Virus record (IMG/VR): IMGVR_UViG_3300048503_000032
Span: 32,001 to 96,000 of that record
Length of the DNA: 64,000 nt
Origin: a virus
Lineage: Duplodnaviria > Caudoviricetes
Strand: one strand, 5' to 3'
Position numbers and translations under genes: made by a program. Positions 1-64,000 of the stretch are shown here, piece after piece (positions within the stretch are counted from its first letter, which is position 1; every line of letters begins with the position of its first letter). A model generated the notes under the pieces. The model searched no databases. It was not told the DNA's origin and saw only the letters and a program-made list of their open reading frames with translations.

Positions 1-1
1 G

Positions 2-517
2 GTGTTACTTCATGAGCAGACGCAGCTTGGAACGATTGACGGATATGCTAGAAACCTGGACGCAGAGATTTCTGGACTGGCTTCCCATGGCAATACAGCG
101 CTCGACTCGTTTAGTGGGGTCGCTACTGGGGCTAAGGAAACCCTGACGACGCTTACAGCGCATATCACTCCTGTTCTCGACTCCACTACTACTGCGATCA
201 ATACGGGGACGGATTACTTCCAGAAGAAGCAGCCGCAGTTTGATCTGTTGCTGACGCACGTTGACGATCTGACTGTCTCGGGGAATGGATCTGTTGTGAA
301 GTTCAATGCGTTGCTGGACAATCCAGCCATTCCGCGTATCGAAGAGAGTGCAGCGGACTTTCTAGGTACAGGCGCTCACATGCTTGCGACTGGCGATGCG
401 GTTGAGACGAAGTTGGCGCAGTGTACGCTGCACCCGCACATGAGTTGCTATGTGAAATCGGATCTGTTGTTCGGGGCGCAGCTCGGCGGCTATTTGCTGT
501 CATCTGTTCCGAAGTAG
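2..517 (+). CDS. hypothetical protein, probably 5'-truncated by the window edge
   Basis: Open frame from the window edge; helical, coiled-coil-like composition; no recognised motif. Confidence 0.6.
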   Translation: MLLHEQTQLGTIDGYARNLDAEISGLASHGNTALDSFSGVATGAKETLTTLTAHITPVLDSTTTAINTGTDYFQKKQPQFDLLLTHVDDLTVSGNGSVVKFNALLDNPAIPRIEESAADFLGTGAHMLATGDAVETKLAQCTLHPHMSCYVKSDLLFGAQLGGYLLSSVPK

Positions 518-524
518 GAATCAC

Positions 525-734
525 ATGAGCAAGTTGATTATGTTCGAGGGAACACGCGGCGAGGATATGCGTGTAGCGTTTGAAGACGCTATGAAGCGCA
601 TGGATGAGTGTGATGGGGTAGTCATCCTCATGCAGAAGAAGGCTGGCGGGTTCTTGTGGTTTGCGCCAGCTATGATGAAACTGGAGACGATGATTTTTTA
701 TCTGTGGTCGGCTCTCAAGCATCTAGGAGAGTAA
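525..734 (+). CDS. hypothetical protein
   Basis: AGGA RBS before ATG; tightly packed after the previous ORF. Confidence 0.6.
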   Translation: MSKLIMFEGTRGEDMRVAFEDAMKRMDECDGVVILMQKKAGGFLWFAPAMMKLETMIFYLWSALKHLGE

Positions 735-749
735 TTTCAAGGAGGACGT

Positions 750-1022
750 ATGAGTTGGGGAATAGGGTACGTTGGCAAGGCTCCCGCGGTAAGAACACAG
801 TGTGCGACTGAATTCGCAAAGAACCCTTGCAGCGAACCTGAGGAGACAGTTCGTCAGGCAGCGGCTGCGGTGATTGATGCGGCTCTGGCGGCTCAGGATG
901 CATCGAACGTGGTGAGGGTGGCGGCTTGTGGCAGCCAGTCGTTCAAGAACTACACCGATCAGACGGGCGTGACCAATTCGCTGTCAATTACCATCGATCC
1001 GTTGTACGGTTTCATCGAGTAG
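750..1022 (+). CDS. hypothetical protein
   Basis: Strong AAGGAGG RBS. Confidence 0.7.
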   Translation: MSWGIGYVGKAPAVRTQCATEFAKNPCSEPEETVRQAAAAVIDAALAAQDASNVVRVAACGSQSFKNYTDQTGVTNSLSITIDPLYGFIE

Positions 1023-1043
1023 TTCTCAGGACAATGAAGACAG

Positions 1044-1073
1044 GAAACGGCGCAGACGATGCGCCGTTTCTCT
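1044..1073 (+). terminator. hairpin, probable intrinsic terminator (overlaps a GACG-N13-CTATAGT promoter motif)
   Basis: GAAACGGCGCA-gacga-TGCGCCGTTTC 11-bp stem. Confidence 0.55.
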
Positions 1074-1278
1074 ATAGTGGAGTTAGTTGACGAGAAGGGA
1101 TATCGTACCGAGGGCAAGTCCGAGAGCTACAAGGCTTGGCTTGGGCCAGGGTGGTGTGTTGCCCTGGTAGGCGGCTATGACGAAGCAGACCGCGGCAAGA
1201 ACGAGTAGAACGTTGTGAGCAGTGATGAGCATTTTGAGGTACCTCAGTTTATGTTGGATGTAGGTAAGGTCGAGGAGG

Positions 1279-1566
1279 TTGTATATGAAGTATGGATTTG
1301 TGTTGGCGTTGTTTCTTATCGGTTGTTCGTTTCAGCCACCGCAGCCTCAGGCTAAGCGGATATGGGTGATGTCGGAGATGAACCATGCTGACTTCACGGT
1401 GAAGGAAGACAATGGGACTTCAGAGTTGTATGTGATGCAGTTCTGTTACTACGATGCGCCGGTTGCGATGTGGCAGGGACTTTATGCCGATATCGTTGTT
1501 GCATGGGACAGTACTACATATGCTCGCGGGTGCTATCGAGTACTAAAAATCACTGCTCTCAACTAG
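1279..1566 (+). CDS. putative lipoprotein
   Basis: Basic N-terminus, hydrophobic stretch, lipobox-like LIGC; GAGGAGG RBS. Confidence 0.55.
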   Translation: MYMKYGFVLALFLIGCSFQPPQPQAKRIWVMSEMNHADFTVKEDNGTSELYVMQFCYYDAPVAMWQGLYADIVVAWDSTTYARGCYRVLKITALN

Positions 1567-1572
1567 GCGATC

Positions 1573-2400
1573 ATGCTCATCAAGAACCTAAATTTACTCG
1601 GAGACTGTTTGTATACGCTGAAGCCGATCGCGGATCTGCGTATGCAGCGGCCTGGTGAGGAGATCGTGATCGGCGTCGACAACGATCTGTCAGGTGAGAT
1701 GGTGCGACGTCAGTTTGCGGGTACACAGGTTGAGGTGGCGGACATCGCGGATCTCAGTCGCACGGATGTTGATCTATCGGCCGGCGCTGCATCGAGGATG
1801 TGTACGGCGCATCTGTTGCGTTACGGCTCGTATCTGCACATCTCGGAATGCTACGCAGAGATGCTGGGCGTGGACAGTAGAGGTTGGGGCAGAGACTTTA
1901 CTCCGCTGACTTACTGGAGGGCGTGCTGGGGCGATAAGGGTCTTCCGCCTATTCCGTCTCAGGTACATCCTTATGTGGTGATATCGCCATTTTCCCGTTC
2001 ATGCTCTCGGCAGATGGGGATGAGGCCGAACAAGACGCCCGACATTGAGCGTTGGGGGCTGTTGATTGAATGGCTGCACTCGAAGAATTTGGATGTGGTG
2101 GTATCGCATGGCCCGAATGATGTATGGACGGGTGTGCCGGTTAAGTTGGTTACGACTGAATCATTGCGACAGCTGGTTCTCAATCTGTCAGGTGCGACTG
2201 CGGTGATCACGGTTGACAACGGAATCGGCCACATCGCATCGGCTTTGGGATGTAAAACTTTAATCTTGTGGCCTCCGATATCGTCAGTTCCGTTCATCGC
2301 GCCGACGTGGAGCAAAACCACTACATTGATATACATGCAGCCGGCTCGGGTGAGAGCTGACCAGTTGCGAGACTTAGTGATGAAGGAGTTGAAGATATGA
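1573..2400 (+). CDS. glycosyltransferase family 9 (heptosyltransferase-like, GT-B fold)
   Basis: N-terminal LGD motif and C-terminal VITVDNGIGHIASALG, matching the GT9 D-S/N-G-x-x-H-x-A-x-A-L-G motif. Confidence 0.85.
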   Translation: MLIKNLNLLGDCLYTLKPIADLRMQRPGEEIVIGVDNDLSGEMVRRQFAGTQVEVADIADLSRTDVDLSAGAASRMCTAHLLRYGSYLHISECYAEMLGVDSRGWGRDFTPLTYWRACWGDKGLPPIPSQVHPYVVISPFSRSCSRQMGMRPNKTPDIERWGLLIEWLHSKNLDVVVSHGPNDVWTGVPVKLVTTESLRQLVLNLSGATAVITVDNGIGHIASALGCKTLILWPPISSVPFIAPTWSKTTTLIYMQPARVRADQLRDLVMKELKI

Positions 2401-2576
2401 ATAGTTTTTGGGTTGGCATACTCACGGCCGCATTGTGGATGGGGGCGGGTCTGTGGTGGATCGGTAGGATGGATAAGGCAGCTAGGCGCAGGAAGCGGCA
2501 GCTGCTGGACAAGATACGCTGCACCAAGCGTGTCTATCATCGGACAGAAGATGGGACTGCCTTCAAGGAGGAGTGA

Positions 2577-2894
2577 TTGAAGTTCACCGGTGGCACTCGC
2601 GTCGACTCTAAGGGCTACTTAGTGGTCAAGGCCGGCCCACACAGAGATGTGCGATTGGCGACTTTGATTCTCGAGGCCAAGCTGCGCAGGAAGTTGCGAC
2701 GCGATGAGGATGTACATCATTTGGACGGGAACAAATTGAATATGGGCGAGTGCGGCCGCAATCTTCAGGCGAAGGGTCACGCGGAACACGGCGCGGTCAG
2801 CAACAAGCAGCGTATGTTTCTGAAGTTGAGAGATGAGAAAGAACGACAGGCGTGGGAGCAAGAGTTTCCTGGGTCTACGGAGGCGAGTGTATGA
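2577..2894 (+). CDS. HNH endonuclease-like protein
   Basis: DSKGY...EDVHHLDGNKLN...NL...H, a typical phage HNH signature. Confidence 0.75.
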   Translation: MKFTGGTRVDSKGYLVVKAGPHRDVRLATLILEAKLRRKLRRDEDVHHLDGNKLNMGECGRNLQAKGHAEHGAVSNKQRMFLKLRDEKERQAWEQEFPGSTEASV

Positions 2895-3060
2895 CAGAAG
2901 CTGTATTGATATTGCTTAGGCAGTTGCGGGATGTGAGAAGATCTTCGCTGACGGATAAGGTAAAGATTGCGGCGGAGTTGTTAGCTGAGACTGGGATGAT
3001 CCCGAATACGCCGAACGCGAAGCATAACTGGATTGAGGGGCACGATCCTGGAGATACGAC

Positions 3061-3534
3061 ATGCCGGTAAAGATGACCAAGGCGGCGATCAACAAGCTCT
3101 TAGTGGAGGAGCGTGCGAAGATGCGCACCAAGCATAAGCAGTCTGCATTCATGCGTCGGACGCTCAACATCTATAACGGTCAGACGACTCGGATGCGCGA
3201 GTTCTTTCATCTGAAGCTGGCGGAACTGCCATACAGTATCGAGGAGTTTCGTGACGCGGTAGGGATTGCTTTACAGGAGCCGTGCTGCTACTGCGAATGC
3301 AAGCTGACAGTCAAGACAATCACACCAGATCATGCTACTGCTGTATCGACGAGCGGCGGCTGGGGATTGGACAACATAAAGTTTTGCTGTCAGAAGTGTA
3401 ATTGGAGAAAAGGAATCTTGACAGCGGACGAGTTTACTTGGCTGGTCAGGATTCTACGCAAAGGATTGTCGGCTGCGTCGCTCGAGGATGTATGGCGCAG
3501 ACTGGTGATCGGCGGGAAGTGGGCACCTAGATGA
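3061..3534 (+). CDS. HNH endonuclease (Zn-binding)
   Basis: CCYC...DH...N...CCQKCNWRKG. Confidence 0.8.
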   Translation: MPVKMTKAAINKLLVEERAKMRTKHKQSAFMRRTLNIYNGQTTRMREFFHLKLAELPYSIEEFRDAVGIALQEPCCYCECKLTVKTITPDHATAVSTSGGWGLDNIKFCCQKCNWRKGILTADEFTWLVRILRKGLSAASLEDVWRRLVIGGKWAPR

Positions 3535-3776
3535 GTGATATCGGTGTGTGGGAATCTCCCGCTAACTGGGGTCGCAACAATGACGGAACGAAGATGGGGT
3601 TTGATGTGAAGGACTATACTGACGAGTTAGTTGTGGCGATTGAAGCGGTAGGCGATCCTTGTTATGTGCATGCACGATGTTGGTGCGGCTACGCAAAAGG
3701 ACTCGTGCGTAGTCATACTATGGTTTGCCGACGCCTTCGTAAGTTGGTTAAGGACGCGAAAGAGAGACGTTTATGA
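3531..3776 (+). CDS. hypothetical protein
   Basis: ATGA overlap with the upstream stop codon. Confidence 0.55.
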   Translation: MSDIGVWESPANWGRNNDGTKMGFDVKDYTDELVVAIEAVGDPCYVHARCWCGYAKGLVRSHTMVCRRLRKLVKDAKERRL

Positions 3777-3917
3777 ACGAGATAATCGAGAACGAGCTGA
3801 AGGGTCTGCGTGCTATCGGCCTCATGCATGAGCGGCAGGTGAAGGAAGCGATGGAGCGGATCGCCGATGCTTATTTTGTAAAGGGACAACTGTCGGTAAA
3901 GGAAAAGAAAGCTCAAG

Positions 3918-4715
3918 ATGGGTAGACGTGGAGAGCGCAAATATTCCGTGGTGTCTAAACGTTTTGGGAGACTTACAGTGGTCAGGTATGCTCCTGAGGT
4001 TGGGAAGTACCACGTTGAATGTGTTTGTTCTTGCGGGAACGTATTTACGACTTCACAGTATAATTTGATTGGCGGAAGTACTAGGTCGTGTGGATGTCTC
4101 GCACAGGAAAATAGAGCTGCATCGGGGGCACGCAATGCATTCGATTTAACGGGGCGTGTTTTCGGTATGCTTACAGCTTTAGAGCGTACAAGCGCTCCAG
4201 GCGAGTGTAAGACGGTTAAGTGGCGATTTAGATGTGTTTGCGGCAGGGAAAAGGTCTTAGGAGGATGCTATGTTACCTGTGGACAGATAGTTTCGTGCGG
4301 TTGTGCTGTAGGTACGATTGTAAGAGCAGCGTCGTTTCGGAAGCGAAGTCGAGATTATCGTAATAATAGACTTGCCTGCGATCCTATTTTTCGGTTGTCG
4401 TTCAGGTTCAGAGCAGCGGTTAGAAAGTCGCTTCGGAGGTTTGTTTCGCAGAAGTTGGCGAATTGGGAAAGGTGTTTAGGGTATACGGTGGATGATTTGC
4501 GACTGCGTCTAGATTCTACGATGCCGGTCGGATATTCATGGGATGATTTTTATGCTGGTAGGCTTCATATAGATCATATGAGACCTTTGGCTTCGTTTGT
4601 TTTTGCGGGGAAAGATGATCCTGCGTTTTTAGAGGCTTGGAGTTTAGACAATCTACAGTTGTTGACAGCAGGCGATAATATGACCAAGCATGACAAGTGG
4701 ACAGGCATATGCTGA
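3918..4715 (+). CDS. HNH homing endonuclease with two N-terminal 'FGRLT...CxCG...SCGC' repeats
   Basis: RFGRLTV/VFGMLTA repeats with C-x-C-x-C-G and SCGC; C-terminal HIDHMRPL...NLQLL...N..K; lower GC than flanks. Confidence 0.8.
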   Translation: MGRRGERKYSVVSKRFGRLTVVRYAPEVGKYHVECVCSCGNVFTTSQYNLIGGSTRSCGCLAQENRAASGARNAFDLTGRVFGMLTALERTSAPGECKTVKWRFRCVCGREKVLGGCYVTCGQIVSCGCAVGTIVRAASFRKRSRDYRNNRLACDPIFRLSFRFRAAVRKSLRRFVSQKLANWERCLGYTVDDLRLRLDSTMPVGYSWDDFYAGRLHIDHMRPLASFVFAGKDDPAFLEAWSLDNLQLLTAGDNMTKHDKWTGIC

Positions 4716-5737
4716 ATCGATCCAATTCAGTAGTCTTCCTGGGGGCGTGGTTGGATGCATGTTCACTTTGGCGCATGTATTATCCCCATCAAAATTTGAA
4801 TGGGAGCAGCTTCTACTGCTTTGCCAACCAGCCCAATTTCGACATGATCGCCGGCTGCGACATCATCGTGGTTCAGAGGTGCTGTTCTCAGGCGCAGTAC
4901 AACTTCATCAGCACATGTCGGTCGCTCGGGTCGAAGATAATCTACGACTTGGATGACGATGTGTGGGATCTGCCTGAGTCGAACCCTGCTCACGTTCCGT
5001 TGACTCAGATGCGGGAAGGATTTGTCGCTTGTATTCAGTTGACGGATCTGGTGACCGTATCTACGAAGACGTTGGAGAAGCGGATTAGGGCTAACGTCAA
5101 GCCGCTGAGGAATCGTTTCACAGGACGTGATGTGCCTGTGGTGGTCGCTGAGAATTGGATGGATCAGCGGCTGTATGCGACGCCGCGGAAGAGTAGCAGG
5201 TTCATCATCGGCTGGAGCGGATCGAGTTCGCATATCGGCGATCTGGCGATGACCTATGACGCGTTGAATGCGGTATCGGGCGAGAATCCTGACGCCTTGA
5301 TCGAGTTCCGCGGATGCGATCCCAGCGCGGATATGAGGAAGATACGCAACTTCTACCACAAGCCCTGGGTGCCTGTAGCCGAGTTCTCTGCCAGAATGCC
5401 GGTGTGGGGATGGAGTATCGCGTTGGCTCCAGTGACAGACCATCCGTTCAACGACGCGAAGAGCTGCATCAAAATGCTGGAATCTGCGTACTGTAAGATT
5501 CCTTGTCTCGCCAGTTGGGTGAAGCCTTACGATGACTTTACAAGTCATGATCCTGAGTTGCGCTGGCTGCTCTGCGCGGGTCAGGGGAATTGGAAGCCTA
5601 AGTTGCGCGAGTTGATTCACGATGAAGGTCGGCGTAACGACTTAGGGCAAAGGGCATATAATGTGTTGACGAAACATTACACATTCAACCGGGTACATCC
5701 TGGCTGGCGTGAAGCATTCGAGACTGTACGGGGCTGA
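4697..5737 (+). CDS. glycosyltransferase (GT-B, GT4-like phage family)
   Basis: VVQR, IIYDLDDD, VTVST, IGWSGSSSH, IALAP...FNDAKSCIKMLE motifs. Confidence 0.8.
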   Translation: MDRHMLNRSNSVVFLGAWLDACSLWRMYYPHQNLNGSSFYCFANQPNFDMIAGCDIIVVQRCCSQAQYNFISTCRSLGSKIIYDLDDDVWDLPESNPAHVPLTQMREGFVACIQLTDLVTVSTKTLEKRIRANVKPLRNRFTGRDVPVVVAENWMDQRLYATPRKSSRFIIGWSGSSSHIGDLAMTYDALNAVSGENPDALIEFRGCDPSADMRKIRNFYHKPWVPVAEFSARMPVWGWSIALAPVTDHPFNDAKSCIKMLESAYCKIPCLASWVKPYDDFTSHDPELRWLLCAGQGNWKPKLRELIHDEGRRNDLGQRAYNVLTKHYTFNRVHPGWREAFETVRG

Positions 5738-5746
5738 GGAGGGATC

Positions 5747-6067
5747 ATGGTGGAATGGTTGGCATCGCACAGGATCGTTTACACCAGCTACCTAACGGTG
5801 CTCGGGGTGGCCGGCTGTGTTGTCGGGTATATTGCGTTTGCGGGGCTTCTGGCATGGATCGAGACTCGCAATACACCGAAGACTGATTTCTTTACCTGTG
5901 ATCGGCATGGGACGTTTCCGGTGAAGTCTTTAATCTTGATCGATCTGGGCGACGGCCGGCATCCAGTTCAGCAGTGCCCATTTTGTTATGATGCTGCATT
6001 CAAGTTGGCAGACCAACGTCTGAAGGATGAGGAGGCGAAACGTGGAGCAGTCCCAAAATTACAGTAA
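5747..6067 (+). CDS. membrane protein with Zn-ribbon
   Basis: N-terminal hydrophobic helix; CxxH...CxxC; GAGGAGG RBS. Confidence 0.6.
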   Translation: MVEWLASHRIVYTSYLTVLGVAGCVVGYIAFAGLLAWIETRNTPKTDFFTCDRHGTFPVKSLILIDLGDGRHPVQQCPFCYDAAFKLADQRLKDEEAKRGAVPKLQ

Positions 6068-6315
6068 TGACGCTGCGTCTGCTTATCTGGACAGAGTATC
6101 TGCTCGGGTGACGGCTGGCATGTCGGACGCTGAGGTACTGGCTGTGGTTGACGATGAGTTGGATGCGACGTTGCATCCAGCAGAGGCTCCAGCTGCGGTC
6201 TGCGCTGATTGTGGTGCTCCCTGTACGGATGAGGATTTTATACCTGGGTATGTGCAGCGATATCGCTGTGGGATGTGTGTGGTTCGGTACGCAGCTTCGA
6301 TGATGGGGTAGTTCT

Positions 6316-6534
6316 ATGATGCATTGGATTTACAACTGGAATTTGGTCGTGCTTACTCTCGAGGGCATATGGTTCTTAAGCATCGCGCTCAGAGTAAGCA
6401 GCTATACGAAGACTCCACGACAGTGCGACATTTGCGGTTGTATGTCGGTTGAATGTAAGCCATTCTTTCAGGCTAAAATATCGGCGGACTTTGCATGTCC
6501 TGAATGCGGCAGAAGAGAATCGGAATTGATATGA
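6316..6534 (+). CDS. small membrane protein with Zn-ribbon
   Basis: Hydrophobic N-terminus; CDIC...CPEC. Confidence 0.55.
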   Translation: MMHWIYNWNLVVLTLEGIWFLSIALRVSSYTKTPRQCDICGCMSVECKPFFQAKISADFACPECGRRESELI

Positions 6535-7304
6535 CAGCGACTGAAGACATTCTATTCGTGATGCCGAAGGACAGGGAGATGCAGTTTCCTGCGATGGCGG
6601 CTAATCAGGTTTATGTGAATAGTTATAGGATCAAGATGGAGGCCAACTGTGTTACGCCTATCATGCCGACGTATAAGTTCCGTTATCAGGTGGAAGTGGC
6701 AGACGAGTGTTGGGATTTGTTTCGGCGTCTCGGTATCGAGTTGAATCAGGACAGGGAACAGATTGGATTCCCCGATTCGGTGATCGAGTTGACAGATGAG
6801 AAGCTACTCAGCTTCTATAATTCTGAAAAACATGCGTCACAAATCTGTGCAGCCATCGCTGGGGTTGAAGCCCCGCCATATCCTAAGATTCGTCAGGTAT
6901 CGTGTACGCGCCCAGAGTGTTTATGGGTAGCAGGAGATTTGGACTTAAGAGTATCGGAGATTCAGTTTAGGTGGGATGATTTAGGTGTCGGCGATCTTGT
7001 GCCGGACGGTATTGTAGTTGGGTATCAGTCTTGGCAGACTTATGCGGCTGCGGCGATGGGACTCCCCGTCATTGAAGTGTTGCGGAAGACGCGCAGTGTG
7101 AATTGGTTGAGCAAGTTTGCTAATCCGTTGTACCGGGCGATTGAAGAGGGGCATCTGGATCGACTGCCGGACACGTTGAAAAACATTAGGGCGATATTGA
7201 CTTATAAAGCGGAGCAGGCGGCTAAGGCATACGACGCAGCGGCAATCAAGTATCATGGTGAGTATGCACGATTGAATTTCCCGAAGGGGAAGAGATGCCG
7301 ATAA
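6531..7304 (+). CDS. divergent GT9-like protein with a C-terminal partial AP2 domain
   Basis: VVGYQSWQTYAAAAMGLPVIEV resembles the GT9 C-terminal motif; AEQAAKAYDAAAIKYHGEYARLNFP matches the AP2 helix; ATGA overlap start at 6531. Confidence 0.55.
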   Translation: MTATEDILFVMPKDREMQFPAMAANQVYVNSYRIKMEANCVTPIMPTYKFRYQVEVADECWDLFRRLGIELNQDREQIGFPDSVIELTDEKLLSFYNSEKHASQICAAIAGVEAPPYPKIRQVSCTRPECLWVAGDLDLRVSEIQFRWDDLGVGDLVPDGIVVGYQSWQTYAAAAMGLPVIEVLRKTRSVNWLSKFANPLYRAIEEGHLDRLPDTLKNIRAILTYKAEQAAKAYDAAAIKYHGEYARLNFPKGKRCR

Positions 7305-7762
7305 CAGAAGGTTCAAGTCGACAAGGACAACGCAACCAAGACGGATCGTATCGAATTGTCTGCTCCGATTGCAGACAGTACATCTGCGATTCACATATAA
7401 AGTTGATCAATGCTCGGTGCGCTCTGTGTGAGCGAGCCCTGGCCGGCGAGCCTGTTCCGACGGATGCGATTCAGATGTATGTTGCAGGCAAGGCTGGACA
7501 CAGAGATGTTTCAGTGTTGCGGGTTGAGGATGACGATAATCGCGGAGGCACCAAGTTCACTCTGCGATCTCTGCTCGGGTTGACGTCACGCGCTCTTGGT
7601 TTCACCAAGCCTGAAGCGGAGCCGTTGGAATCGGTGAAGGTGTCGAAGGGCAAGCGTCGGCCGCGGTTGTTTGCAGATGTGGACTTATCGGATGAGTCGC
7701 AGGGGATTGGTAGCATGGAGCAGATTGACAAGGCGTTGACGGCAGAGAAAGAAGGACAGTGA
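7295..7762 (+). CDS. hypothetical Zn-binding protein
   Basis: CxxC...CxxC near the N-terminus. Confidence 0.6.
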   Translation: MPITEGSSRQGQRNQDGSYRIVCSDCRQYICDSHIKLINARCALCERALAGEPVPTDAIQMYVAGKAGHRDVSVLRVEDDDNRGGTKFTLRSLLGLTSRALGFTKPEAEPLESVKVSKGKRRPRLFADVDLSDESQGIGSMEQIDKALTAEKEGQ

Positions 7763-8010
7763 TGGAGATAATGTGCGGGGCATGCAAGCTGCCGGTTACT
7801 ATCCCGGACTTGGAGCAGCCGAAGATCATCAATCTGCCAGGAACCAGTGTTTTGATCCTCGAGCATTCTGAGCAGACGTTGTGCCCGAAGTGTTTGGTAC
7901 CGATCACCGCCGGTATTGCGATGGCGCAGCTGGCGTTGGTTGGGTTTCCTGTTCCGCCGAAGCAGCAGAAGAATTTGATTGTTGTACCGAACGGAATGAT
8001 CCAGCATTAG
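7759..8010 (+). CDS. hypothetical Zn-ribbon protein
   Basis: CGAC...CPKC; overlap start. Confidence 0.55.
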   Translation: MMEIMCGACKLPVTIPDLEQPKIINLPGTSVLILEHSEQTLCPKCLVPITAGIAMAQLALVGFPVPPKQQKNLIVVPNGMIQH

Positions 8011-8209
8011 GAGACGAGATGGCAGTCGGTCGCACATTCGATGTAGTGGCTTTCAGGAAGAAGCTGGAGGCTGTGGTCGCTACGACTGCGAACGGAGTAC
8101 CGACCGTAGTGCAGTGCAGGATGAACGGAATTGACGCACCGGCCATCGCGAAGCAGTTAATGAACGCGGGATATGATGCAGAGGCTGTAATGAGAATGAT
8201 GAGGGGAAT

Positions 8210-8737
8210 ATGAAGACTGAGGAACGTGTAGCGAAGATCGACGAGATGTGTCAGGAGCTGTTTGCAGCGAACACGATGTTTACACCGATCTACCCGTGGA
8301 TCTTCGTCATGGTCTGCCAGAAGGCGCAGCAGGTCGGCGGGATCTATCTGCCTGAGAAGCAGAACAAGACGGCGCATGAAGGGATCGTACTGGCGACTTG
8401 GAAGGAGAAACTTATCGGCGGTAGGGGAGAGTATGTATCGGTGCGTTCGGAGATGCGTCTTGGCGACCGCGTGACATTCCATCACTTCGCCGGCCAGCCT
8501 ATTCCTGGATATGATTCGGATCGCTTTCGTGTGGTCAAGGAGCGTGACTGGAAAGAAGAGGGCGGTATCTTCGGTCGTATCGATTATGCTGACGCTGATA
8601 CCAAGCCGATTGAGCAGTTGCAGCGGGTGTTGCTGGACAAGGCTAACATCAAGATTGCGGAGCTTATGGGGAAGATCGGGGATCGGTTTCTGGTAGTTGA
8701 TCGTGAGGCGGGTTCTGTCACGCTTAGCGGTGTATGA
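8210..8737 (+). CDS. groES: GroES-like co-chaperonin with extensions
   Basis: TPIYPWIFV...VGGIYLPEKQNK...EGIVLA...MRLGDRVTF matches the Cpn10 consensus. Confidence 0.75.
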   Translation: MKTEERVAKIDEMCQELFAANTMFTPIYPWIFVMVCQKAQQVGGIYLPEKQNKTAHEGIVLATWKEKLIGGRGEYVSVRSEMRLGDRVTFHHFAGQPIPGYDSDRFRVVKERDWKEEGGIFGRIDYADADTKPIEQLQRVLLDKANIKIAELMGKIGDRFLVVDREAGSVTLSGV

Positions 8738-9186
8738 GTCGTTTGCGGTCTAACTCTTCGACGTAGGGCATCCTACGCAAGACGACGGGGTGTTCTGTGG
8801 GCCAACAGAAGGCAGTTTCGATGGAGGATCTGGTTCGGATGGCTGTGTTAGTGTCAATCGCTACTTGAATCGTGAAGGATATGCGTTCAGCTCGGGGTAA
8901 GATGAAGCGATGAAACGCATGATTGACATCGAGTTGGACGAGTTGTGCGCGGCTGCGGACGACCATACGCCGGCCAGTCTCAGGTCGACGCTCGATATGG
9001 ATGCTCGCATGGTTGACTGCGGACATCGGGTGGAGCGCACACCATCGCTCGGTGAGTTGGATGGAGATGAGGACGTATGAAGATTCTTATGGGTGGTTTG
9101 GGTATACTCGCTTTGTTGTATCTGTTCTGGATTACATTCACTGGATTGATTTGAAGACGGTATCGGTTTTATCTATGGTGGAGAGG

Positions 9187-9407
9187 TTGACGATCCTGAG
9201 TCTGGGAAAGCCGCACCGCGGATAGGCGGAATGCTCTGTCGGGGTTGCTCCCGTGGAGCTGATACCGACAAAGGGATCGTTGGCTGGGATAATGCACGGC
9301 GGCAGGGTAGCTGATTTCGACGTAAAACGAATGCGACGTAGAGGCCGCAAGGCTCACCGAAAGCTATTAGTACATATCGTCTATAAGCTGCGAGTCCGCC
9401 GTGCATT
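9187..9407 (+). ncRNA. candidate structured non-coding RNA (two domains)
   Basis: GTTGACGATCCT pairs with GGGATCGTTGGC, TGTCGG with CCGACA, GCTCC with GGAGC, AATGCACGGCGG with CCGCCGTGCATT; promoter motif immediately upstream; no convincing ORF. Confidence 0.45.
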
Positions 9408-9422
9408 TTCGATGGGAGATAT

Positions 9423-9656
9423 ATGACTCGTTTAGTGATCGAGACGACAAATGATGCTCGTGTGTTGTGCGTAGCGTTCGAGGATCGATTGGTATTTCAG
9501 TCGGGCGATACCGTATCGGAGAGGTGGCCTGAGCGACGTGTTAGGATGGTGTCGCGTGAGGCGATAGTGATGAGCGCGTACATCGATCCGGTGCAGGTGG
9601 CGGAGCGTGCTTTGGGCGGGCAGATCGCACAATGGCATCTCAGGGATGAGCCCTAG
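9423..9656 (+). CDS. hypothetical protein
   Basis: GGGAG RBS, ATG. Confidence 0.55.
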   Translation: MTRLVIETTNDARVLCVAFEDRLVFQSGDTVSERWPERRVRMVSREAIVMSAYIDPVQVAERALGGQIAQWHLRDEP

Positions 9657-9691
9657 TTTGCTGTTCGTCATCGGCTGGCGGCGAGTATCAT
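9654..9691 (+). promoter_or_regulatory. late-type promoter motif, copy 1 (terminase)
   Basis: TAGTTTGCTGTT-N20-TATCAT-N6-ATG; the motif recurs before six packaging/structural units. Confidence 0.65.
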
Positions 9692-9697
9692 TCTTGA

Positions 9698-11371
9698 ATG
9701 GCAGTCCGACCGGATAAATCTCTCGCACATGATCAGCTCCAGGCGCTCCAGGCTATGTTGAAAGCCTGGGGCGTTCCTGTCTTTGTGTCTGCGATGATTT
9801 GGATATTGCAGAAGCAGGATGACTCAAAGGTACAGTTGGAGCAGCCTACGCGCCTTGTGCCGTTCATGCTCAATCCTATTCAGAAGGACTTGTATGAGCA
9901 TCTGGCGCAGAACAATCTGTTGTTGAAGTCTAGACAGATGGGCGGCACGACATTCTTTGCTCTGGTGCGCGGGCTGTTGAATGTCATCACCAATGAGGGA
10001 ACCAACGCGATTCTGGTCAGTCAGAAGAGTGAGATGGCGGAGACTCACTTTCTCATGGTGCAGCGCGCGTATCGGATGTTCGGTGTGCGCGATCCGCACG
10101 ACGACGCAGCGAATGATGTGAATATCAGTTTCAGACAGAATCTGTTGCATACCAAGTTCGTCAACCGGCGAGAACTTTATTTCGATCAGCTTGAGTCGAG
10201 AATGTCTGTTGAGTCGGCTGAGGTGGAGGAAGGCGCACAGGGTATCACGCTGCACCACATCATCGGCTCGGAGTATGCGCGCTGGCCGAAAGATCCGGCA
10301 GCGACTTTGGCGAATATCCGCGGCGCTCTGGTACCGGGCGGCACGTTGGATCTGGAGTGTACAGCGAACGGGGCTGTCGGGTCGTTCTTTGACAAGTACA
10401 TGCTGGCGATGAATTCGCCGGAGTTGTCTGACGCCAAGGCCCACTTTTACGCGTGGTGGGAAAGTTCCGAGTATACTATCAGGCTCGATACCAAGCAGCA
10501 GGAAGAGTTGGCGGCGGATTTACAGGAAGATGAGCGGCGGCTCATAGATACATTTCACATCGACTTGCAGCAGGTTGCATGGCGCAGGGAAACCAAGAAG
10601 CAGTTCCCTGGAGTGGAGTTCGACGAGAAGTATCCTGAGTCGGCGATCACAGCGTTCGTCGTTTCAGGTAAGAGCTACTTCGACAGGGACATCCTTGTGG
10701 CGCGCCGGATGGAGTTGCAGACGTTCAAGCCGTTCAAGTCTTACCACGCGGGCGAGGCGAAGTTCTTCTTCCAGCGAATACCTGGACGCAGATATGTGAT
10801 CGGAGCGGATACGGCTGGCGGCAAAGCGATCAGTAACAGCGATACGGATAACTGTGCGGCGGTGGTGTTGGATCTGTCGAATGGAGAAGAGGTGGCGGCG
10901 TACTGCGCGAAGGTCACGCCTGAGGACTTCGCACTTGACTTGGCCGATATCGGTCGCTACTACAACGACTGTCCGATCATGGTCGAGAGAAATATGGACG
11001 GCGGAACCACGATCTTGGTGCTGGCTGGCGACTGTAAGTACGGCGCTGTGATGAAGAGTAAGGAATGGATCAAGCGCGAGAAGAAGACGGTGGAGTTCGA
11101 TGGCTTCCAGACCAATACGCGCACTCGTCCGATCGCGCTGAATATGCTGAATCGCTTTGTGAAGGAATCGCCTGAGTTGATCTGGGATCAGTCGTTCATC
11201 GACGAGGCTCTGGTGTTCGTTCGCAGTAAGACGGGCAAGCCTGAAGCGACGCCTGGAGCCCACGATGACAGAGTCATGGCGCGCGCCATCGCTCATGCGG
11301 CTCGGGCGATGCTGCTCAATTACTACCCCACCGATGGGTCTGTGCAGTACGTCGGCAGCGACCGCATGTAA
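9698..11371 (+). CDS. terL: terminase large subunit
   Basis: LNPIQ, Walker A KSRQMGGTT, ECTANG motif, nuclease motifs IGADTAGG, VERN and HDDRVMA. Confidence 0.93.
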   Translation: MAVRPDKSLAHDQLQALQAMLKAWGVPVFVSAMIWILQKQDDSKVQLEQPTRLVPFMLNPIQKDLYEHLAQNNLLLKSRQMGGTTFFALVRGLLNVITNEGTNAILVSQKSEMAETHFLMVQRAYRMFGVRDPHDDAANDVNISFRQNLLHTKFVNRRELYFDQLESRMSVESAEVEEGAQGITLHHIIGSEYARWPKDPAATLANIRGALVPGGTLDLECTANGAVGSFFDKYMLAMNSPELSDAKAHFYAWWESSEYTIRLDTKQQEELAADLQEDERRLIDTFHIDLQQVAWRRETKKQFPGVEFDEKYPESAITAFVVSGKSYFDRDILVARRMELQTFKPFKSYHAGEAKFFFQRIPGRRYVIGADTAGGKAISNSDTDNCAAVVLDLSNGEEVAAYCAKVTPEDFALDLADIGRYYNDCPIMVERNMDGGTTILVLAGDCKYGAVMKSKEWIKREKKTVEFDGFQTNTRTRPIALNMLNRFVKESPELIWDQSFIDEALVFVRSKTGKPEATPGAHDDRVMARAIAHAARAMLLNYYPTDGSVQYVGSDRM

Positions 11372-11401
11372 AAGACGTCAAAAACCCTTGATATATGGCC
11401 T

Positions 11402-11459
11402 AAAATAAAGACTTGACACGTTTCCTATATGGTGTATCATAGGGTTGTGGTCAAGGAGA
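11402..11459 (+). promoter_or_regulatory. sigma70-like (early) promoter, copy 1
   Basis: AAAATAAAGAC-TTGACA-N16-TATCAT followed by GTGGTCAAGGAGA; near-identical copies at ~24831 and ~59690. Confidence 0.75.
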
Positions 11460-11465
11460 ACGGCA

Positions 11466-11704
11466 TGGCAATCAAATATCTGGTCAAGGGTCAGGATCTC
11501 GATAGCGGTCTGGTATCGGATCTCGAAGAGACGATGTTCTGGTTGTTCGTCGATGGGGACGCGAAAGCGGGAGCCATCGATGCGCGTCTTACCAAGGCGA
11601 TCAAGGCTGCGGAGTGGCCTGAGAGCTACAAGGAAGAGTTCGAGCTTGCTTATGCTGTGATCGCAGCCAACGAGCATCTGGTAGAGATCGGGGCGGTGGC
11701 GTGA
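11466..11704 (+). CDS. hypothetical protein (early island)
   Basis: AAGGAG RBS before ATG MAIKYL; start coordinate approximate. Confidence 0.6.
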
Positions 11705-11869
11705 TGAAACGATATTGGTCTGTGGAACTGACGAACGCCGATCGACAGTACAAAACTGTCGAAGTGAGGGATGCGGATTTATGCCTCAAGGACGCTGTTC
11801 GTAAGGCGGTCACGGACAATCCAGGTTGGTCGTACATTAATGTGTTTCTGTCGAAGGGAGTATAACGAC

Positions 11870-12280
11870 GTGTGGATTTTCACTAAATATGGTTTCTACT
11901 CAATCGCAGCAGCGGATGCTCGAGTCGGCGGCTCTGGCGATGATCTCATGGTGCGCGCTCGGATGCGGGAGCATCTCGAGGCCATCCAGAATCGCTTCCC
12001 TACGCTGATAGGCAAGCTGAAGGTGATCGAGATCAGTGAGGCGGACTACGGCTATCGCCTGGTGGTCGGGCGCAAGGTGTGGGCAGAGGTGGTCAGTGAG
12101 TTGACGCTTGAGCAGACGTGGAGCAATTTCAAGAATCAGGTCGCGATGAATCCTGACAATATTCGCTCGGGCTACGAAGGTGCGTTGCATCGGATCTGGA
12201 CAATCATGTACGGTCTGCAACCTCAGCCCGCGCTTCACACGCCGGTGGGATGCTCCGTTGCCTACGTTGCGGTTGAGTAA
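11870..12280 (+). CDS. conserved phage hypothetical protein (MWIFTKYGFYSI-type)
   Basis: GGGAG RBS before GTG; motifs VRAR, ADYGYR and NFK are typical of a widespread phage family of unknown function. Confidence 0.65.
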   Translation: MWIFTKYGFYSIAAADARVGGSGDDLMVRARMREHLEAIQNRFPTLIGKLKVIEISEADYGYRLVVGRKVWAEVVSELTLEQTWSNFKNQVAMNPDNIRSGYEGALHRIWTIMYGLQPQPALHTPVGCSVAYVAVE

Positions 12281-12576
12281 GAAGGAACGCAAGCGCCGGC
12301 GCAAGGAGATGCAGGAATATCTCGATAGCATGACGGATGTGGATTGGAATGCAATCGATTGGTCAGGAGAGATTCAGTGATGGCAGATATTTCAGCTTTG
12401 GCAGTTCAGTTCTACGACGTGTTCGGTGTCAAGTTGGCGAAGTACTGGCTTGGGCCGTATCGTCTGGACATCACCAAGTTCGACGATGAGGTTATCAAGT
12501 CGGGCGACCGTTCGATGAAGGACGTGATCCGCGAGAAGTATGGTCAGGGTGCGGTGGAGTTGATTGAGGCGCTCCT

Positions 12577-12912
12577 ATGAGTGTCTATACGGTCGAGAAG
12601 TATATTTTGTATGGCAAGCAGTTGCGATGGCGTGTATTGCGTGACGGACAACCGCTCAGTCGCGACATTGACTGGTGCGCTAATTCTTTGCCGACAAAGC
12701 AGTCTGCGCAGGAGAAGGCAGCGAAGATGGCAGCATGGGATGAGTGGCAGGTTTTGATGTATGCTGACGATGCTTCGGGCAAGTATCACTGGACTGAAGG
12801 GGAGCTGAAACAGATAGCGGAGTATGCGGTAGCTTTGCGCGTGAATCCTTTGCGTTGGACTTTTAAAACGGGCAGTTTCCACTTCGTAAAATTGCACGGA
12901 TTCAGCATTTGA
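12577..12912 (+). CDS. hypothetical protein
   Basis: ATGA overlap with the upstream small ORF. Confidence 0.55.
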   Translation: MSVYTVEKYILYGKQLRWRVLRDGQPLSRDIDWCANSLPTKQSAQEKAAKMAAWDEWQVLMYADDASGKYHWTEGELKQIAEYAVALRVNPLRWTFKTGSFHFVKLHGFSI

Positions 12913-13051
12913 AGGATGCGGAGAAGTTGCTGAAGGATGATGGGTGTTGGACTGATGCTCGCTCGGTTCGAGCAGAGACACGACGTGTTATGGCTGCGCG
13001 CGTTAAGGCTTTCCGTGATGCCGGACTGAGATTGAAGCGTAAGGAGTCGTT

Positions 13052-13399
13052 ATGAAGAGGATGAAGGTACAGGAGCTGTCGAGTGTCGGGCTGGAGCGTG
13101 TTCGCCTTGAGCGCAAGACTACACTTGTTCAGCGTTACTTAGAGGAGAAGGTGTTCTACGGTGGCGTGATCTGGCAGCGCGGTTTCATTCTTACTCGATT
13201 GCAGAAGGATGGCCAGCCCGACATAATTCTGGCGTGCATCGACGACTTCCATGCGCGGGAGAAAGCGGCAGGGCGTGATCCTTTGGCTCAGGCTATCTTC
13301 GATGCTACTGTTTTACCGCTGCGGGATCGTGTAGTTCTGTACGATGCGATGGGCGCTGGCGATACAAAAACGATGGACAGGTTGATGAGGAGCGTATGA
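13052..13399 (+). CDS. hypothetical protein
   Basis: AAGGAG RBS. Confidence 0.6.
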   Translation: MKRMKVQELSSVGLERVRLERKTTLVQRYLEEKVFYGGVIWQRGFILTRLQKDGQPDIILACIDDFHAREKAAGRDPLAQAIFDATVLPLRDRVVLYDAMGAGDTKTMDRLMRSV

Positions 13400-13612
13400 A
13401 GAATCCGCCCGCGGTGTTGTCTGTGCAAGGATATCGGATCGATTCCACAGCTGGGATCGGATGGTAAGAAGATAGGTCTGATGCCTTGTCCAGCTTGCCA
13501 GCGCGCAGGCTCAATGAAGCGGCCGGTTGTCAGGGACGGCAAAGTAGCGGCAGCAGGAGATTCTTAGACGTAGCACGTTTCATCTATAGTGTGAGAGTGA
13601 GGAGCGATCCAT

Positions 13613-13981
13613 ATGGCAGCGAAGAAAGAAAAACTAGAACCTTTAGGCGAGTCGGCTCTGAAGCGTGAGATTGAGGCTTTGCAGGATCTCAACGAGCAGT
13701 ATAAGGCGCTGGATAAGAAGTACGACGCATCGGCAGCCAAGGTGTTAGCGACGTTGAAGGCGAAGGATGTTCGGCGCTACGGCCAGCTTCAGTGTGTCAT
13801 CGTGCAGCAGTTGCGTCGCACGGTTGATTGGAAGGGCGAGGCATCCAGCATGGCGCGTCGGCTTTATCCTACGGCTGCGGAGCTTCGCCAGTATTTGATT
13901 CGGCTGGCGCGGCGGTATCCTCGCAAGGCCATCAAGCCGTCCATCAGGTTGACTATGCTCAAGACGGAGGAGGAGCTATGA
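13613..13981 (+). CDS. hypothetical basic protein
   Basis: GAGGAG RBS; preceded by a GACG-N13-CTATAGT motif. Confidence 0.65.
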   Translation: MAAKKEKLEPLGESALKREIEALQDLNEQYKALDKKYDASAAKVLATLKAKDVRRYGQLQCVIVQQLRRTVDWKGEASSMARRLYPTAAELRQYLIRLARRYPRKAIKPSIRLTMLKTEEEL

Positions 13982-14358
13982 AAGAGGTGATCTTCGTTGA
14001 CGGCAGAAGGATCTTAGTGGATGCGGACACGATGATGTGCCCGGCTGGGGAGGTTCTGCTGTTGAAGCGGAACCCTGAATCGGACGGCACTAAAAACTCC
14101 CCGCCACTCAACGATGTAGTCAGGTCATACCCGGCGATGGAAGTGAAGGATGTACGCGACGTGAAGGTCACGCCGGTAAAAGAGATGGCGATCAAGCTGT
14201 TGACGGCCTGCTCTAAGACGGAACCTCACGGATCCCGCAAGCTGGCCCAGATCGCCGGCCTCGAGTACTCAGACATCATCGTGCCGATCCTGAAGAAGCT
14301 GAGGGAGGCTGGCAAGGTCATCTTTGCAAGCGGAAGCGGAAAGTGGACGAGGGCATAA
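13978..14358 (+). CDS. putative winged-helix DNA-binding protein
   Basis: GGAGG RBS with ATGA overlap (MKEVIF); C-terminal SRKLAQIAGL...LKKLREAGKV...GKW resembles a wHTH. Confidence 0.55.
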   Translation: MKEVIFVDGRRILVDADTMMCPAGEVLLLKRNPESDGTKNSPPLNDVVRSYPAMEVKDVRDVKVTPVKEMAIKLLTACSKTEPHGSRKLAQIAGLEYSDIIVPILKKLREAGKVIFASGSGKWTRA

Positions 14359-14585
14359 TGGCGAAGCTCTATGTCATGTCGAGGATAGGTAGATCTCCTG
14401 CTCTTAATGTGTAGCGATGAAAGGCCTGGGGCGGAGCAAGTTCACTGTGTTTGAGTGGACTGTCAGAGTAGCGGCCAAGAAGAAGGCGATCCACATATGC
14501 GGCGAGGGATGTCTCTCGACGTTCATTAGTAGGGAGTTGAATAACCGGACAGCAGTAGAGCCTGCGAAGGCAGAGGAGCAGTAAC

Positions 14586-15545
14586 ATGGCTGGAATGAAG
14601 GCGAAGTCTATTAAGTCGGTGATCGTGCGCAAGATGACGGCCTGGCTGGAGTCCATCGAGGACGAGGCTCTGCGCAAGCAGGTAGCCGCCTCGATTGTGG
14701 TGACGGGGGGTTGCATCGCGTCTATGCTACAGGGCGAACCTGTGAATGACTTTGATGTCTACTTGCGTGACTATGAGACTGCGGTCAAGGTGGCTGAGTA
14801 CTACGTCGGCAAATTCGAGCCGCGTAAGGCCAGCGGTATCAAGGTTCCGCTGTTCGTGGACGCGGATGCCAGCGCCAAGCGCGTCAAGATCGTAGCGAAG
14901 TCGGCTGGGATTGCCAGCGAAGAGGGAACCTCGAAGCCATATCAATACTTTCGAGTCACATCCTGAGCAAGTCGGAGAAGAGTATGTCGCCGACGTGATG
15001 GATCGCCCCGATCAAATCATGGATGCACATGAAGAGACGGAGCAACTCGCCATTGCAGACGCATCGGATGGCAAGCCAAAGTACCGCCCCGTCTTCCTCA
15101 CGAGCAACGCCATTACGCTGAGCGACAAGATACAGATCGTACTCCGCTTTCAGGGTGAGCCGGACGACATTCACGCGAACTACGACTTCGTTCACTGCAC
15201 GTCGTACTGGACAAGTTGGGATGAGAAGCTTGTGTTGAAGCCGGAGGCGATGGAGTCGATTCTGTGCGAAGGAGCTGCGCTATGTTGGGAGCAAATATCC
15301 CATCTGTTCAGTCGTCAGATTGCGCAAGTTCATCGCGCGAGGATGGCGGATAAACGCCGGTCAAATCTTGAAGATGGCGATGCAGATTTCGGCGCTAGAC
15401 CTTACCGACTTGGCGGTACTTGAAGATCAGCTCACCGGAGTCGACACCGCATACTTTCTGCAACTGATCGAGAAGCTGAAGGAGAAAGATCCGGACGAAG
15501 GTGAACGCGGCATACCTGGTGGAGATCATCGACCGGATGTTCTGA
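14586..15545 (+). pseudogene. phage nucleotidyltransferase-like gene interrupted by three +1 frameshifts
   Basis: GGCIASML...NDFDVY (GG-x-DxD NTase motif) and YDFVHC; a coherent protein is read only by shifting frame near 14950, 15265 and 15495. Confidence 0.7.
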
Positions 15546-15581
15546 CGCAGAGTAGTTTCTCTATCATGGGAGTGAGGCATT

Positions 15582-15803
15582 ATGTTGAAGACGGCAGCAG
15601 CGAAGATTTTGTTGGAGCGGGACAGGCTGACGGCCCGGTATCGTGAGCTACAGGCGGAGATGAAGTCTGTACGCGAGCAGCTGGCGCAGCTGACGCCGGT
15701 CGGAGGATATCGGCCTCAGGCCATATTGCGGATGTGCAAGTGCGGTGCCGGCCCGTTCAGCGCTCGGGAGCTTCGTTTGCACAGATGTGGAGGCGAGTCG
15801 TGA
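15582..15803 (+). CDS. hypothetical protein with C-terminal Zn-finger-like motif
   Basis: GAGG RBS; coiled coil then CKCG...HRC. Confidence 0.55.
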   Translation: MLKTAAAKILLERDRLTARYRELQAEMKSVREQLAQLTPVGGYRPQAILRMCKCGAGPFSARELRLHRCGGES

Positions 15804-16100
15804 GTGCAAGGAAGCCATCGTCGGAACATGTAGACGACCCCGTCTTACCGAGGAACTTCGGGGTTATCGACTTTAGCAAGCGTAGGCCGTCGGTGTTCGA
15901 TGGAATGCCACAGCTCACAGAAGAGGATTTAATCGGGTTCTCTCAGAATGCCATCGACGAACTTACGAAGGAAGTGAGAGGCAAGTGATGGCATACGATC
16001 AACGGTGCGCGGATCTGGCGCGTGTGTTTCTTATGGATCATGAGACTGGGCCACAGCCTACACCGGCCGCGGTCGAAGCTTTGGCTGAGCATATCCAGAT

Positions 16101-16862
16101 GTGCATCGAGGAATGGATCGAGACGGAGATCAAGCAGTGAATATTGGAATCCCATCAGATGCAGAGATGTGGGAAGTGGTTGCAGCGATCCAGGTCTGTC
16201 AGTCGCAGGGGATCTTGACGATTGAGAATGACGCGATTGGTGACGCAGCCGAGTTGTATCAGATGGCTGGTCTGTTGAGTGCCAAGCCGCGAAATAGGAT
16301 TGATCTGGACTTCAGCAAGGCATACCGTGCTATCGCTACGGCCAAGGAGACTTATCAGGCGGTGTTGGCTCGGGCGAGTGGGCTGGAGCCCAAGCCAATC
16401 GGCTCCCCGAAGTTCAAAGGGTTCACTCCATCGATGAATGGAGGCATCGTTGTCTGCTCACACGAGGTCACAGGGGAGTTCAAACTGCCCTGGCAGGTGT
16501 GGAGGGTCATCGTGCGTCATCTACGCTCCTACGGGCAGACGGTGCGTTTCCTGGGGCGCTCAGGAGAGCGTATGGACTATGCCACGTTCACCGAGGGGCA
16601 GATTCTGTCGAATCTCAGTTTACAGGAGCGGATGCAGGCGCTGGCATCGGCTGGCTTGGTTGTAGGCGTTCCGAATGAATGGACTTGGATATCGACTGCG
16701 TGGAAGAAGGTTCTGGTTATGCACCCCGACGACGTTCCACAGGAGCGTTGGTTCGGGTTTGACGTAGTTCCGCAGACTCTTGGCAGGTTGCTTTATACGC
16801 GGAGTCAGCTTCAGGTTCCGGTGATCTTGGCTGGTCTGCGCAAGTTGATATCGGTGATGTGA
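16101..16862 (+). CDS. divergent GT9-like protein
   Basis: W..IVRHL...VRFLG...LSLQERMQALASAGLVVGVPN parallels the GT9 C-terminal domain; true start may be the GTG near 16137. Confidence 0.5.
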   Translation: MHRGMDRDGDQAVNIGIPSDAEMWEVVAAIQVCQSQGILTIENDAIGDAAELYQMAGLLSAKPRNRIDLDFSKAYRAIATAKETYQAVLARASGLEPKPIGSPKFKGFTPSMNGGIVVCSHEVTGEFKLPWQVWRVIVRHLRSYGQTVRFLGRSGERMDYATFTEGQILSNLSLQERMQALASAGLVVGVPNEWTWISTAWKKVLVMHPDDVPQERWFGFDVVPQTLGRLLYTRSQLQVPVILAGLRKLISVM

Positions 16863-16945
16863 TGGAACGTCAATATAGCCCCCTGAGTGGAGGCGAGAAA
16901 TGGATAGCGGTGAGGTTTGAGAACCTGCTGCTCACGTCTGTGGGC

Positions 16946-17468
16946 GGCGAGAAAAGAGGAATAGTGATGGAAGAAGAGACGAACTTTTATGATGAGGCAC
17001 GCAGACTTGGAATCGACACGCAATCTGATCCTAACGAATATTGGAAGCCTGAGACTGTTCGCGTTTTTATGGTGGGCGATAGTGGACCTTATGTGGACGC
17101 CCTGGACTATCTATGGTTGCTGGATCGTTCTAAGCAGTAACCCCCGAGCGGGCGAGAGGAGTGAAATGATCGACTTATATGGGACAGATGACTCATTCGA
17201 TGAGCTGGACAGACCGCCATCAAAGTTCGGTACAGAGCAAAGTGAATCAAAGGCCAGTGTGCCGTGCCAGAGTGGCGAGAAAAGAGGAATAGTGATGGCC
17301 GAAGAGACGAACTTTTATGATGAGGCACGCAGACTTGGAATCGACACGCAATCTGATCCTAACGAATATTGGAAGCCTGAGACTGTTCGCGTTTTTATGG
17401 TGGGCGATAGTGGACCTTATGTGGACGCCCTGGACTATCTATGGTTGCTGGATCGTTCTAAGCAGTAG
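16946..17468 (+). repeat. ~195-bp direct duplication carrying a 57-aa gene (16946-17140 and 17274-17468)
   Basis: Near-identical copies encoding M(E/A)EETNFYDEARRLG...LLDRSKQ. Confidence 0.95.
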
Positions 17469-17492
17469 CCTCCAGTGGGCGAGAGGAGCGAA

Positions 17493-17777
17493 ATGATGGC
17501 AGACGAGAAGTTTTCTACAAGTCCAGGTCTGGACTTCCACGAGTGGTATATGGAGAACTACGACCGGCTGCACGAGTCATGCATGCAACAGACCGATGAG
17601 CCTCCATTCAAAGACGTGTACCTGTTTGCGCAAGCAGCATGGAACGCAGCGAAGAAGGCGGAAGAGTCGCAGACGCATAGTTTTGCGCCATCCGATTGGG
17701 GAGCGACCGGAGAACATTGCCGCGTATGCTCTGAGCCATGTAATGCACCAATCCACCAGAAAGGAGTCAAATCGTGA
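17493..17777 (+). CDS. hypothetical protein
   Basis: GAGGAG RBS; C-terminal H..CxxC..H. Confidence 0.55.
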   Translation: MMADEKFSTSPGLDFHEWYMENYDRLHESCMQQTDEPPFKDVYLFAQAAWNAAKKAEESQTHSFAPSDWGATGEHCRVCSEPCNAPIHQKGVKS

Positions 17778-18016
17778 AGAACGAATGGACTGCGGACGAA
17801 TTGCTGCGAGCGAATGAACAGGTACTCGCCGCAACCGAAACGAAGCTCGCTAAATTGAAGAGGCGGCATACGGACGCGGTATACGAAGCAACTGAGGATG
17901 TTGCCATCGAGCTTGCCTGCCAGCGGAATCGCGCTCTCTGGGCATTGAATGATGTACACGACTTTCTCAAGTCACACGGGTACGACACGACGCTGATTGA
18001 CTTGGCCATAAAATGA
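17774..18016 (+). CDS. hypothetical protein
   Basis: AAGGAG RBS, GTGA overlap. Confidence 0.55.
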   Translation: MKNEWTADELLRANEQVLAATETKLAKLKRRHTDAVYEATEDVAIELACQRNRALWALNDVHDFLKSHGYDTTLIDLAIK

Positions 18017-18352
18017 TTCCGACCGCACCACAACCTGCAAGCATAAATAATATGCCCCGTGAATTTGCGCCCGGAGACTGCCCTATGTGCTTTCCTAATG
18101 TTTGTGTGGGCGGCGCACATTACATGGCTTTATATGAAGATGGCATAACAACACAAGCACAATATATTGCAATTAATAGAAAAGGAGAACCAAATGAATC
18201 TTGGCCCTCGTTGTAATTTTATGCTCCCGAATCATTGTCAATGTCCGAATACTGCATTGGTAGATTCGGATATGTGCGAATTACATAAGGAATTTCAAAC
18301 AGAACAAGCTGTTGCGGTAGAACAAGCGAAAATTGAAAAACTGGAGAAGTAA

Positions 18353-18679
18353 ATGCCATACGAGAATATCAACGGACTAATCGAGTTATCCTCAGAATCC
18401 CGCTATAAGATCGCCGTAGTAGGAGTTCCGAAAGCGGGTAAAAGCTGGTTTGCATACACCGCGCCTGAAAGGGCGGAGGATGAAGTTCCTTCTGTAATTT
18501 ACAAAGATCATGAAATTAAGATTGTGCCAGTTGCTACACCAGGTTCACGAAGGGTATTTGCAGCATATAAGAATGGTAAGCGAGTAACAAACTGTTTTGC
18601 GACTGTGAAGGAAGTAAAGACAGCTCTCAGCTCGCAAGCCACCGACGCCACCATTCCAAGACGCGGCGCACGGGGTTGA
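18353..18679 (+). CDS. truncated P-loop ATPase fragment fused to unrelated sequence
   Basis: KIAVVGVPKAGKSWFAYTAP Walker A, with no Walker B following; AT-rich segment. Confidence 0.5.
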   Translation: MPYENINGLIELSSESRYKIAVVGVPKAGKSWFAYTAPERAEDEVPSVIYKDHEIKIVPVATPGSRRVFAAYKNGKRVTNCFATVKEVKTALSSQATDATIPRRGARG

Positions 18680-18869
18680 CTTCGGGCAGGTCTACGTTCC
18701 CGCTCCGTGCATCGCTTACGATATGGGCTGCATGGCATGGGACAAAACGAAGGAAGTCCAATCGCGTCTCGCCGACCGCTATCAGTTTCGTGGGCAGTGG
18801 CTGTTTATCAACGTACCGAGTAAGCCGTGATGATCTGCTGGGCCGGCGGCATGAGCGGCGGTGTGAGGG

Positions 18870-18907
18870 TAGTTTGCTGTTGCTGAAGATGATCGATGGG
18901 GTACTAT
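18870..18907 (+). promoter_or_regulatory. late-type promoter motif, copy 2 (portal)
   Basis: TAGTTTGCTGTT-N20-TACTAT-N6-ATG(18914). Confidence 0.65.
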
Positions 18908-18913
18908 CGATCC

Positions 18914-21900
18914 ATGTTCAGGATACTGCGCAGCTGGCATACGGCATTCAAAGCTCGGATGATTCGATACTTTCGCACCCGCGAGGTGGTGAAGGTATTC
19001 AGTGTCATGCATGCAGAAGAGTTGCGTCTGACACCGATTGAGAACTGGCCTTTGGTCAAGGCTCGGCAAAATCAAGAAATCAGGATGTTGAGAGCAGGAC
19101 AGAATCTTATCGTAGACAGGAAGTCGTGGGCGTTCCCTTACCTCCCGTCATGTTTAGACGACCAGACTGAAATTCTTACCAAGCGGGGGTTTATCCCGGT
19201 TACAGCGATGAAGCGTAGCGATATGTTCGCTACGCGGCATCCTGTGTCTCATCGGTTTGAGTGGCAGCGGGCTGGGCGGATTGTTCGGTCTAGGTACAAA
19301 GGTGAGATGGTGGAGATGCTGGGGCAGCAGCTCGACGTTCTGGTGACTCCGAATCATCGAGTTGTTAATATCCAGAAGACTGAGGGCATTGATCGTTTAT
19401 TGTGTTCGTCATCTGAGCAGATTGACTTAGCAGGCGACCTGTCTACGACCAACCGACGCAGTATTTATGCTTTGCCTCTTACGGCCAAGCCGGATAAGTC
19501 GTATAGTATGGTTCCGCAGTCGGTCGTCTTGACGCCAATCAAGAGGAATATACAAGACCGTAATTCGCTGGAGCTTGATATTCCATTCGAGGTTTGGGTA
19601 CAGTTTCTTGCTCTGTATCTAGCAGAGGGATGTTGTGACGGAACGACGGAAGGGATCGAGTTTGGTACTGGTGTTTCGTTTGAAGGGTATGAGGAGAAGT
19701 GGAATAAATTGCTTGCGGACTTTGAGGCAGATCCGTTCGAGGTAGCGGAGCGGCGGCGGAATAACAAGTATCGGGTGCGGATTGCGTGCGCAGAGGGGTC
19801 GGAGATTCGCAAGGACGTAGCGGAGCTGCTTGCACAGATGCCGAATACTTGGACGCCGAATAAGTTCGGGTTTGACTGCGGATGCAAGGCTTTGTGGATG
19901 GCGTTGTTTCCTTTTGGGCATTGCTGGACGAAGTACGTTCCGGACGATGTTAAGAATCTTCCGGTCGAGCACCTGGGGGCGTTTCTTGATTGGTTAATGA
20001 AGACGGATGGATATTCAGCGCATGGCGATGATTATCATCAAGAGTATGGGACGACGAGCAGAAGGTTCGCCGAGGACGTACAGGAGATTTTACTCAGGCT
20101 CGGGTATCAGGTAGGTGTTCGTACAAAACTGATGGATTGCGGCTCGACATTCTACAGAATATCGTTTAGTCGTGAGCAGTATTGTAACGTGAGGTCTATC
20201 CGTCGTGTGGACTATGATGGGTATGTTTACTGTCCGTCAGTTCCCAATGGGATTATTTGTGTGCGCCGGAACGGGAAGATTCATTGGACTGGTAACAGCG
20301 TTCAGCGGCTTTCTATGCCAGTTTCCAAGTCGACGCCATTTAACCTGAGACGTTTCTCACGGACTCCGGTTGCGCGTAGGGCCATCAACCTCATCAAGAA
20401 TTCAGTGACTGCTCAGGCCTGGGATGTACGTCCGATCGATGGGATTCCAGTAGACGATCCTGACGAGCAGGCACAGCGTATCAAGATCGCCAAGGCGATC
20501 TTTAACCACCCCAACAATACCGAAAGTCATCAGTCCGAGCTGGAGATGGAGATCGAGGATCTCTGCATCATGGGAGCGTCGGCTACGGAGCTGCGCTTGA
20601 CGCTTGACCCGAAGCGTCCGCTCAAGATGTGGCCAATGGACGCATCGACTGTTAGAATATTTGTCAGTTGGTCGGAGTCTACGCCCGACTTGCCGCACTA
20701 CGCACAGATGACAGGCTTGCAGGGAGAGCGCGGAGCGATCTTGTTTTACGACGACGAGATCATGTACATCAAGGACAATCCGGCGACGGATAATCCGTTT
20801 GGTTTGGGCAAGCTCGAGACAGCATTCCAGGTTGTGAATGATTTGCTTGGCGTGCAGCGTATGTCAGGTATGGCAGGATCTGATCAGACTAGAAAAAACT
20901 GGCTGTGGTGGGAGCAGCCTCAGACTGACGAGGCATTTCAGATCGTGCGTCGTCATATTCAGAATGAACTTGAAGGACAGGCGAAGGTATCGCTCATCGG
21001 GGGTATGAAGAAGCCCGATGTGCTGGAGATCACGCCGGTCACTATCGATGACTTGCTACTGCCCTGGCACGAGATGTTGATTCGCATGATTGCGAATGCG
21101 TTTGATATGTCGGCGATGGCTCTGGGCATCGAGCACGACGTGAATCGCGCAGTGGGAGATGTACTCAAGGATTCCGACTTCCGCTCGGCTGTGGTGCCGA
21201 TGGCGAAGAGGATTCAGGAAGCGCGCACCAGAAAGATTCTGCACAATAAGCTGGGCTGGTACGACCTTGAGTATGTGTTCCTGAGCTTGGATGATCCGGA
21301 CTTGGAAACCAAGACGGATATGAACGCGCGCATGTACTCGGCGAATGCGCTGACTCCGAATGAATGGCGGCTGAGCGTTGGCAAGCAGCCGTTGAAGTCT
21401 TCGTTCGCAGACTTGACACAGTTCGAGGCCATGATGCTGAATCAGGAGTTGATGGCTCAGTTGACGGATCAGTCGGCGCAGAAGACTTTCGACCGTCAGC
21501 AGTCGGCGCAGCAGTCGGCCCCGGCTGGCGGAGCAGGAGGAGAAGGCCCGAAGCCTCCGTCGCAGGGATCGATCTCACGCGGTGGACAGATTGAATCGCC
21601 GAAGCCTATGGCGCTGCCGAAGTTCCCGATTGCTGGCACCAAGTGGAATGCTCGGGAGATTGCACAGATGCCGGTTAACGATTTGGCGCAGCGTATCGAC
21701 GGTGGAGAGTTGCCGCATCCGAAGAAGCTGTTGATCGACATGCAGAATCAAGATCCGAATATCCTTGAGCAGATGTCGGATCAGGTGAAGGACTACTTCA
21801 AGCATGTACTGGACGACGAGGCATCGGAAGATCAGGACGAAGAGATCCCGCAGAAGACGCTCGATCAGATGATGAAGGAATTGCGCAAGCGGACAAGCAA

Positions 21901-22054
21901 GCAGAATAATCGCTCGGACGATATGACGCAGTATCTTCAGGACGTCAATCAGCGGTGGAAGATGGCGACGCCCGGAAAGCCTGGAGCAAAGACGTATCGG
22001 GCAGTGAAGAATCCCGGTAAGCCGGGAACACCGCCAGCGGCAAGATCGCTGTAG
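18914..22054 (+). CDS. portal protein with intein and long C-terminal extension
   Basis: Portal-like motifs (LRRFSRTPVARRAI, HPNNTES, FGLGKLE, IANAFDMSAMALG, LTPNEWR); sits between terL and protease; the ORF track starts at 18896. Confidence 0.9.
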   Translation: MFRILRSWHTAFKARMIRYFRTREVVKVFSVMHAEELRLTPIENWPLVKARQNQEIRMLRAGQNLIVDRKSWAFPYLPSCLDDQTEILTKRGFIPVTAMKRSDMFATRHPVSHRFEWQRAGRIVRSRYKGEMVEMLGQQLDVLVTPNHRVVNIQKTEGIDRLLCSSSEQIDLAGDLSTTNRRSIYALPLTAKPDKSYSMVPQSVVLTPIKRNIQDRNSLELDIPFEVWVQFLALYLAEGCCDGTTEGIEFGTGVSFEGYEEKWNKLLADFEADPFEVAERRRNNKYRVRIACAEGSEIRKDVAELLAQMPNTWTPNKFGFDCGCKALWMALFPFGHCWTKYVPDDVKNLPVEHLGAFLDWLMKTDGYSAHGDDYHQEYGTTSRRFAEDVQEILLRLGYQVGVRTKLMDCGSTFYRISFSREQYCNVRSIRRVDYDGYVYCPSVPNGIICVRRNGKIHWTGNSVQRLSMPVSKSTPFNLRRFSRTPVARRAINLIKNSVTAQAWDVRPIDGIPVDDPDEQAQRIKIAKAIFNHPNNTESHQSELEMEIEDLCIMGASATELRLTLDPKRPLKMWPMDASTVRIFVSWSESTPDLPHYAQMTGLQGERGAILFYDDEIMYIKDNPATDNPFGLGKLETAFQVVNDLLGVQRMSGMAGSDQTRKNWLWWEQPQTDEAFQIVRRHIQNELEGQAKVSLIGGMKKPDVLEITPVTIDDLLLPWHEMLIRMIANAFDMSAMALGIEHDVNRAVGDVLKDSDFRSAVVPMAKRIQEARTRKILHNKLGWYDLEYVFLSLDDPDLETKTDMNARMYSANALTPNEWRLSVGKQPLKSSFADLTQFEAMMLNQELMAQLTDQSAQKTFDRQQSAQQSAPAGGAGGEGPKPPSQGSISRGGQIESPKPMALPKFPIAGTKWNAREIAQMPVNDLAQRIDGGELPHPKKLLIDMQNQDPNILEQMSDQVKDYFKHVLDDEASEDQDEEIPQKTLDQMMKELRKRTSKQNNRSDDMTQYLQDVNQRWKMATPGKPGAKTYRAVKNPGKPGTPPAARSL
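19151..20296 (+). mobile_element. intein (382 aa) with LAGLIDADG-type homing endonuclease, in the portal
   Basis: Block A CLDDQTEILT, block B VTPNHRV, endonuclease blocks LALYLAEG and FLDWLMKTDG, C-terminal VYCPSVPNG...TGN followed by Ser+1. Confidence 0.93.
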
Positions 22055-22068
22055 ATTTATTTAGTCGG

Positions 22069-22107
22069 TAGTTCGCTGTTGGAGAGATGCGGGGCAGAGG
22101 GCATTCT
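22069..22107 (+). promoter_or_regulatory. late-type promoter motif, copy 3 (protease/capsid)
   Basis: TAGTTCGCTGTT-N21-CATTCT-N6-ATG(22114). Confidence 0.65.
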
Positions 22108-22113
22108 TACGAC

Positions 22114-23577
22114 ATGAATTACGGACTTCATCTATCCGGTGTGCAGATCGAGAGTTTGGAAGCTGACTCTCAGCATCCGAATAAGATGAAGTTCAGAGGT
22201 GTGATTTGCAGGTTGGATGAGGCCAGTTCTAAGCCGCCGAACGGCGCGCAGGGGCATCGTATCTTCGTTCCGACTGAAGTAGCCAAGCGTAGGCTGAAGA
22301 CTTTGATCGGTATGGGCTTGAACTATGCGCCGGATCTTGACAGTCATTCGCAGCGGCGCAAGGTTGGGGTGATCAATAAGGCCTGGATCGACGGTAAGGA
22401 TTTACGAGTAGAAGGACACGTATGGAAGCATGACTTCCCCGAAGCTGAGAAGGATCTGAAGCAGGCGGGGTTGGGCATGAGCATGGAGCTGGGCGATGTT
22501 CGCGTAGACGATCCGAAGGCGGATGTCTGGACATTGGATGATTTCCAGTTCCTGGGGGCGACGATATTGTGGCGGGACAGTGCTGCATATAACAGAACGC
22601 AAGCAATAGCGGCGAGAGCCGAGCAAAGGGGAGGAAGCATGTCAATCACGAAGACAAAGAGGACACCGGCTCGTACCTCGCATGGCACCGATCGCTTGGT
22701 ACAGATCGCCGCGGAAGCTGCTGCTGGGGCCGTCAAAAAGTCCAGCCGCCAGATTCTCGAAGTTCTCAAGACGCAAACAGACACCCTGGGCGAGATCACT
22801 GCCCAGAATGAGGAGTTGGAGTCGCGTATTGCGGCGCTGGAGAGCGGTCACGTTGACGCGGCCGGCGACGCGGCGAGTTCCAGTTCCAGCAGTTCCAGCG
22901 ATGGTGAGGTCGGCGCGAAGGCGGCTACATCGTCCAGTTCCAGTTCGGCCAGTTCCAGCGCCAGCAGCGATGAGGACGACATGGAGACTCGCGGCAAGGT
23001 GAAGGCCAAGGCCGCGCCAGCGTCCAGTTCGTCTTCGAGCAGCGAGGATGTCGATGCGGATGTCGACACTGGCGACTTGGAAGAGATCGAGAAGGCCAAG
23101 GGCAACACTGGCCACGCCAACGAGGACGCGGAGAATCGCGGAGACGACGGCGCTGGCGAGCTTGCCAAGAAGGTAGGCCCGACGGTCGCTGCCCAGCAGA
23201 TTAAGGCGTTGCGCAAGAAGTTACATGCCGAGCGCGACAAGACTGCGAAGCTGCGCACATCCAACGAGCAGCTTCAGGCATCGGTCGCCAAGCTGACCAA
23301 GAAGATCGACAAGGTGTCCAAGCAGGTGACCGCGGCCAGCGAGAGTCTGGGTCGCCGTTCGGTTTCGCCGGAGATCTCTGCGATGCTGGCGAAGAGCAAC
23401 ATTAGCGCGTCGGACATGTACGCGGCTGGCACCAAGCTGTCGGTTGAGGAAGTGGACGGCGTCATCAAGGCCAGCGGATTGAGCCTCAGCCCGCAGGACA
23501 GCATGGCCATGAAGAACGGCTTCCTGAAGGCCGGATTGATGGAAGATGGACGGGTAGAGCGCGGTAGCAACCGCTAA
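22114..23577 (+). CDS. prohead protease fused to scaffold
   Basis: N-terminal HK97-like protease (DSH...KVGVI...GMSME), then acidic/Ser-rich and coiled-coil region; internal GGAGG-ATG (MSITK) could give a separate scaffold product; lies between portal and capsid. Confidence 0.8.
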   Translation: MNYGLHLSGVQIESLEADSQHPNKMKFRGVICRLDEASSKPPNGAQGHRIFVPTEVAKRRLKTLIGMGLNYAPDLDSHSQRRKVGVINKAWIDGKDLRVEGHVWKHDFPEAEKDLKQAGLGMSMELGDVRVDDPKADVWTLDDFQFLGATILWRDSAAYNRTQAIAARAEQRGGSMSITKTKRTPARTSHGTDRLVQIAAEAAAGAVKKSSRQILEVLKTQTDTLGEITAQNEELESRIAALESGHVDAAGDAASSSSSSSSDGEVGAKAATSSSSSSASSSASSDEDDMETRGKVKAKAAPASSSSSSSEDVDADVDTGDLEEIEKAKGNTGHANEDAENRGDDGAGELAKKVGPTVAAQQIKALRKKLHAERDKTAKLRTSNEQLQASVAKLTKKIDKVSKQVTAASESLGRRSVSPEISAMLAKSNISASDMYAAGTKLSVEEVDGVIKASGLSLSPQDSMAMKNGFLKAGLMEDGRVERGSNR

Positions 23578-23613
23578 TAACGGCGGCATCAACTTGAAGG
23601 GAGTACTACAAAA

Positions 23614-24672
23614 ATGAGAGGCCATGCAACATTCGTTGATCCGTCGTTAGATCAGGTCTTGTCTCAGATCGGTATGGCTGGCCGCGGAGCCGGTCGTCCG
23701 GCAGGAGGCACCATCTCGGCTGCGGCGGACTACTTGGCTCCCGGTGCTATCGAGATCAACCGATACGCGACCGAGATCGTGGATATGGTGCGCAGGCGCT
23801 TCGTGCTTGGCCAGCGCATCAATCAGACGCTGGCCACAGGCCAGCCTCACCGCTACTTCGAGCAGCTGGCCATTCCGACGGCCACCGCGACCAACCCTCG
23901 CGCTCTGGTAGCGACCGCAACACAGCCGGTTCGTCAGGAGCGCGTGGTGGCGTTGAAGGCCATCGTCGCTCAGATCAACTACGGTTTGTTCGACGTGGAG
24001 ATCAACCAGCAGCAGGGGCAGTTCGCATATCTGGAGGCCAAGGATCTCACCGACACCGTCGATGGCGTTCTGAAGCTGCATGACCAGAATCTGTGGAACG
24101 GCACCGACACCGACCTGTTCTTGCAGACCAGCACGCAGTACTTCGGCATCTCTGGTCAGATCTTGCAGGGCAACGCTTCACTGGCGGGTCTGGGCATCGC
24201 GAGCATCGCAGCCACCGGCTCGTTGGTTGACGGCTACAAGCTGGCAGTGGCGAACATGGCCAATCGGCAGGACTTCGAGGTCAGGCCGACGGCGATCTAC
24301 GGCAACCCGACGCTGTGCAACCTGTTCGACCAGGAAGTGTACGACGCTGGTCGGCAGCTGTTCTACAACCAGGTCGAGGTTCTGCCTGGTGTGGTGGTCA
24401 ACGGCATCCCCACTCAGGTGGGCATCCTGCCGCTGGTCAGCGATCCGGCGATCAACAACGTCGCGGCCGCTGGTGGACTGACTCAGTACACGGGCTTCAT
24501 CCTGTCGGACGTGGACATGATCAAGTACGCGTATCTGACCGATCCGCTGCCTCGGGTTTTCCAGCTTGGATTGCTTGGGAGCCTCGCCAGTCAATATGTC
24601 GTGGTGAAGTTTGGCGCGCCTTATGTGGAGGGCAATTTTTACGCGCACCAAGCAATTACGGCCATCCGCTGA
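23614..24672 (+). CDS. major capsid protein
   Basis: 352 aa directly after protease/scaffold; strongly biased codon usage; followed by a terminator. Confidence 0.85.
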   Translation: MRGHATFVDPSLDQVLSQIGMAGRGAGRPAGGTISAAADYLAPGAIEINRYATEIVDMVRRRFVLGQRINQTLATGQPHRYFEQLAIPTATATNPRALVATATQPVRQERVVALKAIVAQINYGLFDVEINQQQGQFAYLEAKDLTDTVDGVLKLHDQNLWNGTDTDLFLQTSTQYFGISGQILQGNASLAGLGIASIAATGSLVDGYKLAVANMANRQDFEVRPTAIYGNPTLCNLFDQEVYDAGRQLFYNQVEVLPGVVVNGIPTQVGILPLVSDPAINNVAAAGGLTQYTGFILSDVDMIKYAYLTDPLPRVFQLGLLGSLASQYVVVKFGAPYVEGNFYAHQAITAIR

Positions 24673-24695
24673 CGAGACGTAGACAGGTAACAGAT

Positions 24696-24730
24696 GAGGC
24701 TCCAGAGTAAAATCTGGAGCCTCTTTTCTT
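24696..24730 (+). terminator. intrinsic terminator
   Basis: GAGGCTCCAGA/TCTGGAGCCTC stem plus TTTTCTT. Confidence 0.85.
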
Positions 24731-24830
24731 GTATAATGGACACATGAGCTTGAGGCCCAAAGGCGCCAAGATCAAAGCGGGATTGATTGATCGGACGTCT
24801 AAATGACTGATTAGACGTGACAAATTAGCC

Positions 24831-24890
24831 AAAATAAAGACTTGACACGTTCTGCGTATAGTGGCATCATTAGGACGTGGTACAGGAGAA
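24831..24890 (+). promoter_or_regulatory. sigma70-like (early) promoter, copy 2
   Basis: AAAATAAAGAC-TTGACA-N17-CATCAT...GTGGTACAGGAGAACGGCAT. Confidence 0.7.
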
Positions 24891-24896
24891 CGGCAT

Positions 24897-25247
24897 ATGC
24901 AAATCACGCGGGACATGGTCAAGGCGGCGGTCAAGCAGAGTATGATCTTTCCGTCGGAGCACTTCGGTCTGCGCGTCGGCGAGAACTGGCCTGAGTTTGT
25001 GACGGAGGTTCTGAGGTCGGAGACGGTGCAGGCTGCATTGCTGAGCGATTTCACGCTGGCTCAGATGGTAGCAATGCAGATGGTTACGAAGACGGACGGT
25101 AAGGTGCAGCCGTTGGATGTCGCCAAGAATCAGCAGTTCGCTGAGGCGTTCCTGCGCTGGCTCTATATCGGTGTCGAGATCGGCAAGCAGGTTGCAGAGG
25201 CTGAAAAGCTGGAGGCAATGTTTGGCGGCGATCAGGTTGCGCAGTAG
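24897..25247 (+). CDS. hypothetical protein
   Basis: AGGAG RBS before MQITRD. Confidence 0.65.
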   Translation: MQITRDMVKAAVKQSMIFPSEHFGLRVGENWPEFVTEVLRSETVQAALLSDFTLAQMVAMQMVTKTDGKVQPLDVAKNQQFAEAFLRWLYIGVEIGKQVAEAEKLEAMFGGDQVAQ

Positions 25248-25544
25248 CTGTAAAAATATGTTTCGGAGGATATCCATATGTTCGACAAGATCGTTCTCGG
25301 TGTTGTGGTAGTCATTCTCGCGGCAACTTTCTTCTTCCCGGCGATTGCTCAGGTGTACGATGAGATGTTCGGCGACGGTGGGACTGCCGGTGTAGTAACG
25401 GATGCACGCGTTTCCCGTGAGGACTGAAGATGACTCCAGAATTAGCAGCACAGTGTAACGGGTTTCTGGCATGGTTCATTCCGGCGCTGGCAGTGTTGTG
25501 GGTTGCTGGGGTGCGGTTGGTTGTTTGGTTGGAGCGCAAGGATT

Positions 25545-25583
25545 GAGTTTGCTGTTGCGCTGGGGTGGCGCACAGGGCATTCT
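25545..25583 (+). promoter_or_regulatory. late-type promoter motif, copy 4 (polyvalent proteins)
   Basis: GAGTTTGCTGTT-N21-CATTCT-N6-GTG(25590). Confidence 0.6.
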
Positions 25584-25589
25584 AGTAGT

Positions 25590-28500
25590 GTGAACCTCGC
25601 TCACCTGTCTACGATCTCTACCAATGCGACGTCGGGCCTCCTGTCGAAGACACAGGGGGCTTTGGCGCGTGCTATCGAGGCATATTCCGATGATGAGGAT
25701 AGAGATTCGTCTGGGAAGTGGACGAGCGGGGATGATCGGCGCGCTCAGAGTGTTTTGAAGCCTCAGGTGGAATACGAGCAAGTTGTGAAGAACTACATGG
25801 AGGATATCCGGCAAGGTAAAGATGTCGGAGCGGTGCTGGTGAGCGATAAGGATCATTCGCATATCGTCGATGGAAATCATAAGACTGAGGCGTACTTGCG
25901 TTTGGGTAAGCAGCCACCTCGCGTGTATGCTGTGGATCGGCTTAAGACACTTATCCAGATGGGACAGGAAAATAAAACGGCTGATGAGGTAGCTGACAGT
26001 ATCGGAGAATGGCTGAAGTCTGAAGACATAAAAGCCTACTCGGAGGATGAGGAGCGCGACGATCACGGCAAGTGGTCATCGGGCGGCAGTCTGAAGCCTG
26101 CGGAGGAAGATCGCACTCAGTGGCCGCAGCACATTCAGGATCTGAAGGTTCCGCCGGCGTGGAAGGACGTTCACTACTCGGACGATCCTAAGGCGGCTCT
26201 GCTGGCGACTGGCAAGGATGCCAAGGGCCGTGATCAGCGGGTGTACTCGAAAGAGTTTCAGGACTCACAGGCGGGGCTGAAGTTCGAGCGGGTGGAAGAG
26301 CTGGGGAAGCAGATGGGATTGATCGACCAGCAGTTGATTGCCGATCGCAAGAGTGACGATGATAAAACCAAAGAGCATGCGGATGCGGCTCTGCTGGTGC
26401 GCACGATGGGAGTTCGTCCTGGCAGCGAGACGGATACCAAGGCCAAGGTACAGGCTTACGGGGCGACCACGCTCGAGGGCCGTCATGTGCGCGTTAGCAC
26501 GACGGGCAATGTCAGATTGAACTTCACCGGCAAGAAGGGCGTAGGCATCAATCTGCCGGTCGAAGACAAACAGGTCGCTGCGATGCTGGTATCGAGAAAG
26601 GCCGACGCTGGCAACAGCGGACAGATATTCCCGCATGTGTCGAACAGCAGTCTGCTCGACTATGTCCACGACAACCTGGATCATGGCGGTTTCAAGAGCA
26701 AGGACTTCAGGACGTATCTCGGCACATCGACGGCTCAGGGTCTGGTGTCATCGATGAAGGAGCCTGCTACGCCCAAGGATTATGTGAAGGCTGTTCGGTC
26801 TGTGGCGTCGGCTGTAGCGGAGAAGCTCGGGAATACTCCCGCGGTAGCGTTGTCATCCTACATAGCTCCACAGGTTTTCAGCGGATGGAAGATGCATGCT
26901 GGTGTGACAGCAGAGGCTATGGAGTTGCCTCAGGTCTACTACGGTGAGGTGTCGGATAATCAGCGCGACTTCAGGGATGTGGCTGGGCTGTTTGATAGCA
27001 GTGATACGGATGATGGCGACGACAGCGATGGCAGTGTGGAGAAGATGCTCGGTTTCGATCCTGCGAAGATGGGGATTGCAGCATCAGTTTTACGACGGTC
27101 TACTGCGAGGGAACGTACGCAGAAGAAGGCGCTGTTCGTTAAGCGTGAATGTGCGACGTTGCTGGCGGAGTTCGATGAGGAGCAGCATCCACGCGATGAG
27201 CATGGAAAGTTTACGGATGGTGGAGGCGAGACCACTACCGATCGCACCAGTTGGCACTTCGATGACTTCCATCCAGAGGATAAAATCAACGGTATACCTC
27301 TGGCGCATATGTCGCATCCGGACTTCGAGAAATATACGAATCCTGACTTGAAGGAGACACCGCTGAAGGTCGGGCCTGGTCAGCATGCCGCGGCCGGCGT
27401 GATCATGATCGAGCCTGGGAACAAGGTGTGGATTGTCACGCCGGATAAATACTTCGGCGGGTACCGCAACACATTCCCTAAGGGCACACAGGAGTCTGGG
27501 GAGGCTTTGCAGACTACGGCGGTGAGGGAGACTTATGAGGAGTCGGGACTGGTGGGAAAGATTACAGGCGTGCTGGGCGACGTTGATCGCACTACGTCAT
27601 CTACGCGTTACTATATCGGGGAGCGGGTCGGGGGTTCGCCTGCGATGGCGGGCGAGGAGACCTACGCGGTCAAGCTCCTAGACCTCAACGATCCGAAGAC
27701 GGATGAGCGGTTGCAGGATGTAATGGGGAAGACCACCAAGGATGCGGACGTGCTCAGCATGATCAGAGAGCATCTCGGCATCGAGCAGCCTGCTCAGCCT
27801 GAGGCTCCAGCGACGGGAAAGATGACGGCAGCCGACATCATGGACAAGAAGATCGGCGGATCGCAGGGGTCGAATGTTGGCGGGTTCTATAAGGGCACGG
27901 ATGGCGTGGACAGGTATGTGAAGCTGTACAACAATCCGGAGCAGGCGCATGGCGAGGTGCTGGCGAATACTATCTATCGGGATCTCAACATCCCGGCCCC
28001 ACAGTCACAGGTGTTCAGTTTGCCGAACGGCAAGGAAGCATTCGCGTCGGATATAGTTCATGGCGGAAAGACGCTAGAGCAGACTGGTGTGACTAAAGAG
28101 AATGCTCGGGAGGTGTTGAAGGGCTTCGCCGCGGATGTGCTGACTGCGAACTGGGATACGGTCGGATTGACTTACGACAACATTCTGCTGAAGGGCGGAC
28201 AGGCGTATCGTTTGGATAATGGATCGGCATTCCTGTATCGCGCGCAGGGCGGACAGAAGCCAGATGCTCTGCTTAATAAGGTGACGGAGCTGAAGGGATT
28301 TCTTAGTCCTACGGTCAACCGAGAATATGCGAAGATGGCGAAGGTAGCGGGATACACTTCGGCGGATGAGATACCCGGATTTCGTTCTCAGGTGAAAGCG
28401 ATTGCGGCGCTCGAGAAGGTTGCCGGTGGTTGGGGTAAGTATTTGGATGCGAAAGCACCGTATCTGAGCGCGAACGAAAGGTCTAAGATAGGGGATATGC

Positions 28501-28628
28501 TGACCAGTCGAACGGCCGGGTTGAAGGAAGCAGCGGGTGTGAGCGATTCATTGCATGACAAGATTAAGAATCTATTTTCAGAGGCGGAAGATTCTGTTCG
28601 GCGAGAGGTAGTCGCATGCAGTCGGTAA
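25590..28628 (+). CDS. polyvalent protein 1: ParB-like + topoisomerase IB + Nudix + kinase-like domains
   Basis: IVDGNHK (ParB-like); TGKDAKGRDQRVY, GVRPG, FTGKKG, KDFRT, LGNT, SYI (TopIB); perfect Nudix box G-x5-E-x7-RETYEESGL; YVK...GEVLAN...NWD...DNIL...LDNG (PI3/4K- or HipA-like kinase). Confidence 0.85.
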   Translation: MNLAHLSTISTNATSGLLSKTQGALARAIEAYSDDEDRDSSGKWTSGDDRRAQSVLKPQVEYEQVVKNYMEDIRQGKDVGAVLVSDKDHSHIVDGNHKTEAYLRLGKQPPRVYAVDRLKTLIQMGQENKTADEVADSIGEWLKSEDIKAYSEDEERDDHGKWSSGGSLKPAEEDRTQWPQHIQDLKVPPAWKDVHYSDDPKAALLATGKDAKGRDQRVYSKEFQDSQAGLKFERVEELGKQMGLIDQQLIADRKSDDDKTKEHADAALLVRTMGVRPGSETDTKAKVQAYGATTLEGRHVRVSTTGNVRLNFTGKKGVGINLPVEDKQVAAMLVSRKADAGNSGQIFPHVSNSSLLDYVHDNLDHGGFKSKDFRTYLGTSTAQGLVSSMKEPATPKDYVKAVRSVASAVAEKLGNTPAVALSSYIAPQVFSGWKMHAGVTAEAMELPQVYYGEVSDNQRDFRDVAGLFDSSDTDDGDDSDGSVEKMLGFDPAKMGIAASVLRRSTARERTQKKALFVKRECATLLAEFDEEQHPRDEHGKFTDGGGETTTDRTSWHFDDFHPEDKINGIPLAHMSHPDFEKYTNPDLKETPLKVGPGQHAAAGVIMIEPGNKVWIVTPDKYFGGYRNTFPKGTQESGEALQTTAVRETYEESGLVGKITGVLGDVDRTTSSTRYYIGERVGGSPAMAGEETYAVKLLDLNDPKTDERLQDVMGKTTKDADVLSMIREHLGIEQPAQPEAPATGKMTAADIMDKKIGGSQGSNVGGFYKGTDGVDRYVKLYNNPEQAHGEVLANTIYRDLNIPAPQSQVFSLPNGKEAFASDIVHGGKTLEQTGVTKENAREVLKGFAADVLTANWDTVGLTYDNILLKGGQAYRLDNGSAFLYRAQGGQKPDALLNKVTELKGFLSPTVNREYAKMAKVAGYTSADEIPGFRSQVKAIAALEKVAGGWGKYLDAKAPYLSANERSKIGDMLTSRTAGLKEAAGVSDSLHDKIKNLFSEAEDSVRREVVACSR

Positions 28629-31600
28629 TCGACAAGATCAACGCTTTACCTAACGCTGCCAAGCCTGACGGCATGTGGTCGACTCTGCGCCGCCGCAAAG
28701 AGAAGCAGTATGGGAAGACGCAGTGGAAGAAGAATCCGATCAAGCTGATACCGAAGCCGGCGGATGCTTTGGCGTTTAAGCAGTTGCCGATTCCTTTGCG
28801 TGATAAGCTGGTGAATACGGCTCCCGTCAAGAGCTTCGATCCTCGTAAGCTGGTCACCAATCAGCCGATGGTATCTCAGGCTGACTTGGCTCATTTCGCC
28901 GATCATGGCACAGACCCAGATCCGGTCATAATCCTGAAGTCGACAGACGGGTTGTATGTCCACAACGGGAACCATCGGTCTGCGCTGGCGATGATGCGGG
29001 GGCGCAAGGTGAAGGCGCGTTACATCGATCTGTCTCAGGTGCCTCAGTTGAAGGGGAAGAAGCCGGTACCTCAGGAGCGGGCTGTGGATGCTTATAAGAT
29101 GCGGGACAACGATGGGGTGTTTACCAGCGAGGAAGCGTTGGATAAAGAGGCAAGACGTGGTGCACAGCTCGTCCACACGGCGTCGTTGAGGGATTCGGCG
29201 GGGTCTGGTGCCACTGGATCTGCCCTGGGGCAACGTGCGGCTCTGTTGGCTTCTAGCATGGTGAATTTTGATGGGCTGGTGGGGGAGGTGTTTGATGCTG
29301 GTGGGCCGGGATCAGGAAGACACAAAGAAATTCCTGGTGAAGGATGGGTTACAAAAAGCGGTAAGTTCATACCTGTGAGTCACGAAGGAGCGCACGGAGA
29401 ACATTCAGACGTAGCAAAAGCTAACGGATTAGGGAATACTGTAGATAAGGCTTTTGCTAATGGGCATGTGAGAGTAGCCGAGCTGTTAGATAATGAGTGG
29501 GGGTTGAATATAGGGAAGACTACAAGCGAAGCCTGCGAACGTTTGCAGGATGTAGTTGATCGGTTACCCGATACGACGCGAGGAATTTACATTGATTATA
29601 GTTCACGAGGGGGTAATAAATCCGCGTCAGCTCATTTTACAGGTGGCAGTGCTAAGGTTAAGGCTCTGGACTGGATAGCCAAGGGAGCCAAGACTTCAGT
29701 GTTTTATAGCGCCGCGGGGGGTCATCCGTTTGATGGGGAGAAGGCGGAGGACGGTTATGGCATCGGCAACTGTAAGGAGTGCGGCAAGCCTTGGAAGAAT
29801 AAGGCACACTGGAGGATCGCGGCCGGCGGGCCTGGTAGCGGTCGTCATAAGGAGGTTGGAGGCGCGGGATGGGTTACAAAGGGCGGTAAGTTTATTCCGT
29901 TGGAATCTAAAGATGGCCATTTGTATTCTCATGTAGATGTCGCAAATAAAAACGGGCTAGGAAAGACTTATGAGGAGGCTTGGAAGAATGGCCATGTGAG
30001 GGTGTCGACAGCGATGGGTAATAAGCTGTTGGCGTTGGAGAGTGGCAAGAATACGGCGGAAGCTCGAGAGCGGTTGATAGACATAGTTCAGCGCTTACCA
30101 GACTCCAAGATTATTACGATAGAGCACTCGCAGGGTATGCCCGGAGTTCGTTCGGTCTATCGTACTTTTTATGATCCAAGTAGTAAGGAAGAGGCTTCTG
30201 ATTGGTTGGACAAGGGAGCCAAGACTTCAGTGTTTTATAGCGCCGCGGGGGGTCATCCGTTTGATGGGGAGAAGGCGGAGGACGGTTATGGCATCGGCAA
30301 CTGTAAGGAGTGCGGCAAGCCTTGGAAGAATAAGGCACACTGGAGGATCGCGGCTGGCGGCCCAGGGTCTGGTCGTCATCCGGGTGGTGGAGTAGTAAGG
30401 CAGGGCAAGATTGTGAAGTGGGGATTGACTCCGAAGAATGAGAAGATTTTTGCAAAGTATGGACTGAAGGTCAAGCTGGTAGACGCAAAGCAGCTCCAGC
30501 CGTCAGAGCATAGTAGTTGGAGACAGGCACTGTTTACTTTCATGAAGTCTCCAAGAGACCGTAAGTATCTTGACGGCTTGACTGATGGGATGCGCGCCGG
30601 GAAGTTGGTATATCCGCTTGAGGTGGAGAAGAATAAGTCGGGCGGCTATGACGTGATGGACGGCCATAATCGGTATGTGGCAGCTACAGAAGCAGGGGAG
30701 ACAAAGATTGCTGTGTTCGAGAGTCCAGTAGAAGCAAAGCAAGACAAGTTTATGGAAGAGAATTTAGATTTGCAGAAGGTAGTGAAGGCGTCGGCCATTT
30801 CAGCTGGAGGCCCAGGCTCGGGCTGGACTACGGAGAACGGCCATGTCTCGAATCTGACTCCGCAGGACAAGGGTCAGAAGCTCCAGAAGATGGGTTTCTT
30901 TCATACGGATCAGGGTAACTACGGCGTCGGTAAGGAAGTATGGCAGCACAAGGACACCGGCACTCAGGTGCATGTGTCGAAGTACAACGCGCCCAACCAG
31001 CCGAACCTGAGAAAGTTCGAGGTCTATAAGTCGAACGGCGACAAGATTTTCAATGGGCATCAGTTCAGCAAGGCGGTTGAGAAGATGCAGAACACTCCGA
31101 TGCAGAAGTCGGAGATGAAGCCTGACACTGGGCCGAAGACTAGCCTGCCTAGCGGAGTGAAGCAGTATGATCCTACTGTGAAGCCGTCGGCGCTTGAGCA
31201 GTTGAATGTACCGAAGGGTGGTGTGAAGACGACAGAGCCATCGATTCCAGCGTCTGAGAAGAATGCTGTGTTGCAGGATGCTGGCTTCCATGTCGCATAT
31301 ACGAGTAAGTTGGTAGAGACTGGACAGCCGACAGATGTTTGGGTTCATTCTACGACTCAGGATGCGGTGCATGTGATTGCGACCGATCCTACTCACAGCA
31401 GTTGGAAATATATACCGGCGAACGGATCGCCATCGACGGGCAAGATGGCTGACGACTTGAAGCAGGCCATTGCCAATGGAGGCAAGCCAGCAGCAGTTGA
31501 TAAGCCGACATCGTCTACGAAGACATCGACTCCCGCAGCACCGAAGACGCCGGATATCATTCCGGTGACAAAGGAATGGTGGGACAAGCTGGACAAGGCT

Positions 31601-33010
31601 GCATCGGATAACTGGGTCAAGGGCGGATCGTCAAAAATGACTGGGTACTCGGATAAAGATAAGCCGAATGACTATCATAAAGATGGTACGGGCTGGTATG
31701 GCAAAGTAGCATCTGCGATGGGGGTTCCGTTTAGTTCAGTAAAAGATGCAGCACACAGGATTGATAGTTTGCAGTCGTCTGGTAAGACGGCGGAGGGCGG
31801 TAACAAGATTGGAGCTTGGAGTCAGTCGGTGGTCAATAATGTAGGACAGGCTGGCAGTGTTCATCTTGGCACGGCGATTGAGTATGCGCATGCGCAGCAG
31901 TGGATCAAAGAGAATGGGATGGCCAACAGCGGTAATATGTCTCGCGGGTACTCGGGAACTGGGAAGACGATAGATAAGGCTGTTGGTTATGTGAAGTCGC
32001 AGGATCAGATTACGCTGTTGAATACTCTGGTGCATATGCAGCCTAAGGGCTTCGAGGTCAGTCTTCCGGTGAACGGAGTAGAGGGGTTTTCGATCAAGTC
32101 TGGCTGGTCTAAGTTTACGAACGAGAAAGGTGCGATGGTACGCCTGTCCAACGTAGATCCGAAGAATGTGATTTCAGGTTGGGGCATGGGCGGTATGGTG
32201 GATAGTTATGACGGGGAGAAGGAATGGCTCTTGGCCTTTAAGGATTCCAGTATGCCTATCAGGACGTTCGCAGGCGGAAACGCGAAAGTAGAGATTATTA
32301 AGGGAGCAGTGATGTCGGCGAAGGACAAGATCTTCTGGGCTACGCTGGTTCAGCTGAAGAAGTCCGGTTGGAACTGGACAGTGAAGGGCAAGAAGATCAC
32401 CATCACGCCGCCGGGATGGTTCACCGACAGGAAGAATATCGTGCTTGACCCGGATCAGATGGCGGCGGCATCGGTGTCGTCTTCATCGGAGGAAGCGGCT
32501 GTGGATAATCTGTCGCCGGGTACCATTGCACGCGAGATGATTCGTTCTAAGGCTCTGGGCGTATCGTCGGCTGCTTACAAGCTGGCCGGCGTTACATCAT
32601 TCCAAGGCTTGCCGATCAGCATCGAGAATAAGAAGGGCGATGTGCGCAGCGGTGTGGCGGCGGACGGTAGCAAGTGGACAATCAAGATGCCATTCGACTA
32701 CGGATACATCAAGGGCACCAAGGGAGCCGACGGTCAGCCGGTGGATTGTTTCATTGGCCCTTTGAAAGACTGCAAGTTTGCATATATCGTTCATCAGACG
32801 AAGTTTGATAAGAGCGGTTATGATGAAGACAAGACGATGCTCGGATGGCCGTCGGCGGAGCGAGCTGAGAAAGCGTACAGATCTGCGTACAATAACGTCG
32901 ATTTGTTCTACTCTATGAGTGTGATCCCGATGCATGAGTTCATCAAGAAAGTGCTGAGCACAAAGAACCACAAGCGGCCGGGTAAGATCCACGCAGAGGT
33001 AGCAGCATGA
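28616..33010 (+). CDS. polyvalent protein 2: ParB-like domains, repeated modules, ART-like domain, C-terminal inorganic pyrophosphatase-like domain
   Basis: NGNHR and MDGHNR (ParB-like); four AGGPGSG tags; SRGY...GFS...EKEWLL (R-S-E ART-like); GLPISIENKKG...DYGYIKGTKGADG..VDCFIG...DEDKTMLG (polyvalent-protein InPase domain). Confidence 0.8.
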   Translation: MQSVIDKINALPNAAKPDGMWSTLRRRKEKQYGKTQWKKNPIKLIPKPADALAFKQLPIPLRDKLVNTAPVKSFDPRKLVTNQPMVSQADLAHFADHGTDPDPVIILKSTDGLYVHNGNHRSALAMMRGRKVKARYIDLSQVPQLKGKKPVPQERAVDAYKMRDNDGVFTSEEALDKEARRGAQLVHTASLRDSAGSGATGSALGQRAALLASSMVNFDGLVGEVFDAGGPGSGRHKEIPGEGWVTKSGKFIPVSHEGAHGEHSDVAKANGLGNTVDKAFANGHVRVAELLDNEWGLNIGKTTSEACERLQDVVDRLPDTTRGIYIDYSSRGGNKSASAHFTGGSAKVKALDWIAKGAKTSVFYSAAGGHPFDGEKAEDGYGIGNCKECGKPWKNKAHWRIAAGGPGSGRHKEVGGAGWVTKGGKFIPLESKDGHLYSHVDVANKNGLGKTYEEAWKNGHVRVSTAMGNKLLALESGKNTAEARERLIDIVQRLPDSKIITIEHSQGMPGVRSVYRTFYDPSSKEEASDWLDKGAKTSVFYSAAGGHPFDGEKAEDGYGIGNCKECGKPWKNKAHWRIAAGGPGSGRHPGGGVVRQGKIVKWGLTPKNEKIFAKYGLKVKLVDAKQLQPSEHSSWRQALFTFMKSPRDRKYLDGLTDGMRAGKLVYPLEVEKNKSGGYDVMDGHNRYVAATEAGETKIAVFESPVEAKQDKFMEENLDLQKVVKASAISAGGPGSGWTTENGHVSNLTPQDKGQKLQKMGFFHTDQGNYGVGKEVWQHKDTGTQVHVSKYNAPNQPNLRKFEVYKSNGDKIFNGHQFSKAVEKMQNTPMQKSEMKPDTGPKTSLPSGVKQYDPTVKPSALEQLNVPKGGVKTTEPSIPASEKNAVLQDAGFHVAYTSKLVETGQPTDVWVHSTTQDAVHVIATDPTHSSWKYIPANGSPSTGKMADDLKQAIANGGKPAAVDKPTSSTKTSTPAAPKTPDIIPVTKEWWDKLDKAASDNWVKGGSSKMTGYSDKDKPNDYHKDGTGWYGKVASAMGVPFSSVKDAAHRIDSLQSSGKTAEGGNKIGAWSQSVVNNVGQAGSVHLGTAIEYAHAQQWIKENGMANSGNMSRGYSGTGKTIDKAVGYVKSQDQITLLNTLVHMQPKGFEVSLPVNGVEGFSIKSGWSKFTNEKGAMVRLSNVDPKNVISGWGMGGMVDSYDGEKEWLLAFKDSSMPIRTFAGGNAKVEIIKGAVMSAKDKIFWATLVQLKKSGWNWTVKGKKITITPPGWFTDRKNIVLDPDQMAAASVSSSSEEAAVDNLSPGTIAREMIRSKALGVSSAAYKLAGVTSFQGLPISIENKKGDVRSGVAADGSKWTIKMPFDYGYIKGTKGADGQPVDCFIGPLKDCKFAYIVHQTKFDKSGYDEDKTMLGWPSAERAEKAYRSAYNNVDLFYSMSVIPMHEFIKKVLSTKNHKRPGKIHAEVAA
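29680..30354 (+). repeat. exact 144-bp direct repeat (29680-29823 and 30211-30354)
   Basis: Identical DNA encoding KGAKTSVFYSAAGGHPF...CKECGKPWKNKAHWRIAA, offset by 531 nt. Confidence 0.95.
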
Positions 33011-33828
33011 GTGTTCCAGGATTCACGCCGTGTTATATATTCCCCAGCGAGTTGCAGGCGTATGGGTTGCCGAGCCCTGCTGCGCAGCCTGACATCCAGA
33101 ACCTTGTCTATCTGGCGTCCAGCATAATCGACGAGGCTTGCGGAAGAGTTGACGGAGATGGCAACGGATCGCTGGTGTTCACGACGTACACGCAGCGTAT
33201 GCTCATGCAGACGAGGAATCGGAATTTGTGTCTGCTGCCGATGAAGCCGATCGTGCCGGTTACACAGGATCAGATCGACGCGCTGACAGCTCAGGCATCG
33301 GCCAGCGGCAGCGGAGGAAATTATTATCTGACGGGAAATCTACAGGCGAGTACGTTCATCAGCCCGATGGGGACGCTGTCGGGTATTGTGGGGGCCAGCG
33401 GAAGGTATGGATACACGCGGCAGGATATGTCGGTTGCTTATCCTGACTTGTTTGCATTCATCAACCCACTCAATCTTGTGACCATGTTCGGTGGGCCGGC
33501 TCCGTGGGTTGCTGTAGACATCACCAACACCGACTACGATTACAAGACAGGTGAGGTATGGGTGCCGGCGGGACTTCAGCTTCAGCGGTACTCGGAGATT
33601 CTGATTGTATACAACTGCGGGTTCGATCCTAACAAAATGCCTCCGGGCATCAAGCTGGCGACGGCGTGCTTAGTCAAAAATGCGCTGGCAAAGGGGGATG
33701 GGACGACTGCACTGACTAGCATGAGCTTGAGTCGTAGCGGAGCTTCGTTTGGTTTCATGCCTGGATCATTGATTGATCCTACGGTTGATGGATTGCTACT
33801 TCCGTGGAAGAAAATCATGGCGTACTAG
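33007..33828 (+). CDS. head-tail adaptor/connector
   Basis: ASSIIDEACGR, YNCGF..MPPGIKLATACLV and LLLPWK typical of gp6/gp15-like adaptors; synteny. Confidence 0.7.
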   Translation: MSVPGFTPCYIFPSELQAYGLPSPAAQPDIQNLVYLASSIIDEACGRVDGDGNGSLVFTTYTQRMLMQTRNRNLCLLPMKPIVPVTQDQIDALTAQASASGSGGNYYLTGNLQASTFISPMGTLSGIVGASGRYGYTRQDMSVAYPDLFAFINPLNLVTMFGGPAPWVAVDITNTDYDYKTGEVWVPAGLQLQRYSEILIVYNCGFDPNKMPPGIKLATACLVKNALAKGDGTTALTSMSLSRSGASFGFMPGSLIDPTVDGLLLPWKKIMAY

Positions 33829-33842
33829 GGAAGTTGACTGTA

Positions 33843-34322
33843 ATGGGGTACTCGGGGTTGAATATCGGCTTCGGCATTCAGCGGCTGGTGGACGCTCAGC
33901 AGCGTTACACCCAGGCTTCGCGTGTTCCGATATTCATGCGGCTGCGCAACTTCGTTCCGCCGACCAACGAGTTGTATGCTCAGCTCGGGTACACGATTAC
34001 GCCGGGAGTTGGACAGACAGGAACGTCGGATATCCTGATTGCTCCGCCTCCGTCGACTCGGCTGGTATCGATGCACAATATCGGGATGTCTTCAGGGAAG
34101 CTGAGGTTCGGGGCGAGGTATTTCATAATCTCAGGGACGTTTGTGAACGCTCAGCAGGCAGCTTTAGGAGTATCTACGCCTGAGCATCTGTGGATGTCAC
34201 CACAGTTCGTAGGCATTTATGCGTATGGGGTTTTGTGGTCGGTAGAACAATACTCTTCAGAAGAGTTGGGCGGAGTGCCGGTTTTGTGGATTTTGACTTG
34301 CAACGCGAACGAAATTAAGTAG
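33843..34322 (+). CDS. putative head closure protein
   Basis: Position after the adaptor; size. Confidence 0.5.
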   Translation: MGYSGLNIGFGIQRLVDAQQRYTQASRVPIFMRLRNFVPPTNELYAQLGYTITPGVGQTGTSDILIAPPPSTRLVSMHNIGMSSGKLRFGARYFIISGTFVNAQQAALGVSTPEHLWMSPQFVGIYAYGVLWSVEQYSSEELGGVPVLWILTCNANEIK

Positions 34323-34325
34323 GGG

Positions 34326-34337
34326 TAGTTCGCTGTT
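34326..34337 (+). promoter_or_regulatory. late-type promoter motif, copy 5
   Basis: TAGTTCGCTGTT in an intergenic gap; the -10 box is ambiguous. Confidence 0.5.
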
Positions 34338-34397
34338 GCGATCAGGTCGGATGGGATTCTAGTATAACGCGAGTGATCAAAGTACTGAGGTGAAGAG

Positions 34398-34976
34398 ATG
34401 AATCTGAGCAATGCGATGGCGCTGCGAAGTGAAGGCAGACAGATTCAGGCTGGCGCTATGCCGAAGGCGGATGCCAAGTACACGCCTGTTCATGCTGGCG
34501 CGCACGATCATCTCACCAAGATTGGTTACATGCACACTGGCAACAAGACCCGCGGCGGGATCACGACCAGCAATTATTTCAAGTCCAAGATGGGCAACAC
34601 CAGAAACATCGCTGTTCAGAAGGATGGATCGTTCATCAAGACATCGAAGACGGCCAAGGGAACGCGCCGGTCGCGTGGTAAGCTCGACGCATGTGGTCTG
34701 AAGATGAAGGCTTCGGTGACTGTCGATGCTGGAGGCCCAGGGTCTGGTCGTCATGCTGGTGGGAGCAGTGGGCCGAAGGCGAACTATAACGGGAACCAGA
34801 AGGCTTTGGATATCATGCATAAGGGCATGGTTTCTTCAGGGTATACTTATAACAGGTCATCTCCGTCCGAGACAGTTGAGGGTGCGCATTTTCACGACTA
34901 CAAGGGCAAGGACGGTATGACCAGTGCTGGAATCCGCGAGCATTCGGACGGTAAGCTCGAGTTTTTATCGAAGTAG
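34398..34976 (+). CDS. basic two-module protein carrying the VDA-GGPGSGRH tag
   Basis: GAGG RBS; shares its tag with polyvalent protein 2. Confidence 0.7.
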   Translation: MNLSNAMALRSEGRQIQAGAMPKADAKYTPVHAGAHDHLTKIGYMHTGNKTRGGITTSNYFKSKMGNTRNIAVQKDGSFIKTSKTAKGTRRSRGKLDACGLKMKASVTVDAGGPGSGRHAGGSSGPKANYNGNQKALDIMHKGMVSSGYTYNRSSPSETVEGAHFHDYKGKDGMTSAGIREHSDGKLEFLSK

Positions 34977-34985
34977 AGGAGACTT

Positions 34986-35255
34986 ATGGCGAACAGGACA
35001 GTGATGATCCGCAGACCGATGCTTCACGGTAATACGACGCGCATGGTGCGTGCGACTGTTCTGTCGGAGAGCGATGGCATGCTCCGTGTGGTTGAGCAGG
35101 GAAGCAATAAGCCGATCACGGTGAAGGCATCGGAGACGATGGATGCTCCCAAGACATTCGGTACGCGGCTGGCGATGCAAAGCGGCGTTGTCATCCAGAG
35201 ATCGTTACCGGATAATCCCAACAGTCTCTCGCGTATCATCGAGGGCAGAGGTTAG
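34986..35255 (+). CDS. hypothetical protein
   Basis: GAGGAG RBS. Confidence 0.6.
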   Translation: MANRTVMIRRPMLHGNTTRMVRATVLSESDGMLRVVEQGSNKPITVKASETMDAPKTFGTRLAMQSGVVIQRSLPDNPNSLSRIIEGRG

Positions 35256-35303
35256 GCTTCACCCGGTCACCCGGCCGGCAAATCTGACGAGGAGAACTAC
35301 ATC

Positions 35304-35567
35304 ATGGCAAGCACAACTTTGATTGCGAATCTGAAGACGGTTATCGCCAATGGCCCAAGCACGGTGACCAAGGCGAACGCCATTGCACAGGCCGGGCCGA
35401 TCACGGACTATGTCGGCATGTGCAACAGCGTTCTGACCAACCTGGACGAGGCCGAGGTCAAGTTGAACGGCGTCGCTGGCGTGGCAGGATTGCTGGCGCT
35501 GACCGATCCGACCACCGACGCAGCGAACTACACGCTGCTGAGCAACGTGCTGGCATCTCTCAGCTAA
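35304..35567 (+). CDS. hypothetical, possibly virion, protein
   Basis: GAGGAG RBS; biased codons like the capsid gene. Confidence 0.6.
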   Translation: MASTTLIANLKTVIANGPSTVTKANAIAQAGPITDYVGMCNSVLTNLDEAEVKLNGVAGVAGLLALTDPTTDAANYTLLSNVLASLS

Positions 35568-35583
35568 TCCTGGGAGGCCGGCG

Positions 35584-36105
35584 ATGAGTGTGACGGCGAC
35601 GATATCGGGGATAGACGAGCTGGTTGCGAGTCTGTCTGCGGTACCGTCGCTTGTTACGTCGGGCGTGAAGACGACGGACGAGTTGAACTACATCAAGGCT
35701 CTGGTATGGGACATGGGTTACGTCCATCGCAAGATAAACCCTGGCCCTAAGACATTGTGGTCAGTCAACGCACTAGGTGAGCAGAAGGTGCTGACCATCT
35801 ATGCGCCGACTGGTTTCATCCGTGTGCAGCGGAACAAGTATCTGGCGATCTTGAAGGACGAGTTCATCAAGGCGAATTTTGCTGCTAGGCCGATTTCAGA
35901 GTGGGGTATGCTGGCAGACAAGATGATGCGGAACGCGGCCTCACGCTGTGCTACGGTGATCTCGGCTGGCGCTCCGGTTGACAAGGGCGATCTGAAGGAC
36001 AGTATCGAGGCTGCGTTGCCGGGGGATTCTGAGTTGAGCGGCAGCGGGTACGGCCCATACGGAACGATGGATCTAGACATGAGCAGTTTTCTGGAGGAGT
36101 CATGA
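35584..36105 (+). CDS. tail completion/neck protein (HK97 gp10-like)
   Basis: ISGIDELVASL N-terminus and APVDKGDLKDSI motif. Confidence 0.65.
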   Translation: MSVTATISGIDELVASLSAVPSLVTSGVKTTDELNYIKALVWDMGYVHRKINPGPKTLWSVNALGEQKVLTIYAPTGFIRVQRNKYLAILKDEFIKANFAARPISEWGMLADKMMRNAASRCATVISAGAPVDKGDLKDSIEAALPGDSELSGSGYGPYGTMDLDMSSFLEES

Positions 36106-36317
36106 ATCAGGGTCAGTTGATTGAGGCGGGGAAGCATGTAGTCGTGGCGAAGAGTGTGATTCCTGTCCATGCCGGTCAGCACAAGATGTTGACTGATGAG
36201 GGATTCCAGCATGTGCGCAACACCGGCGACCACAGCACTTATGTCAGTCCCAAGGGCGGTATCAAGATTCGGACACGCGGCAACGGTTTCATGACGGCTG
36301 TACCCAACAAGAAGTAG
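36102..36317 (+). CDS. HicA-like small protein
   Basis: KMLTDEGFQHVRNTGDHSTYVSP resembles HicA L-x3-GF-x3-R-x2-GSH-x2-Y. Confidence 0.5.
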   Translation: MNQGQLIEAGKHVVVAKSVIPVHAGQHKMLTDEGFQHVRNTGDHSTYVSPKGGIKIRTRGNGFMTAVPNKK

Positions 36318-36340
36318 CTATTCAGGGATGAGGAACGTAT

Positions 36341-36811
36341 ATGGAACAGTTGAAGCAGGACTATCGCAGCAAGGAATTGTCGCGGGTGAAGATTTATGAT
36401 ACGGACTTCAGCGGTCAGGATCTAAGCCGCTTGAAGATGCGCCAGTCAATCTTCCACCGCTGCAATTTTGACAAAGCGGATATGACGGAAGCCGATTGCG
36501 AAGGCACCGATTTCTTCGGCAGCACATTCCGTGAGACGGTGATGTATCGCACCAACGGTAAGGATGCGAAGTTCGCGGGCACAATCTTCGAGCCCAAGGA
36601 TGCATTCGGTTTGACGATTACATGCTCATGCAAGACGTTCGATGGGATGCATATCTCGAATATCTGGTGGTACAACTTCATCATGTATGCGTTGTTGATG
36701 AAGCCGGGAACGGATGAGGACACGAAGAAGCTGCACAATGGTTTGATTCAGGTGATCGGGCCAGCGCGCTATGTGAAGCTGAAGGCTCTTTTTTCAAAGC
36801 GAGAAATATGA
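36341..36811 (+). CDS. pentapeptide-repeat protein
   Basis: TDFSG QDLSR ... CNFDK ADMTE ADCEG TDFFG STFRE periodicity. Confidence 0.75.
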   Translation: MEQLKQDYRSKELSRVKIYDTDFSGQDLSRLKMRQSIFHRCNFDKADMTEADCEGTDFFGSTFRETVMYRTNGKDAKFAGTIFEPKDAFGLTITCSCKTFDGMHISNIWWYNFIMYALLMKPGTDEDTKKLHNGLIQVIGPARYVKLKALFSKREI

Positions 36812-37377
36812 GTAGTGTTCCTGCCAATCCGGTTATGGTGGACGTGCTGGACACGTTCTATTTTTATATTGCGGCCAACATCGCCAAGCTGACACCGGTG
36901 ACGACGGTACCGATCACATTGCAGGGGATGGTGAATACAGCGGACTGGCCTCAGATTGAGTTGGTGGATGGCGGTCTGTATCTGCTGTATCTGACGTCGG
37001 TCGAGATGCCGGAGCAGAGTACAAAATCGCAGACGTATTTTGAGCATTACTTGCAGTGGGCATGGACGTTTCTCGGATCGGATCTGGCAGCGAATCAGGT
37101 AGGGGCCAACCGCGGGGATCGCGGTAGAAACAATCTGGCGCTGGTGGAGATGCTGCGTCAGGCCCATTTTCCTGGGTTCTGCCCCAAGCAGTTTTCTCAG
37201 TGCGATCCGGATACTGGCGTGGTAACCTTCACTGCATACACTCCGGTGGAGATGATTAGCTGGGGAATGCCGAGGCTTGGTACCAAGATGGCGAACGCTC
37301 AGTCGGGCGTGTTGTACGGTACGGCTCCGTTAGAGGTTTACGGATTCTCGACTGTGAACCCGTTGATGAATCCTTAG
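36808..37377 (+). CDS. putative tail terminator
   Basis: Position immediately before the major tail gene; size. Confidence 0.5.
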   Translation: MSSVPANPVMVDVLDTFYFYIAANIAKLTPVTTVPITLQGMVNTADWPQIELVDGGLYLLYLTSVEMPEQSTKSQTYFEHYLQWAWTFLGSDLAANQVGANRGDRGRNNLALVEMLRQAHFPGFCPKQFSQCDPDTGVVTFTAYTPVEMISWGMPRLGTKMANAQSGVLYGTAPLEVYGFSTVNPLMNP

Positions 37378-37381
37378 TTGG

Positions 37382-37421
37382 TAGTTCGCTGTTGCAGTCA
37401 TATAGCTGGGCGGGATAGCAT
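37382..37421 (+). promoter_or_regulatory. late-type promoter motif, copy 6 (tail operon)
   Basis: TAGTTCGCTGTT-N22-TAGCAT. Confidence 0.6.
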
Positions 37422-37475
37422 AGGTTAGGTTTCGAGCGGTGTGACCGACGAATCTGAATTTAAAGGAGTGACACA

Positions 37476-38591
37476 ATGCCTCTTCCCCGTTCTTTAACCC
37501 AGACTTTGCGGCAAGGACAGCTTACGGTTGGCGCTGGTTGGCGTGCATACTTCGCCCCATTCAATCAGGCGCTGGCGGTGACGATCAGTTCCACGATATC
37601 TGGCCCGACCATCTATGACTTGCAGGTGTTCGCCAAGTTTCTTGACGCGAACTTCTCGCCGGTACCGGGATGGTATGACCTGGCGTACACCGACAACTTC
37701 AAGTTCACGCCCGGTAGCAAGATGGGGAACGTCGTTACCGGCTATCGTGGAGCCATCCGTGCGAAGTATCGCGCAGAGGTCAGCGAGAAGCTGTCGTTCG
37801 AGTTCCAAGAGGTTTCCCGTTTGACGCTGGGCATCTCGACAGGCATGCAGGTTTTCAACATGCTGGCGACCACGGCGACGGCTTCCACTGTCGGCCCGCT
37901 GTCGGCATCCGGCACACCGGCTATCGCTATCGGTGCCAGCGGCTACAGTGCGACGGGATGGGCTGGTGCGACGGCGGGGTTGCCGACGTTGGCAGTTCCT
38001 GCGGGCAGCGGCGCATTGTTCCCGGCGCAGACGATGATCGTTTGCGATCAGGATTACAACACATCGAGTTTCGGATTCGTGGGAGACGCTGGCGCGAATG
38101 TGTTCCAGGGCGCAGTGACGAACGTCGACTTCATCCGTATGACTTCCGACTACGTCGCTCGGGTGGTGCAGGTGATTCCGGCAGCATCAAGTGGATTGAC
38201 CGGACAGGATGCGTTGGTTCTGAGCGCACCGTTCGTCGGCGGCGGCAACAACCCGCTGGGCGTTGCGAATGTGGCACCGAGCAGTGGGGCCAAGGTGCAG
38301 GCCATCACCGGGTACACGGCGCGCGAGGGCGGCAGCTACATCAGGGAGTGGAGTGCGATCTTCGCTCTGGACACTGTGGACGGATCGCAGATCCTGAAGT
38401 ACTATCCGCGGGTTGCGCCGGACACATCGGCAGGCTTGACGAGCAAGGCTTTGGCGGGTGCGACCAGCTTGCAGCAGTCGGGTATGAGCTGTGCGCTTGA
38501 CGCGATGGCGTTCGACGATCCGCTGGACGGCGAGACTGTGGTGAGCTACACGGCGTACTTCCCACACGCCAACACCACGCCGCAGATCTAA
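37476..38591 (+). CDS. major tail (tube) protein
   Basis: Strong RBS, biased codons, followed by a hairpin, chaperones and tape measure. Confidence 0.75.
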   Translation: MPLPRSLTQTLRQGQLTVGAGWRAYFAPFNQALAVTISSTISGPTIYDLQVFAKFLDANFSPVPGWYDLAYTDNFKFTPGSKMGNVVTGYRGAIRAKYRAEVSEKLSFEFQEVSRLTLGISTGMQVFNMLATTATASTVGPLSASGTPAIAIGASGYSATGWAGATAGLPTLAVPAGSGALFPAQTMIVCDQDYNTSSFGFVGDAGANVFQGAVTNVDFIRMTSDYVARVVQVIPAASSGLTGQDALVLSAPFVGGGNNPLGVANVAPSSGAKVQAITGYTAREGGSYIREWSAIFALDTVDGSQILKYYPRVAPDTSAGLTSKALAGATSLQQSGMSCALDAMAFDDPLDGETVVSYTAYFPHANTTPQI

Positions 38592-38615
38592 TCGGCGGCG
38601 AAGACGGATAGGTGG

Positions 38616-38645
38616 GAGGGTGCGGGGCGGAAGCCGCACCCTCTT
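38616..38645 (+). terminator. hairpin, probable terminator
   Basis: GAGGGTGCGG/CCGCACCCTC stem; weak U-tract. Confidence 0.6.
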
Positions 38646-38690
38646 GCCGTATGATGTGGTACGACTTATATCTTACTGAGGAGTACGACT

Positions 38691-39407
38691 ATGGATGCGA
38701 ATTGCGATGAGACCTTTACTCCGACCCCGGAGCAAATTGAGCAGGCACTCGCCGACGACCCGTCGGATGTTGAAGAGCTTGCGGTACTGACCACCCCAGA
38801 AGAAAAAGCCATCGGAGCCAAGTTGCTGCCAGCTTTGACAGCGAAGATTCGCGCACAGGCCCAGGCCGATGCTGCGAAGGAGATGGCTCTCAAGGTGACG
38901 GAACTGGTCGCCAACAACACACGGATGATGGAAGACGAGATTAAGAAGCTGCGCGAGTCCATCAAGCCGCCGAACCCGCAAGAGGTTGAGAAGCTGCTGT
39001 CTCAGGACTACGGCGAGATGATGGTTGAGATTGCCGGTCGTAAATCCAAAGAGAAGAAGACGTTCACTCTGCGCGAGCTTCCACAGTCGTCAGAGAAGCA
39101 GATGTTTGACATCATTCAGAAGCGGGTGTTGCCGCATCTGAAGGAGCTTGCTGCGGTTGAGTGGGCAGCGGCCGCGACACAGGGTGAGAAGTTGCAGAAG
39201 GTGCTGACCATCATTCCTGACGGCTTGGACATGCTGGCTGAGTGCTGTGCGATCTGCCTTGACCCGTTCAAGGAAGAGGGCATCACGGTGGACTGGGTTC
39301 AGGCGAATATGGGATCGGCGAGGATTTTGAATATCGTGGAAGCGCAGTTGGAGGTTTCCAAGATCCGGGATTTTGGCTCGGCGGTTTATCGTCTATTACC
39401 CCAGTAG
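38691..39407 (+). CDS. tail assembly chaperone (gpG-like)
   Basis: Between major tail and tape measure; FTLRELP motif; slippery site near the 3' end. Confidence 0.7.
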   Translation: MDANCDETFTPTPEQIEQALADDPSDVEELAVLTTPEEKAIGAKLLPALTAKIRAQAQADAAKEMALKVTELVANNTRMMEDEIKKLRESIKPPNPQEVEKLLSQDYGEMMVEIAGRKSKEKKTFTLRELPQSSEKQMFDIIQKRVLPHLKELAAVEWAAAATQGEKLQKVLTIIPDGLDMLAECCAICLDPFKEEGITVDWVQANMGSARILNIVEAQLEVSKIRDFGSAVYRLLPQ

Positions 39408-39805
39408 CCGACGCTGAGGATGGGGTAGGCCGCAGTGCGATGCCAGCAGTGGCGGCGGCTGCATCGTGGATGGAGGCGCTTAACATGCCATCACGAGAAA
39501 TCCGCCGTCGGTTTACCAGGTCGGATATGGCCATCATGGGATGGCGGTCGGCAGAGATGTCTGCGAACATGCGTGATAAAACTGTTCGTAAGGCTCCGCT
39601 CCCGTCTAGCATGGATGGTGAAACCTACGGGAACGGGATGGAGAATGTCGATCACGACGAGGTGTTGAAGAAGATTGAGGATCGGCTCGGAGGGATTGTC
39701 TATAAGATGTGCGACGAGCGTGGCGAGATTGATCTACGGAGATTGACGGGAGACGAAGCCTGCGTTTATTTGAACGCGATAGGCGTTCCCGTTATTCGCA
39801 TGTGA
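39368..39805 (+). CDS. tail assembly chaperone extension (gpT-like), reached by -1 frameshift
   Basis: G GAT TTT at 39368-39374; the -1 frame is open from 39374 through ORF 39440-39805. Confidence 0.65.
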   Translation, partial: GFWLGGLSSITPVADAEDGVGRSAMPAVAAAASWMEALNMPSREIRRRFTRSDMAIMGWRSAEMSANMRDKTVRKAPLPSSMDGETYGNGMENVDHDEVLKKIEDRLGGIVYKMCDERGEIDLRRLTGDEACVYLNAIGVPVIRM

Positions 39806-39812
39806 GGGTGGG

Positions 39813-42800
39813 ATGGCAGCTGAAGGCGGAGTAACGAATCTGCTCATGTCTATGGGACTCGATCTGAGTCCTGTAAAGGCTGCTGCGGAGACAATCAAGA
39901 CGACGCTGAGCGGATTGAATACTCTGGCAGCTCAGGTGCAGGCTACAGCTACGGCAGCGGCCAAGGGCCAGAGCGCGGAGATGAAGGAGCTGGAGACTCA
40001 TGCTCGGGCATCTGTGCTTGCTGCCAAGGAAGCCATCTCTCAGGAGAACGTAAAAGCGGCAGCTATCAGGACTCAGAATCTGGAGCTGACTCAGCAGGCC
40101 ACTGCGCAGAAGGCGATAGCAGCGGAAGCTCAGGCTTCGGTAGTCATCGAGCGCGCGAAGACTGCTGAGATTACGCGGCAGACGGCTGAGCTTCGGTTAC
40201 AGGCTCTACAGCAACGTGCGGCTACTGCTGCGGGGGGTGGCGGGGCATCAGGTGGGGTCGCAGGGGCGCTAGGCGGGCTTGGCGGGCAGGTCAGTAAGGG
40301 TTTGCTGGGTTCTGGGCTTGCTGGCGGCGTGGCGGGCGGTCTGCTGGCCGGTGCGGGGGTCGCTGGGTTGATCGTAGCGGCGGGATCTGCGCTCGAGGGG
40401 TTTCTAGCGAAGATGAAGGAGGTTACGCTTGAGTCGGGCAAGCTGACGATCCTTGAGGATGTGTTCCAGGGCTTGGCCCGCGGCGCTGGGGTAGACGCGA
40501 CTGCGATGATGCAGAAGATGCAGACGGCTACAGAGGGACTGGTATCTAAGACGACCCTTTTGAAGGCTGCGAACACCGAGTTGCGTTCCCCGTTGCATCT
40601 GACGACTGACCAGATCGGGCAGTTGATGACCAGCGTGACCAAGCTGTCCGAGGCCGCGGGCAATACTGCGGAGACAGGTATCACGCGTTTGAATATGGCG
40701 TTCTTGCGCGGACGTCCGATGATTCTTTCGACAGTGCTCGGGGTGCAGGGTCTGCGCGATGTGATGCGCGACATGCCTCCTGGACTGAGTGCGGCGGAGC
40801 GCACTACGATTCAGTGGACGCGCGCACTGAAGATTCTCAACGATCAGGCGGCGAAGCTGGGAACTTTGCCGGTGACGCTTGAGCAAGTGGAGACCCGTCT
40901 TCATGTAGCAGTGCAGAATATGGAGATGGGATTCGGGATGGAGCTTGGCCAGTCTACTGGGATGAAGTCGTTCATGAAGGTTTTGGATGACTTGTCTTTG
41001 AAGTTCGGCGGCATGGAGGGGTTGGGTAGGAAGCTAGGCGATACGTTGGGTGATGTGTTTGGCAAACTCGGAGTTGCTGTCCAGTTTGTAGAGAAGAACT
41101 TCGAGACTTTGAAGACGGTTTTGAGCGCGGTTGTAGGGCTTGGTATTACCTACATGTTTGTATCGATGGGAGCTTCTCTGCTCGCGTTGATTCCTAAGAT
41201 CGGATTATTGATTGACGGACTTGACGGAATAAGAGCAGCTTTTACGGCTATAGGTTTTACTCCTATAGGACTTGCGATCACGGGCGTGACTCTCGCGGTC
41301 TACGGAGCATACAAAGGTTTCGATATGCTCAGAGAGAGCTTGTCGAAGACGGTAGGAGAGTCCGTGAGTTGGGGCGAGATGCTGACTGGCATTCTCGACA
41401 AGATCAAGCAGATCGGAACGTCGGGTAACAAATCGCTCAATCAGATCATCGCAGAGAATAAAGCGGCATCAAAGCCGGCCCCTACTGCCAGCGACAGAAT
41501 CGGGGATATTGAAAAAGAGAGAGTAGCGGCTCAGGATGCGTATGACGCCAAGGATGGCAAGAGCAAGATGGCCAAAGACGCAGCTCTACTGGCAGCCAAG
41601 ACAGCTATAGCGGCTAAGGAGATAGCTCTTGCCAAGACTGTATCAGGCGAAAACATAGCCGCAGCGGATGAGGCGTATCACCACAACCTGGATAATCTAA
41701 GTGCAGAGTACAACGCCAAGTATGACGCACGCCAGAAAATGTCGGCTGAGGATAAGAAGGCGGCGACGGTTAAGTATCTGGCAGATGCGAAAGCGATACA
41801 GGAAGCTCACGATACGGCAGTAAAGGCGGCTCCGGTTACGGTAGCTGATCTCTTTAAGACCATCGCTCCAAACACCCCACCGAGCACTGGGCCGACTGCA
41901 CAGCAGAAGACCAAGGACGCTCAGGCTGATTTACAGAAGCAGCTCGACGCAGTTAAGCATCAGTTGGAGGCGAAGAAGGACGCGATTGCCGAAAGTAAGG
42001 CTTTGGATGATGAGGCATATAAGTATGAGTCGGAATCGCTAGAAAAGCACTATGCCAACATGCGACAGATTGCGGATGATAGCCGCGACGCAGAAAAGGT
42101 GGCAGCCAAGAAGACGTTTGAGGCGAAGAAGGCCGACTTGGATGCGACCCGCACTTCATCGGGAATGGACGCTAAGGTTTACAACGATAAGCTGGCGACT
42201 TATGAGCAGGATTTGACGGACGCATACCGGAAGGCCAATCACACTCGGTACATGGCCGAGATTCAGGATGAGGACGCACACCAGAAGGACTTGCAGGAGA
42301 TTCGCAGCAAGGCGATACAGAACACACTCAAGAATCAGGGGAAAGAAAACGCGCGCAAAGAGGACGCTCTACAGAGTTCCTTTGGGCAGGGAGAGGTAGA
42401 TCCTCAAGATTATTTACAGCAGCAGTTTGCGCTAATAGATGAGATGAAGCAGCATAAAATAGACGCCGCGAACGCTGCGTTTGACGTAGATATGGATCAT
42501 GCTACTAGATTGCAGACTAAGGAGCAGGCTATCTTCGACGCCGAGGAGGAGGCGAGGCTGAAGAAGCAGAAGGAGGAAGAGGAACAGGGACAGAGAGCAT
42601 TGTCGTATGTGGATAAGAAGTTCCAGCCGCAGCAGGCGGCGATCACGGCGCAGATCTCAGGGCTTCAGCCTGGTCAGAATCCAAACGAATTGCAGCGGCA
42701 GATGGCTGACTTGCTGGCGAAGGAGCGTGTGGAGCTGGAGCAGATGCTTCAAGACCCGGCTTTACGACAGTTCTCCGACGGATGGAATCAGGTTTACTCG

Positions 42801-44699
42801 AAGATGGAGCAGGTTTATTCGCAGCAGCAGAAGTATAACGACGAGCTGCGCAAGTCGGCGGATTTGATGACGCCCCTTGCCGATGGGTTGAAGAGTGTGT
42901 CAGGATTATTGGACTCGATATGGTCATCCAAGTTTGTGAAGGGGTTGTCGGCTAGTTTGTCGGGCGGTATCGCTGCGTTGCAGGGATCGCAGAAAGCTGG
43001 CACACAGATTCGAGAAGCGCTACATCCGGGGAGTACGACAGTTCCGAAAGACCCGCAGATGCAGGCATTGGAAAATGCGGCGCGGTCGGCGGCTAACACC
43101 TTTGGAGGGGTTCAGACCAGTGCTGACAAGTTGGTAGACTCTCTTAACAGTGTGACAGCCGCGGCAACTGCTACAGCCGCGGCTTTGAGCGCAAAAGCAG
43201 GGGACAGCTCGATTACTAACGCGACGATAGGTGGCACGCAGCAGACTCCACAGACCGCGCAGCAGACCACGCAGCATCCCCCGCAGCAGACCACGCAGCA
43301 GACTCCGCAGCAGACCACGCAGCATCCCCCGCAGCAGACCACGCAGCAGACTCCACAGACCGCGCAGCAGACTCCGCAGCAGACCACGCAGCAGACTAAG
43401 TCGATGTCGGGATCGAGCGCAAGCGGCGATGCTTCGGGATCAGGAACACCGAGTGCGACGGATCGGTTTACTAATGGGCTGATAGCCGCGACAGGAGAGA
43501 TTACAAGTTTTGCTGATGCGTTGCATCATTCGTCATCGGCCCTGGGCGGTGCTGTTGGTGGTGCTGCCGGCGGAGCCGGGATTGGTAGTACGATTTCTGG
43601 CGCGCTTGGTGCGGCAGGGCCGTTCGGCGCGATAGCCGGAGCCGTGGTTGGCGGTGTGATGGGCGCAATATCAGGTCATAAGAATGCAGAGATGTCCAGT
43701 GAGCTGAGTCAGATGAACTCTCAGTATACGTCGCTCATGGACGCTTTCCATGCCAACACCGATAATCTTCAGGTGACCATCAACGAGTTACAGAACTTGA
43801 TGGCGGAGGCGGCGGAAGAGCAGGCCAATTCTAAGAAGGGCGGACAGGCGTTCGGATCTTTGATCTCGCAGTATAGTCAGGAGCTGTCTCAGTTGCAGGA
43901 TCAGCAGTCGTCGATTATCTCCAGCCTTGAGACGCAGCTGGCCATCTTCGATACGCCGACAGGGATGCAGCAGTTCCTGACCAATCTGGACACCATCATT
44001 CAGCAGTACGATAAGTTTGCCGGCGCTGCGGAGAATGCGTCGCAGTTGGCACAGGCTAATTCCTGGTTGACGGATAGTTTGTCGAGCTACACGGCGCAGA
44101 TGGAGAACACGTTTGTCAATGATGAGGAAGGCGGCATCAGCGACGCATTGCAGTTGAATAGCCTACTTTCAGAGCGTTCGACAATGATCAGTCAACTTGG
44201 CAACTCTATCCAGAATGTTTTGGAGCAGGGAGTGTTAACTCGCCAGCAGACTGGAGCGCAGAAGAAGGGACAGCAGATTTATCAGTTGGAGTCGGCGGCC
44301 AGCTTGCAGATGACCAGTATCAACAACGAGATTTCACTTGAGACTTATAAGGTGGGCATCGAGACATCGCTTTATAATCTCGGCATGACTTCGATGGCGT
44401 TGCAGGGACAGTTGCTGGTATTGCAGGAGGCTCAGGCTTCGCAGTCACTGGCCAGCATCAGTGCTTTGCAGACTCTCATGGATACGTTGAATGGCGGCGG
44501 GTATTCTGGTACGTTGTCTTCGATTCTTACCTTGCTCGGGTATGGCGCAGCGGCTGGGAATATTCCAGCCGGCACTACGACGAGTCCTTATGGGCCGATT
44601 GGTGGTACGCCTATCGGTGGATTGGATGCGCTGGTATCGGCTGCGTACCAGTCGAGAGCTACGTTGGGATATGCAGGGTTCAGAGGTTCCAACATCTGA
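39813..44699 (+). CDS. tape measure protein
   Basis: 1628 aa, Ala/Gln/Lys-rich helical with Gly-rich hydrophobic segments; canonical position. Confidence 0.9.
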   Translation: MAAEGGVTNLLMSMGLDLSPVKAAAETIKTTLSGLNTLAAQVQATATAAAKGQSAEMKELETHARASVLAAKEAISQENVKAAAIRTQNLELTQQATAQKAIAAEAQASVVIERAKTAEITRQTAELRLQALQQRAATAAGGGGASGGVAGALGGLGGQVSKGLLGSGLAGGVAGGLLAGAGVAGLIVAAGSALEGFLAKMKEVTLESGKLTILEDVFQGLARGAGVDATAMMQKMQTATEGLVSKTTLLKAANTELRSPLHLTTDQIGQLMTSVTKLSEAAGNTAETGITRLNMAFLRGRPMILSTVLGVQGLRDVMRDMPPGLSAAERTTIQWTRALKILNDQAAKLGTLPVTLEQVETRLHVAVQNMEMGFGMELGQSTGMKSFMKVLDDLSLKFGGMEGLGRKLGDTLGDVFGKLGVAVQFVEKNFETLKTVLSAVVGLGITYMFVSMGASLLALIPKIGLLIDGLDGIRAAFTAIGFTPIGLAITGVTLAVYGAYKGFDMLRESLSKTVGESVSWGEMLTGILDKIKQIGTSGNKSLNQIIAENKAASKPAPTASDRIGDIEKERVAAQDAYDAKDGKSKMAKDAALLAAKTAIAAKEIALAKTVSGENIAAADEAYHHNLDNLSAEYNAKYDARQKMSAEDKKAATVKYLADAKAIQEAHDTAVKAAPVTVADLFKTIAPNTPPSTGPTAQQKTKDAQADLQKQLDAVKHQLEAKKDAIAESKALDDEAYKYESESLEKHYANMRQIADDSRDAEKVAAKKTFEAKKADLDATRTSSGMDAKVYNDKLATYEQDLTDAYRKANHTRYMAEIQDEDAHQKDLQEIRSKAIQNTLKNQGKENARKEDALQSSFGQGEVDPQDYLQQQFALIDEMKQHKIDAANAAFDVDMDHATRLQTKEQAIFDAEEEARLKKQKEEEEQGQRALSYVDKKFQPQQAAITAQISGLQPGQNPNELQRQMADLLAKERVELEQMLQDPALRQFSDGWNQVYSKMEQVYSQQQKYNDELRKSADLMTPLADGLKSVSGLLDSIWSSKFVKGLSASLSGGIAALQGSQKAGTQIREALHPGSTTVPKDPQMQALENAARSAANTFGGVQTSADKLVDSLNSVTAAATATAAALSAKAGDSSITNATIGGTQQTPQTAQQTTQHPPQQTTQQTPQQTTQHPPQQTTQQTPQTAQQTPQQTTQQTKSMSGSSASGDASGSGTPSATDRFTNGLIAATGEITSFADALHHSSSALGGAVGGAAGGAGIGSTISGALGAAGPFGAIAGAVVGGVMGAISGHKNAEMSSELSQMNSQYTSLMDAFHANTDNLQVTINELQNLMAEAAEEQANSKKGGQAFGSLISQYSQELSQLQDQQSSIISSLETQLAIFDTPTGMQQFLTNLDTIIQQYDKFAGAAENASQLAQANSWLTDSLSSYTAQMENTFVNDEEGGISDALQLNSLLSERSTMISQLGNSIQNVLEQGVLTRQQTGAQKKGQQIYQLESAASLQMTSINNEISLETYKVGIETSLYNLGMTSMALQGQLLVLQEAQASQSLASISALQTLMDTLNGGGYSGTLSSILTLLGYGAAAGNIPAGTTTSPYGPIGGTPIGGLDALVSAAYQSRATLGYAGFRGSNI
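43238..43396 (+). repeat. 12-nt tandem repeats in tape measure (QQTT/QQTP/QHPP)
   Basis: CAGCAGACCACG-like units. Confidence 0.85.
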
Positions 44700-47600
44700 T
44701 GCTAAGACTTACATACACGCTCGGAGGGCAGGAAGTAGACATCAGTAAGTATGTCGATTGGAAGTCTGTGAGCATCACTGAGGCGATCAATGTTCCGGCG
44801 CAGTTGAGCTTTAGCGCACAGAACTTTGATCCTGGGTTTCCGACTCCGGTGCAGCGCGCATATGTGAGACTGTATTCGACGAGATTCAATCGTAGCCTGT
44901 TTACTGGGTTCATCTCCAGCCAGCCGAATGTGGTATTTCAGGCTCTGCGCGCGCCGGGAGTGCAGTTGTTTCAGTATCAGGTACTTTGCACGTCGGACGA
45001 GCATCTGCTGAATATCAAGGCTGTTCCGTTTATCCCCGCTTTTGTCAATCAGACGCAGGGACAGGTGTTGAAGGGGATAGCTGATATTCTCTGCCCTGGA
45101 TTCTATGATACGACGATGGTGGCGTCTGGGGATATCGAGCCCTACTTCCAGTATGATCCGAATCAGAGTTGGTGCGAGCTTGCCAAGACATTTGGTGACG
45201 GCAGCCGCTACCGCTACAAGGTCAGGGACAAGCAGATTGTGTTTCAGCCTTACGGCGATGGGCCGCTCGGTATTGAGTACGACGAGTCGAAGAAGGATAG
45301 TACATTCGACCCGATGAGTAGCGGGATGTCGACTCAGGTGTTGGCTGTGCCGACCGTCAATGACATCACCATCATCGGTGCTGCGGAGGCAGGAAATAAT
45401 CGCGAGGACTATTTCATCGGTGACGGGTTCACCGGCAACTTCCCATTGCGGCATAAAGTTTTCAAGGGAGCTTCAACGCTGCTGTTGACGGATGATTGGA
45501 CAGAGGCACAGTTCAACACCCAGCAGTGGGTTACCAGCGATCCTGGGGAGCAGTTCAATCTAGGTGCTGGGGCGCTGAATCTTGTGAGCAGTTTTGCGTT
45601 GCCGCTAGGTCAGGCATACATCCAGATGAATAACGCTCTGGAGTTGGCAGGTGGCATCGACATTGAGCATGGTGAGTTCGGATGGAATGATTATTCGGTC
45701 GGGATTGTCGGCGGACTTTATACACAGGCACTCGATTCAGAGGCTCCGTACGCATCAGGGAATTGCCTGGCCGGGTTCTATATCTCCAGTCCGACTGGGG
45801 TTATCACCAGTGCATCGGGCGCGGCCGGCGTGTATATGCAGCCGACGTGGGAAGGACAGCCGGTTGGGGAGCCGATCGTATCGGAGGTCAATCACACTTA
45901 TGTATTGCAGACTGTGGTTACGGCTCCGCAGTATGTGAGGTATAACCGCTGGTATCGTTCGCTGGGTGGCAATGCTTACGGCGGAGTGGAGACGGCGGTC
46001 ACTGGCGACGTGACATTCATAGTTCAGGATTTCAATATCGCGGCGGCTACAGGGTTTTACTATCAGCCCAATATCACCAAGGTATCGGTGTCTGCGGTGA
46101 ACCTGCCCGCGTTTTGTGACTACGGATTCATAAATAACCAGCAGTTGAATCTGACAGTGAATTACACGACGTTGGCATTGATGCCTCTCGGATCTCTGTC
46201 GGCGTATGAAGGGCCGAGCGGTTTGTGGCAGCCGACGGGACTTATCCTGCCCATGCTTCCGCCGGGGAGTGGCGGATACATCGGGCCTGTTGCGTCGTGG
46301 CCAGCAGGAGCCAGCGGGAATATCTGGCCTCCTCCATTGATGCGGAACACGCTACCGCATCAGGAAGTGTTGGGGAACGGGTTTGAGTTGCAGACGGCAC
46401 AGGTGTCGCAGGGCAACGAGGCGGACACGTTGGCATTCTATGCGCAGACGCTACCGGCGGCTGGTACTCCAATTCGATTCCATTCGTTCGAGTCTCAGGC
46501 CGCGATCAGTCGTTTGCAGGCATCGGGGAGTATTGCTCAAGAGGCTTACATTGTCGGCGACAACGGGATTCGCTCGGCGATCATATCGAATTTGAATCCG
46601 CTTCCGCGGACGAGCGAGGACTGTGATGCGGCAGCTCAGGCTTATTTAGACGATAGAACGCAGGTGTTCTATAACGGAACATACAACTGCACTTCATATT
46701 TCTTCAACAACTTGACTTCAGACACACAGTTCTTCCCGACCTGCGGACGTTATCTGTATGTGAATTCTCCGGCGCGCGGAATCAGTAAGCAGTGGATGCT
46801 GGTGACCCAGCTGACGATCTCCGTGTTGGATGCAGTAGGGAATGCGCAGCATGGACTGGCAGGATTAGGTCAGGTGGGAGAGGTGCTGCATTTCTCTGTC
46901 GGTTTCGGTGCCGATTTGCACTTGGAGAAGGTGCTGTATAACTTCGTGGACATTCAGCCGACGAACGTGCTGACCAATACAGATACCGCGACTCCGCCGA
47001 ACCCGATGTACGACTATCAGATTGATAATGCGTATCAGCCAGACTTGAGTAGCATTCGGGTGAATCCGATTACTGATACTGAGGCTCAGGTGACGGTCTA
47101 TGATGCGATGGTTGCACCGATCGAGATCAGGCTTGAGGATGCGAACTGGGGACAGGGAGCGACTCCGGATTATGTGGGGACTGCTACGACGTCTAATTTC
47201 ACATTGGTGCGTCAGCAGTTCGAGCAGATTTGGTATATGCGGTTTGTTGATTCGACGACGGGAACATACAGCCGTCGTTCCAAGGTGGTGAGAATATATT
47301 ACCCGGTGACGCCGTTGGCACCGACGCTGCTATCGGCAGACTCGAATTTCTTGCAGTTCGATTTCAATGGCGATATTCGCAATGTGTATGGATTTGAACT
47401 GCGCACAGTAGAGAATGTGGTCACGCAGATCGGTACTACGGATGGTAGCGAATTCGGATGGCCGTCAGGTACCCCTATTTATGGGCCACCGACTTCGATC
47501 TATCGGAGGGCTTGGGGATTTCCGACAACTTATAATCAGGGCGATGTGGTTGTGAACGGGCCGGGATCTCCTGTTTATATTTCATTACAGTCGGGGAATC

Positions 47601-49012
47601 AGGGGCATTACTGTCCTAATATCGATCCTACGACTCTCGGAGTATGGTGGGCAGTTCAGTCGCAGACGCCGTCGGCGGGTACTCTGACTCCGATTGTGCA
47701 GAAGCCTTGCGAGTCTATCGGCGATCTGTTGATTGATCTGACTCAGACGATCAACACGTATCCGTTCAGTTCCAACCGGCAGTTCTACGCTTACTTCTTT
47801 AATCATCAGTGGTCTTATTCGCAGCCTACGATTGTGACGGTGCCTCCTCCGAATTTGACGATTGAAGAGGGGTATCGGTTTGGCCAGAGCTTGAATCTGC
47901 TTTGTGTTTTACCGACTGAGGTCGGAGTGAACCCGACTCCACGGACGGATCTTACACAGCAGGTATGGCAGATCGCTGCGGACAGTGATTTTTCATCGAC
48001 TGGTATGGTAGTTAATCAGACGAATTACACCCCTGGTAGTCAGACTTTCAATGTGCCCGCTACAGGAGACATTTACGCTCGGTCGTTGCTGTTCGATTAT
48101 ATCTCTAGCGGTAGCTGGAGCCCGACGATTCATATTCCGCTGGGGAACTTGATAGCGTCGGACTATCTTGCGGCACAGGGTTCAGCACCGCCTATTCTTA
48201 CGTCAGCTTCGGGGGCGTTGGCCAGCTATGTGTCCAGCACGAATGTGATTGAGGTGTCTACGGTTTCGTTCGTCGAGCAGTATCCTAACGGGCAGACTTG
48301 GACGATACCTACAACTGACCAGACGTTCACGACAACTAAGGATACTCTTGCGGCGTTGACGTTGAATACTCCGTATTACTTCTATCTGTCGATGCAGAGC
48401 GCAGCTTACACTAATCCGACTGTTTTTGTTGACGGGCCGTATCAGAATCCTTCGCAGTCGGCGTTGGCATATACTGTGGCTGACGGACGTGTGCAGTTGA
48501 GTGCGGGGGCGTTGGCTTTTTACACGTCTGCTACTCCGACGGGATCTGGCGGCGGTGGTGGCGGCGGCACGGGCGGCGGCGGGCAGTATTGCGGTGTGCT
48601 GTCTTCGATGATGATGATGGCCGATGGCTCCCAGAAGAAGCTCGGGGATACTGTGGTGGGAGATGTCGTGTCGGATGGACATGGTGGGATAGAGACTGTT
48701 GTTGCTCGGAAGATAATCCCGAATCAGGTGGTGCGACTGGTCTGCGCAGGGCTTCACAAGACGCGTGTAGCGGATGGTCATACGCTCAAGGTGGAGTACG
48801 GTTGGGAGTCTGTGGTGAGGATGGAGGAGGCCCATGAACGCGGCGACGTTTATCCGGTGGTCGATACCATTGACGGAATGCACCGGATCACGGATATGCA
48901 TCGTTACGGACTGGAAGACGTTTGCCATCTCCAGTTGTCCGGGCCTCGGCATACCTATGTATTGGACGGATTTGTAACACATAATATTTTGATCAAGACG
49001 GAGGCCGCATGA
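44699..49012 (+). CDS. large tail-tip / central fibre protein with C-terminal Hint domain
   Basis: Directly follows tape measure; beta-rich; CBM5/12-like TYNQGDVV...YISL...WW; Gly linker then CGV...MADGS...GDVV...ADGH...HTYVLDGFVTHN. Confidence 0.8.
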   Translation: MLRLTYTLGGQEVDISKYVDWKSVSITEAINVPAQLSFSAQNFDPGFPTPVQRAYVRLYSTRFNRSLFTGFISSQPNVVFQALRAPGVQLFQYQVLCTSDEHLLNIKAVPFIPAFVNQTQGQVLKGIADILCPGFYDTTMVASGDIEPYFQYDPNQSWCELAKTFGDGSRYRYKVRDKQIVFQPYGDGPLGIEYDESKKDSTFDPMSSGMSTQVLAVPTVNDITIIGAAEAGNNREDYFIGDGFTGNFPLRHKVFKGASTLLLTDDWTEAQFNTQQWVTSDPGEQFNLGAGALNLVSSFALPLGQAYIQMNNALELAGGIDIEHGEFGWNDYSVGIVGGLYTQALDSEAPYASGNCLAGFYISSPTGVITSASGAAGVYMQPTWEGQPVGEPIVSEVNHTYVLQTVVTAPQYVRYNRWYRSLGGNAYGGVETAVTGDVTFIVQDFNIAAATGFYYQPNITKVSVSAVNLPAFCDYGFINNQQLNLTVNYTTLALMPLGSLSAYEGPSGLWQPTGLILPMLPPGSGGYIGPVASWPAGASGNIWPPPLMRNTLPHQEVLGNGFELQTAQVSQGNEADTLAFYAQTLPAAGTPIRFHSFESQAAISRLQASGSIAQEAYIVGDNGIRSAIISNLNPLPRTSEDCDAAAQAYLDDRTQVFYNGTYNCTSYFFNNLTSDTQFFPTCGRYLYVNSPARGISKQWMLVTQLTISVLDAVGNAQHGLAGLGQVGEVLHFSVGFGADLHLEKVLYNFVDIQPTNVLTNTDTATPPNPMYDYQIDNAYQPDLSSIRVNPITDTEAQVTVYDAMVAPIEIRLEDANWGQGATPDYVGTATTSNFTLVRQQFEQIWYMRFVDSTTGTYSRRSKVVRIYYPVTPLAPTLLSADSNFLQFDFNGDIRNVYGFELRTVENVVTQIGTTDGSEFGWPSGTPIYGPPTSIYRRAWGFPTTYNQGDVVVNGPGSPVYISLQSGNQGHYCPNIDPTTLGVWWAVQSQTPSAGTLTPIVQKPCESIGDLLIDLTQTINTYPFSSNRQFYAYFFNHQWSYSQPTIVTVPPPNLTIEEGYRFGQSLNLLCVLPTEVGVNPTPRTDLTQQVWQIAADSDFSSTGMVVNQTNYTPGSQTFNVPATGDIYARSLLFDYISSGSWSPTIHIPLGNLIASDYLAAQGSAPPILTSASGALASYVSSTNVIEVSTVSFVEQYPNGQTWTIPTTDQTFTTTKDTLAALTLNTPYYFYLSMQSAAYTNPTVFVDGPYQNPSQSALAYTVADGRVQLSAGALAFYTSATPTGSGGGGGGGTGGGGQYCGVLSSMMMMADGSQKKLGDTVVGDVVSDGHGGIETVVARKIIPNQVVRLVCAGLHKTRVADGHTLKVEYGWESVVRMEEAHERGDVYPVVDTIDGMHRITDMHRYGLEDVCHLQLSGPRHTYVLDGFVTHNILIKTEAA

Positions 49013-49350
49013 TTAGGTACATGGTTGTGCGCCATCCGAATCAGAAGCAGCAGCTGGCCATTCATCATATGCTCAGGAACTATCATTGGGAGTCCATCGA
49101 TGATCAGCATGTATTGGTGTTAGCAGATTTTGATAAGGGGCATATGGATGCGCTCGACAGTCATCCCGATGTGCTGTTGGCTCCGAGTGTTTTTCACGCC
49201 AAGACGCTTCAGGCCCATGCACATGAGAAGGGCAAGCATGCGCACTACGCAGCCTTGCAGAAGCTGGGCGTGACCGATCAGCATCAGACCGTTCACTTGG
49301 CAGGAATCTCTGCGCAGAAGTATGGGGCGAAGATGACGCTCGATCTCTAG
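49009..49350 (+). CDS. His-rich hypothetical protein
   Basis: GGAGG RBS; ATGA coupling to the tail gene. Confidence 0.65.
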   Translation: MIRYMVVRHPNQKQQLAIHHMLRNYHWESIDDQHVLVLADFDKGHMDALDSHPDVLLAPSVFHAKTLQAHAHEKGKHAHYAALQKLGVTDQHQTVHLAGISAQKYGAKMTLDL

Positions 49351-49385
49351 GGTGCGACGAGCCTTCGATTGTCTATAATAGCATT

Positions 49386-50990
49386 GTGATCATAGGCGTT
49401 CGGCTGACAAATCGTACAGCATACTTGCCTCCGTTGGATGCGGAGACGCATAAGAAGCTGCGCGACTGTTGGAGTTTCTCACCTAAGGGTTTGTGGATGA
49501 TGCCGAAGTATCGGCCCACGAAAATCCTGCGCTCTCAGCGTGCTGTGACGATGAAGCAGATTGAGGAGTTGAAGAGTACGCCGTCTGCGCGCAGCACATT
49601 CAGAGTGGAACATCTGACTGAGTTGGTGGCCGAGTTGGATAAGAAGCTCGAGCGGATGTGGGACGGGAAGATCAGTCTTATCGACCGGGGCGCTGTATCG
49701 GCCGGGTTGTTTCGTGCCACATGGCGGGATGTAGAAGCGGTATGTGGTGTCAAGTTTACCGTCAAGCAGGATAGGCAGACGGTAGAATTTGTAGACGGTC
49801 TGCCTGATGCGGGAGAGCAGTATCGCCATCAGAACGCTTGTGTGCGGATGATGGTCGCGTCTATTCCGCGGGGCGGCGGCATAATCCTTGCGGCTACGTC
49901 TTCAGGTAAAACCGGGATTGCAGCGAGGTTGTTTTCCAAGACGAGGTGCGAGTGTTTGTTTGTGGTCGATCAGTTGGATCTGTTGTACCAGCAACGTCAG
50001 GAGCTGGAGGAGTGGCTGCACGAGCCGGTGGGGGTTGTGGGCGATAGTGAGTTTCGGCCGGCGCGGGTTACCGTGGCGACGATTCAGACTTTGAATCTGC
50101 ATGCGCAGCGCAAGGATTTCGTGAAGTGGTACGGCGGCATCGATCTTGTGGTGGTGGATGAGCTGCATGAGGCTTTAGCGAAGCGGAACTTTAACGTGTT
50201 GCAGCGTATCAAGCCTGTAGCGATCTTTGGGTTGACAGCGACGTTGCAGTTGGGGCAGAAAGAAACGCGCTCGAAGGCTTACGCGTTCGCTGGCCCGGTC
50301 ATCTTTAGGTTTCCGATTGAGGAGGGCGTGAAGCGCGGAGTGCTTGCTCAGGGATACGCGTTGCAGTTGCTGTTCGAGCCACAGTCGATGGAAGAAGAAT
50401 CCGACGACTACCAGAATGAGCTGGCGATTCAGGTGACTGAGAATCCCGTTAAGCTGGACGCTTGTAAGGGATTGGTTCGGGAGTTGCTTCGGGCAGATCG
50501 TCATGTGGTATTGCTGGTTGATCGGGTGCAGCATCTGCACGATCTTGACCGTGATCTTCAGGACTTTCCGCATGCTTTGGCTTATGGTGCTGTGGGAGTG
50601 AAAGATCGTCAGCAGGCACGATTGCATTTCGAGGATGATGATATCAGGCTCATCATTGCGAACAAGGTTTTCCGCAAAGGCGTGAGTATAAAACGGATCG
50701 ACGCGATGGTCGATATGGCGGAGGGAAAATCCAAGAACGACGCAGTGCAGAAGTTCGGCCGCGGTCTGCGGCTGCATAAGGACAAGAGCGAATTGATCTA
50801 TGTTGACTTCGGAACGCAGGGAGCTGGGCGGTTTGCCAAGGCTGCTGTGTCCCGGCGCAGGGCTTTGAAGGCAGCAGGGATTAGCGTGACGATTGCTCGG
50901 GTGAATAGTGAGGCGCAAGCCATATCAGCTTTGAAGAAGTTTATGGCCACTAGGGTGAGCACATGTCACAATCAGAAGAATCTATCCTGA
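49386..50990 (+). CDS. superfamily 2 (DEAD/H) helicase, UvsW-like
   Basis: ATSSGKT, VVVDELH, GLTAT, QKFGRGLR. Confidence 0.92.
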   Translation: MIIGVRLTNRTAYLPPLDAETHKKLRDCWSFSPKGLWMMPKYRPTKILRSQRAVTMKQIEELKSTPSARSTFRVEHLTELVAELDKKLERMWDGKISLIDRGAVSAGLFRATWRDVEAVCGVKFTVKQDRQTVEFVDGLPDAGEQYRHQNACVRMMVASIPRGGGIILAATSSGKTGIAARLFSKTRCECLFVVDQLDLLYQQRQELEEWLHEPVGVVGDSEFRPARVTVATIQTLNLHAQRKDFVKWYGGIDLVVVDELHEALAKRNFNVLQRIKPVAIFGLTATLQLGQKETRSKAYAFAGPVIFRFPIEEGVKRGVLAQGYALQLLFEPQSMEEESDDYQNELAIQVTENPVKLDACKGLVRELLRADRHVVLLVDRVQHLHDLDRDLQDFPHALAYGAVGVKDRQQARLHFEDDDIRLIIANKVFRKGVSIKRIDAMVDMAEGKSKNDAVQKFGRGLRLHKDKSELIYVDFGTQGAGRFAKAAVSRRRALKAAGISVTIARVNSEAQAISALKKFMATRVSTCHNQKNLS

Positions 50991-51574
50991 CAGCATCAGT
51001 GATATTGATCAGTGAGAAGTTGGACAGGGTACGGAATTACATCATCAGGACGTATGGATCGGATGGAAGGCTTCAGCCTGAGCATCAGTACGTCATACGG
51101 ATCGTCGACTCCCGCAAGCGAGAGTTGAATAGGGTACTGCTTGCCAAGACCAGACCTGTAGACGATCCAGACAGACAGAAAGCGGAGATCGAGCTGGCGG
51201 TGAAGCGCAGGGATAATGGATCTCTGTTCCGTTGGCAGCTGTTGAGTCATTCCTACGGACGGCTTGGATGCTCGGGTTGCGCGTTCGATTATGTGCGCGA
51301 TCCGATGTTCGGATTGCCGATCAAGGACATCCGGTCTAGGCTCTGCCCGGTCTGTGGTCAGGGGATTCAGCACACCATCACAGCGGATACAGCTCAGGAG
51401 GCTCTGGAGGGCGTCGAAGCGTTCAGAGCTGTGGTATCGGTGGATTCTGCTATAACTATGCGACGTGAGGGCACACAGGGAGACGTACAGGCTATTCTGG
51501 CATGGGATAAGGGGCCAGCCTGGGTGTACTGTTGCGATGTCTGTGGATCATGGGGGATGGAACCATGCTTGTAG
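50963..51574 (+). CDS. hypothetical Zn-binding protein
   Basis: CSGC, CPVC, CDVC motifs. Confidence 0.55.
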   Translation: MSQSEESILTASVILISEKLDRVRNYIIRTYGSDGRLQPEHQYVIRIVDSRKRELNRVLLAKTRPVDDPDRQKAEIELAVKRRDNGSLFRWQLLSHSYGRLGCSGCAFDYVRDPMFGLPIKDIRSRLCPVCGQGIQHTITADTAQEALEGVEAFRAVVSVDSAITMRREGTQGDVQAILAWDKGPAWVYCCDVCGSWGMEPCL

Positions 51575-51909
51575 ACCTATTCATATTCGCTATTAGCGTA
51601 TGGCTCCTGAGCAAGATATTCAGACGACGGAATCGTACCGTCGATGAGGAACAGTTGAACCGCCATGCTCTGCTCCTGATGAAAGAGAACGATCTCAGGA
51701 AGAGAGAATGGGAGCTGGATAAAAAGACGAAACTGGCACCTGTGACAGATGTCCTGAGTAGTATGACGGCCAGGGATGCCATGATGAGAGAGGCCCGTGC
51801 CAAAGCTGCATTGCGGGCTGTGTTGGCCAAGCATGGATGTGATGAAGGACAGATTTCGACAGTAATGGACTCAGTGGACGGGATTGAAGATGGAGATTTG
51901 AAGACTTGA
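51565..51909 (+). CDS. membrane-anchored hypothetical protein
   Basis: N-terminal hydrophobic helix followed by a basic patch. Confidence 0.55.
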   Translation: MLVDLFIFAISVWLLSKIFRRRNRTVDEEQLNRHALLLMKENDLRKREWELDKKTKLAPVTDVLSSMTARDAMMREARAKAALRAVLAKHGCDEGQISTVMDSVDGIEDGDLKT

Positions 51910-52064
51910 TCGGGTACATAGAGACTACTTCGTAGTCTCTATGATCTCTTCACAGTAGAACTACTAGAGATATAGAATTAGTAGCGATAGGATAATGACG
52001 TATAGGGCATTGATTACTGTGTATGGGTATAGGGTGTTTATGGTTCGAGAGGATTGCGTGACTT

Positions 52065-52298
52065 ATGTTTTCTGACATTGAAAAATGCGTAGACTTGACG
52101 GCGGATAACGCTCGGCTGAAGGACGAGAACGATACGCTGCGCGGTATTGTCGCATTCGAGAATATCGACTGCATCTACTGCGGTTTGCCAAAGGCTGACA
52201 TGGCGAAGTGCGCATCAGGATTCCCCGGATGCGGTCGCGGCGACGACATGCTTTGCGCACCGGTATGGATTCAGGAAAAGTATAAGGGGAAGGTATGA
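52065..52298 (+). CDS. hypothetical Cys-rich protein
   Basis: CIYC...C...C; GAGG RBS. Confidence 0.55.
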   Translation: MFSDIEKCVDLTADNARLKDENDTLRGIVAFENIDCIYCGLPKADMAKCASGFPGCGRGDDMLCAPVWIQEKYKGKV

Positions 52299-52759
52299 CT
52301 TCTGACGGTATCAGCCATCGTAGTGGACGGGTCGGTTACACTCCGACTGCTGGCAATCACGGCACTCCGTTGTTTAAGGGTAAGAGGTCGGCGGATTGTA
52401 GCGAATGCGGGTTTGTTTGGACTCAACCTGAACGCGGTTATGACCTCTACAACGAGATCATGAATCACATGGTCGAGAAGCACGGCTACAAGCGTGTAGG
52501 ATCGCAGGTGTTCCGGTCGACGGTCTGCGCTGGGCCTGGATGCAAGAAACCAGGACTGTACAAGGCGAACATGAGCGGATACACGTTCTGCTCGGATCAC
52601 AAGCAGTTGGCAGTAGATAGATGCTTTCTCAGGACTCTGCGATTGGATAAAGGCCGCAACGAGACGGATTTGAATCTCAATGCAGAAGATGCGCGGATGC
52701 GGTCTTTGGATAGTTCGCATAGCTTGACGAAGGCGAATAGGAAGTTGAGCGGAAGATGA
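52295..52759 (+). CDS. Zn-finger hypothetical protein
   Basis: CSEC...H....H; C....C...CSDH. Confidence 0.6.
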   Translation: MTSDGISHRSGRVGYTPTAGNHGTPLFKGKRSADCSECGFVWTQPERGYDLYNEIMNHMVEKHGYKRVGSQVFRSTVCAGPGCKKPGLYKANMSGYTFCSDHKQLAVDRCFLRTLRLDKGRNETDLNLNAEDARMRSLDSSHSLTKANRKLSGR

Positions 52760-53325
52760 ACGATGCGGCCCATGTATGGAAGCTGTCGGGCGACATCGTC
52801 GCTGTCATCGAGACTTGGCTGCGCGAGAAAGAGGGCAAGCTGCTCTATGCCCATTTCAAGCGGGTAGACTTGCTCAGGTTGACTCGGCTTCAGGTGTGGA
52901 GCTGGCGGCATAGAGTCGATATTGACGAGATACTGTCGCTGACGCTTCCGTATCTGCGCAAGTCGTTGTCCAGCGGACAGAAGACGAAGTATGGCCTGGG
53001 CTGTAGTGTGGCGGCGTTGACTGGCGTCGGCAATGAGAAGATTTTGATCGAGGCGTTGAATCAGAAGTATCCCGGCGGGGAGAACAGGGACATCTGGCGT
53101 CAGGAAGAACGCCAGCGGCAGTTGGACAGGGAATCGGCGGAGGCTTCCGGTGGATTGAGTACTCGCAGCCGTAGATCGCCGACTGGCATTCTGGAGAGTG
53201 ACTCAGTGGCCAGTTATCTACAGTCGTATCGGGCGCGTGTGTTGGGCGTTCGTCATAGGTTGTCGGCACAGTCCGGCAGCGTAAAACGCAAGCGGAAACA
53301 TTACCGCGGCAACCCGTGGTTGTGA
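52756..53325 (+). CDS. hypothetical protein (replication region)
   Basis: ATGA coupling. Confidence 0.6.
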   Translation: MNDAAHVWKLSGDIVAVIETWLREKEGKLLYAHFKRVDLLRLTRLQVWSWRHRVDIDEILSLTLPYLRKSLSSGQKTKYGLGCSVAALTGVGNEKILIEALNQKYPGGENRDIWRQEERQRQLDRESAEASGGLSTRSRRSPTGILESDSVASYLQSYRARVLGVRHRLSAQSGSVKRKRKHYRGNPWL

Positions 53326-53340
53326 TCGGAGCGTAGTTGT

Positions 53341-53709
53341 ATGAATGACGTGCAGGCAAGAGTTCGGGATTGGGTTGTGACTCGATTAGGTTCAGCGGCT
53401 ATGCATCCTCATGAGCGCGCGCTGCGTTTGCTTGAGGAGGCGACCGAGCTGGCGCAGTCTTTGTGTGTGACCCGCGACGAGGCTTTGCGGGTGGTCAACC
53501 ATGTGCATGACAAGCCGGTGGGGATGCCGGTCGATGAGTTGGGCGGCGTGATTGTCACGTTGCTGGCGACGGCGGCGGGTTGTGGACTGTCTCTGGGCGC
53601 TTGCCTGGACAAGGAGTTGGGACGGATCGAGGCTATGTCGCCGGAGATCTTCCGTCAGCATCAGGCGGACAATGTGGAGCGCGGTATCGGTGCGCCGGTG
53701 AAGTTATGA
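53341..53709 (+). CDS. MazG-like NTP pyrophosphohydrolase
   Basis: ERALRLLEEATELAQ...DELGGV acidic helical motif. Confidence 0.75.
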   Translation: MNDVQARVRDWVVTRLGSAAMHPHERALRLLEEATELAQSLCVTRDEALRVVNHVHDKPVGMPVDELGGVIVTLLATAAGCGLSLGACLDKELGRIEAMSPEIFRQHQADNVERGIGAPVKL

Positions 53710-54141
53710 CACCGGCAGAGCTGGTTCGGTTGAAGGCTGCGATCCGGCGCAGCCGATGGGCGCTGGAGGAGCTGACCGTTGACCAGAAGATGCAGGAGGC
53801 CAACATTCTCGTTTCGGGGCCGCATAAGGAGATGGTGCAGTATTTGGCCGGTAAGTTTGGCTCCGTAGGTTCCGTGCTGGTTCAGGTGGATACTCTGCGT
53901 AAGTTCCAAGGCGGTCGAGCCAAGACATTAAGCAAGGGATAATCATGGATGAGTTTCCGAGGTATTGGAAGGGCGCGTATAATTCGAGGCTCGGTCTTGC
54001 TGTGATGAGGCAAGATTCAGCGACCGTCAATTCAGTGATGGTCGTGGCTATCATGCTTCCCGAAGCTGAGGCGCAGATAATCGCCAACGCAGTTATTCCT
54101 ACGCTTCGAGAATTACATCGCATCGCTAATGTAGGGAACTA

Positions 54142-55473
54142 ATGGATATCCATTTCAGAAAACAGGTACTGCGGGCAGCGGTGCGCGACCGGGTATTCTT
54201 GAAGAATATCTGTCATGATTTAGTTCCGACGGACTTCACTGAAAAATCGGAGCAGATTGTAGCTGAGATTGCGCTGCGTTTCTGGGAGCAGCATAGTGAG
54301 CCTGTTGGGGGGTTGCTGCGCTCTGACGCTGATTTCGAGGCCCGTCATCGGCGGTTGAATGAGAATGATCGTAAGGCTCTGCGCACTCTGGTCGACGAGA
54401 TTCAGGGTACGGCGATGGAGTTGGTTCCGGTCAAGGCTCTAGAGGACAGGGTCAAGGCCATTCGCCGGGATACGTTCTTCGAGCGCGCGTTGGAAGAGAT
54501 AATCACGGCTCAGGAGAAAGGTACTCTGTCGACGGCTGTGCTTGAGGGCGTGATGGAACGCGCGCAGCGGGATCTGGCGGATCGCATGTTTCAGTCTACG
54601 GATTATTTGGCCGGATTGGAGCAGCGTATTTTGCGGCGTCAGATGCAGGCGGAAGAGGATAAATATCCTCTGCTGCTGATTGATCCGATCGACGAGAAAA
54701 TCAGGTGCATCGGTCGCGGGCATTTTGCTATTTTCGTTGGGCCGTATTCGTCGGGCAAGTCGATGTTTTTGTTGCATGTGGCTTTGGCCTACGCGATGCA
54801 GGGGCTGAAGGTGTTGTACTTCACATTGGAAGATCCTCTGGACATCGTAGAGAATCGCATGGACAGTTGCATGACTGGGATTCCGATGTCCAAGCTGAAT
54901 CAGTTGCCGAATCGGCTGAGGAAAAGGTTCGACGAGATGCGTCAACTTGTTCGCGGACGTATTCATATTATAGACGCGACTGACGGCGGGTTGACTATCT
55001 CCAAGGTGGAGAAGGTGTGGGAGCAGGAACGGGCTGATGGGTTTACGGCGGACTCGATAATAATCGACTACGACGAAGAGCTTGAGTGTGAGGTGAAGTT
55101 TACCGGCGAGATGGCTCGCAAGCGACAGTTCGAAGAGATCTATAAGCGGTTTCGGCGGCTCAATAAGAAGCTGGACACTATCGGCTGGACAGCAGCGCAG
55201 ACCAAAGCCAATACATCCAAGAAGCGCGTCATTACCGGCGATGATATCGGCGAGGATTACTCCAAGGCGAAGAAGGCGTTTCTGGCCATCGGTATCGGTC
55301 AGGATCAGGATGTTGCCAACATGAAATTCTTGTATGTCATGCGGCATAGGTTGGACAGGAGCAGGTTCGGTGTGGAAGTGATAACGGATTTTGAATCGGG
55401 AATCGCTTATGACGCAGAAAGTACTCGCGCTATGGCGCGTAAGCCTAAGCAGGCGGCGAAGGGGGTAGCATGA
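54142..55473 (+). CDS. dnaB: DnaB-like replicative helicase
   Basis: GPYSSGKS, YFTLED, IIIDY, TAAQT, R..R arginine finger. Confidence 0.88.
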   Translation: MDIHFRKQVLRAAVRDRVFLKNICHDLVPTDFTEKSEQIVAEIALRFWEQHSEPVGGLLRSDADFEARHRRLNENDRKALRTLVDEIQGTAMELVPVKALEDRVKAIRRDTFFERALEEIITAQEKGTLSTAVLEGVMERAQRDLADRMFQSTDYLAGLEQRILRRQMQAEEDKYPLLLIDPIDEKIRCIGRGHFAIFVGPYSSGKSMFLLHVALAYAMQGLKVLYFTLEDPLDIVENRMDSCMTGIPMSKLNQLPNRLRKRFDEMRQLVRGRIHIIDATDGGLTISKVEKVWEQERADGFTADSIIIDYDEELECEVKFTGEMARKRQFEEIYKRFRRLNKKLDTIGWTAAQTKANTSKKRVITGDDIGEDYSKAKKAFLAIGIGQDQDVANMKFLYVMRHRLDRSRFGVEVITDFESGIAYDAESTRAMARKPKQAAKGVA

Positions 55474-55573
55474 TGGATGCGCATGCCGTGAATTCAGTAG
55501 TTGACAATATCTTCGGATGGATTTTGGGGATTTGTGGTCTGGCATACATGTTGGGTTTCTTCGACCGTGATAG

Positions 55574-57595
55574 ATGAAGCATCTTCCCATTTTCGTCGGA
55601 GCCCCAGAGCATTTGCGGCAGCGGCAGGATCTGCGGCTGCGGTTGTCGTTGTGCGCAAACGATCTCAGGCTGCGCTACGGCAGTCAGGTGTGGCTGACTG
55701 GCTCGGGGTTGAAGATGGAGGAGCCGCCGGACTGGGATGTAAGGGTAATTGTCGATAACGATGTTTTCGACGTACATGATCATCATTACTGGGGCATGGA
55801 GTCGGTGATGCGTTCGACGTCGTTTTCTCGGACGTTGAAGTTGACTTTCGATGTTCGGATATATCCGTCCCGCTTGTGGTACATCGGCGAGGCTTTGCGC
55901 TTGACGGCTTACGAGGGTGAGCTGCATGGAATAGTGCAGAATGTTTCCAAGTCCACGGAAGAGGAGCTGGAGGCTAATCGACAGCTCATTGCCAAGCACA
56001 AGGATAATCCGGAGTTTCATGTGTTGCTGGGCGCTCTGATATACATGCGCGGCGACAAGGTGACAGCGTTGCAGGCTTTTATGCGGGCTGTGCAGCTCGA
56101 TCCTAAATGCGCTCCGGCTTGGTTGAATCTGGGGAATGTGTTTTACGACGCAGGAGAGTATCGTAAGGCGGCGGTTTACTTCCAGCGTGCGATGGCATTG
56201 AAGCCCGACTATCCGCAGGCGTTTGTCAATCTGGCGAATACGCTAGTGCATCTGCGCGCGCATGCATCGGCGATTCCGTTCTATGACAGGGCCATTGAGT
56301 TGGAGCCCACGCTGGCAGCGGCGTACCACAATAAAGCCAATTGTCTGATTCATCTTAAGAAGTTCGAGCTGGCGGAGACGGCGATGGAGACGGCTCTAGG
56401 CCTGGAGCCGTGGGATGATAAAATTCTCAACACGCTTGGCAATCTGAGAACGTCTCAGGGTGATGATTATGCGGCCGGCGCAGCTTATAGTCTTGCTCTG
56501 GCTGTGGCTCCGCGGTACGCGATGCTCTATACCAATCTAGGGAACATCTTCTCGAATATGGGCCGGTCGAAGGAAGCCATCGTCAACTACGAGCGTGGCC
56601 TGGTGATCGAGCCCAAGAATCCAGGGGTCAGGTATAATCTGGCGCTGGCATATCTGCGCAGCGGAAATTACAGACTTGGATGGAAGGCTTATGAGGGGCG
56701 GTTTGGTTTTAAGGAGTTGGACGTCAAGCCACGCAAGTTTACGCAGCCGGAGTGGAAGGGGGAAGATATAACGGGCAAGCGAATTTTGATCTGTGCCGAA
56801 CAAGGCGTCGGGGATGGTTTCCAGTTCTGTCGTTATTTATCGCTCGTAGCTCGACTAGGTGGTATTGTTTATTTCGAGACTCAGCATCGGTCGCAGCGGG
56901 TTATGGCGACGGTGGACGGAGTCAGGTTGGTACTGACTCGCGGATTGGCACTGCCTGAGTTTGATCTGCATTGTGCTTTGATGAGCTTGCCTGCGATTTT
57001 CAAGACTGACATTCATACGGTGCCGATGAACATCCCCTATATTCGTGCCTGGGCATGGGAGGTCGAAGAGCAGCGTAAGCGGTTTCCGCAGCCAGGATTC
57101 AGAATAGGCGTTTTTTGGGCCGGTAATCCACGTTATAAAAAGGATGCAGATCGGTCGTTTTCACTGAGCGAGTTTGCGCCTCTAGCTTCTATCGATGGCG
57201 TCACATTATTCTCTCTTCAGTTCGGGCCAGCGGTTGCGCAGATCGAGAAGTATCAGGATGTAATTCATGTGATCGATGCTTCATCTAAGGCGCGGGATTT
57301 TGCGGAGACAGCGGCTCTTATTGAGACTCTCGATCTGGTAATTTGCAGTGATTCGTCGCCTGCTCATCTAGCGGCTGCGATGGGAAAACCTGTATGGTTA
57401 TTGTTATCATACTTACCTGACTGGCGGTGGATGGATGTAGGAACTACTACACCGTGGTATCCGAAGATGCGGCTATTTCGTCAGACGTCTCGCGGAGACT
57501 GGGCGGGCGTCTTTGTACGGGTTCGAGCGGCTTTGGCCGATAAACTCAGAGGAGCTACAAATGACTGTGTTGCGATTGAAGAACGGCAAACCTGA
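55574..57595 (+). CDS. TPR-repeat glycosyltransferase (GT9-like) with N-terminal nucleotidyltransferase-like region
   Basis: About 8 TPRs (AWLNLGNV, AFVNLAN, LYTNLGN); EQGVGDGFQF, IGVFWAGNP, LDLVICSDSSPAHLAAAMG, DWRW, PWYP; N-terminal LTGS...DWDVRV. Confidence 0.88.
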   Translation: MKHLPIFVGAPEHLRQRQDLRLRLSLCANDLRLRYGSQVWLTGSGLKMEEPPDWDVRVIVDNDVFDVHDHHYWGMESVMRSTSFSRTLKLTFDVRIYPSRLWYIGEALRLTAYEGELHGIVQNVSKSTEEELEANRQLIAKHKDNPEFHVLLGALIYMRGDKVTALQAFMRAVQLDPKCAPAWLNLGNVFYDAGEYRKAAVYFQRAMALKPDYPQAFVNLANTLVHLRAHASAIPFYDRAIELEPTLAAAYHNKANCLIHLKKFELAETAMETALGLEPWDDKILNTLGNLRTSQGDDYAAGAAYSLALAVAPRYAMLYTNLGNIFSNMGRSKEAIVNYERGLVIEPKNPGVRYNLALAYLRSGNYRLGWKAYEGRFGFKELDVKPRKFTQPEWKGEDITGKRILICAEQGVGDGFQFCRYLSLVARLGGIVYFETQHRSQRVMATVDGVRLVLTRGLALPEFDLHCALMSLPAIFKTDIHTVPMNIPYIRAWAWEVEEQRKRFPQPGFRIGVFWAGNPRYKKDADRSFSLSEFAPLASIDGVTLFSLQFGPAVAQIEKYQDVIHVIDASSKARDFAETAALIETLDLVICSDSSPAHLAAAMGKPVWLLLSYLPDWRWMDVGTTTPWYPKMRLFRQTSRGDWAGVFVRVRAALADKLRGATNDCVAIEERQT

Positions 57596-57709
57596 CGGCG
57601 TGATTTTGGATGGCGTTTCAGAACCTTTGGCTCGGGTGGTAGCCGACAATTTGAATCTTGAGGCCAGACAGAGTGGGTTTGTTTATAGAGTGGAGCAGGA
57701 GCCGAAGAA

Positions 57710-58690
57710 GTGATATTAGAGGACTTGTTGATTCAGTCCGGCGTTGACTACGAGCCTGTGCGCGGCAGCAAGGATGAGGTGTTGATCGCTTGTCCGTTCT
57801 GTACAGGCGCGTCGGACGTGGCTGGCGAGCGCAAGGTGTTTGGGCTGGATTTGGTCAACGGCAAGGCCCATTGCTTCCGCTGTGATTTTAAGTCTAACAG
57901 CGTGGTCTACACGGCGCGCCTGCTTTGCAGGGCGTGGGGGATCAGCTTTAATTGGCGGCTTCGCCTGAGTGCGGCTGAGGCTCAGGAAACGGTGTCTGAG
58001 CGCAAGCCTAAGCCCAAGTTGGCAGCGGAACCTGTTGGATTGCCTTCGGAGTATGAGCCATTCGGTGATCCGACGGATGAGATCGAGCAGTTGGCGACTG
58101 CATATCTACAGGGCCGCGGAATCACACGACGGGATATCAAGGACTACCAGATCGGGTTTGCTGGGGCCGGCGACTTCTCATGGCGCATAATGTTCCCGGT
58201 GATCGGCGAGGATGGTGTCGTTTATGGTTGTGTTGGCAGGGACTTCTCAGGCAAGAGCAAGATGCCATATCGCAACACTGAGGGTATCCGTCTGTTGTGG
58301 AACGGTCAGCATGAAGCGAAGACTGCGGTGGTGTGTGAAGGGGTCATGGATGCGATTCGCGTGAATAGGGTTCTGCGAGAAGAGTTTCCAGATCATGTAG
58401 CGATGGCGGCTCTGGGCGCAGGGCTGACTCCGGAGCAGCTGGCGCAGCTTGCCAAGTATGAGACGGTGGTTCTGTTTTCGGACTGGGATGTGGCTGGCAT
58501 TAAGGAGACGGCACAGCGCGCGGCTGTCTGCGAGGAGGCAGGGTTGACGACTCGGGTGGTCGAGCCCGATTCGATGACGGGAGATGATCCAGACAGTATG
58601 CCGCGTGAGCAGATCGTAGGTTGCATCGTGTCGGCTCGGCTTTGGACGAAGAGCGAACAGTATAGATTGCGGTTACGGGCGTTGAAGTAG
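57710..58690 (+). CDS. DNA primase (Zn finger + TOPRIM)
   Basis: CPFC...HCFRC; YLQGRGI; VCEGVMDA; DWDVAG. Confidence 0.9.
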   Translation: MILEDLLIQSGVDYEPVRGSKDEVLIACPFCTGASDVAGERKVFGLDLVNGKAHCFRCDFKSNSVVYTARLLCRAWGISFNWRLRLSAAEAQETVSERKPKPKLAAEPVGLPSEYEPFGDPTDEIEQLATAYLQGRGITRRDIKDYQIGFAGAGDFSWRIMFPVIGEDGVVYGCVGRDFSGKSKMPYRNTEGIRLLWNGQHEAKTAVVCEGVMDAIRVNRVLREEFPDHVAMAALGAGLTPEQLAQLAKYETVVLFSDWDVAGIKETAQRAAVCEEAGLTTRVVEPDSMTGDDPDSMPREQIVGCIVSARLWTKSEQYRLRLRALK

Positions 58691-58701
58691 AGGAGACTCA
58701 T

Positions 58702-59658
58702 ATGCACGTTCTGATTATCGATGGGCGCAACGCGCTCTACAGGTTCGCCTATGTAGGTAAGAATCTGAAGGCAGCGGATGGCAGAGACACAGGCGGCATC
58801 CACGGACTACTCTCAGGGATGCTGGCGATGAAGCGACGATTTCCCGATGCGAAGTTTGTAGTCGTGTGGGATGGCGGCGACACAAACAATTCATGGCGCA
58901 ACAAGTTATTCCCGGACTACAAATCCAATCGGCGGGTAGGGGTCACGGCGGAGTTGATGGCGCTGCGATCATCGGTGAATATCCAGATCGATGTGGTCAG
59001 GAAGATTCTTGACGGCGTCGGTGTCTCGCAGTTGGAGGTTGCACAGCTTGAGGCCGACGATATGGTGGGCATTCTGTCGGCGAAGTGTATGTCGCATCGC
59101 TGGCAGACTACGGTCTACAGTTCGGATCAGGATTATCTTCAGTTGATGCAGTATGGTGTGGGTATCTTGCCGTTGGCAACAGGGCCGCTGGCGAAGGAGT
59201 TAGATATCCGTAGCAAGTGGCGGTGTTCGAGCGACAATTTATTGAAGCTGCGCGCGATCCTGGGCGACCATTCGGATGGGATACCACGCGCTGTCTCAGG
59301 GGTTGGGCCGGTGGCGGCGGCTCGGTACATCGACGCTGGCATCGATTCATCGCTGCCCAGGTTCGCGGATCTACCACAGAGCGCACGTCTCGATAGTGAG
59401 CGGCTGAAGTCGTACTGGCCGGTGATTCATATGAACTGGCGGCTCATGCGGATTCTGCGCAGTTGCAACGACCACGAGCTGGAGCGGGATGTCGCTCTGG
59501 CAGCGGTGGCGGAGGTGCGGCGGGTGGTCGCGGAGCTGGATAATCCGGTGCAGCGGGTTCGGGCGGCTTACGATGAAATGCTGGCAATCTTCGCGGATCT
59601 CGACTTATCGGTCGCAATCGAGAATCGTCAGGCCATCTGGCGACTTCAGGTTGTTTAG
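58702..59658 (+). CDS. 5'-3' exonuclease (PolI N-terminal / RNase H / FEN-like)
   Basis: LIIDGRN, VVWDG, DYKSNR, EADD, SSDQDYLQL, GDHSDGIP..GVGP. Confidence 0.92.
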   Translation: MHVLIIDGRNALYRFAYVGKNLKAADGRDTGGIHGLLSGMLAMKRRFPDAKFVVVWDGGDTNNSWRNKLFPDYKSNRRVGVTAELMALRSSVNIQIDVVRKILDGVGVSQLEVAQLEADDMVGILSAKCMSHRWQTTVYSSDQDYLQLMQYGVGILPLATGPLAKELDIRSKWRCSSDNLLKLRAILGDHSDGIPRAVSGVGPVAAARYIDAGIDSSLPRFADLPQSARLDSERLKSYWPVIHMNWRLMRILRSCNDHELERDVALAAVAEVRRVVAELDNPVQRVRAAYDEMLAIFADLDLSVAIENRQAIWRLQVV

Positions 59659-59689
59659 CCTATTGGACTTAGACGCCGAAAATAAATCG

Positions 59690-59746
59690 AAATAAAGACT
59701 TGACACGTTCTGGATATGGTGTAATCTATATCTGTGGTCAAGGAGA
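59690..59746 (+). promoter_or_regulatory. sigma70-like (early) promoter, copy 3
   Basis: AAATAAAGAC-TTGACA-N16-TAATCT...GTGGTCAAGGAGA. Confidence 0.7.
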
Positions 59747-59753
59747 TCAAGAC

Positions 59754-60083
59754 ATGCGACGATTCGCTACTGAGCAGCTCATCAAGAACCTCAAGGTCGA
59801 GGACGTGGTTGACGTTTACTCTGGTAAGGATAACAAGTGCTGCTGCGGTTGCTCGGGCAAGTACTCGTATGCGTCGGCTCATCGTGCATTGGCTGCTGTG
59901 ATGGCGGCGCACAGTTTAGTCCATGAATGTCGCCAGTATCGGCGCGTCTTCAAAAATGGCATGTGGCGTTCAGAACTGCGCCAGAATAAGCCTTTAGAGC
60001 ATGTTCTGGCCTATCTTGACGCGCGGGCAAACGTACTGCGCGGTGGATTTTACACGAAGTATCGGGGCACAATCGCAGCCTAA
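59754..60083 (+). CDS. hypothetical protein (YSG..CCCGCSGKY motif)
   Basis: AAGGAG RBS before ATG. Confidence 0.6.
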   Translation: MRRFATEQLIKNLKVEDVVDVYSGKDNKCCCGCSGKYSYASAHRALAAVMAAHSLVHECRQYRRVFKNGMWRSELRQNKPLEHVLAYLDARANVLRGGFYTKYRGTIAA

Positions 60084-60108
60084 CGGTTTTGTTGCATGAG
60101 GTGAAGAG

Positions 60109-60339
60109 ATGACAACCGCAGATGTGCAAGAGTTGATTTCGAGGGGAGATTTTCACCACGCTACGCACCGGCCACAGCAGTTTGACAGCTTGTTCATCTA
60201 CCGGAGAGACGATGACGGATTCCGTGGATACACCCTATTTGGCGGAGTTTCCAATCGCACAGACCCTACGACGTTCGCTCAAGTATCAGAGATTGTGCGC
60301 CACACTGGGATTAGCGTGGGCGCATTCGGCAACGGGTAG
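60109..60339 (+). CDS. hypothetical protein
   Basis: GAGGTG RBS. Confidence 0.6.
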   Translation: MTTADVQELISRGDFHHATHRPQQFDSLFIYRRDDDGFRGYTLFGGVSNRTDPTTFAQVSEIVRHTGISVGAFGNG

Positions 60340-60409
60340 CAGCCTAACAGAGTAGCACAGGAGGCAAATAAATGACCGACATAGCAGCGATCAGGATGGG
60401 GAGGAAGTA

Positions 60410-61180
60410 ATGGAAATCAAGAATATCTACGGCGCGGTAATTTATACGTCGCAAGCGGCAACAGTGAAGGATGCGGTTGTCGAGGCGGTAGCGAAGAAGT
60501 CCAACCTCTGGGGTGCCAACCTCAGGGGTGCCAACCTCTGGGATGCCGACCTCAGGGGTGCCAACCTCAGGGGTGCCAACCTCAGGGATGCCGACCTCAG
60601 GGGTGCCAACCTCAGGGATGCCGACCTCAGGGATGCCAACCTCTGGGGTGCCAACCTCAGGGGTGCCAACCTCAGGGATGCCGACCTCAGGGGTGCCAAC
60701 CTCAGGGATGCCAACCTCTGGGATGCCAACCTCTGGGGTGCCAACCTCAGGGGTGCCGACCTCAGGGATGCCAACCTCTGGGGTGCCAACCTCAGGGATG
60801 CCGACCTCAGGGGTGCCAACCTCAGGGATGCCGACCTCAGGGGTGCCAACCTCTGGGATGCCGACCTCAGGGATGCCAACCTCTGGGGTGCCAACCTCAG
60901 GGATGCCAACCTCAGGGATGCCAACGGTGAGAAGAAAAAGATCGTCACAATGCGCGCCTTTACCGGCCTCTACGAATATCAGGTGTGGGCCGTGCTGTTT
61001 GAGGACGGTTCGCGTTGGGTGCGAATGGGGTGCCTCTGGAAATCGCTGGACGAGTGGAAGAAGGTTGGCATTCGCAAGAGCAACCTGTCGCAATATCCAG
61101 ACGACGGCTCGTACAAGAGCGAGGAACGCGTGGCGGCGTTCGAGTTCGCAAAGGCTGCGGCACTAAGGATGAAGCCATGA
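60410..61180 (+). CDS. pentapeptide-repeat protein
   Basis: About 28 A[ND]L[RW][GD] repeats, then a C-terminal VRMGC-containing domain; GGAGG RBS. Confidence 0.92.
   Translation: MEIKNIYGAVIYTSQAATVKDAVVEAVAKKSNLWGANLRGANLWDADLRGANLRGANLRDADLRGANLRDADLRDANLWGANLRGANLRDADLRGANLRDANLWDANLWGANLRGADLRDANLWGANLRDADLRGANLRDADLRGANLWDADLRDANLWGANLRDANLRDANGEKKKIVTMRAFTGLYEYQVWAVLFEDGSRWVRMGCLWKSLDEWKKVGIRKSNLSQYPDDGSYKSEERVAAFEFAKAAALRMKP
60500..60925 (+). repeat. 15-nt tandem repeat array
   Basis: GCC(A/G)ACCTC(A/T)GGG(G/A)T units. Confidence 0.97.
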
Positions 61181-61767
61181 CTGACATATCCACGCAGGAG
61201 CGGGAAGCGCAGTTGAGGAAGATGGAGCGCACGGTGATGGAGAAGACATTCACGGTCAGGAATGTAGTGCAGAAGGCTCTGTTCGAGAAGGAGATTCTCG
61301 GACAGCTCTCTGACGGCATGTGGGAGACTTCACGGCCGTTGTATCATTGGAAGGTATGGAGCGGTTATCCGGTGGTTGTCGCAGCTGGGGGTGGTGTTGT
61401 CGGTCGCACCTTTGGTGCCTGCAAGGACAATTACAATTTACTCAGGTTGGCGGAGAACAACATCGTGCGGGATCGCATGATCTTGATTGCCAAGCTGACG
61501 CTGACGTTCGGCGAGGTCATGTATCCTCTGGTGTCCAAGCTGTTCGACTGGCAGGGGAACTGGCGCGGCATGCCCAAGTGCAGCGGCAGGAGTGGATCGA
61601 CGGATGCTGAGGACAAGTTGAATCTGCGGTTGCTCGAGTTGTTCCCCACGCCTGAGCGTTTGGAGACGGTCAGGACTCTGACGGAGATGCAGCGGTACAC
61701 CAAGAACGATCTGCTGGCGGATCTCAGGGATCTCAAGGCGGAGATGAAGACGTATCTGAAGGCGTAG
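61177..61767 (+). CDS. conserved phage hypothetical protein
   Basis: ATGA overlap; QKALFEKEILGQLSDGMWE motif. Confidence 0.65.
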   Translation: MTDISTQEREAQLRKMERTVMEKTFTVRNVVQKALFEKEILGQLSDGMWETSRPLYHWKVWSGYPVVVAAGGGVVGRTFGACKDNYNLLRLAENNIVRDRMILIAKLTLTFGEVMYPLVSKLFDWQGNWRGMPKCSGRSGSTDAEDKLNLRLLELFPTPERLETVRTLTEMQRYTKNDLLADLRDLKAEMKTYLKA

Positions 61768-61989
61768 TACAAATCTGAAGTGAAGGGGTAATTCACATGC
61801 GTTATGTAAAGGTGCTGGTGCATCTATCTGCTTTAGAGATGGAACTTTGCGACGGGGATTGTGTGGTAGCGCGCGCCATGTTGTCTGGGCGGTATACTAA
61901 CTCTGACGATGCGTTCGCGGAGATGCTTGCTTGGATTGAGCGCGGTGTTTTGCTATCGGATACTGCTTTGCAGTTGACACTGTAGTCGA

Positions 61990-63612
61990 GTGGTGTTCTA
62001 CTTCGTCGGTATCCTATTTCGATTTCGAGGTTCGTCAATGAGCGTGACTGGCATCTCCCGTATGGTGGATTCGTGCAGCGACATGGTTCACAAGAAGGCA
62101 ATCAAAACTTACCAGCATATTGCTCCGGAGAATAAGCGTTGGATCGACCTCGAAGACGTGATCCAAGAGGGTTTGATTAAGGCGTGGGAAACCGAGCAGT
62201 CTTACACGCAGCACTGGGCAGAGTCTGACGCACCGACTCATTTCAAGAGCAAGTTTTCGACCTACCTATTCCGTGGACTCGACATGCTGTTCTCTGGCCG
62301 GTACTCGATTCCGTTGAGCGCGCGTAAGCGGGTTACCAAGTTGGTCGAGTTGGATGCGCCGATCGGTGGCGAGGACGGCGCTTCCCACATCGATATCCCA
62401 TCGCATAATGTATCGCCAGAGAGAATGTTTCAGGCTATCTCGGGTGTGGTGCAGGTCTGCTACGCTATTCCGCCGGCGGCGCTGTCGTTTCTGCTGGGCG
62501 TGATTGTCTCGGATGCGGGCAGGATTAGACGACGGACAGCGAATGACATAGCATGTATTCCAGATGCATGTTCCAGGTTTGGGGTCACTCGGTACGACTT
62601 AGAGTTGATCATGGGCGATCTGGAGTCGAAGAGCAGAGTGCTGGAGAGCGTGATGGCGGCAGATGCGAAGTTGGGCGAGGACGATGTCAAGGTGCTGGAG
62701 TGTGTGACGTGCCGGGGGATGTTCTCTCTGGGCGATGTCAGGACGGGCAATTACTCGGTGACCAGTCTTACCTGCCATGCATGTTTGAAGAAATTGTACG
62801 AAGAATCGGACAGCAGCTCTTGCTTTGGACGCATGAAAGTGGTATACAATAACAAGACGGCGACAGAGGGTTACTCTGAAGCCGATACAGAATGCAGACT
62901 TCATTGTAGGGATCGTGCAGCATGTAGGAAATTCATCAAGGAAGGTAGGACGAATATGACACCTGAGAAAGTTGCCAATATGGAATTCGATCTGGAAGAT
63001 GTAGACCTGAGCAACATCGAGGCTGCGGAACCCGTGGCCACCACAACCAAACCTGCGAAGAGCAGCAGCAAGAAGGCCGCAGCCAAGGCACCGGCGAAGA
63101 CCGTAACCAAGGCAGTGAAGAAGGCGGAGCCGGTCAAGGCAGCGAAGAAAGCGGAAGCTCCCAAGGCCGATAAGACAGCAGTCAAGGCACCGGCGAAGGT
63201 GGCGACGAAGAAAGCGGCCAAGCCCGAGGGCGAGAAGCATGTGCGGACTGCCAAGTCCACGGCCAAGATCGATCCGAAGGTGGCCAAGGCGCAGGGACTC
63301 ATCAAGCTCGACGACCAGGGCCGCGACCTGCCGTTCAAGCAGGGATCAACGATGCGGTATTGTCTGGAGCAGGCGCTGGCTCCGGGCGGCGTGAAGGAGA
63401 AGGATCTGGAGAGGGAGCTGACCAAGCTCGGGTATTCGTATCCGTTGCAGCGGTCTGTCCTGATGTCCGGCAAGAGCGGCGACAGTTCGTTCAGACCCTA
63501 CCCCAGCACGCATGTGTGGAAGGCTGAAGTGAAGGGCGACCGAATCATCGTGTCGGACGTTAAACGGATCGCTTTTTATCACAAGATGGCGCGCATTCAG
63601 TCTGCGAAGTAA
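61990..63612 (+). CDS. sigma-factor-like protein fused to Cys clusters and a Lys/Ala-rich histone-H1-like region
   Basis: DLEDVIQEGLIKAW...KSKFSTYLF matches sigma70 region 2; CVTC, CHAC, CFG...CRLHC..R..C; KKAAAKAPAK repeats; true start probably 62038 or later. Confidence 0.65.
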   Translation: MVFYFVGILFRFRGSSMSVTGISRMVDSCSDMVHKKAIKTYQHIAPENKRWIDLEDVIQEGLIKAWETEQSYTQHWAESDAPTHFKSKFSTYLFRGLDMLFSGRYSIPLSARKRVTKLVELDAPIGGEDGASHIDIPSHNVSPERMFQAISGVVQVCYAIPPAALSFLLGVIVSDAGRIRRRTANDIACIPDACSRFGVTRYDLELIMGDLESKSRVLESVMAADAKLGEDDVKVLECVTCRGMFSLGDVRTGNYSVTSLTCHACLKKLYEESDSSSCFGRMKVVYNNKTATEGYSEADTECRLHCRDRAACRKFIKEGRTNMTPEKVANMEFDLEDVDLSNIEAAEPVATTTKPAKSSSKKAAAKAPAKTVTKAVKKAEPVKAAKKAEAPKADKTAVKAPAKVATKKAAKPEGEKHVRTAKSTAKIDPKVAKAQGLIKLDDQGRDLPFKQGSTMRYCLEQALAPGGVKEKDLERELTKLGYSYPLQRSVLMSGKSGDSSFRPYPSTHVWKAEVKGDRIIVSDVKRIAFYHKMARIQSAK

Positions 63613-63638
63613 TCGGCCGGCAAGCTGGTTAGGTTGGC

Positions 63639-63673
63639 GAGGTCATCCTAGAGATGGGATGGCCTCACTTTTT
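63639..63673 (+). terminator. intrinsic terminator
   Basis: GAGGTCATCC/GGATGGCCTC stem plus TTTTT. Confidence 0.75.
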
Positions 63674-63710
63674 ACTTGCAGGAATATCGAGTCTGTGGTG
63701 TACTCAATAA

Positions 63711-63786
63711 AGCGGCCGAGTGATGATGGCTTCACGCCAGTCTCATAAGCTGGAAATCGGCAGTTCGACTCTGCTGGCCGCTACCA
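63711..63786 (+). tRNA. tRNA with CAT anticodon (elongator Met or Ile2)
   Basis: Acceptor AGCGGCC/GGCCGCT, D-stem GTGA/TCAC, anticodon arm CCAGT-CTCATAA-GCTGG, TTCGA loop, encoded CCA. Confidence 0.92.
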
Positions 63787-63908
63787 TTAGGAGTACGGAA
63801 ATGAAGATGCAGTTATCCAGTTCGCGCTATCTCTCGTCACTCGATTGCCTGAGTGCGAGTCGGCGTGTTCTGGATCAGACTTAGCAAGAGATGATCTGAA
63901 GCACACCG

Positions 63909-63936
63909 ACCCGCCAGATGGCGGGTTTTGTTGTTT
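63909..63936 (+). terminator. intrinsic terminator-like hairpin between the tRNAs
   Basis: ACCCGCC-agat-GGCGGGT plus TTTGTTGTTT. Confidence 0.7.
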
Positions 63937-64000
63937 GCGGGGATACGCAAATCGGCAAAGCGGGGATTCCTAAAAAGTCCTGTCTGCGGGTTCGAGGCCC
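63937..64000 (+). tRNA. second tRNA, 3'-truncated by the window; best-pairing anticodon TAA (Leu), atypical
   Basis: D-stem CGC/GCG, anticodon arm GGATT-CCTAAAA-AGTCC, GCGGG-TTCGAGG-CCC. Confidence 0.75.

Follow-up and report, generated by a model that had tools for sequence, protein, structure and literature searches.

Two giant head-region proteins of an uncultured phage carry tagged module junctions that a scaffold-fused assemblin-fold protease may cut

Why would a phage place two giant strings of enzyme modules among its head genes? The question is raised by the 106.8-kb genome of an uncultured phage, of which we analysed a stretch of 64,000 nucleotides (the window), where both proteins are encoded among virion (head) genes, downstream of the capsid gene and upstream of that for the head-tail adaptor (Table 1). 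Several unrelated effector-type domains, the head-gene location and the signature domain InPase (PF18823) make them resemble polyvalent proteins, multi-enzyme polypeptides encoded near head genes that likewise carry InPase, ParB-like and NUDIX modules and for which packaging and delivery with the DNA and some processing are predicted (PMC5512222). Injected phage proteins act before phage gene expression, which makes them prime candidates for anti-defence and host takeover functions, and they are hard to recognise by sequence. No cultured relative was found with the DNA of the region, with the capsid protein, with a part of polyprotein 2 or with a tagged protein of another phage (G001), a single weak mycobacteriophage match excepted. 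The answer that we favour, with moderate confidence, is that both proteins are cargo polyproteins cut after Φ-x-Ala (Φ, hydrophobic) by the product of gene 22114-23577 during prohead maturation, and that their modules are packaged and injected.

Table 1. Features of the head-gene region of the window (positions as in the window; a slash marks the border that follows a triplet)
Feature	Position	Strand	Remarks
Portal protein	18896-22054	+	Pfam Phage_portal, E 2.6e-31; head-module context
Protease-scaffold fusion	22114-23577	+	between portal and capsid; residue S132 in 496-aa numbering
Assemblin/gp21-fold domain (N-terminal)	about 22174-22635	+	predicted by AF2 model and fold search
AIAA/R, candidate release site	22603-22614	+	end of protease domain; possible analogue of the herpesvirus R-site
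Major capsid protein	23614-24672	+	ten related loci, 39-84% identity
ISA/AADY, candidate maturation site	23713-23721	+	triplet at leader/body border in relatives
Polyprotein 1	25590-28628	+	1012 aa; GTG start
Tags of polyprotein 1	25683-25721, 26037-26075, 27171-27212	+	
Polyprotein 2	28616-33010	+	Pfam InPase and weak ParB_N
Tags of polyprotein 2	29300-29323, 29825-29848, 30356-30379, 30806-30829	+	
Head-tail adaptor	33007-33828	+	phrog_442 head-tail adaptor, E 1.5e-9; end of polyprotein-holding head block
Small tagged protein	34398-34976	+	leader ending IQA/G; internal VDA/GGPGSGRH at 34731-34754
Small protein	36102-36317	+	starts MNQGQLIEA/G

The start of polyprotein 1, a GTG at 25590, agrees with the gene call on the record. 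A 31-aa leader is followed by a tag, a small DGNH (possibly ParB-like) module, a second tag, topoisomerase IB, an HPRD tag and a NUDIX domain with a kinase-like C-terminus; Pfam recognises Topoisom_I (E 2.5e-24), Top1B_N_bact and NUDIX (E 3e-11). The three junctions read IEA/YSDDEDRDSSGKW, IKA/YSEDEERDDHGKW and LLA/EFDEEQHPRDEHGKF, and module exchange in this protein breaks at the tags. Polyprotein 2 runs from a ParB-like module through two modules each headed by GGPGSGRH, A and its duplicate B, to a third GGPGSGRH in front of a ParB_N-like module with a weak Pfam match, and then through GGPGSGW, about 590 aa and InPase (aa 1320-1443, E 3.1e-35) to its end at ...KIHA/EVAA. Here the tagged junctions are FDA/GGPGSGRH, IAA/GGPGSGRH (twice) and ISA/GGPGSGW, and tags are absent upstream of the ParB-like module and upstream of InPase. 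Neither polyprotein contains an embedded zincin peptidase or a conserved HExxH, as judged by Pfam domains and the motif itself, and no stand-alone homologues of module A were found at near lengths. The two small proteins have PVHAGxH in common, and homologous small proteins encoded 3' of the adaptor gene in relatives combine a leader of 11-35 aa, Φ-x-[ASC] and then GGPGSGRH. Taken as a sequence pattern, the leaders on polyproteins and small proteins are 8-35 aa long and end in Φ-x-[ASC].

Throughout the whole genome, the tags are confined to polyprotein 1, polyprotein 2 and the 34398-34976 product. All eight were found where a preliminary description of this DNA had placed them, and each is preceded by hydrophobic-x-Ala, with the Ala one residue earlier at one of them; the triplets which that description listed at the capsid N-terminus (ISA), at the N-termini of 34398 (IQA) and 36102 (IEA) and at the polyprotein end (IHA) are present as well. 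Among phages with the same protease family, Φ-x-[ASCG] stands at 26 of 27 distinct GGPGSG junctions, and it stands at 16 of 19 distinct YSxDExRDxxGKW/HPRD junctions, the other three having Ala one residue earlier, against a background of 5.65%; these counts do not represent independent events, as junctions are paralogous within a genome and many contigs are related. Judged by these sequences, the triplet directly upstream of the tags is under selection far beyond chance. Tag codons differ freely at synonymous sites, and therefore selection acts on the protein. The two tags are unrelated and have only the hydrophobic-x-Ala triplet in common, and one and the same module is preceded by SLAA/YSDDEARDDHGKW in L003 and by RIAA/GGPGSGRH in the window.

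Taken over whole proteins, the triplet does not stand out. It had been described as dense in linkers, in the scaffold and at the portal N-terminus, and none of these three claims found support. For [IVLF]-x-A the two polyproteins have observed-to-expected ratios of 1.04 and 0.95, which is chance, and the portal has 0.84, with no overall enrichment; the 1.71 of the scaffold gene (19 versus 11.1) is not significant and is also reached by unrelated genes of the same genome; and a comparison of portal N-termini across relatives revealed no conserved Φ-x-A triplet. Non-tag triplets are kept in homologues in 28 of 51 cases, about the general identity, and no further sites were singled out. With some 45 copies of Φ-x-A in the two polyproteins, a density expected by chance, the triplet by itself is not enough to specify a cut. 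Candidate identities of GGPGSGRH as a double-glycine bacteriocin-type leader, a lipobox or a Walker-A NTPase were rejected on spacing or key residues, with R-H in the tag in place of the K-[ST] of a P-loop; a literature search for GGPGSG returned engineered linkers and adenylate-kinase P-loops, and one for LHPRD nothing relevant.

A tagless copy of the triplet lies at the capsid N-terminus. All 20 distinct relatives read Φ-x-A/[AS]A[DT][YFA] at this position, between a variable, unconserved leader of 11-40 aa and a conserved body; ISA/AADY is, on this pattern, the likely capsid maturation site, and the conservation could also be structural. Since the polyprotein joints carry the same triplet as this putative maturation site, a herpesvirus-like head protease probably cuts there too. 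The string AADFLGTGA in an ORF at 2-517 was judged a chance match.

The gene that the preliminary description had proposed for the head protease, 22114-23577, encodes by fold a capsid-maturation protease. Its most likely start, 22114, matches the starts of its relatives, and its C-terminal part is Ser/acid-rich and coiled-coil, with coiled-coil and scaffold-like matches. The AF2 model (pLDDT 89) aligns in VIA-align with T4 gp21 (5jbl) at Z 11.2 and an rmsd of 2.9 over 124 residues and with herpesvirus proteases at Z 8-10.7, against at most 6.8 for unrelated folds, and Foldseek assigns the assemblin-fold match a probability of 1.00. S47, H87 and S132 (in GMSME) are invariant in 51 protease sequences, of which 48 also have H57 and 50 have E134; the putative catalytic Ser and His would be among these residues. 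The identification comes from fold search only: a PDB-sequence search with 22114-23577 gave no protease match, and the N-domain and its 51 relatives matched nothing in Pfam or PHROG, nor the curated families S21, S77, S78, S78_2 and S80. The N-domain is a family of the assemblin fold, 979 clusters in size, that is not yet filed in curated families. At its end, [IL]-A-A is found in 13 of 13 closer relatives, and most of the 51 sequences are rich in Ala-Ala at this position; this conservation may be structural, because AIAA forms the last strand of the modelled fold. Herpesvirus proteases reportedly follow the consensus Val/Leu/Ile-x-Ala/Ser.

In the mechanism that we propose, both giant ORFs, together with two or more of their small neighbours, would encode capsid cargo of the polyvalent-protein kind. 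Upstream of each module or small protein, a junction cassette would consist of hydrophobic-x-Ala and one of two interchangeable hydrophilic tags, YSxDExRDxxGKW (with an HPRDxxGKF variant) or GGPGSG[RW]H. The scaffold-fused assemblin-fold serine protease probably cuts after the Ala during prohead maturation, and it would also cut the capsid protein at ISA/AADY and perhaps itself at its domain end, IAA/R. The products would be the ParB-like module, topoisomerase IB, the NUDIX-kinase, the inorganic-pyrophosphatase-like module and further modules, and the released enzymes would remain inside the head and reach the host along with the DNA. We infer the cleavage, the protease responsible for it and the retention of tags on the products; packaging and injection are suggested by gene position and by analogy with published work on polyvalent, T4 and phiKZ-like proteins. 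Since the tags recur in phages whose preceding residues differ, they are less likely to determine protease specificity than to act as an exposed element for presentation or loading.

Each of the two tags is also found in many other phages. The residue that precedes a tag, the presumptive P1, is uniform within a genome and different between genomes, with K, F or E replacing Ala in a lineage-specific manner; the co-variation of tag and cleavage motif that had been proposed for related phages is thus borne out. Before GGPGSG, the residue is K at 30/30 junctions in G001, which alone holds about 30 tagged junctions, and at 13/13 in another genome, F at 5/5 and 4/4, E at 5/5 (G008) and A at 5/5 in the window and 7/8 in G009. 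Before the HPRD tag it is likewise uniform per contig, K in L171/L163, L179 and L124 and E in L185 and L141. G008 carries both tags and has E directly before all five GGPGSG copies and 1-2 residues before the aromatic start of its HPRD tags. The K, E and A classes correspond to known P1 residues: the HK97 protease (S78) cuts at K103/S104 (PMC10275583), T4 gp21 cuts after L/I-x-E (PMC9026906), and Ala225 is the last residue of mature pseudorabies virus assemblin (PMC4498786). The proteases encoded by K-type contigs are of the S78 or S78_2 kind, and the window's protease family is absent from these contigs; a one-to-one assignment of P1 class to Pfam protease family is too simple, as S78-like domains occur in K-type contigs and also in one E-type contig (G018), and only partial identifications were obtained for the proteases of G008, which is E-type, and of the F-type phages. 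A wider reading, which we offer tentatively and at somewhat less than even chances, is that one junction grammar is common to many phage groups, with GGPGSGRH and [WFY]xExxHPRDxxG[KR][FW] starting every cargo module after the P3-P1 of the phage's own protease (A, K, E, F). If so, cargo modules could move between phages by a change of one or two residues, and any phage's sequence would reveal its set of packaged effectors and the specificity of its protease.

The same junctions might also serve without being cut. Φ-x-[AKFE] plus tag could be a docking motif for prohead loading via a lineage-specific scaffold, portal or shell interior, the polyproteins staying intact or losing the first leader alone, and such a role would suit a tag that is conserved far beyond the need of a protease site, is common to phages with different preceding residues and follows leaders as short as five residues (MKFIK/GGPGSGRH), in polyproteins where Φ-x-A is not rare elsewhere. 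We nevertheless think it unlikely, for it leaves unexplained both the tagless triplet at the capsid N-terminal border of 20/20 relatives and the match of K, E and A to the P1 of HK97, T4 and herpesvirus proteases. Still more doubtful are tags that act as flexible inter-domain linkers and recombination joints for cassette shuffling, with the preceding residues inherited and no proteolysis. Module gain, loss and re-ordering do break at tags, which are Gly/Ser/Pro-rich or highly charged, but tag DNA with synonymous differences is a poor substrate for homologous recombination, and tags that follow short leaders on single-domain proteins have nothing to link. P3 and P1 are fixed (30/30 K) while the contexts upstream of P3 vary, which argues for selection and not inheritance.

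Cutting at the joints could also be the work of another enzyme or another time, whether by a host protease, by autoproteolysis or after injection into the next cell. Post-injection or autoproteolytic processing of polyvalent proteins has been proposed by Iyer et al. 2017 (PMC5512222), the identification of the F-type protease is poor, and a search of the F-type phages for an encoded Prp found none. Set against this, the polyproteins contain no peptidase domain or conserved HExxH, the presence of the triplet at the capsid N-terminus too speaks for the maturation protease and P1 tracks phage lineage, and we regard such an origin of the cuts as quite improbable.

Read as cargo of a head protease, the window's polyproteins differ from the polyvalent proteins with embedded zincins in having no embedded peptidase of their own; Iyer et al. 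2017 propose embedded zincin metallopeptidases as the main processors and place assemblin-like peptidases only at the C-termini of some polyvalent proteins, and neither junction tags nor a lineage-specific preceding residue appear in the portions available to us (PMC5512222). The likeness to T4 lies in a short N-terminal leader that ends in an apparent protease consensus, as on IPI-III and the injected enzyme Alt, which gp21 processes, and in the apparent recurrence of this consensus on the capsid protein, here as the 20/20 pattern at a putative maturation site (PMC9026906); by model, gp21 and the window protease have the same fold. In T4, P1 is Glu and the targeting information lies in the removed leader (PMC9026906), whereas the window has Ala as its predicted P1, unconserved leaders, a conserved element on the prime side, which would be retained, and a chain of many modules in one ORF. 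If tag and site act as proposed, they could serve to load foreign proteins into phage heads, much as the T4 capsid targeting sequence does. In phiKZ, 201phi2-1 and SPN3US, a single prohead protease processes numerous head and ejection proteins at A-x-E, some of them several times (PMC10052503, PMC5694885). The window would be similar in that one protease is predicted to act on several proteins at a three-residue motif, and it differs in that the phiKZ-type cuts, with Glu as P1, mostly remove N-terminal propeptides of separately encoded proteins; the available parts of the sources report no shared junction tag (PMC10052503, PMC5694885).

If the tag-plus-site rule holds, the capsid cargo of uncultured phages could be recognised from sequence by a simple test, the specificity of a prohead protease could be read off in the same way, and a scaffold-fused assemblin-fold family that apparently cuts after Ala would add to the phage-herpesvirus link. 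As in the herpesvirus UL26-type arrangement, which has R and M sites and a mature protease ending in Ala (PMC4498786), gene 22114-23577 appears to combine, in a single ORF, a serine protease of assemblin fold at the N-terminus with a scaffold at the C-terminus. Unlike its herpesvirus counterparts, it belongs to a bacterial virus and has no detectable sequence similarity to them, and effector polyproteins, for which herpesviruses have no such processing, are among its candidate substrates.

The tagged polyproteins lie in the head block (table) of a 106.8-kb IMG/VR contig that is ~91% complete, carries nearly all of its genes on the + strand and includes the window as bases 32001-96000; DNA and protein searches found no cultured relative. 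All tags listed in the preliminary description were present at their positions, and when every predicted protein of the genome was scanned with regular expressions, they occurred only in the genes of polyproteins 1 and 2 and in 34398-34976. The GTG start of polyprotein 1 at 25590 is consistent with the 1012-aa protein on record, which contains topoisomerase IB (E 2.5e-24) and NUDIX (E 3e-11) domains, and polyprotein 2 combines an InPase domain (PF18823, E 3e-35), a weak ParB_N match and several modules without a family, among them a tandemly duplicated 175-aa module. The two copies, A and B (29300-30355), are identical over their last ~53 residues (KTSVFYSAAGGHPFDGEKAEDGYGIGNCKECGKPWKNKAHWRIAA plus tag), suggesting that the duplication is recent or that gene conversion has occurred. 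As outlined in PMC5512222, phage-type polyvalent proteins share this architecture and many have a zincin peptidase; the window polyproteins, in contrast, have none, since their sole HExxH lacks conservation across the duplicated modules.

Features of the head block (window positions)
Feature	Position	Strand	Remark
Portal	18896-22054	+	Pfam Phage_portal
Protease-scaffold gene, 488/496 aa	22114/22087-23577	+	between portal and capsid
Capsid	23614-24672	+	head block
Terminator, promoter-like sequences, three small ORFs	24672-25590		between capsid and polyprotein 1
Polyprotein 1	25590-28628	+	head block
Polyprotein 2	28616-33010	+	head block
Head-tail adaptor	33007-33828	+	head block
Small genes after adaptor	incl. 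34398-34976 and 36102-36317	+	follow the adaptor

GGPGSGRH (29300-30829, 34731-34754) is similar to GGPGSGKGT, the Walker A loop of adenylate kinases, but with R-H where a P-loop has K-[ST]; a phosphate- or DNA-binding role is conceivable. Within the polyprotein 1 leader, 29 nt (25623-25651, encoding TNATSGLLSKT) have a 93% identical copy (E 4e-6) at a second site of the same genome (L002, G000:C1:10091-10119), inside an SbcD/Mre11-like nuclease gene (INATSGLLAKT).

Relatives for junction counts were gathered via the capsid protein and via the protease. Within the clade that has the window's protease, [IVLFM]-x-[ASCG] precedes 26/27 distinct GGPGSG junctions, with Ala in 21, and 16/19 distinct junctions of the other tag (YSxDExRDxxGKW, with an HPRD variant), against a background of 5.65%; the three exceptions among the latter have Ala one residue earlier. 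Codons inside the tags vary freely, and the tags are the break points of module gain, loss and re-ordering. The two tags are interchangeable: the same module is preceded by SLAA/YSDDEARDDHGKW (slash, putative cut) in the related locus L003 and by RIAA/GGPGSGRH in the window. Small single-domain proteins of relatives open with an 11-35 residue leader that ends in the hydrophobic-x-Ala triplet (phi-x-A) and is followed by GGPGSGRH, and window genes 34398 and 36102 start similarly. Among capsid proteins, 20/20 distinct sequences read phi-x-A/[AS]A[DT][YFA] behind an unconserved leader of 11-40 residues. A 1038-aa protein (L010:4726-7842) encoded ahead of the capsid gene in a distant capsid relative has PBECR1, MuF and Acb1 (anti-CBASS) domains and begins MFNFSAANPWHDRAGRF, a degenerate HPRD-type tag.

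Co-variation among related phages had been put forward as a check of the cleavage scheme, and it was found: the residue before the tag (P1) is uniform per contig and differs between contigs. A GGPGSGRH codon-pattern scan of IMG/VR returned 54 loci with 112 in-frame tags. K precedes the tag 30/30 times in a 113.7-kb viral contig (G001), where P3, two residues further upstream, is always V/I/F/L and the neighbours otherwise vary, and K precedes GGPGSGRH 13/13 times in another contig; F does so in two contigs (5/5 and 4/4) and A in G009 (7/8) and the window (5/5), while E stands directly before the GGPGSG tags of contig G008 (5/5). Among the matches listed, the HPRD..GRF tag was more widespread still and behaved alike, preceded by K in loci L171/L163, L179 and L124 and by E in L185 and L141; G008 has both tags, with E 1-2 residues ahead of the aromatic start of its HPRD tags. 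G001 (L083-L088) holds ~30 phi-x-K/GG.GSGR junctions across at least 17 proteins, many of which open with a leader of either of two families (..NPFS..L.P.LS.YPV.K or ..EQW...I.K), and a 504-aa protein adjoining its Mu-type portal has a C-terminal Peptidase_S78_2 domain.

In the product of 22114-23577, the first 190 residues are highly conserved and the remainder is Ser/acid-rich and coiled-coil. An exhaustive HMMER search gathered 979 cluster representatives (50% identity) of the N-domain family, which has no PHROG model and no Pfam match in 51 sampled sequences; in these, S47, H87 and S132 (in G-M-S-M-E) are invariant and H57 occurs in 48/51. The AlphaFold model of the domain (pLDDT 89) gave only T4 gp21 and herpesvirus assemblins as top Foldseek matches (probability 1.00), and VIA-align Z scores of 11.2 to 5jbl and 8-10.7 to herpesvirus proteases, the next unrelated fold reaching 6.8. 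From this fold match and the coiled-coil remainder, the gene is a predicted maturation protease that carries its scaffold in the same ORF, as herpesvirus UL26 does (PMC4498786). In 13/13 closer relatives the final residues of the domain are [IL]-A-A, which could be a release site or just the last strand of the fold. ESM Atlas neighbours of the N-domain (22114-22650; P0009-P0158) are mostly labelled Acidobacteriota, only a lead to the host, and in distant relatives (L006-L012, L028) a DUF6582 domain precedes the same protease-scaffold gene.

The most economical reading of these sequences is that a protease site and, directly behind it, a universal tag would stand at the start of each cargo module, and that the sites would be cut during head maturation; we infer cleavage, retention of the tag, packaging and injection alike. 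Such a scheme would extend the T4 CTS/gp21 and phiKZ/SPN3US systems, in a variant form, to polyvalent proteins. The main rival is that triplet and tag together form an uncleaved docking motif. K-type contigs (classed by P1) encode S78_2 or S78 proteases, and the window's protease family is absent from the K-, F- and E-type genomes that are complete or nearly so. Among the contigs compared, which belong to a limited number of clades, three of the four P1 classes match published P1 residues: HK97 cuts at K103/S104 (PMC10275583), T4 gp21 cleaves after L/I-x-E (PMC9026906) and the C-terminal residue of pseudorabies virus assemblin is Ala (PMC4498786). At Pfam level the mapping of P1 class to protease family is not clean, since one E-type contig carries an S78-like domain, a PHROG match is the sole identification of the F-type protease, and the protease of G008 (E-type) had no match in any family search.

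The triplet had also been described as dense in linkers, in the scaffold and at the portal N-terminus, which the counts did not support: there is no overall enrichment, with observed/expected ratios of 1.04 and 0.95 in the polyproteins, 0.84 in the portal and 1.71 in the scaffold gene, a value below the 1.9-2.3 that other genes attain. Retention of non-tag triplets in homologues (28/51) is likewise unremarkable. It follows that the triplet by itself is not sufficient to define a protease site, to which exposure or the tag must contribute.

Elsewhere in the head block, the portal protein is 1052 aa long and its Pfam portal domain begins only at residue 491; a LAGLIDADG_3 domain at residues 361-437 suggests an intein or homing-endonuclease insertion within the long N-terminal extension. 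The region downstream of the capsid gene has a hairpin-plus-T terminator at ~24700-24730 and two sigma-70-like promoters (TATAAT; TTGACA...TATAGT), and two of its three small ORFs resemble membrane peptides.
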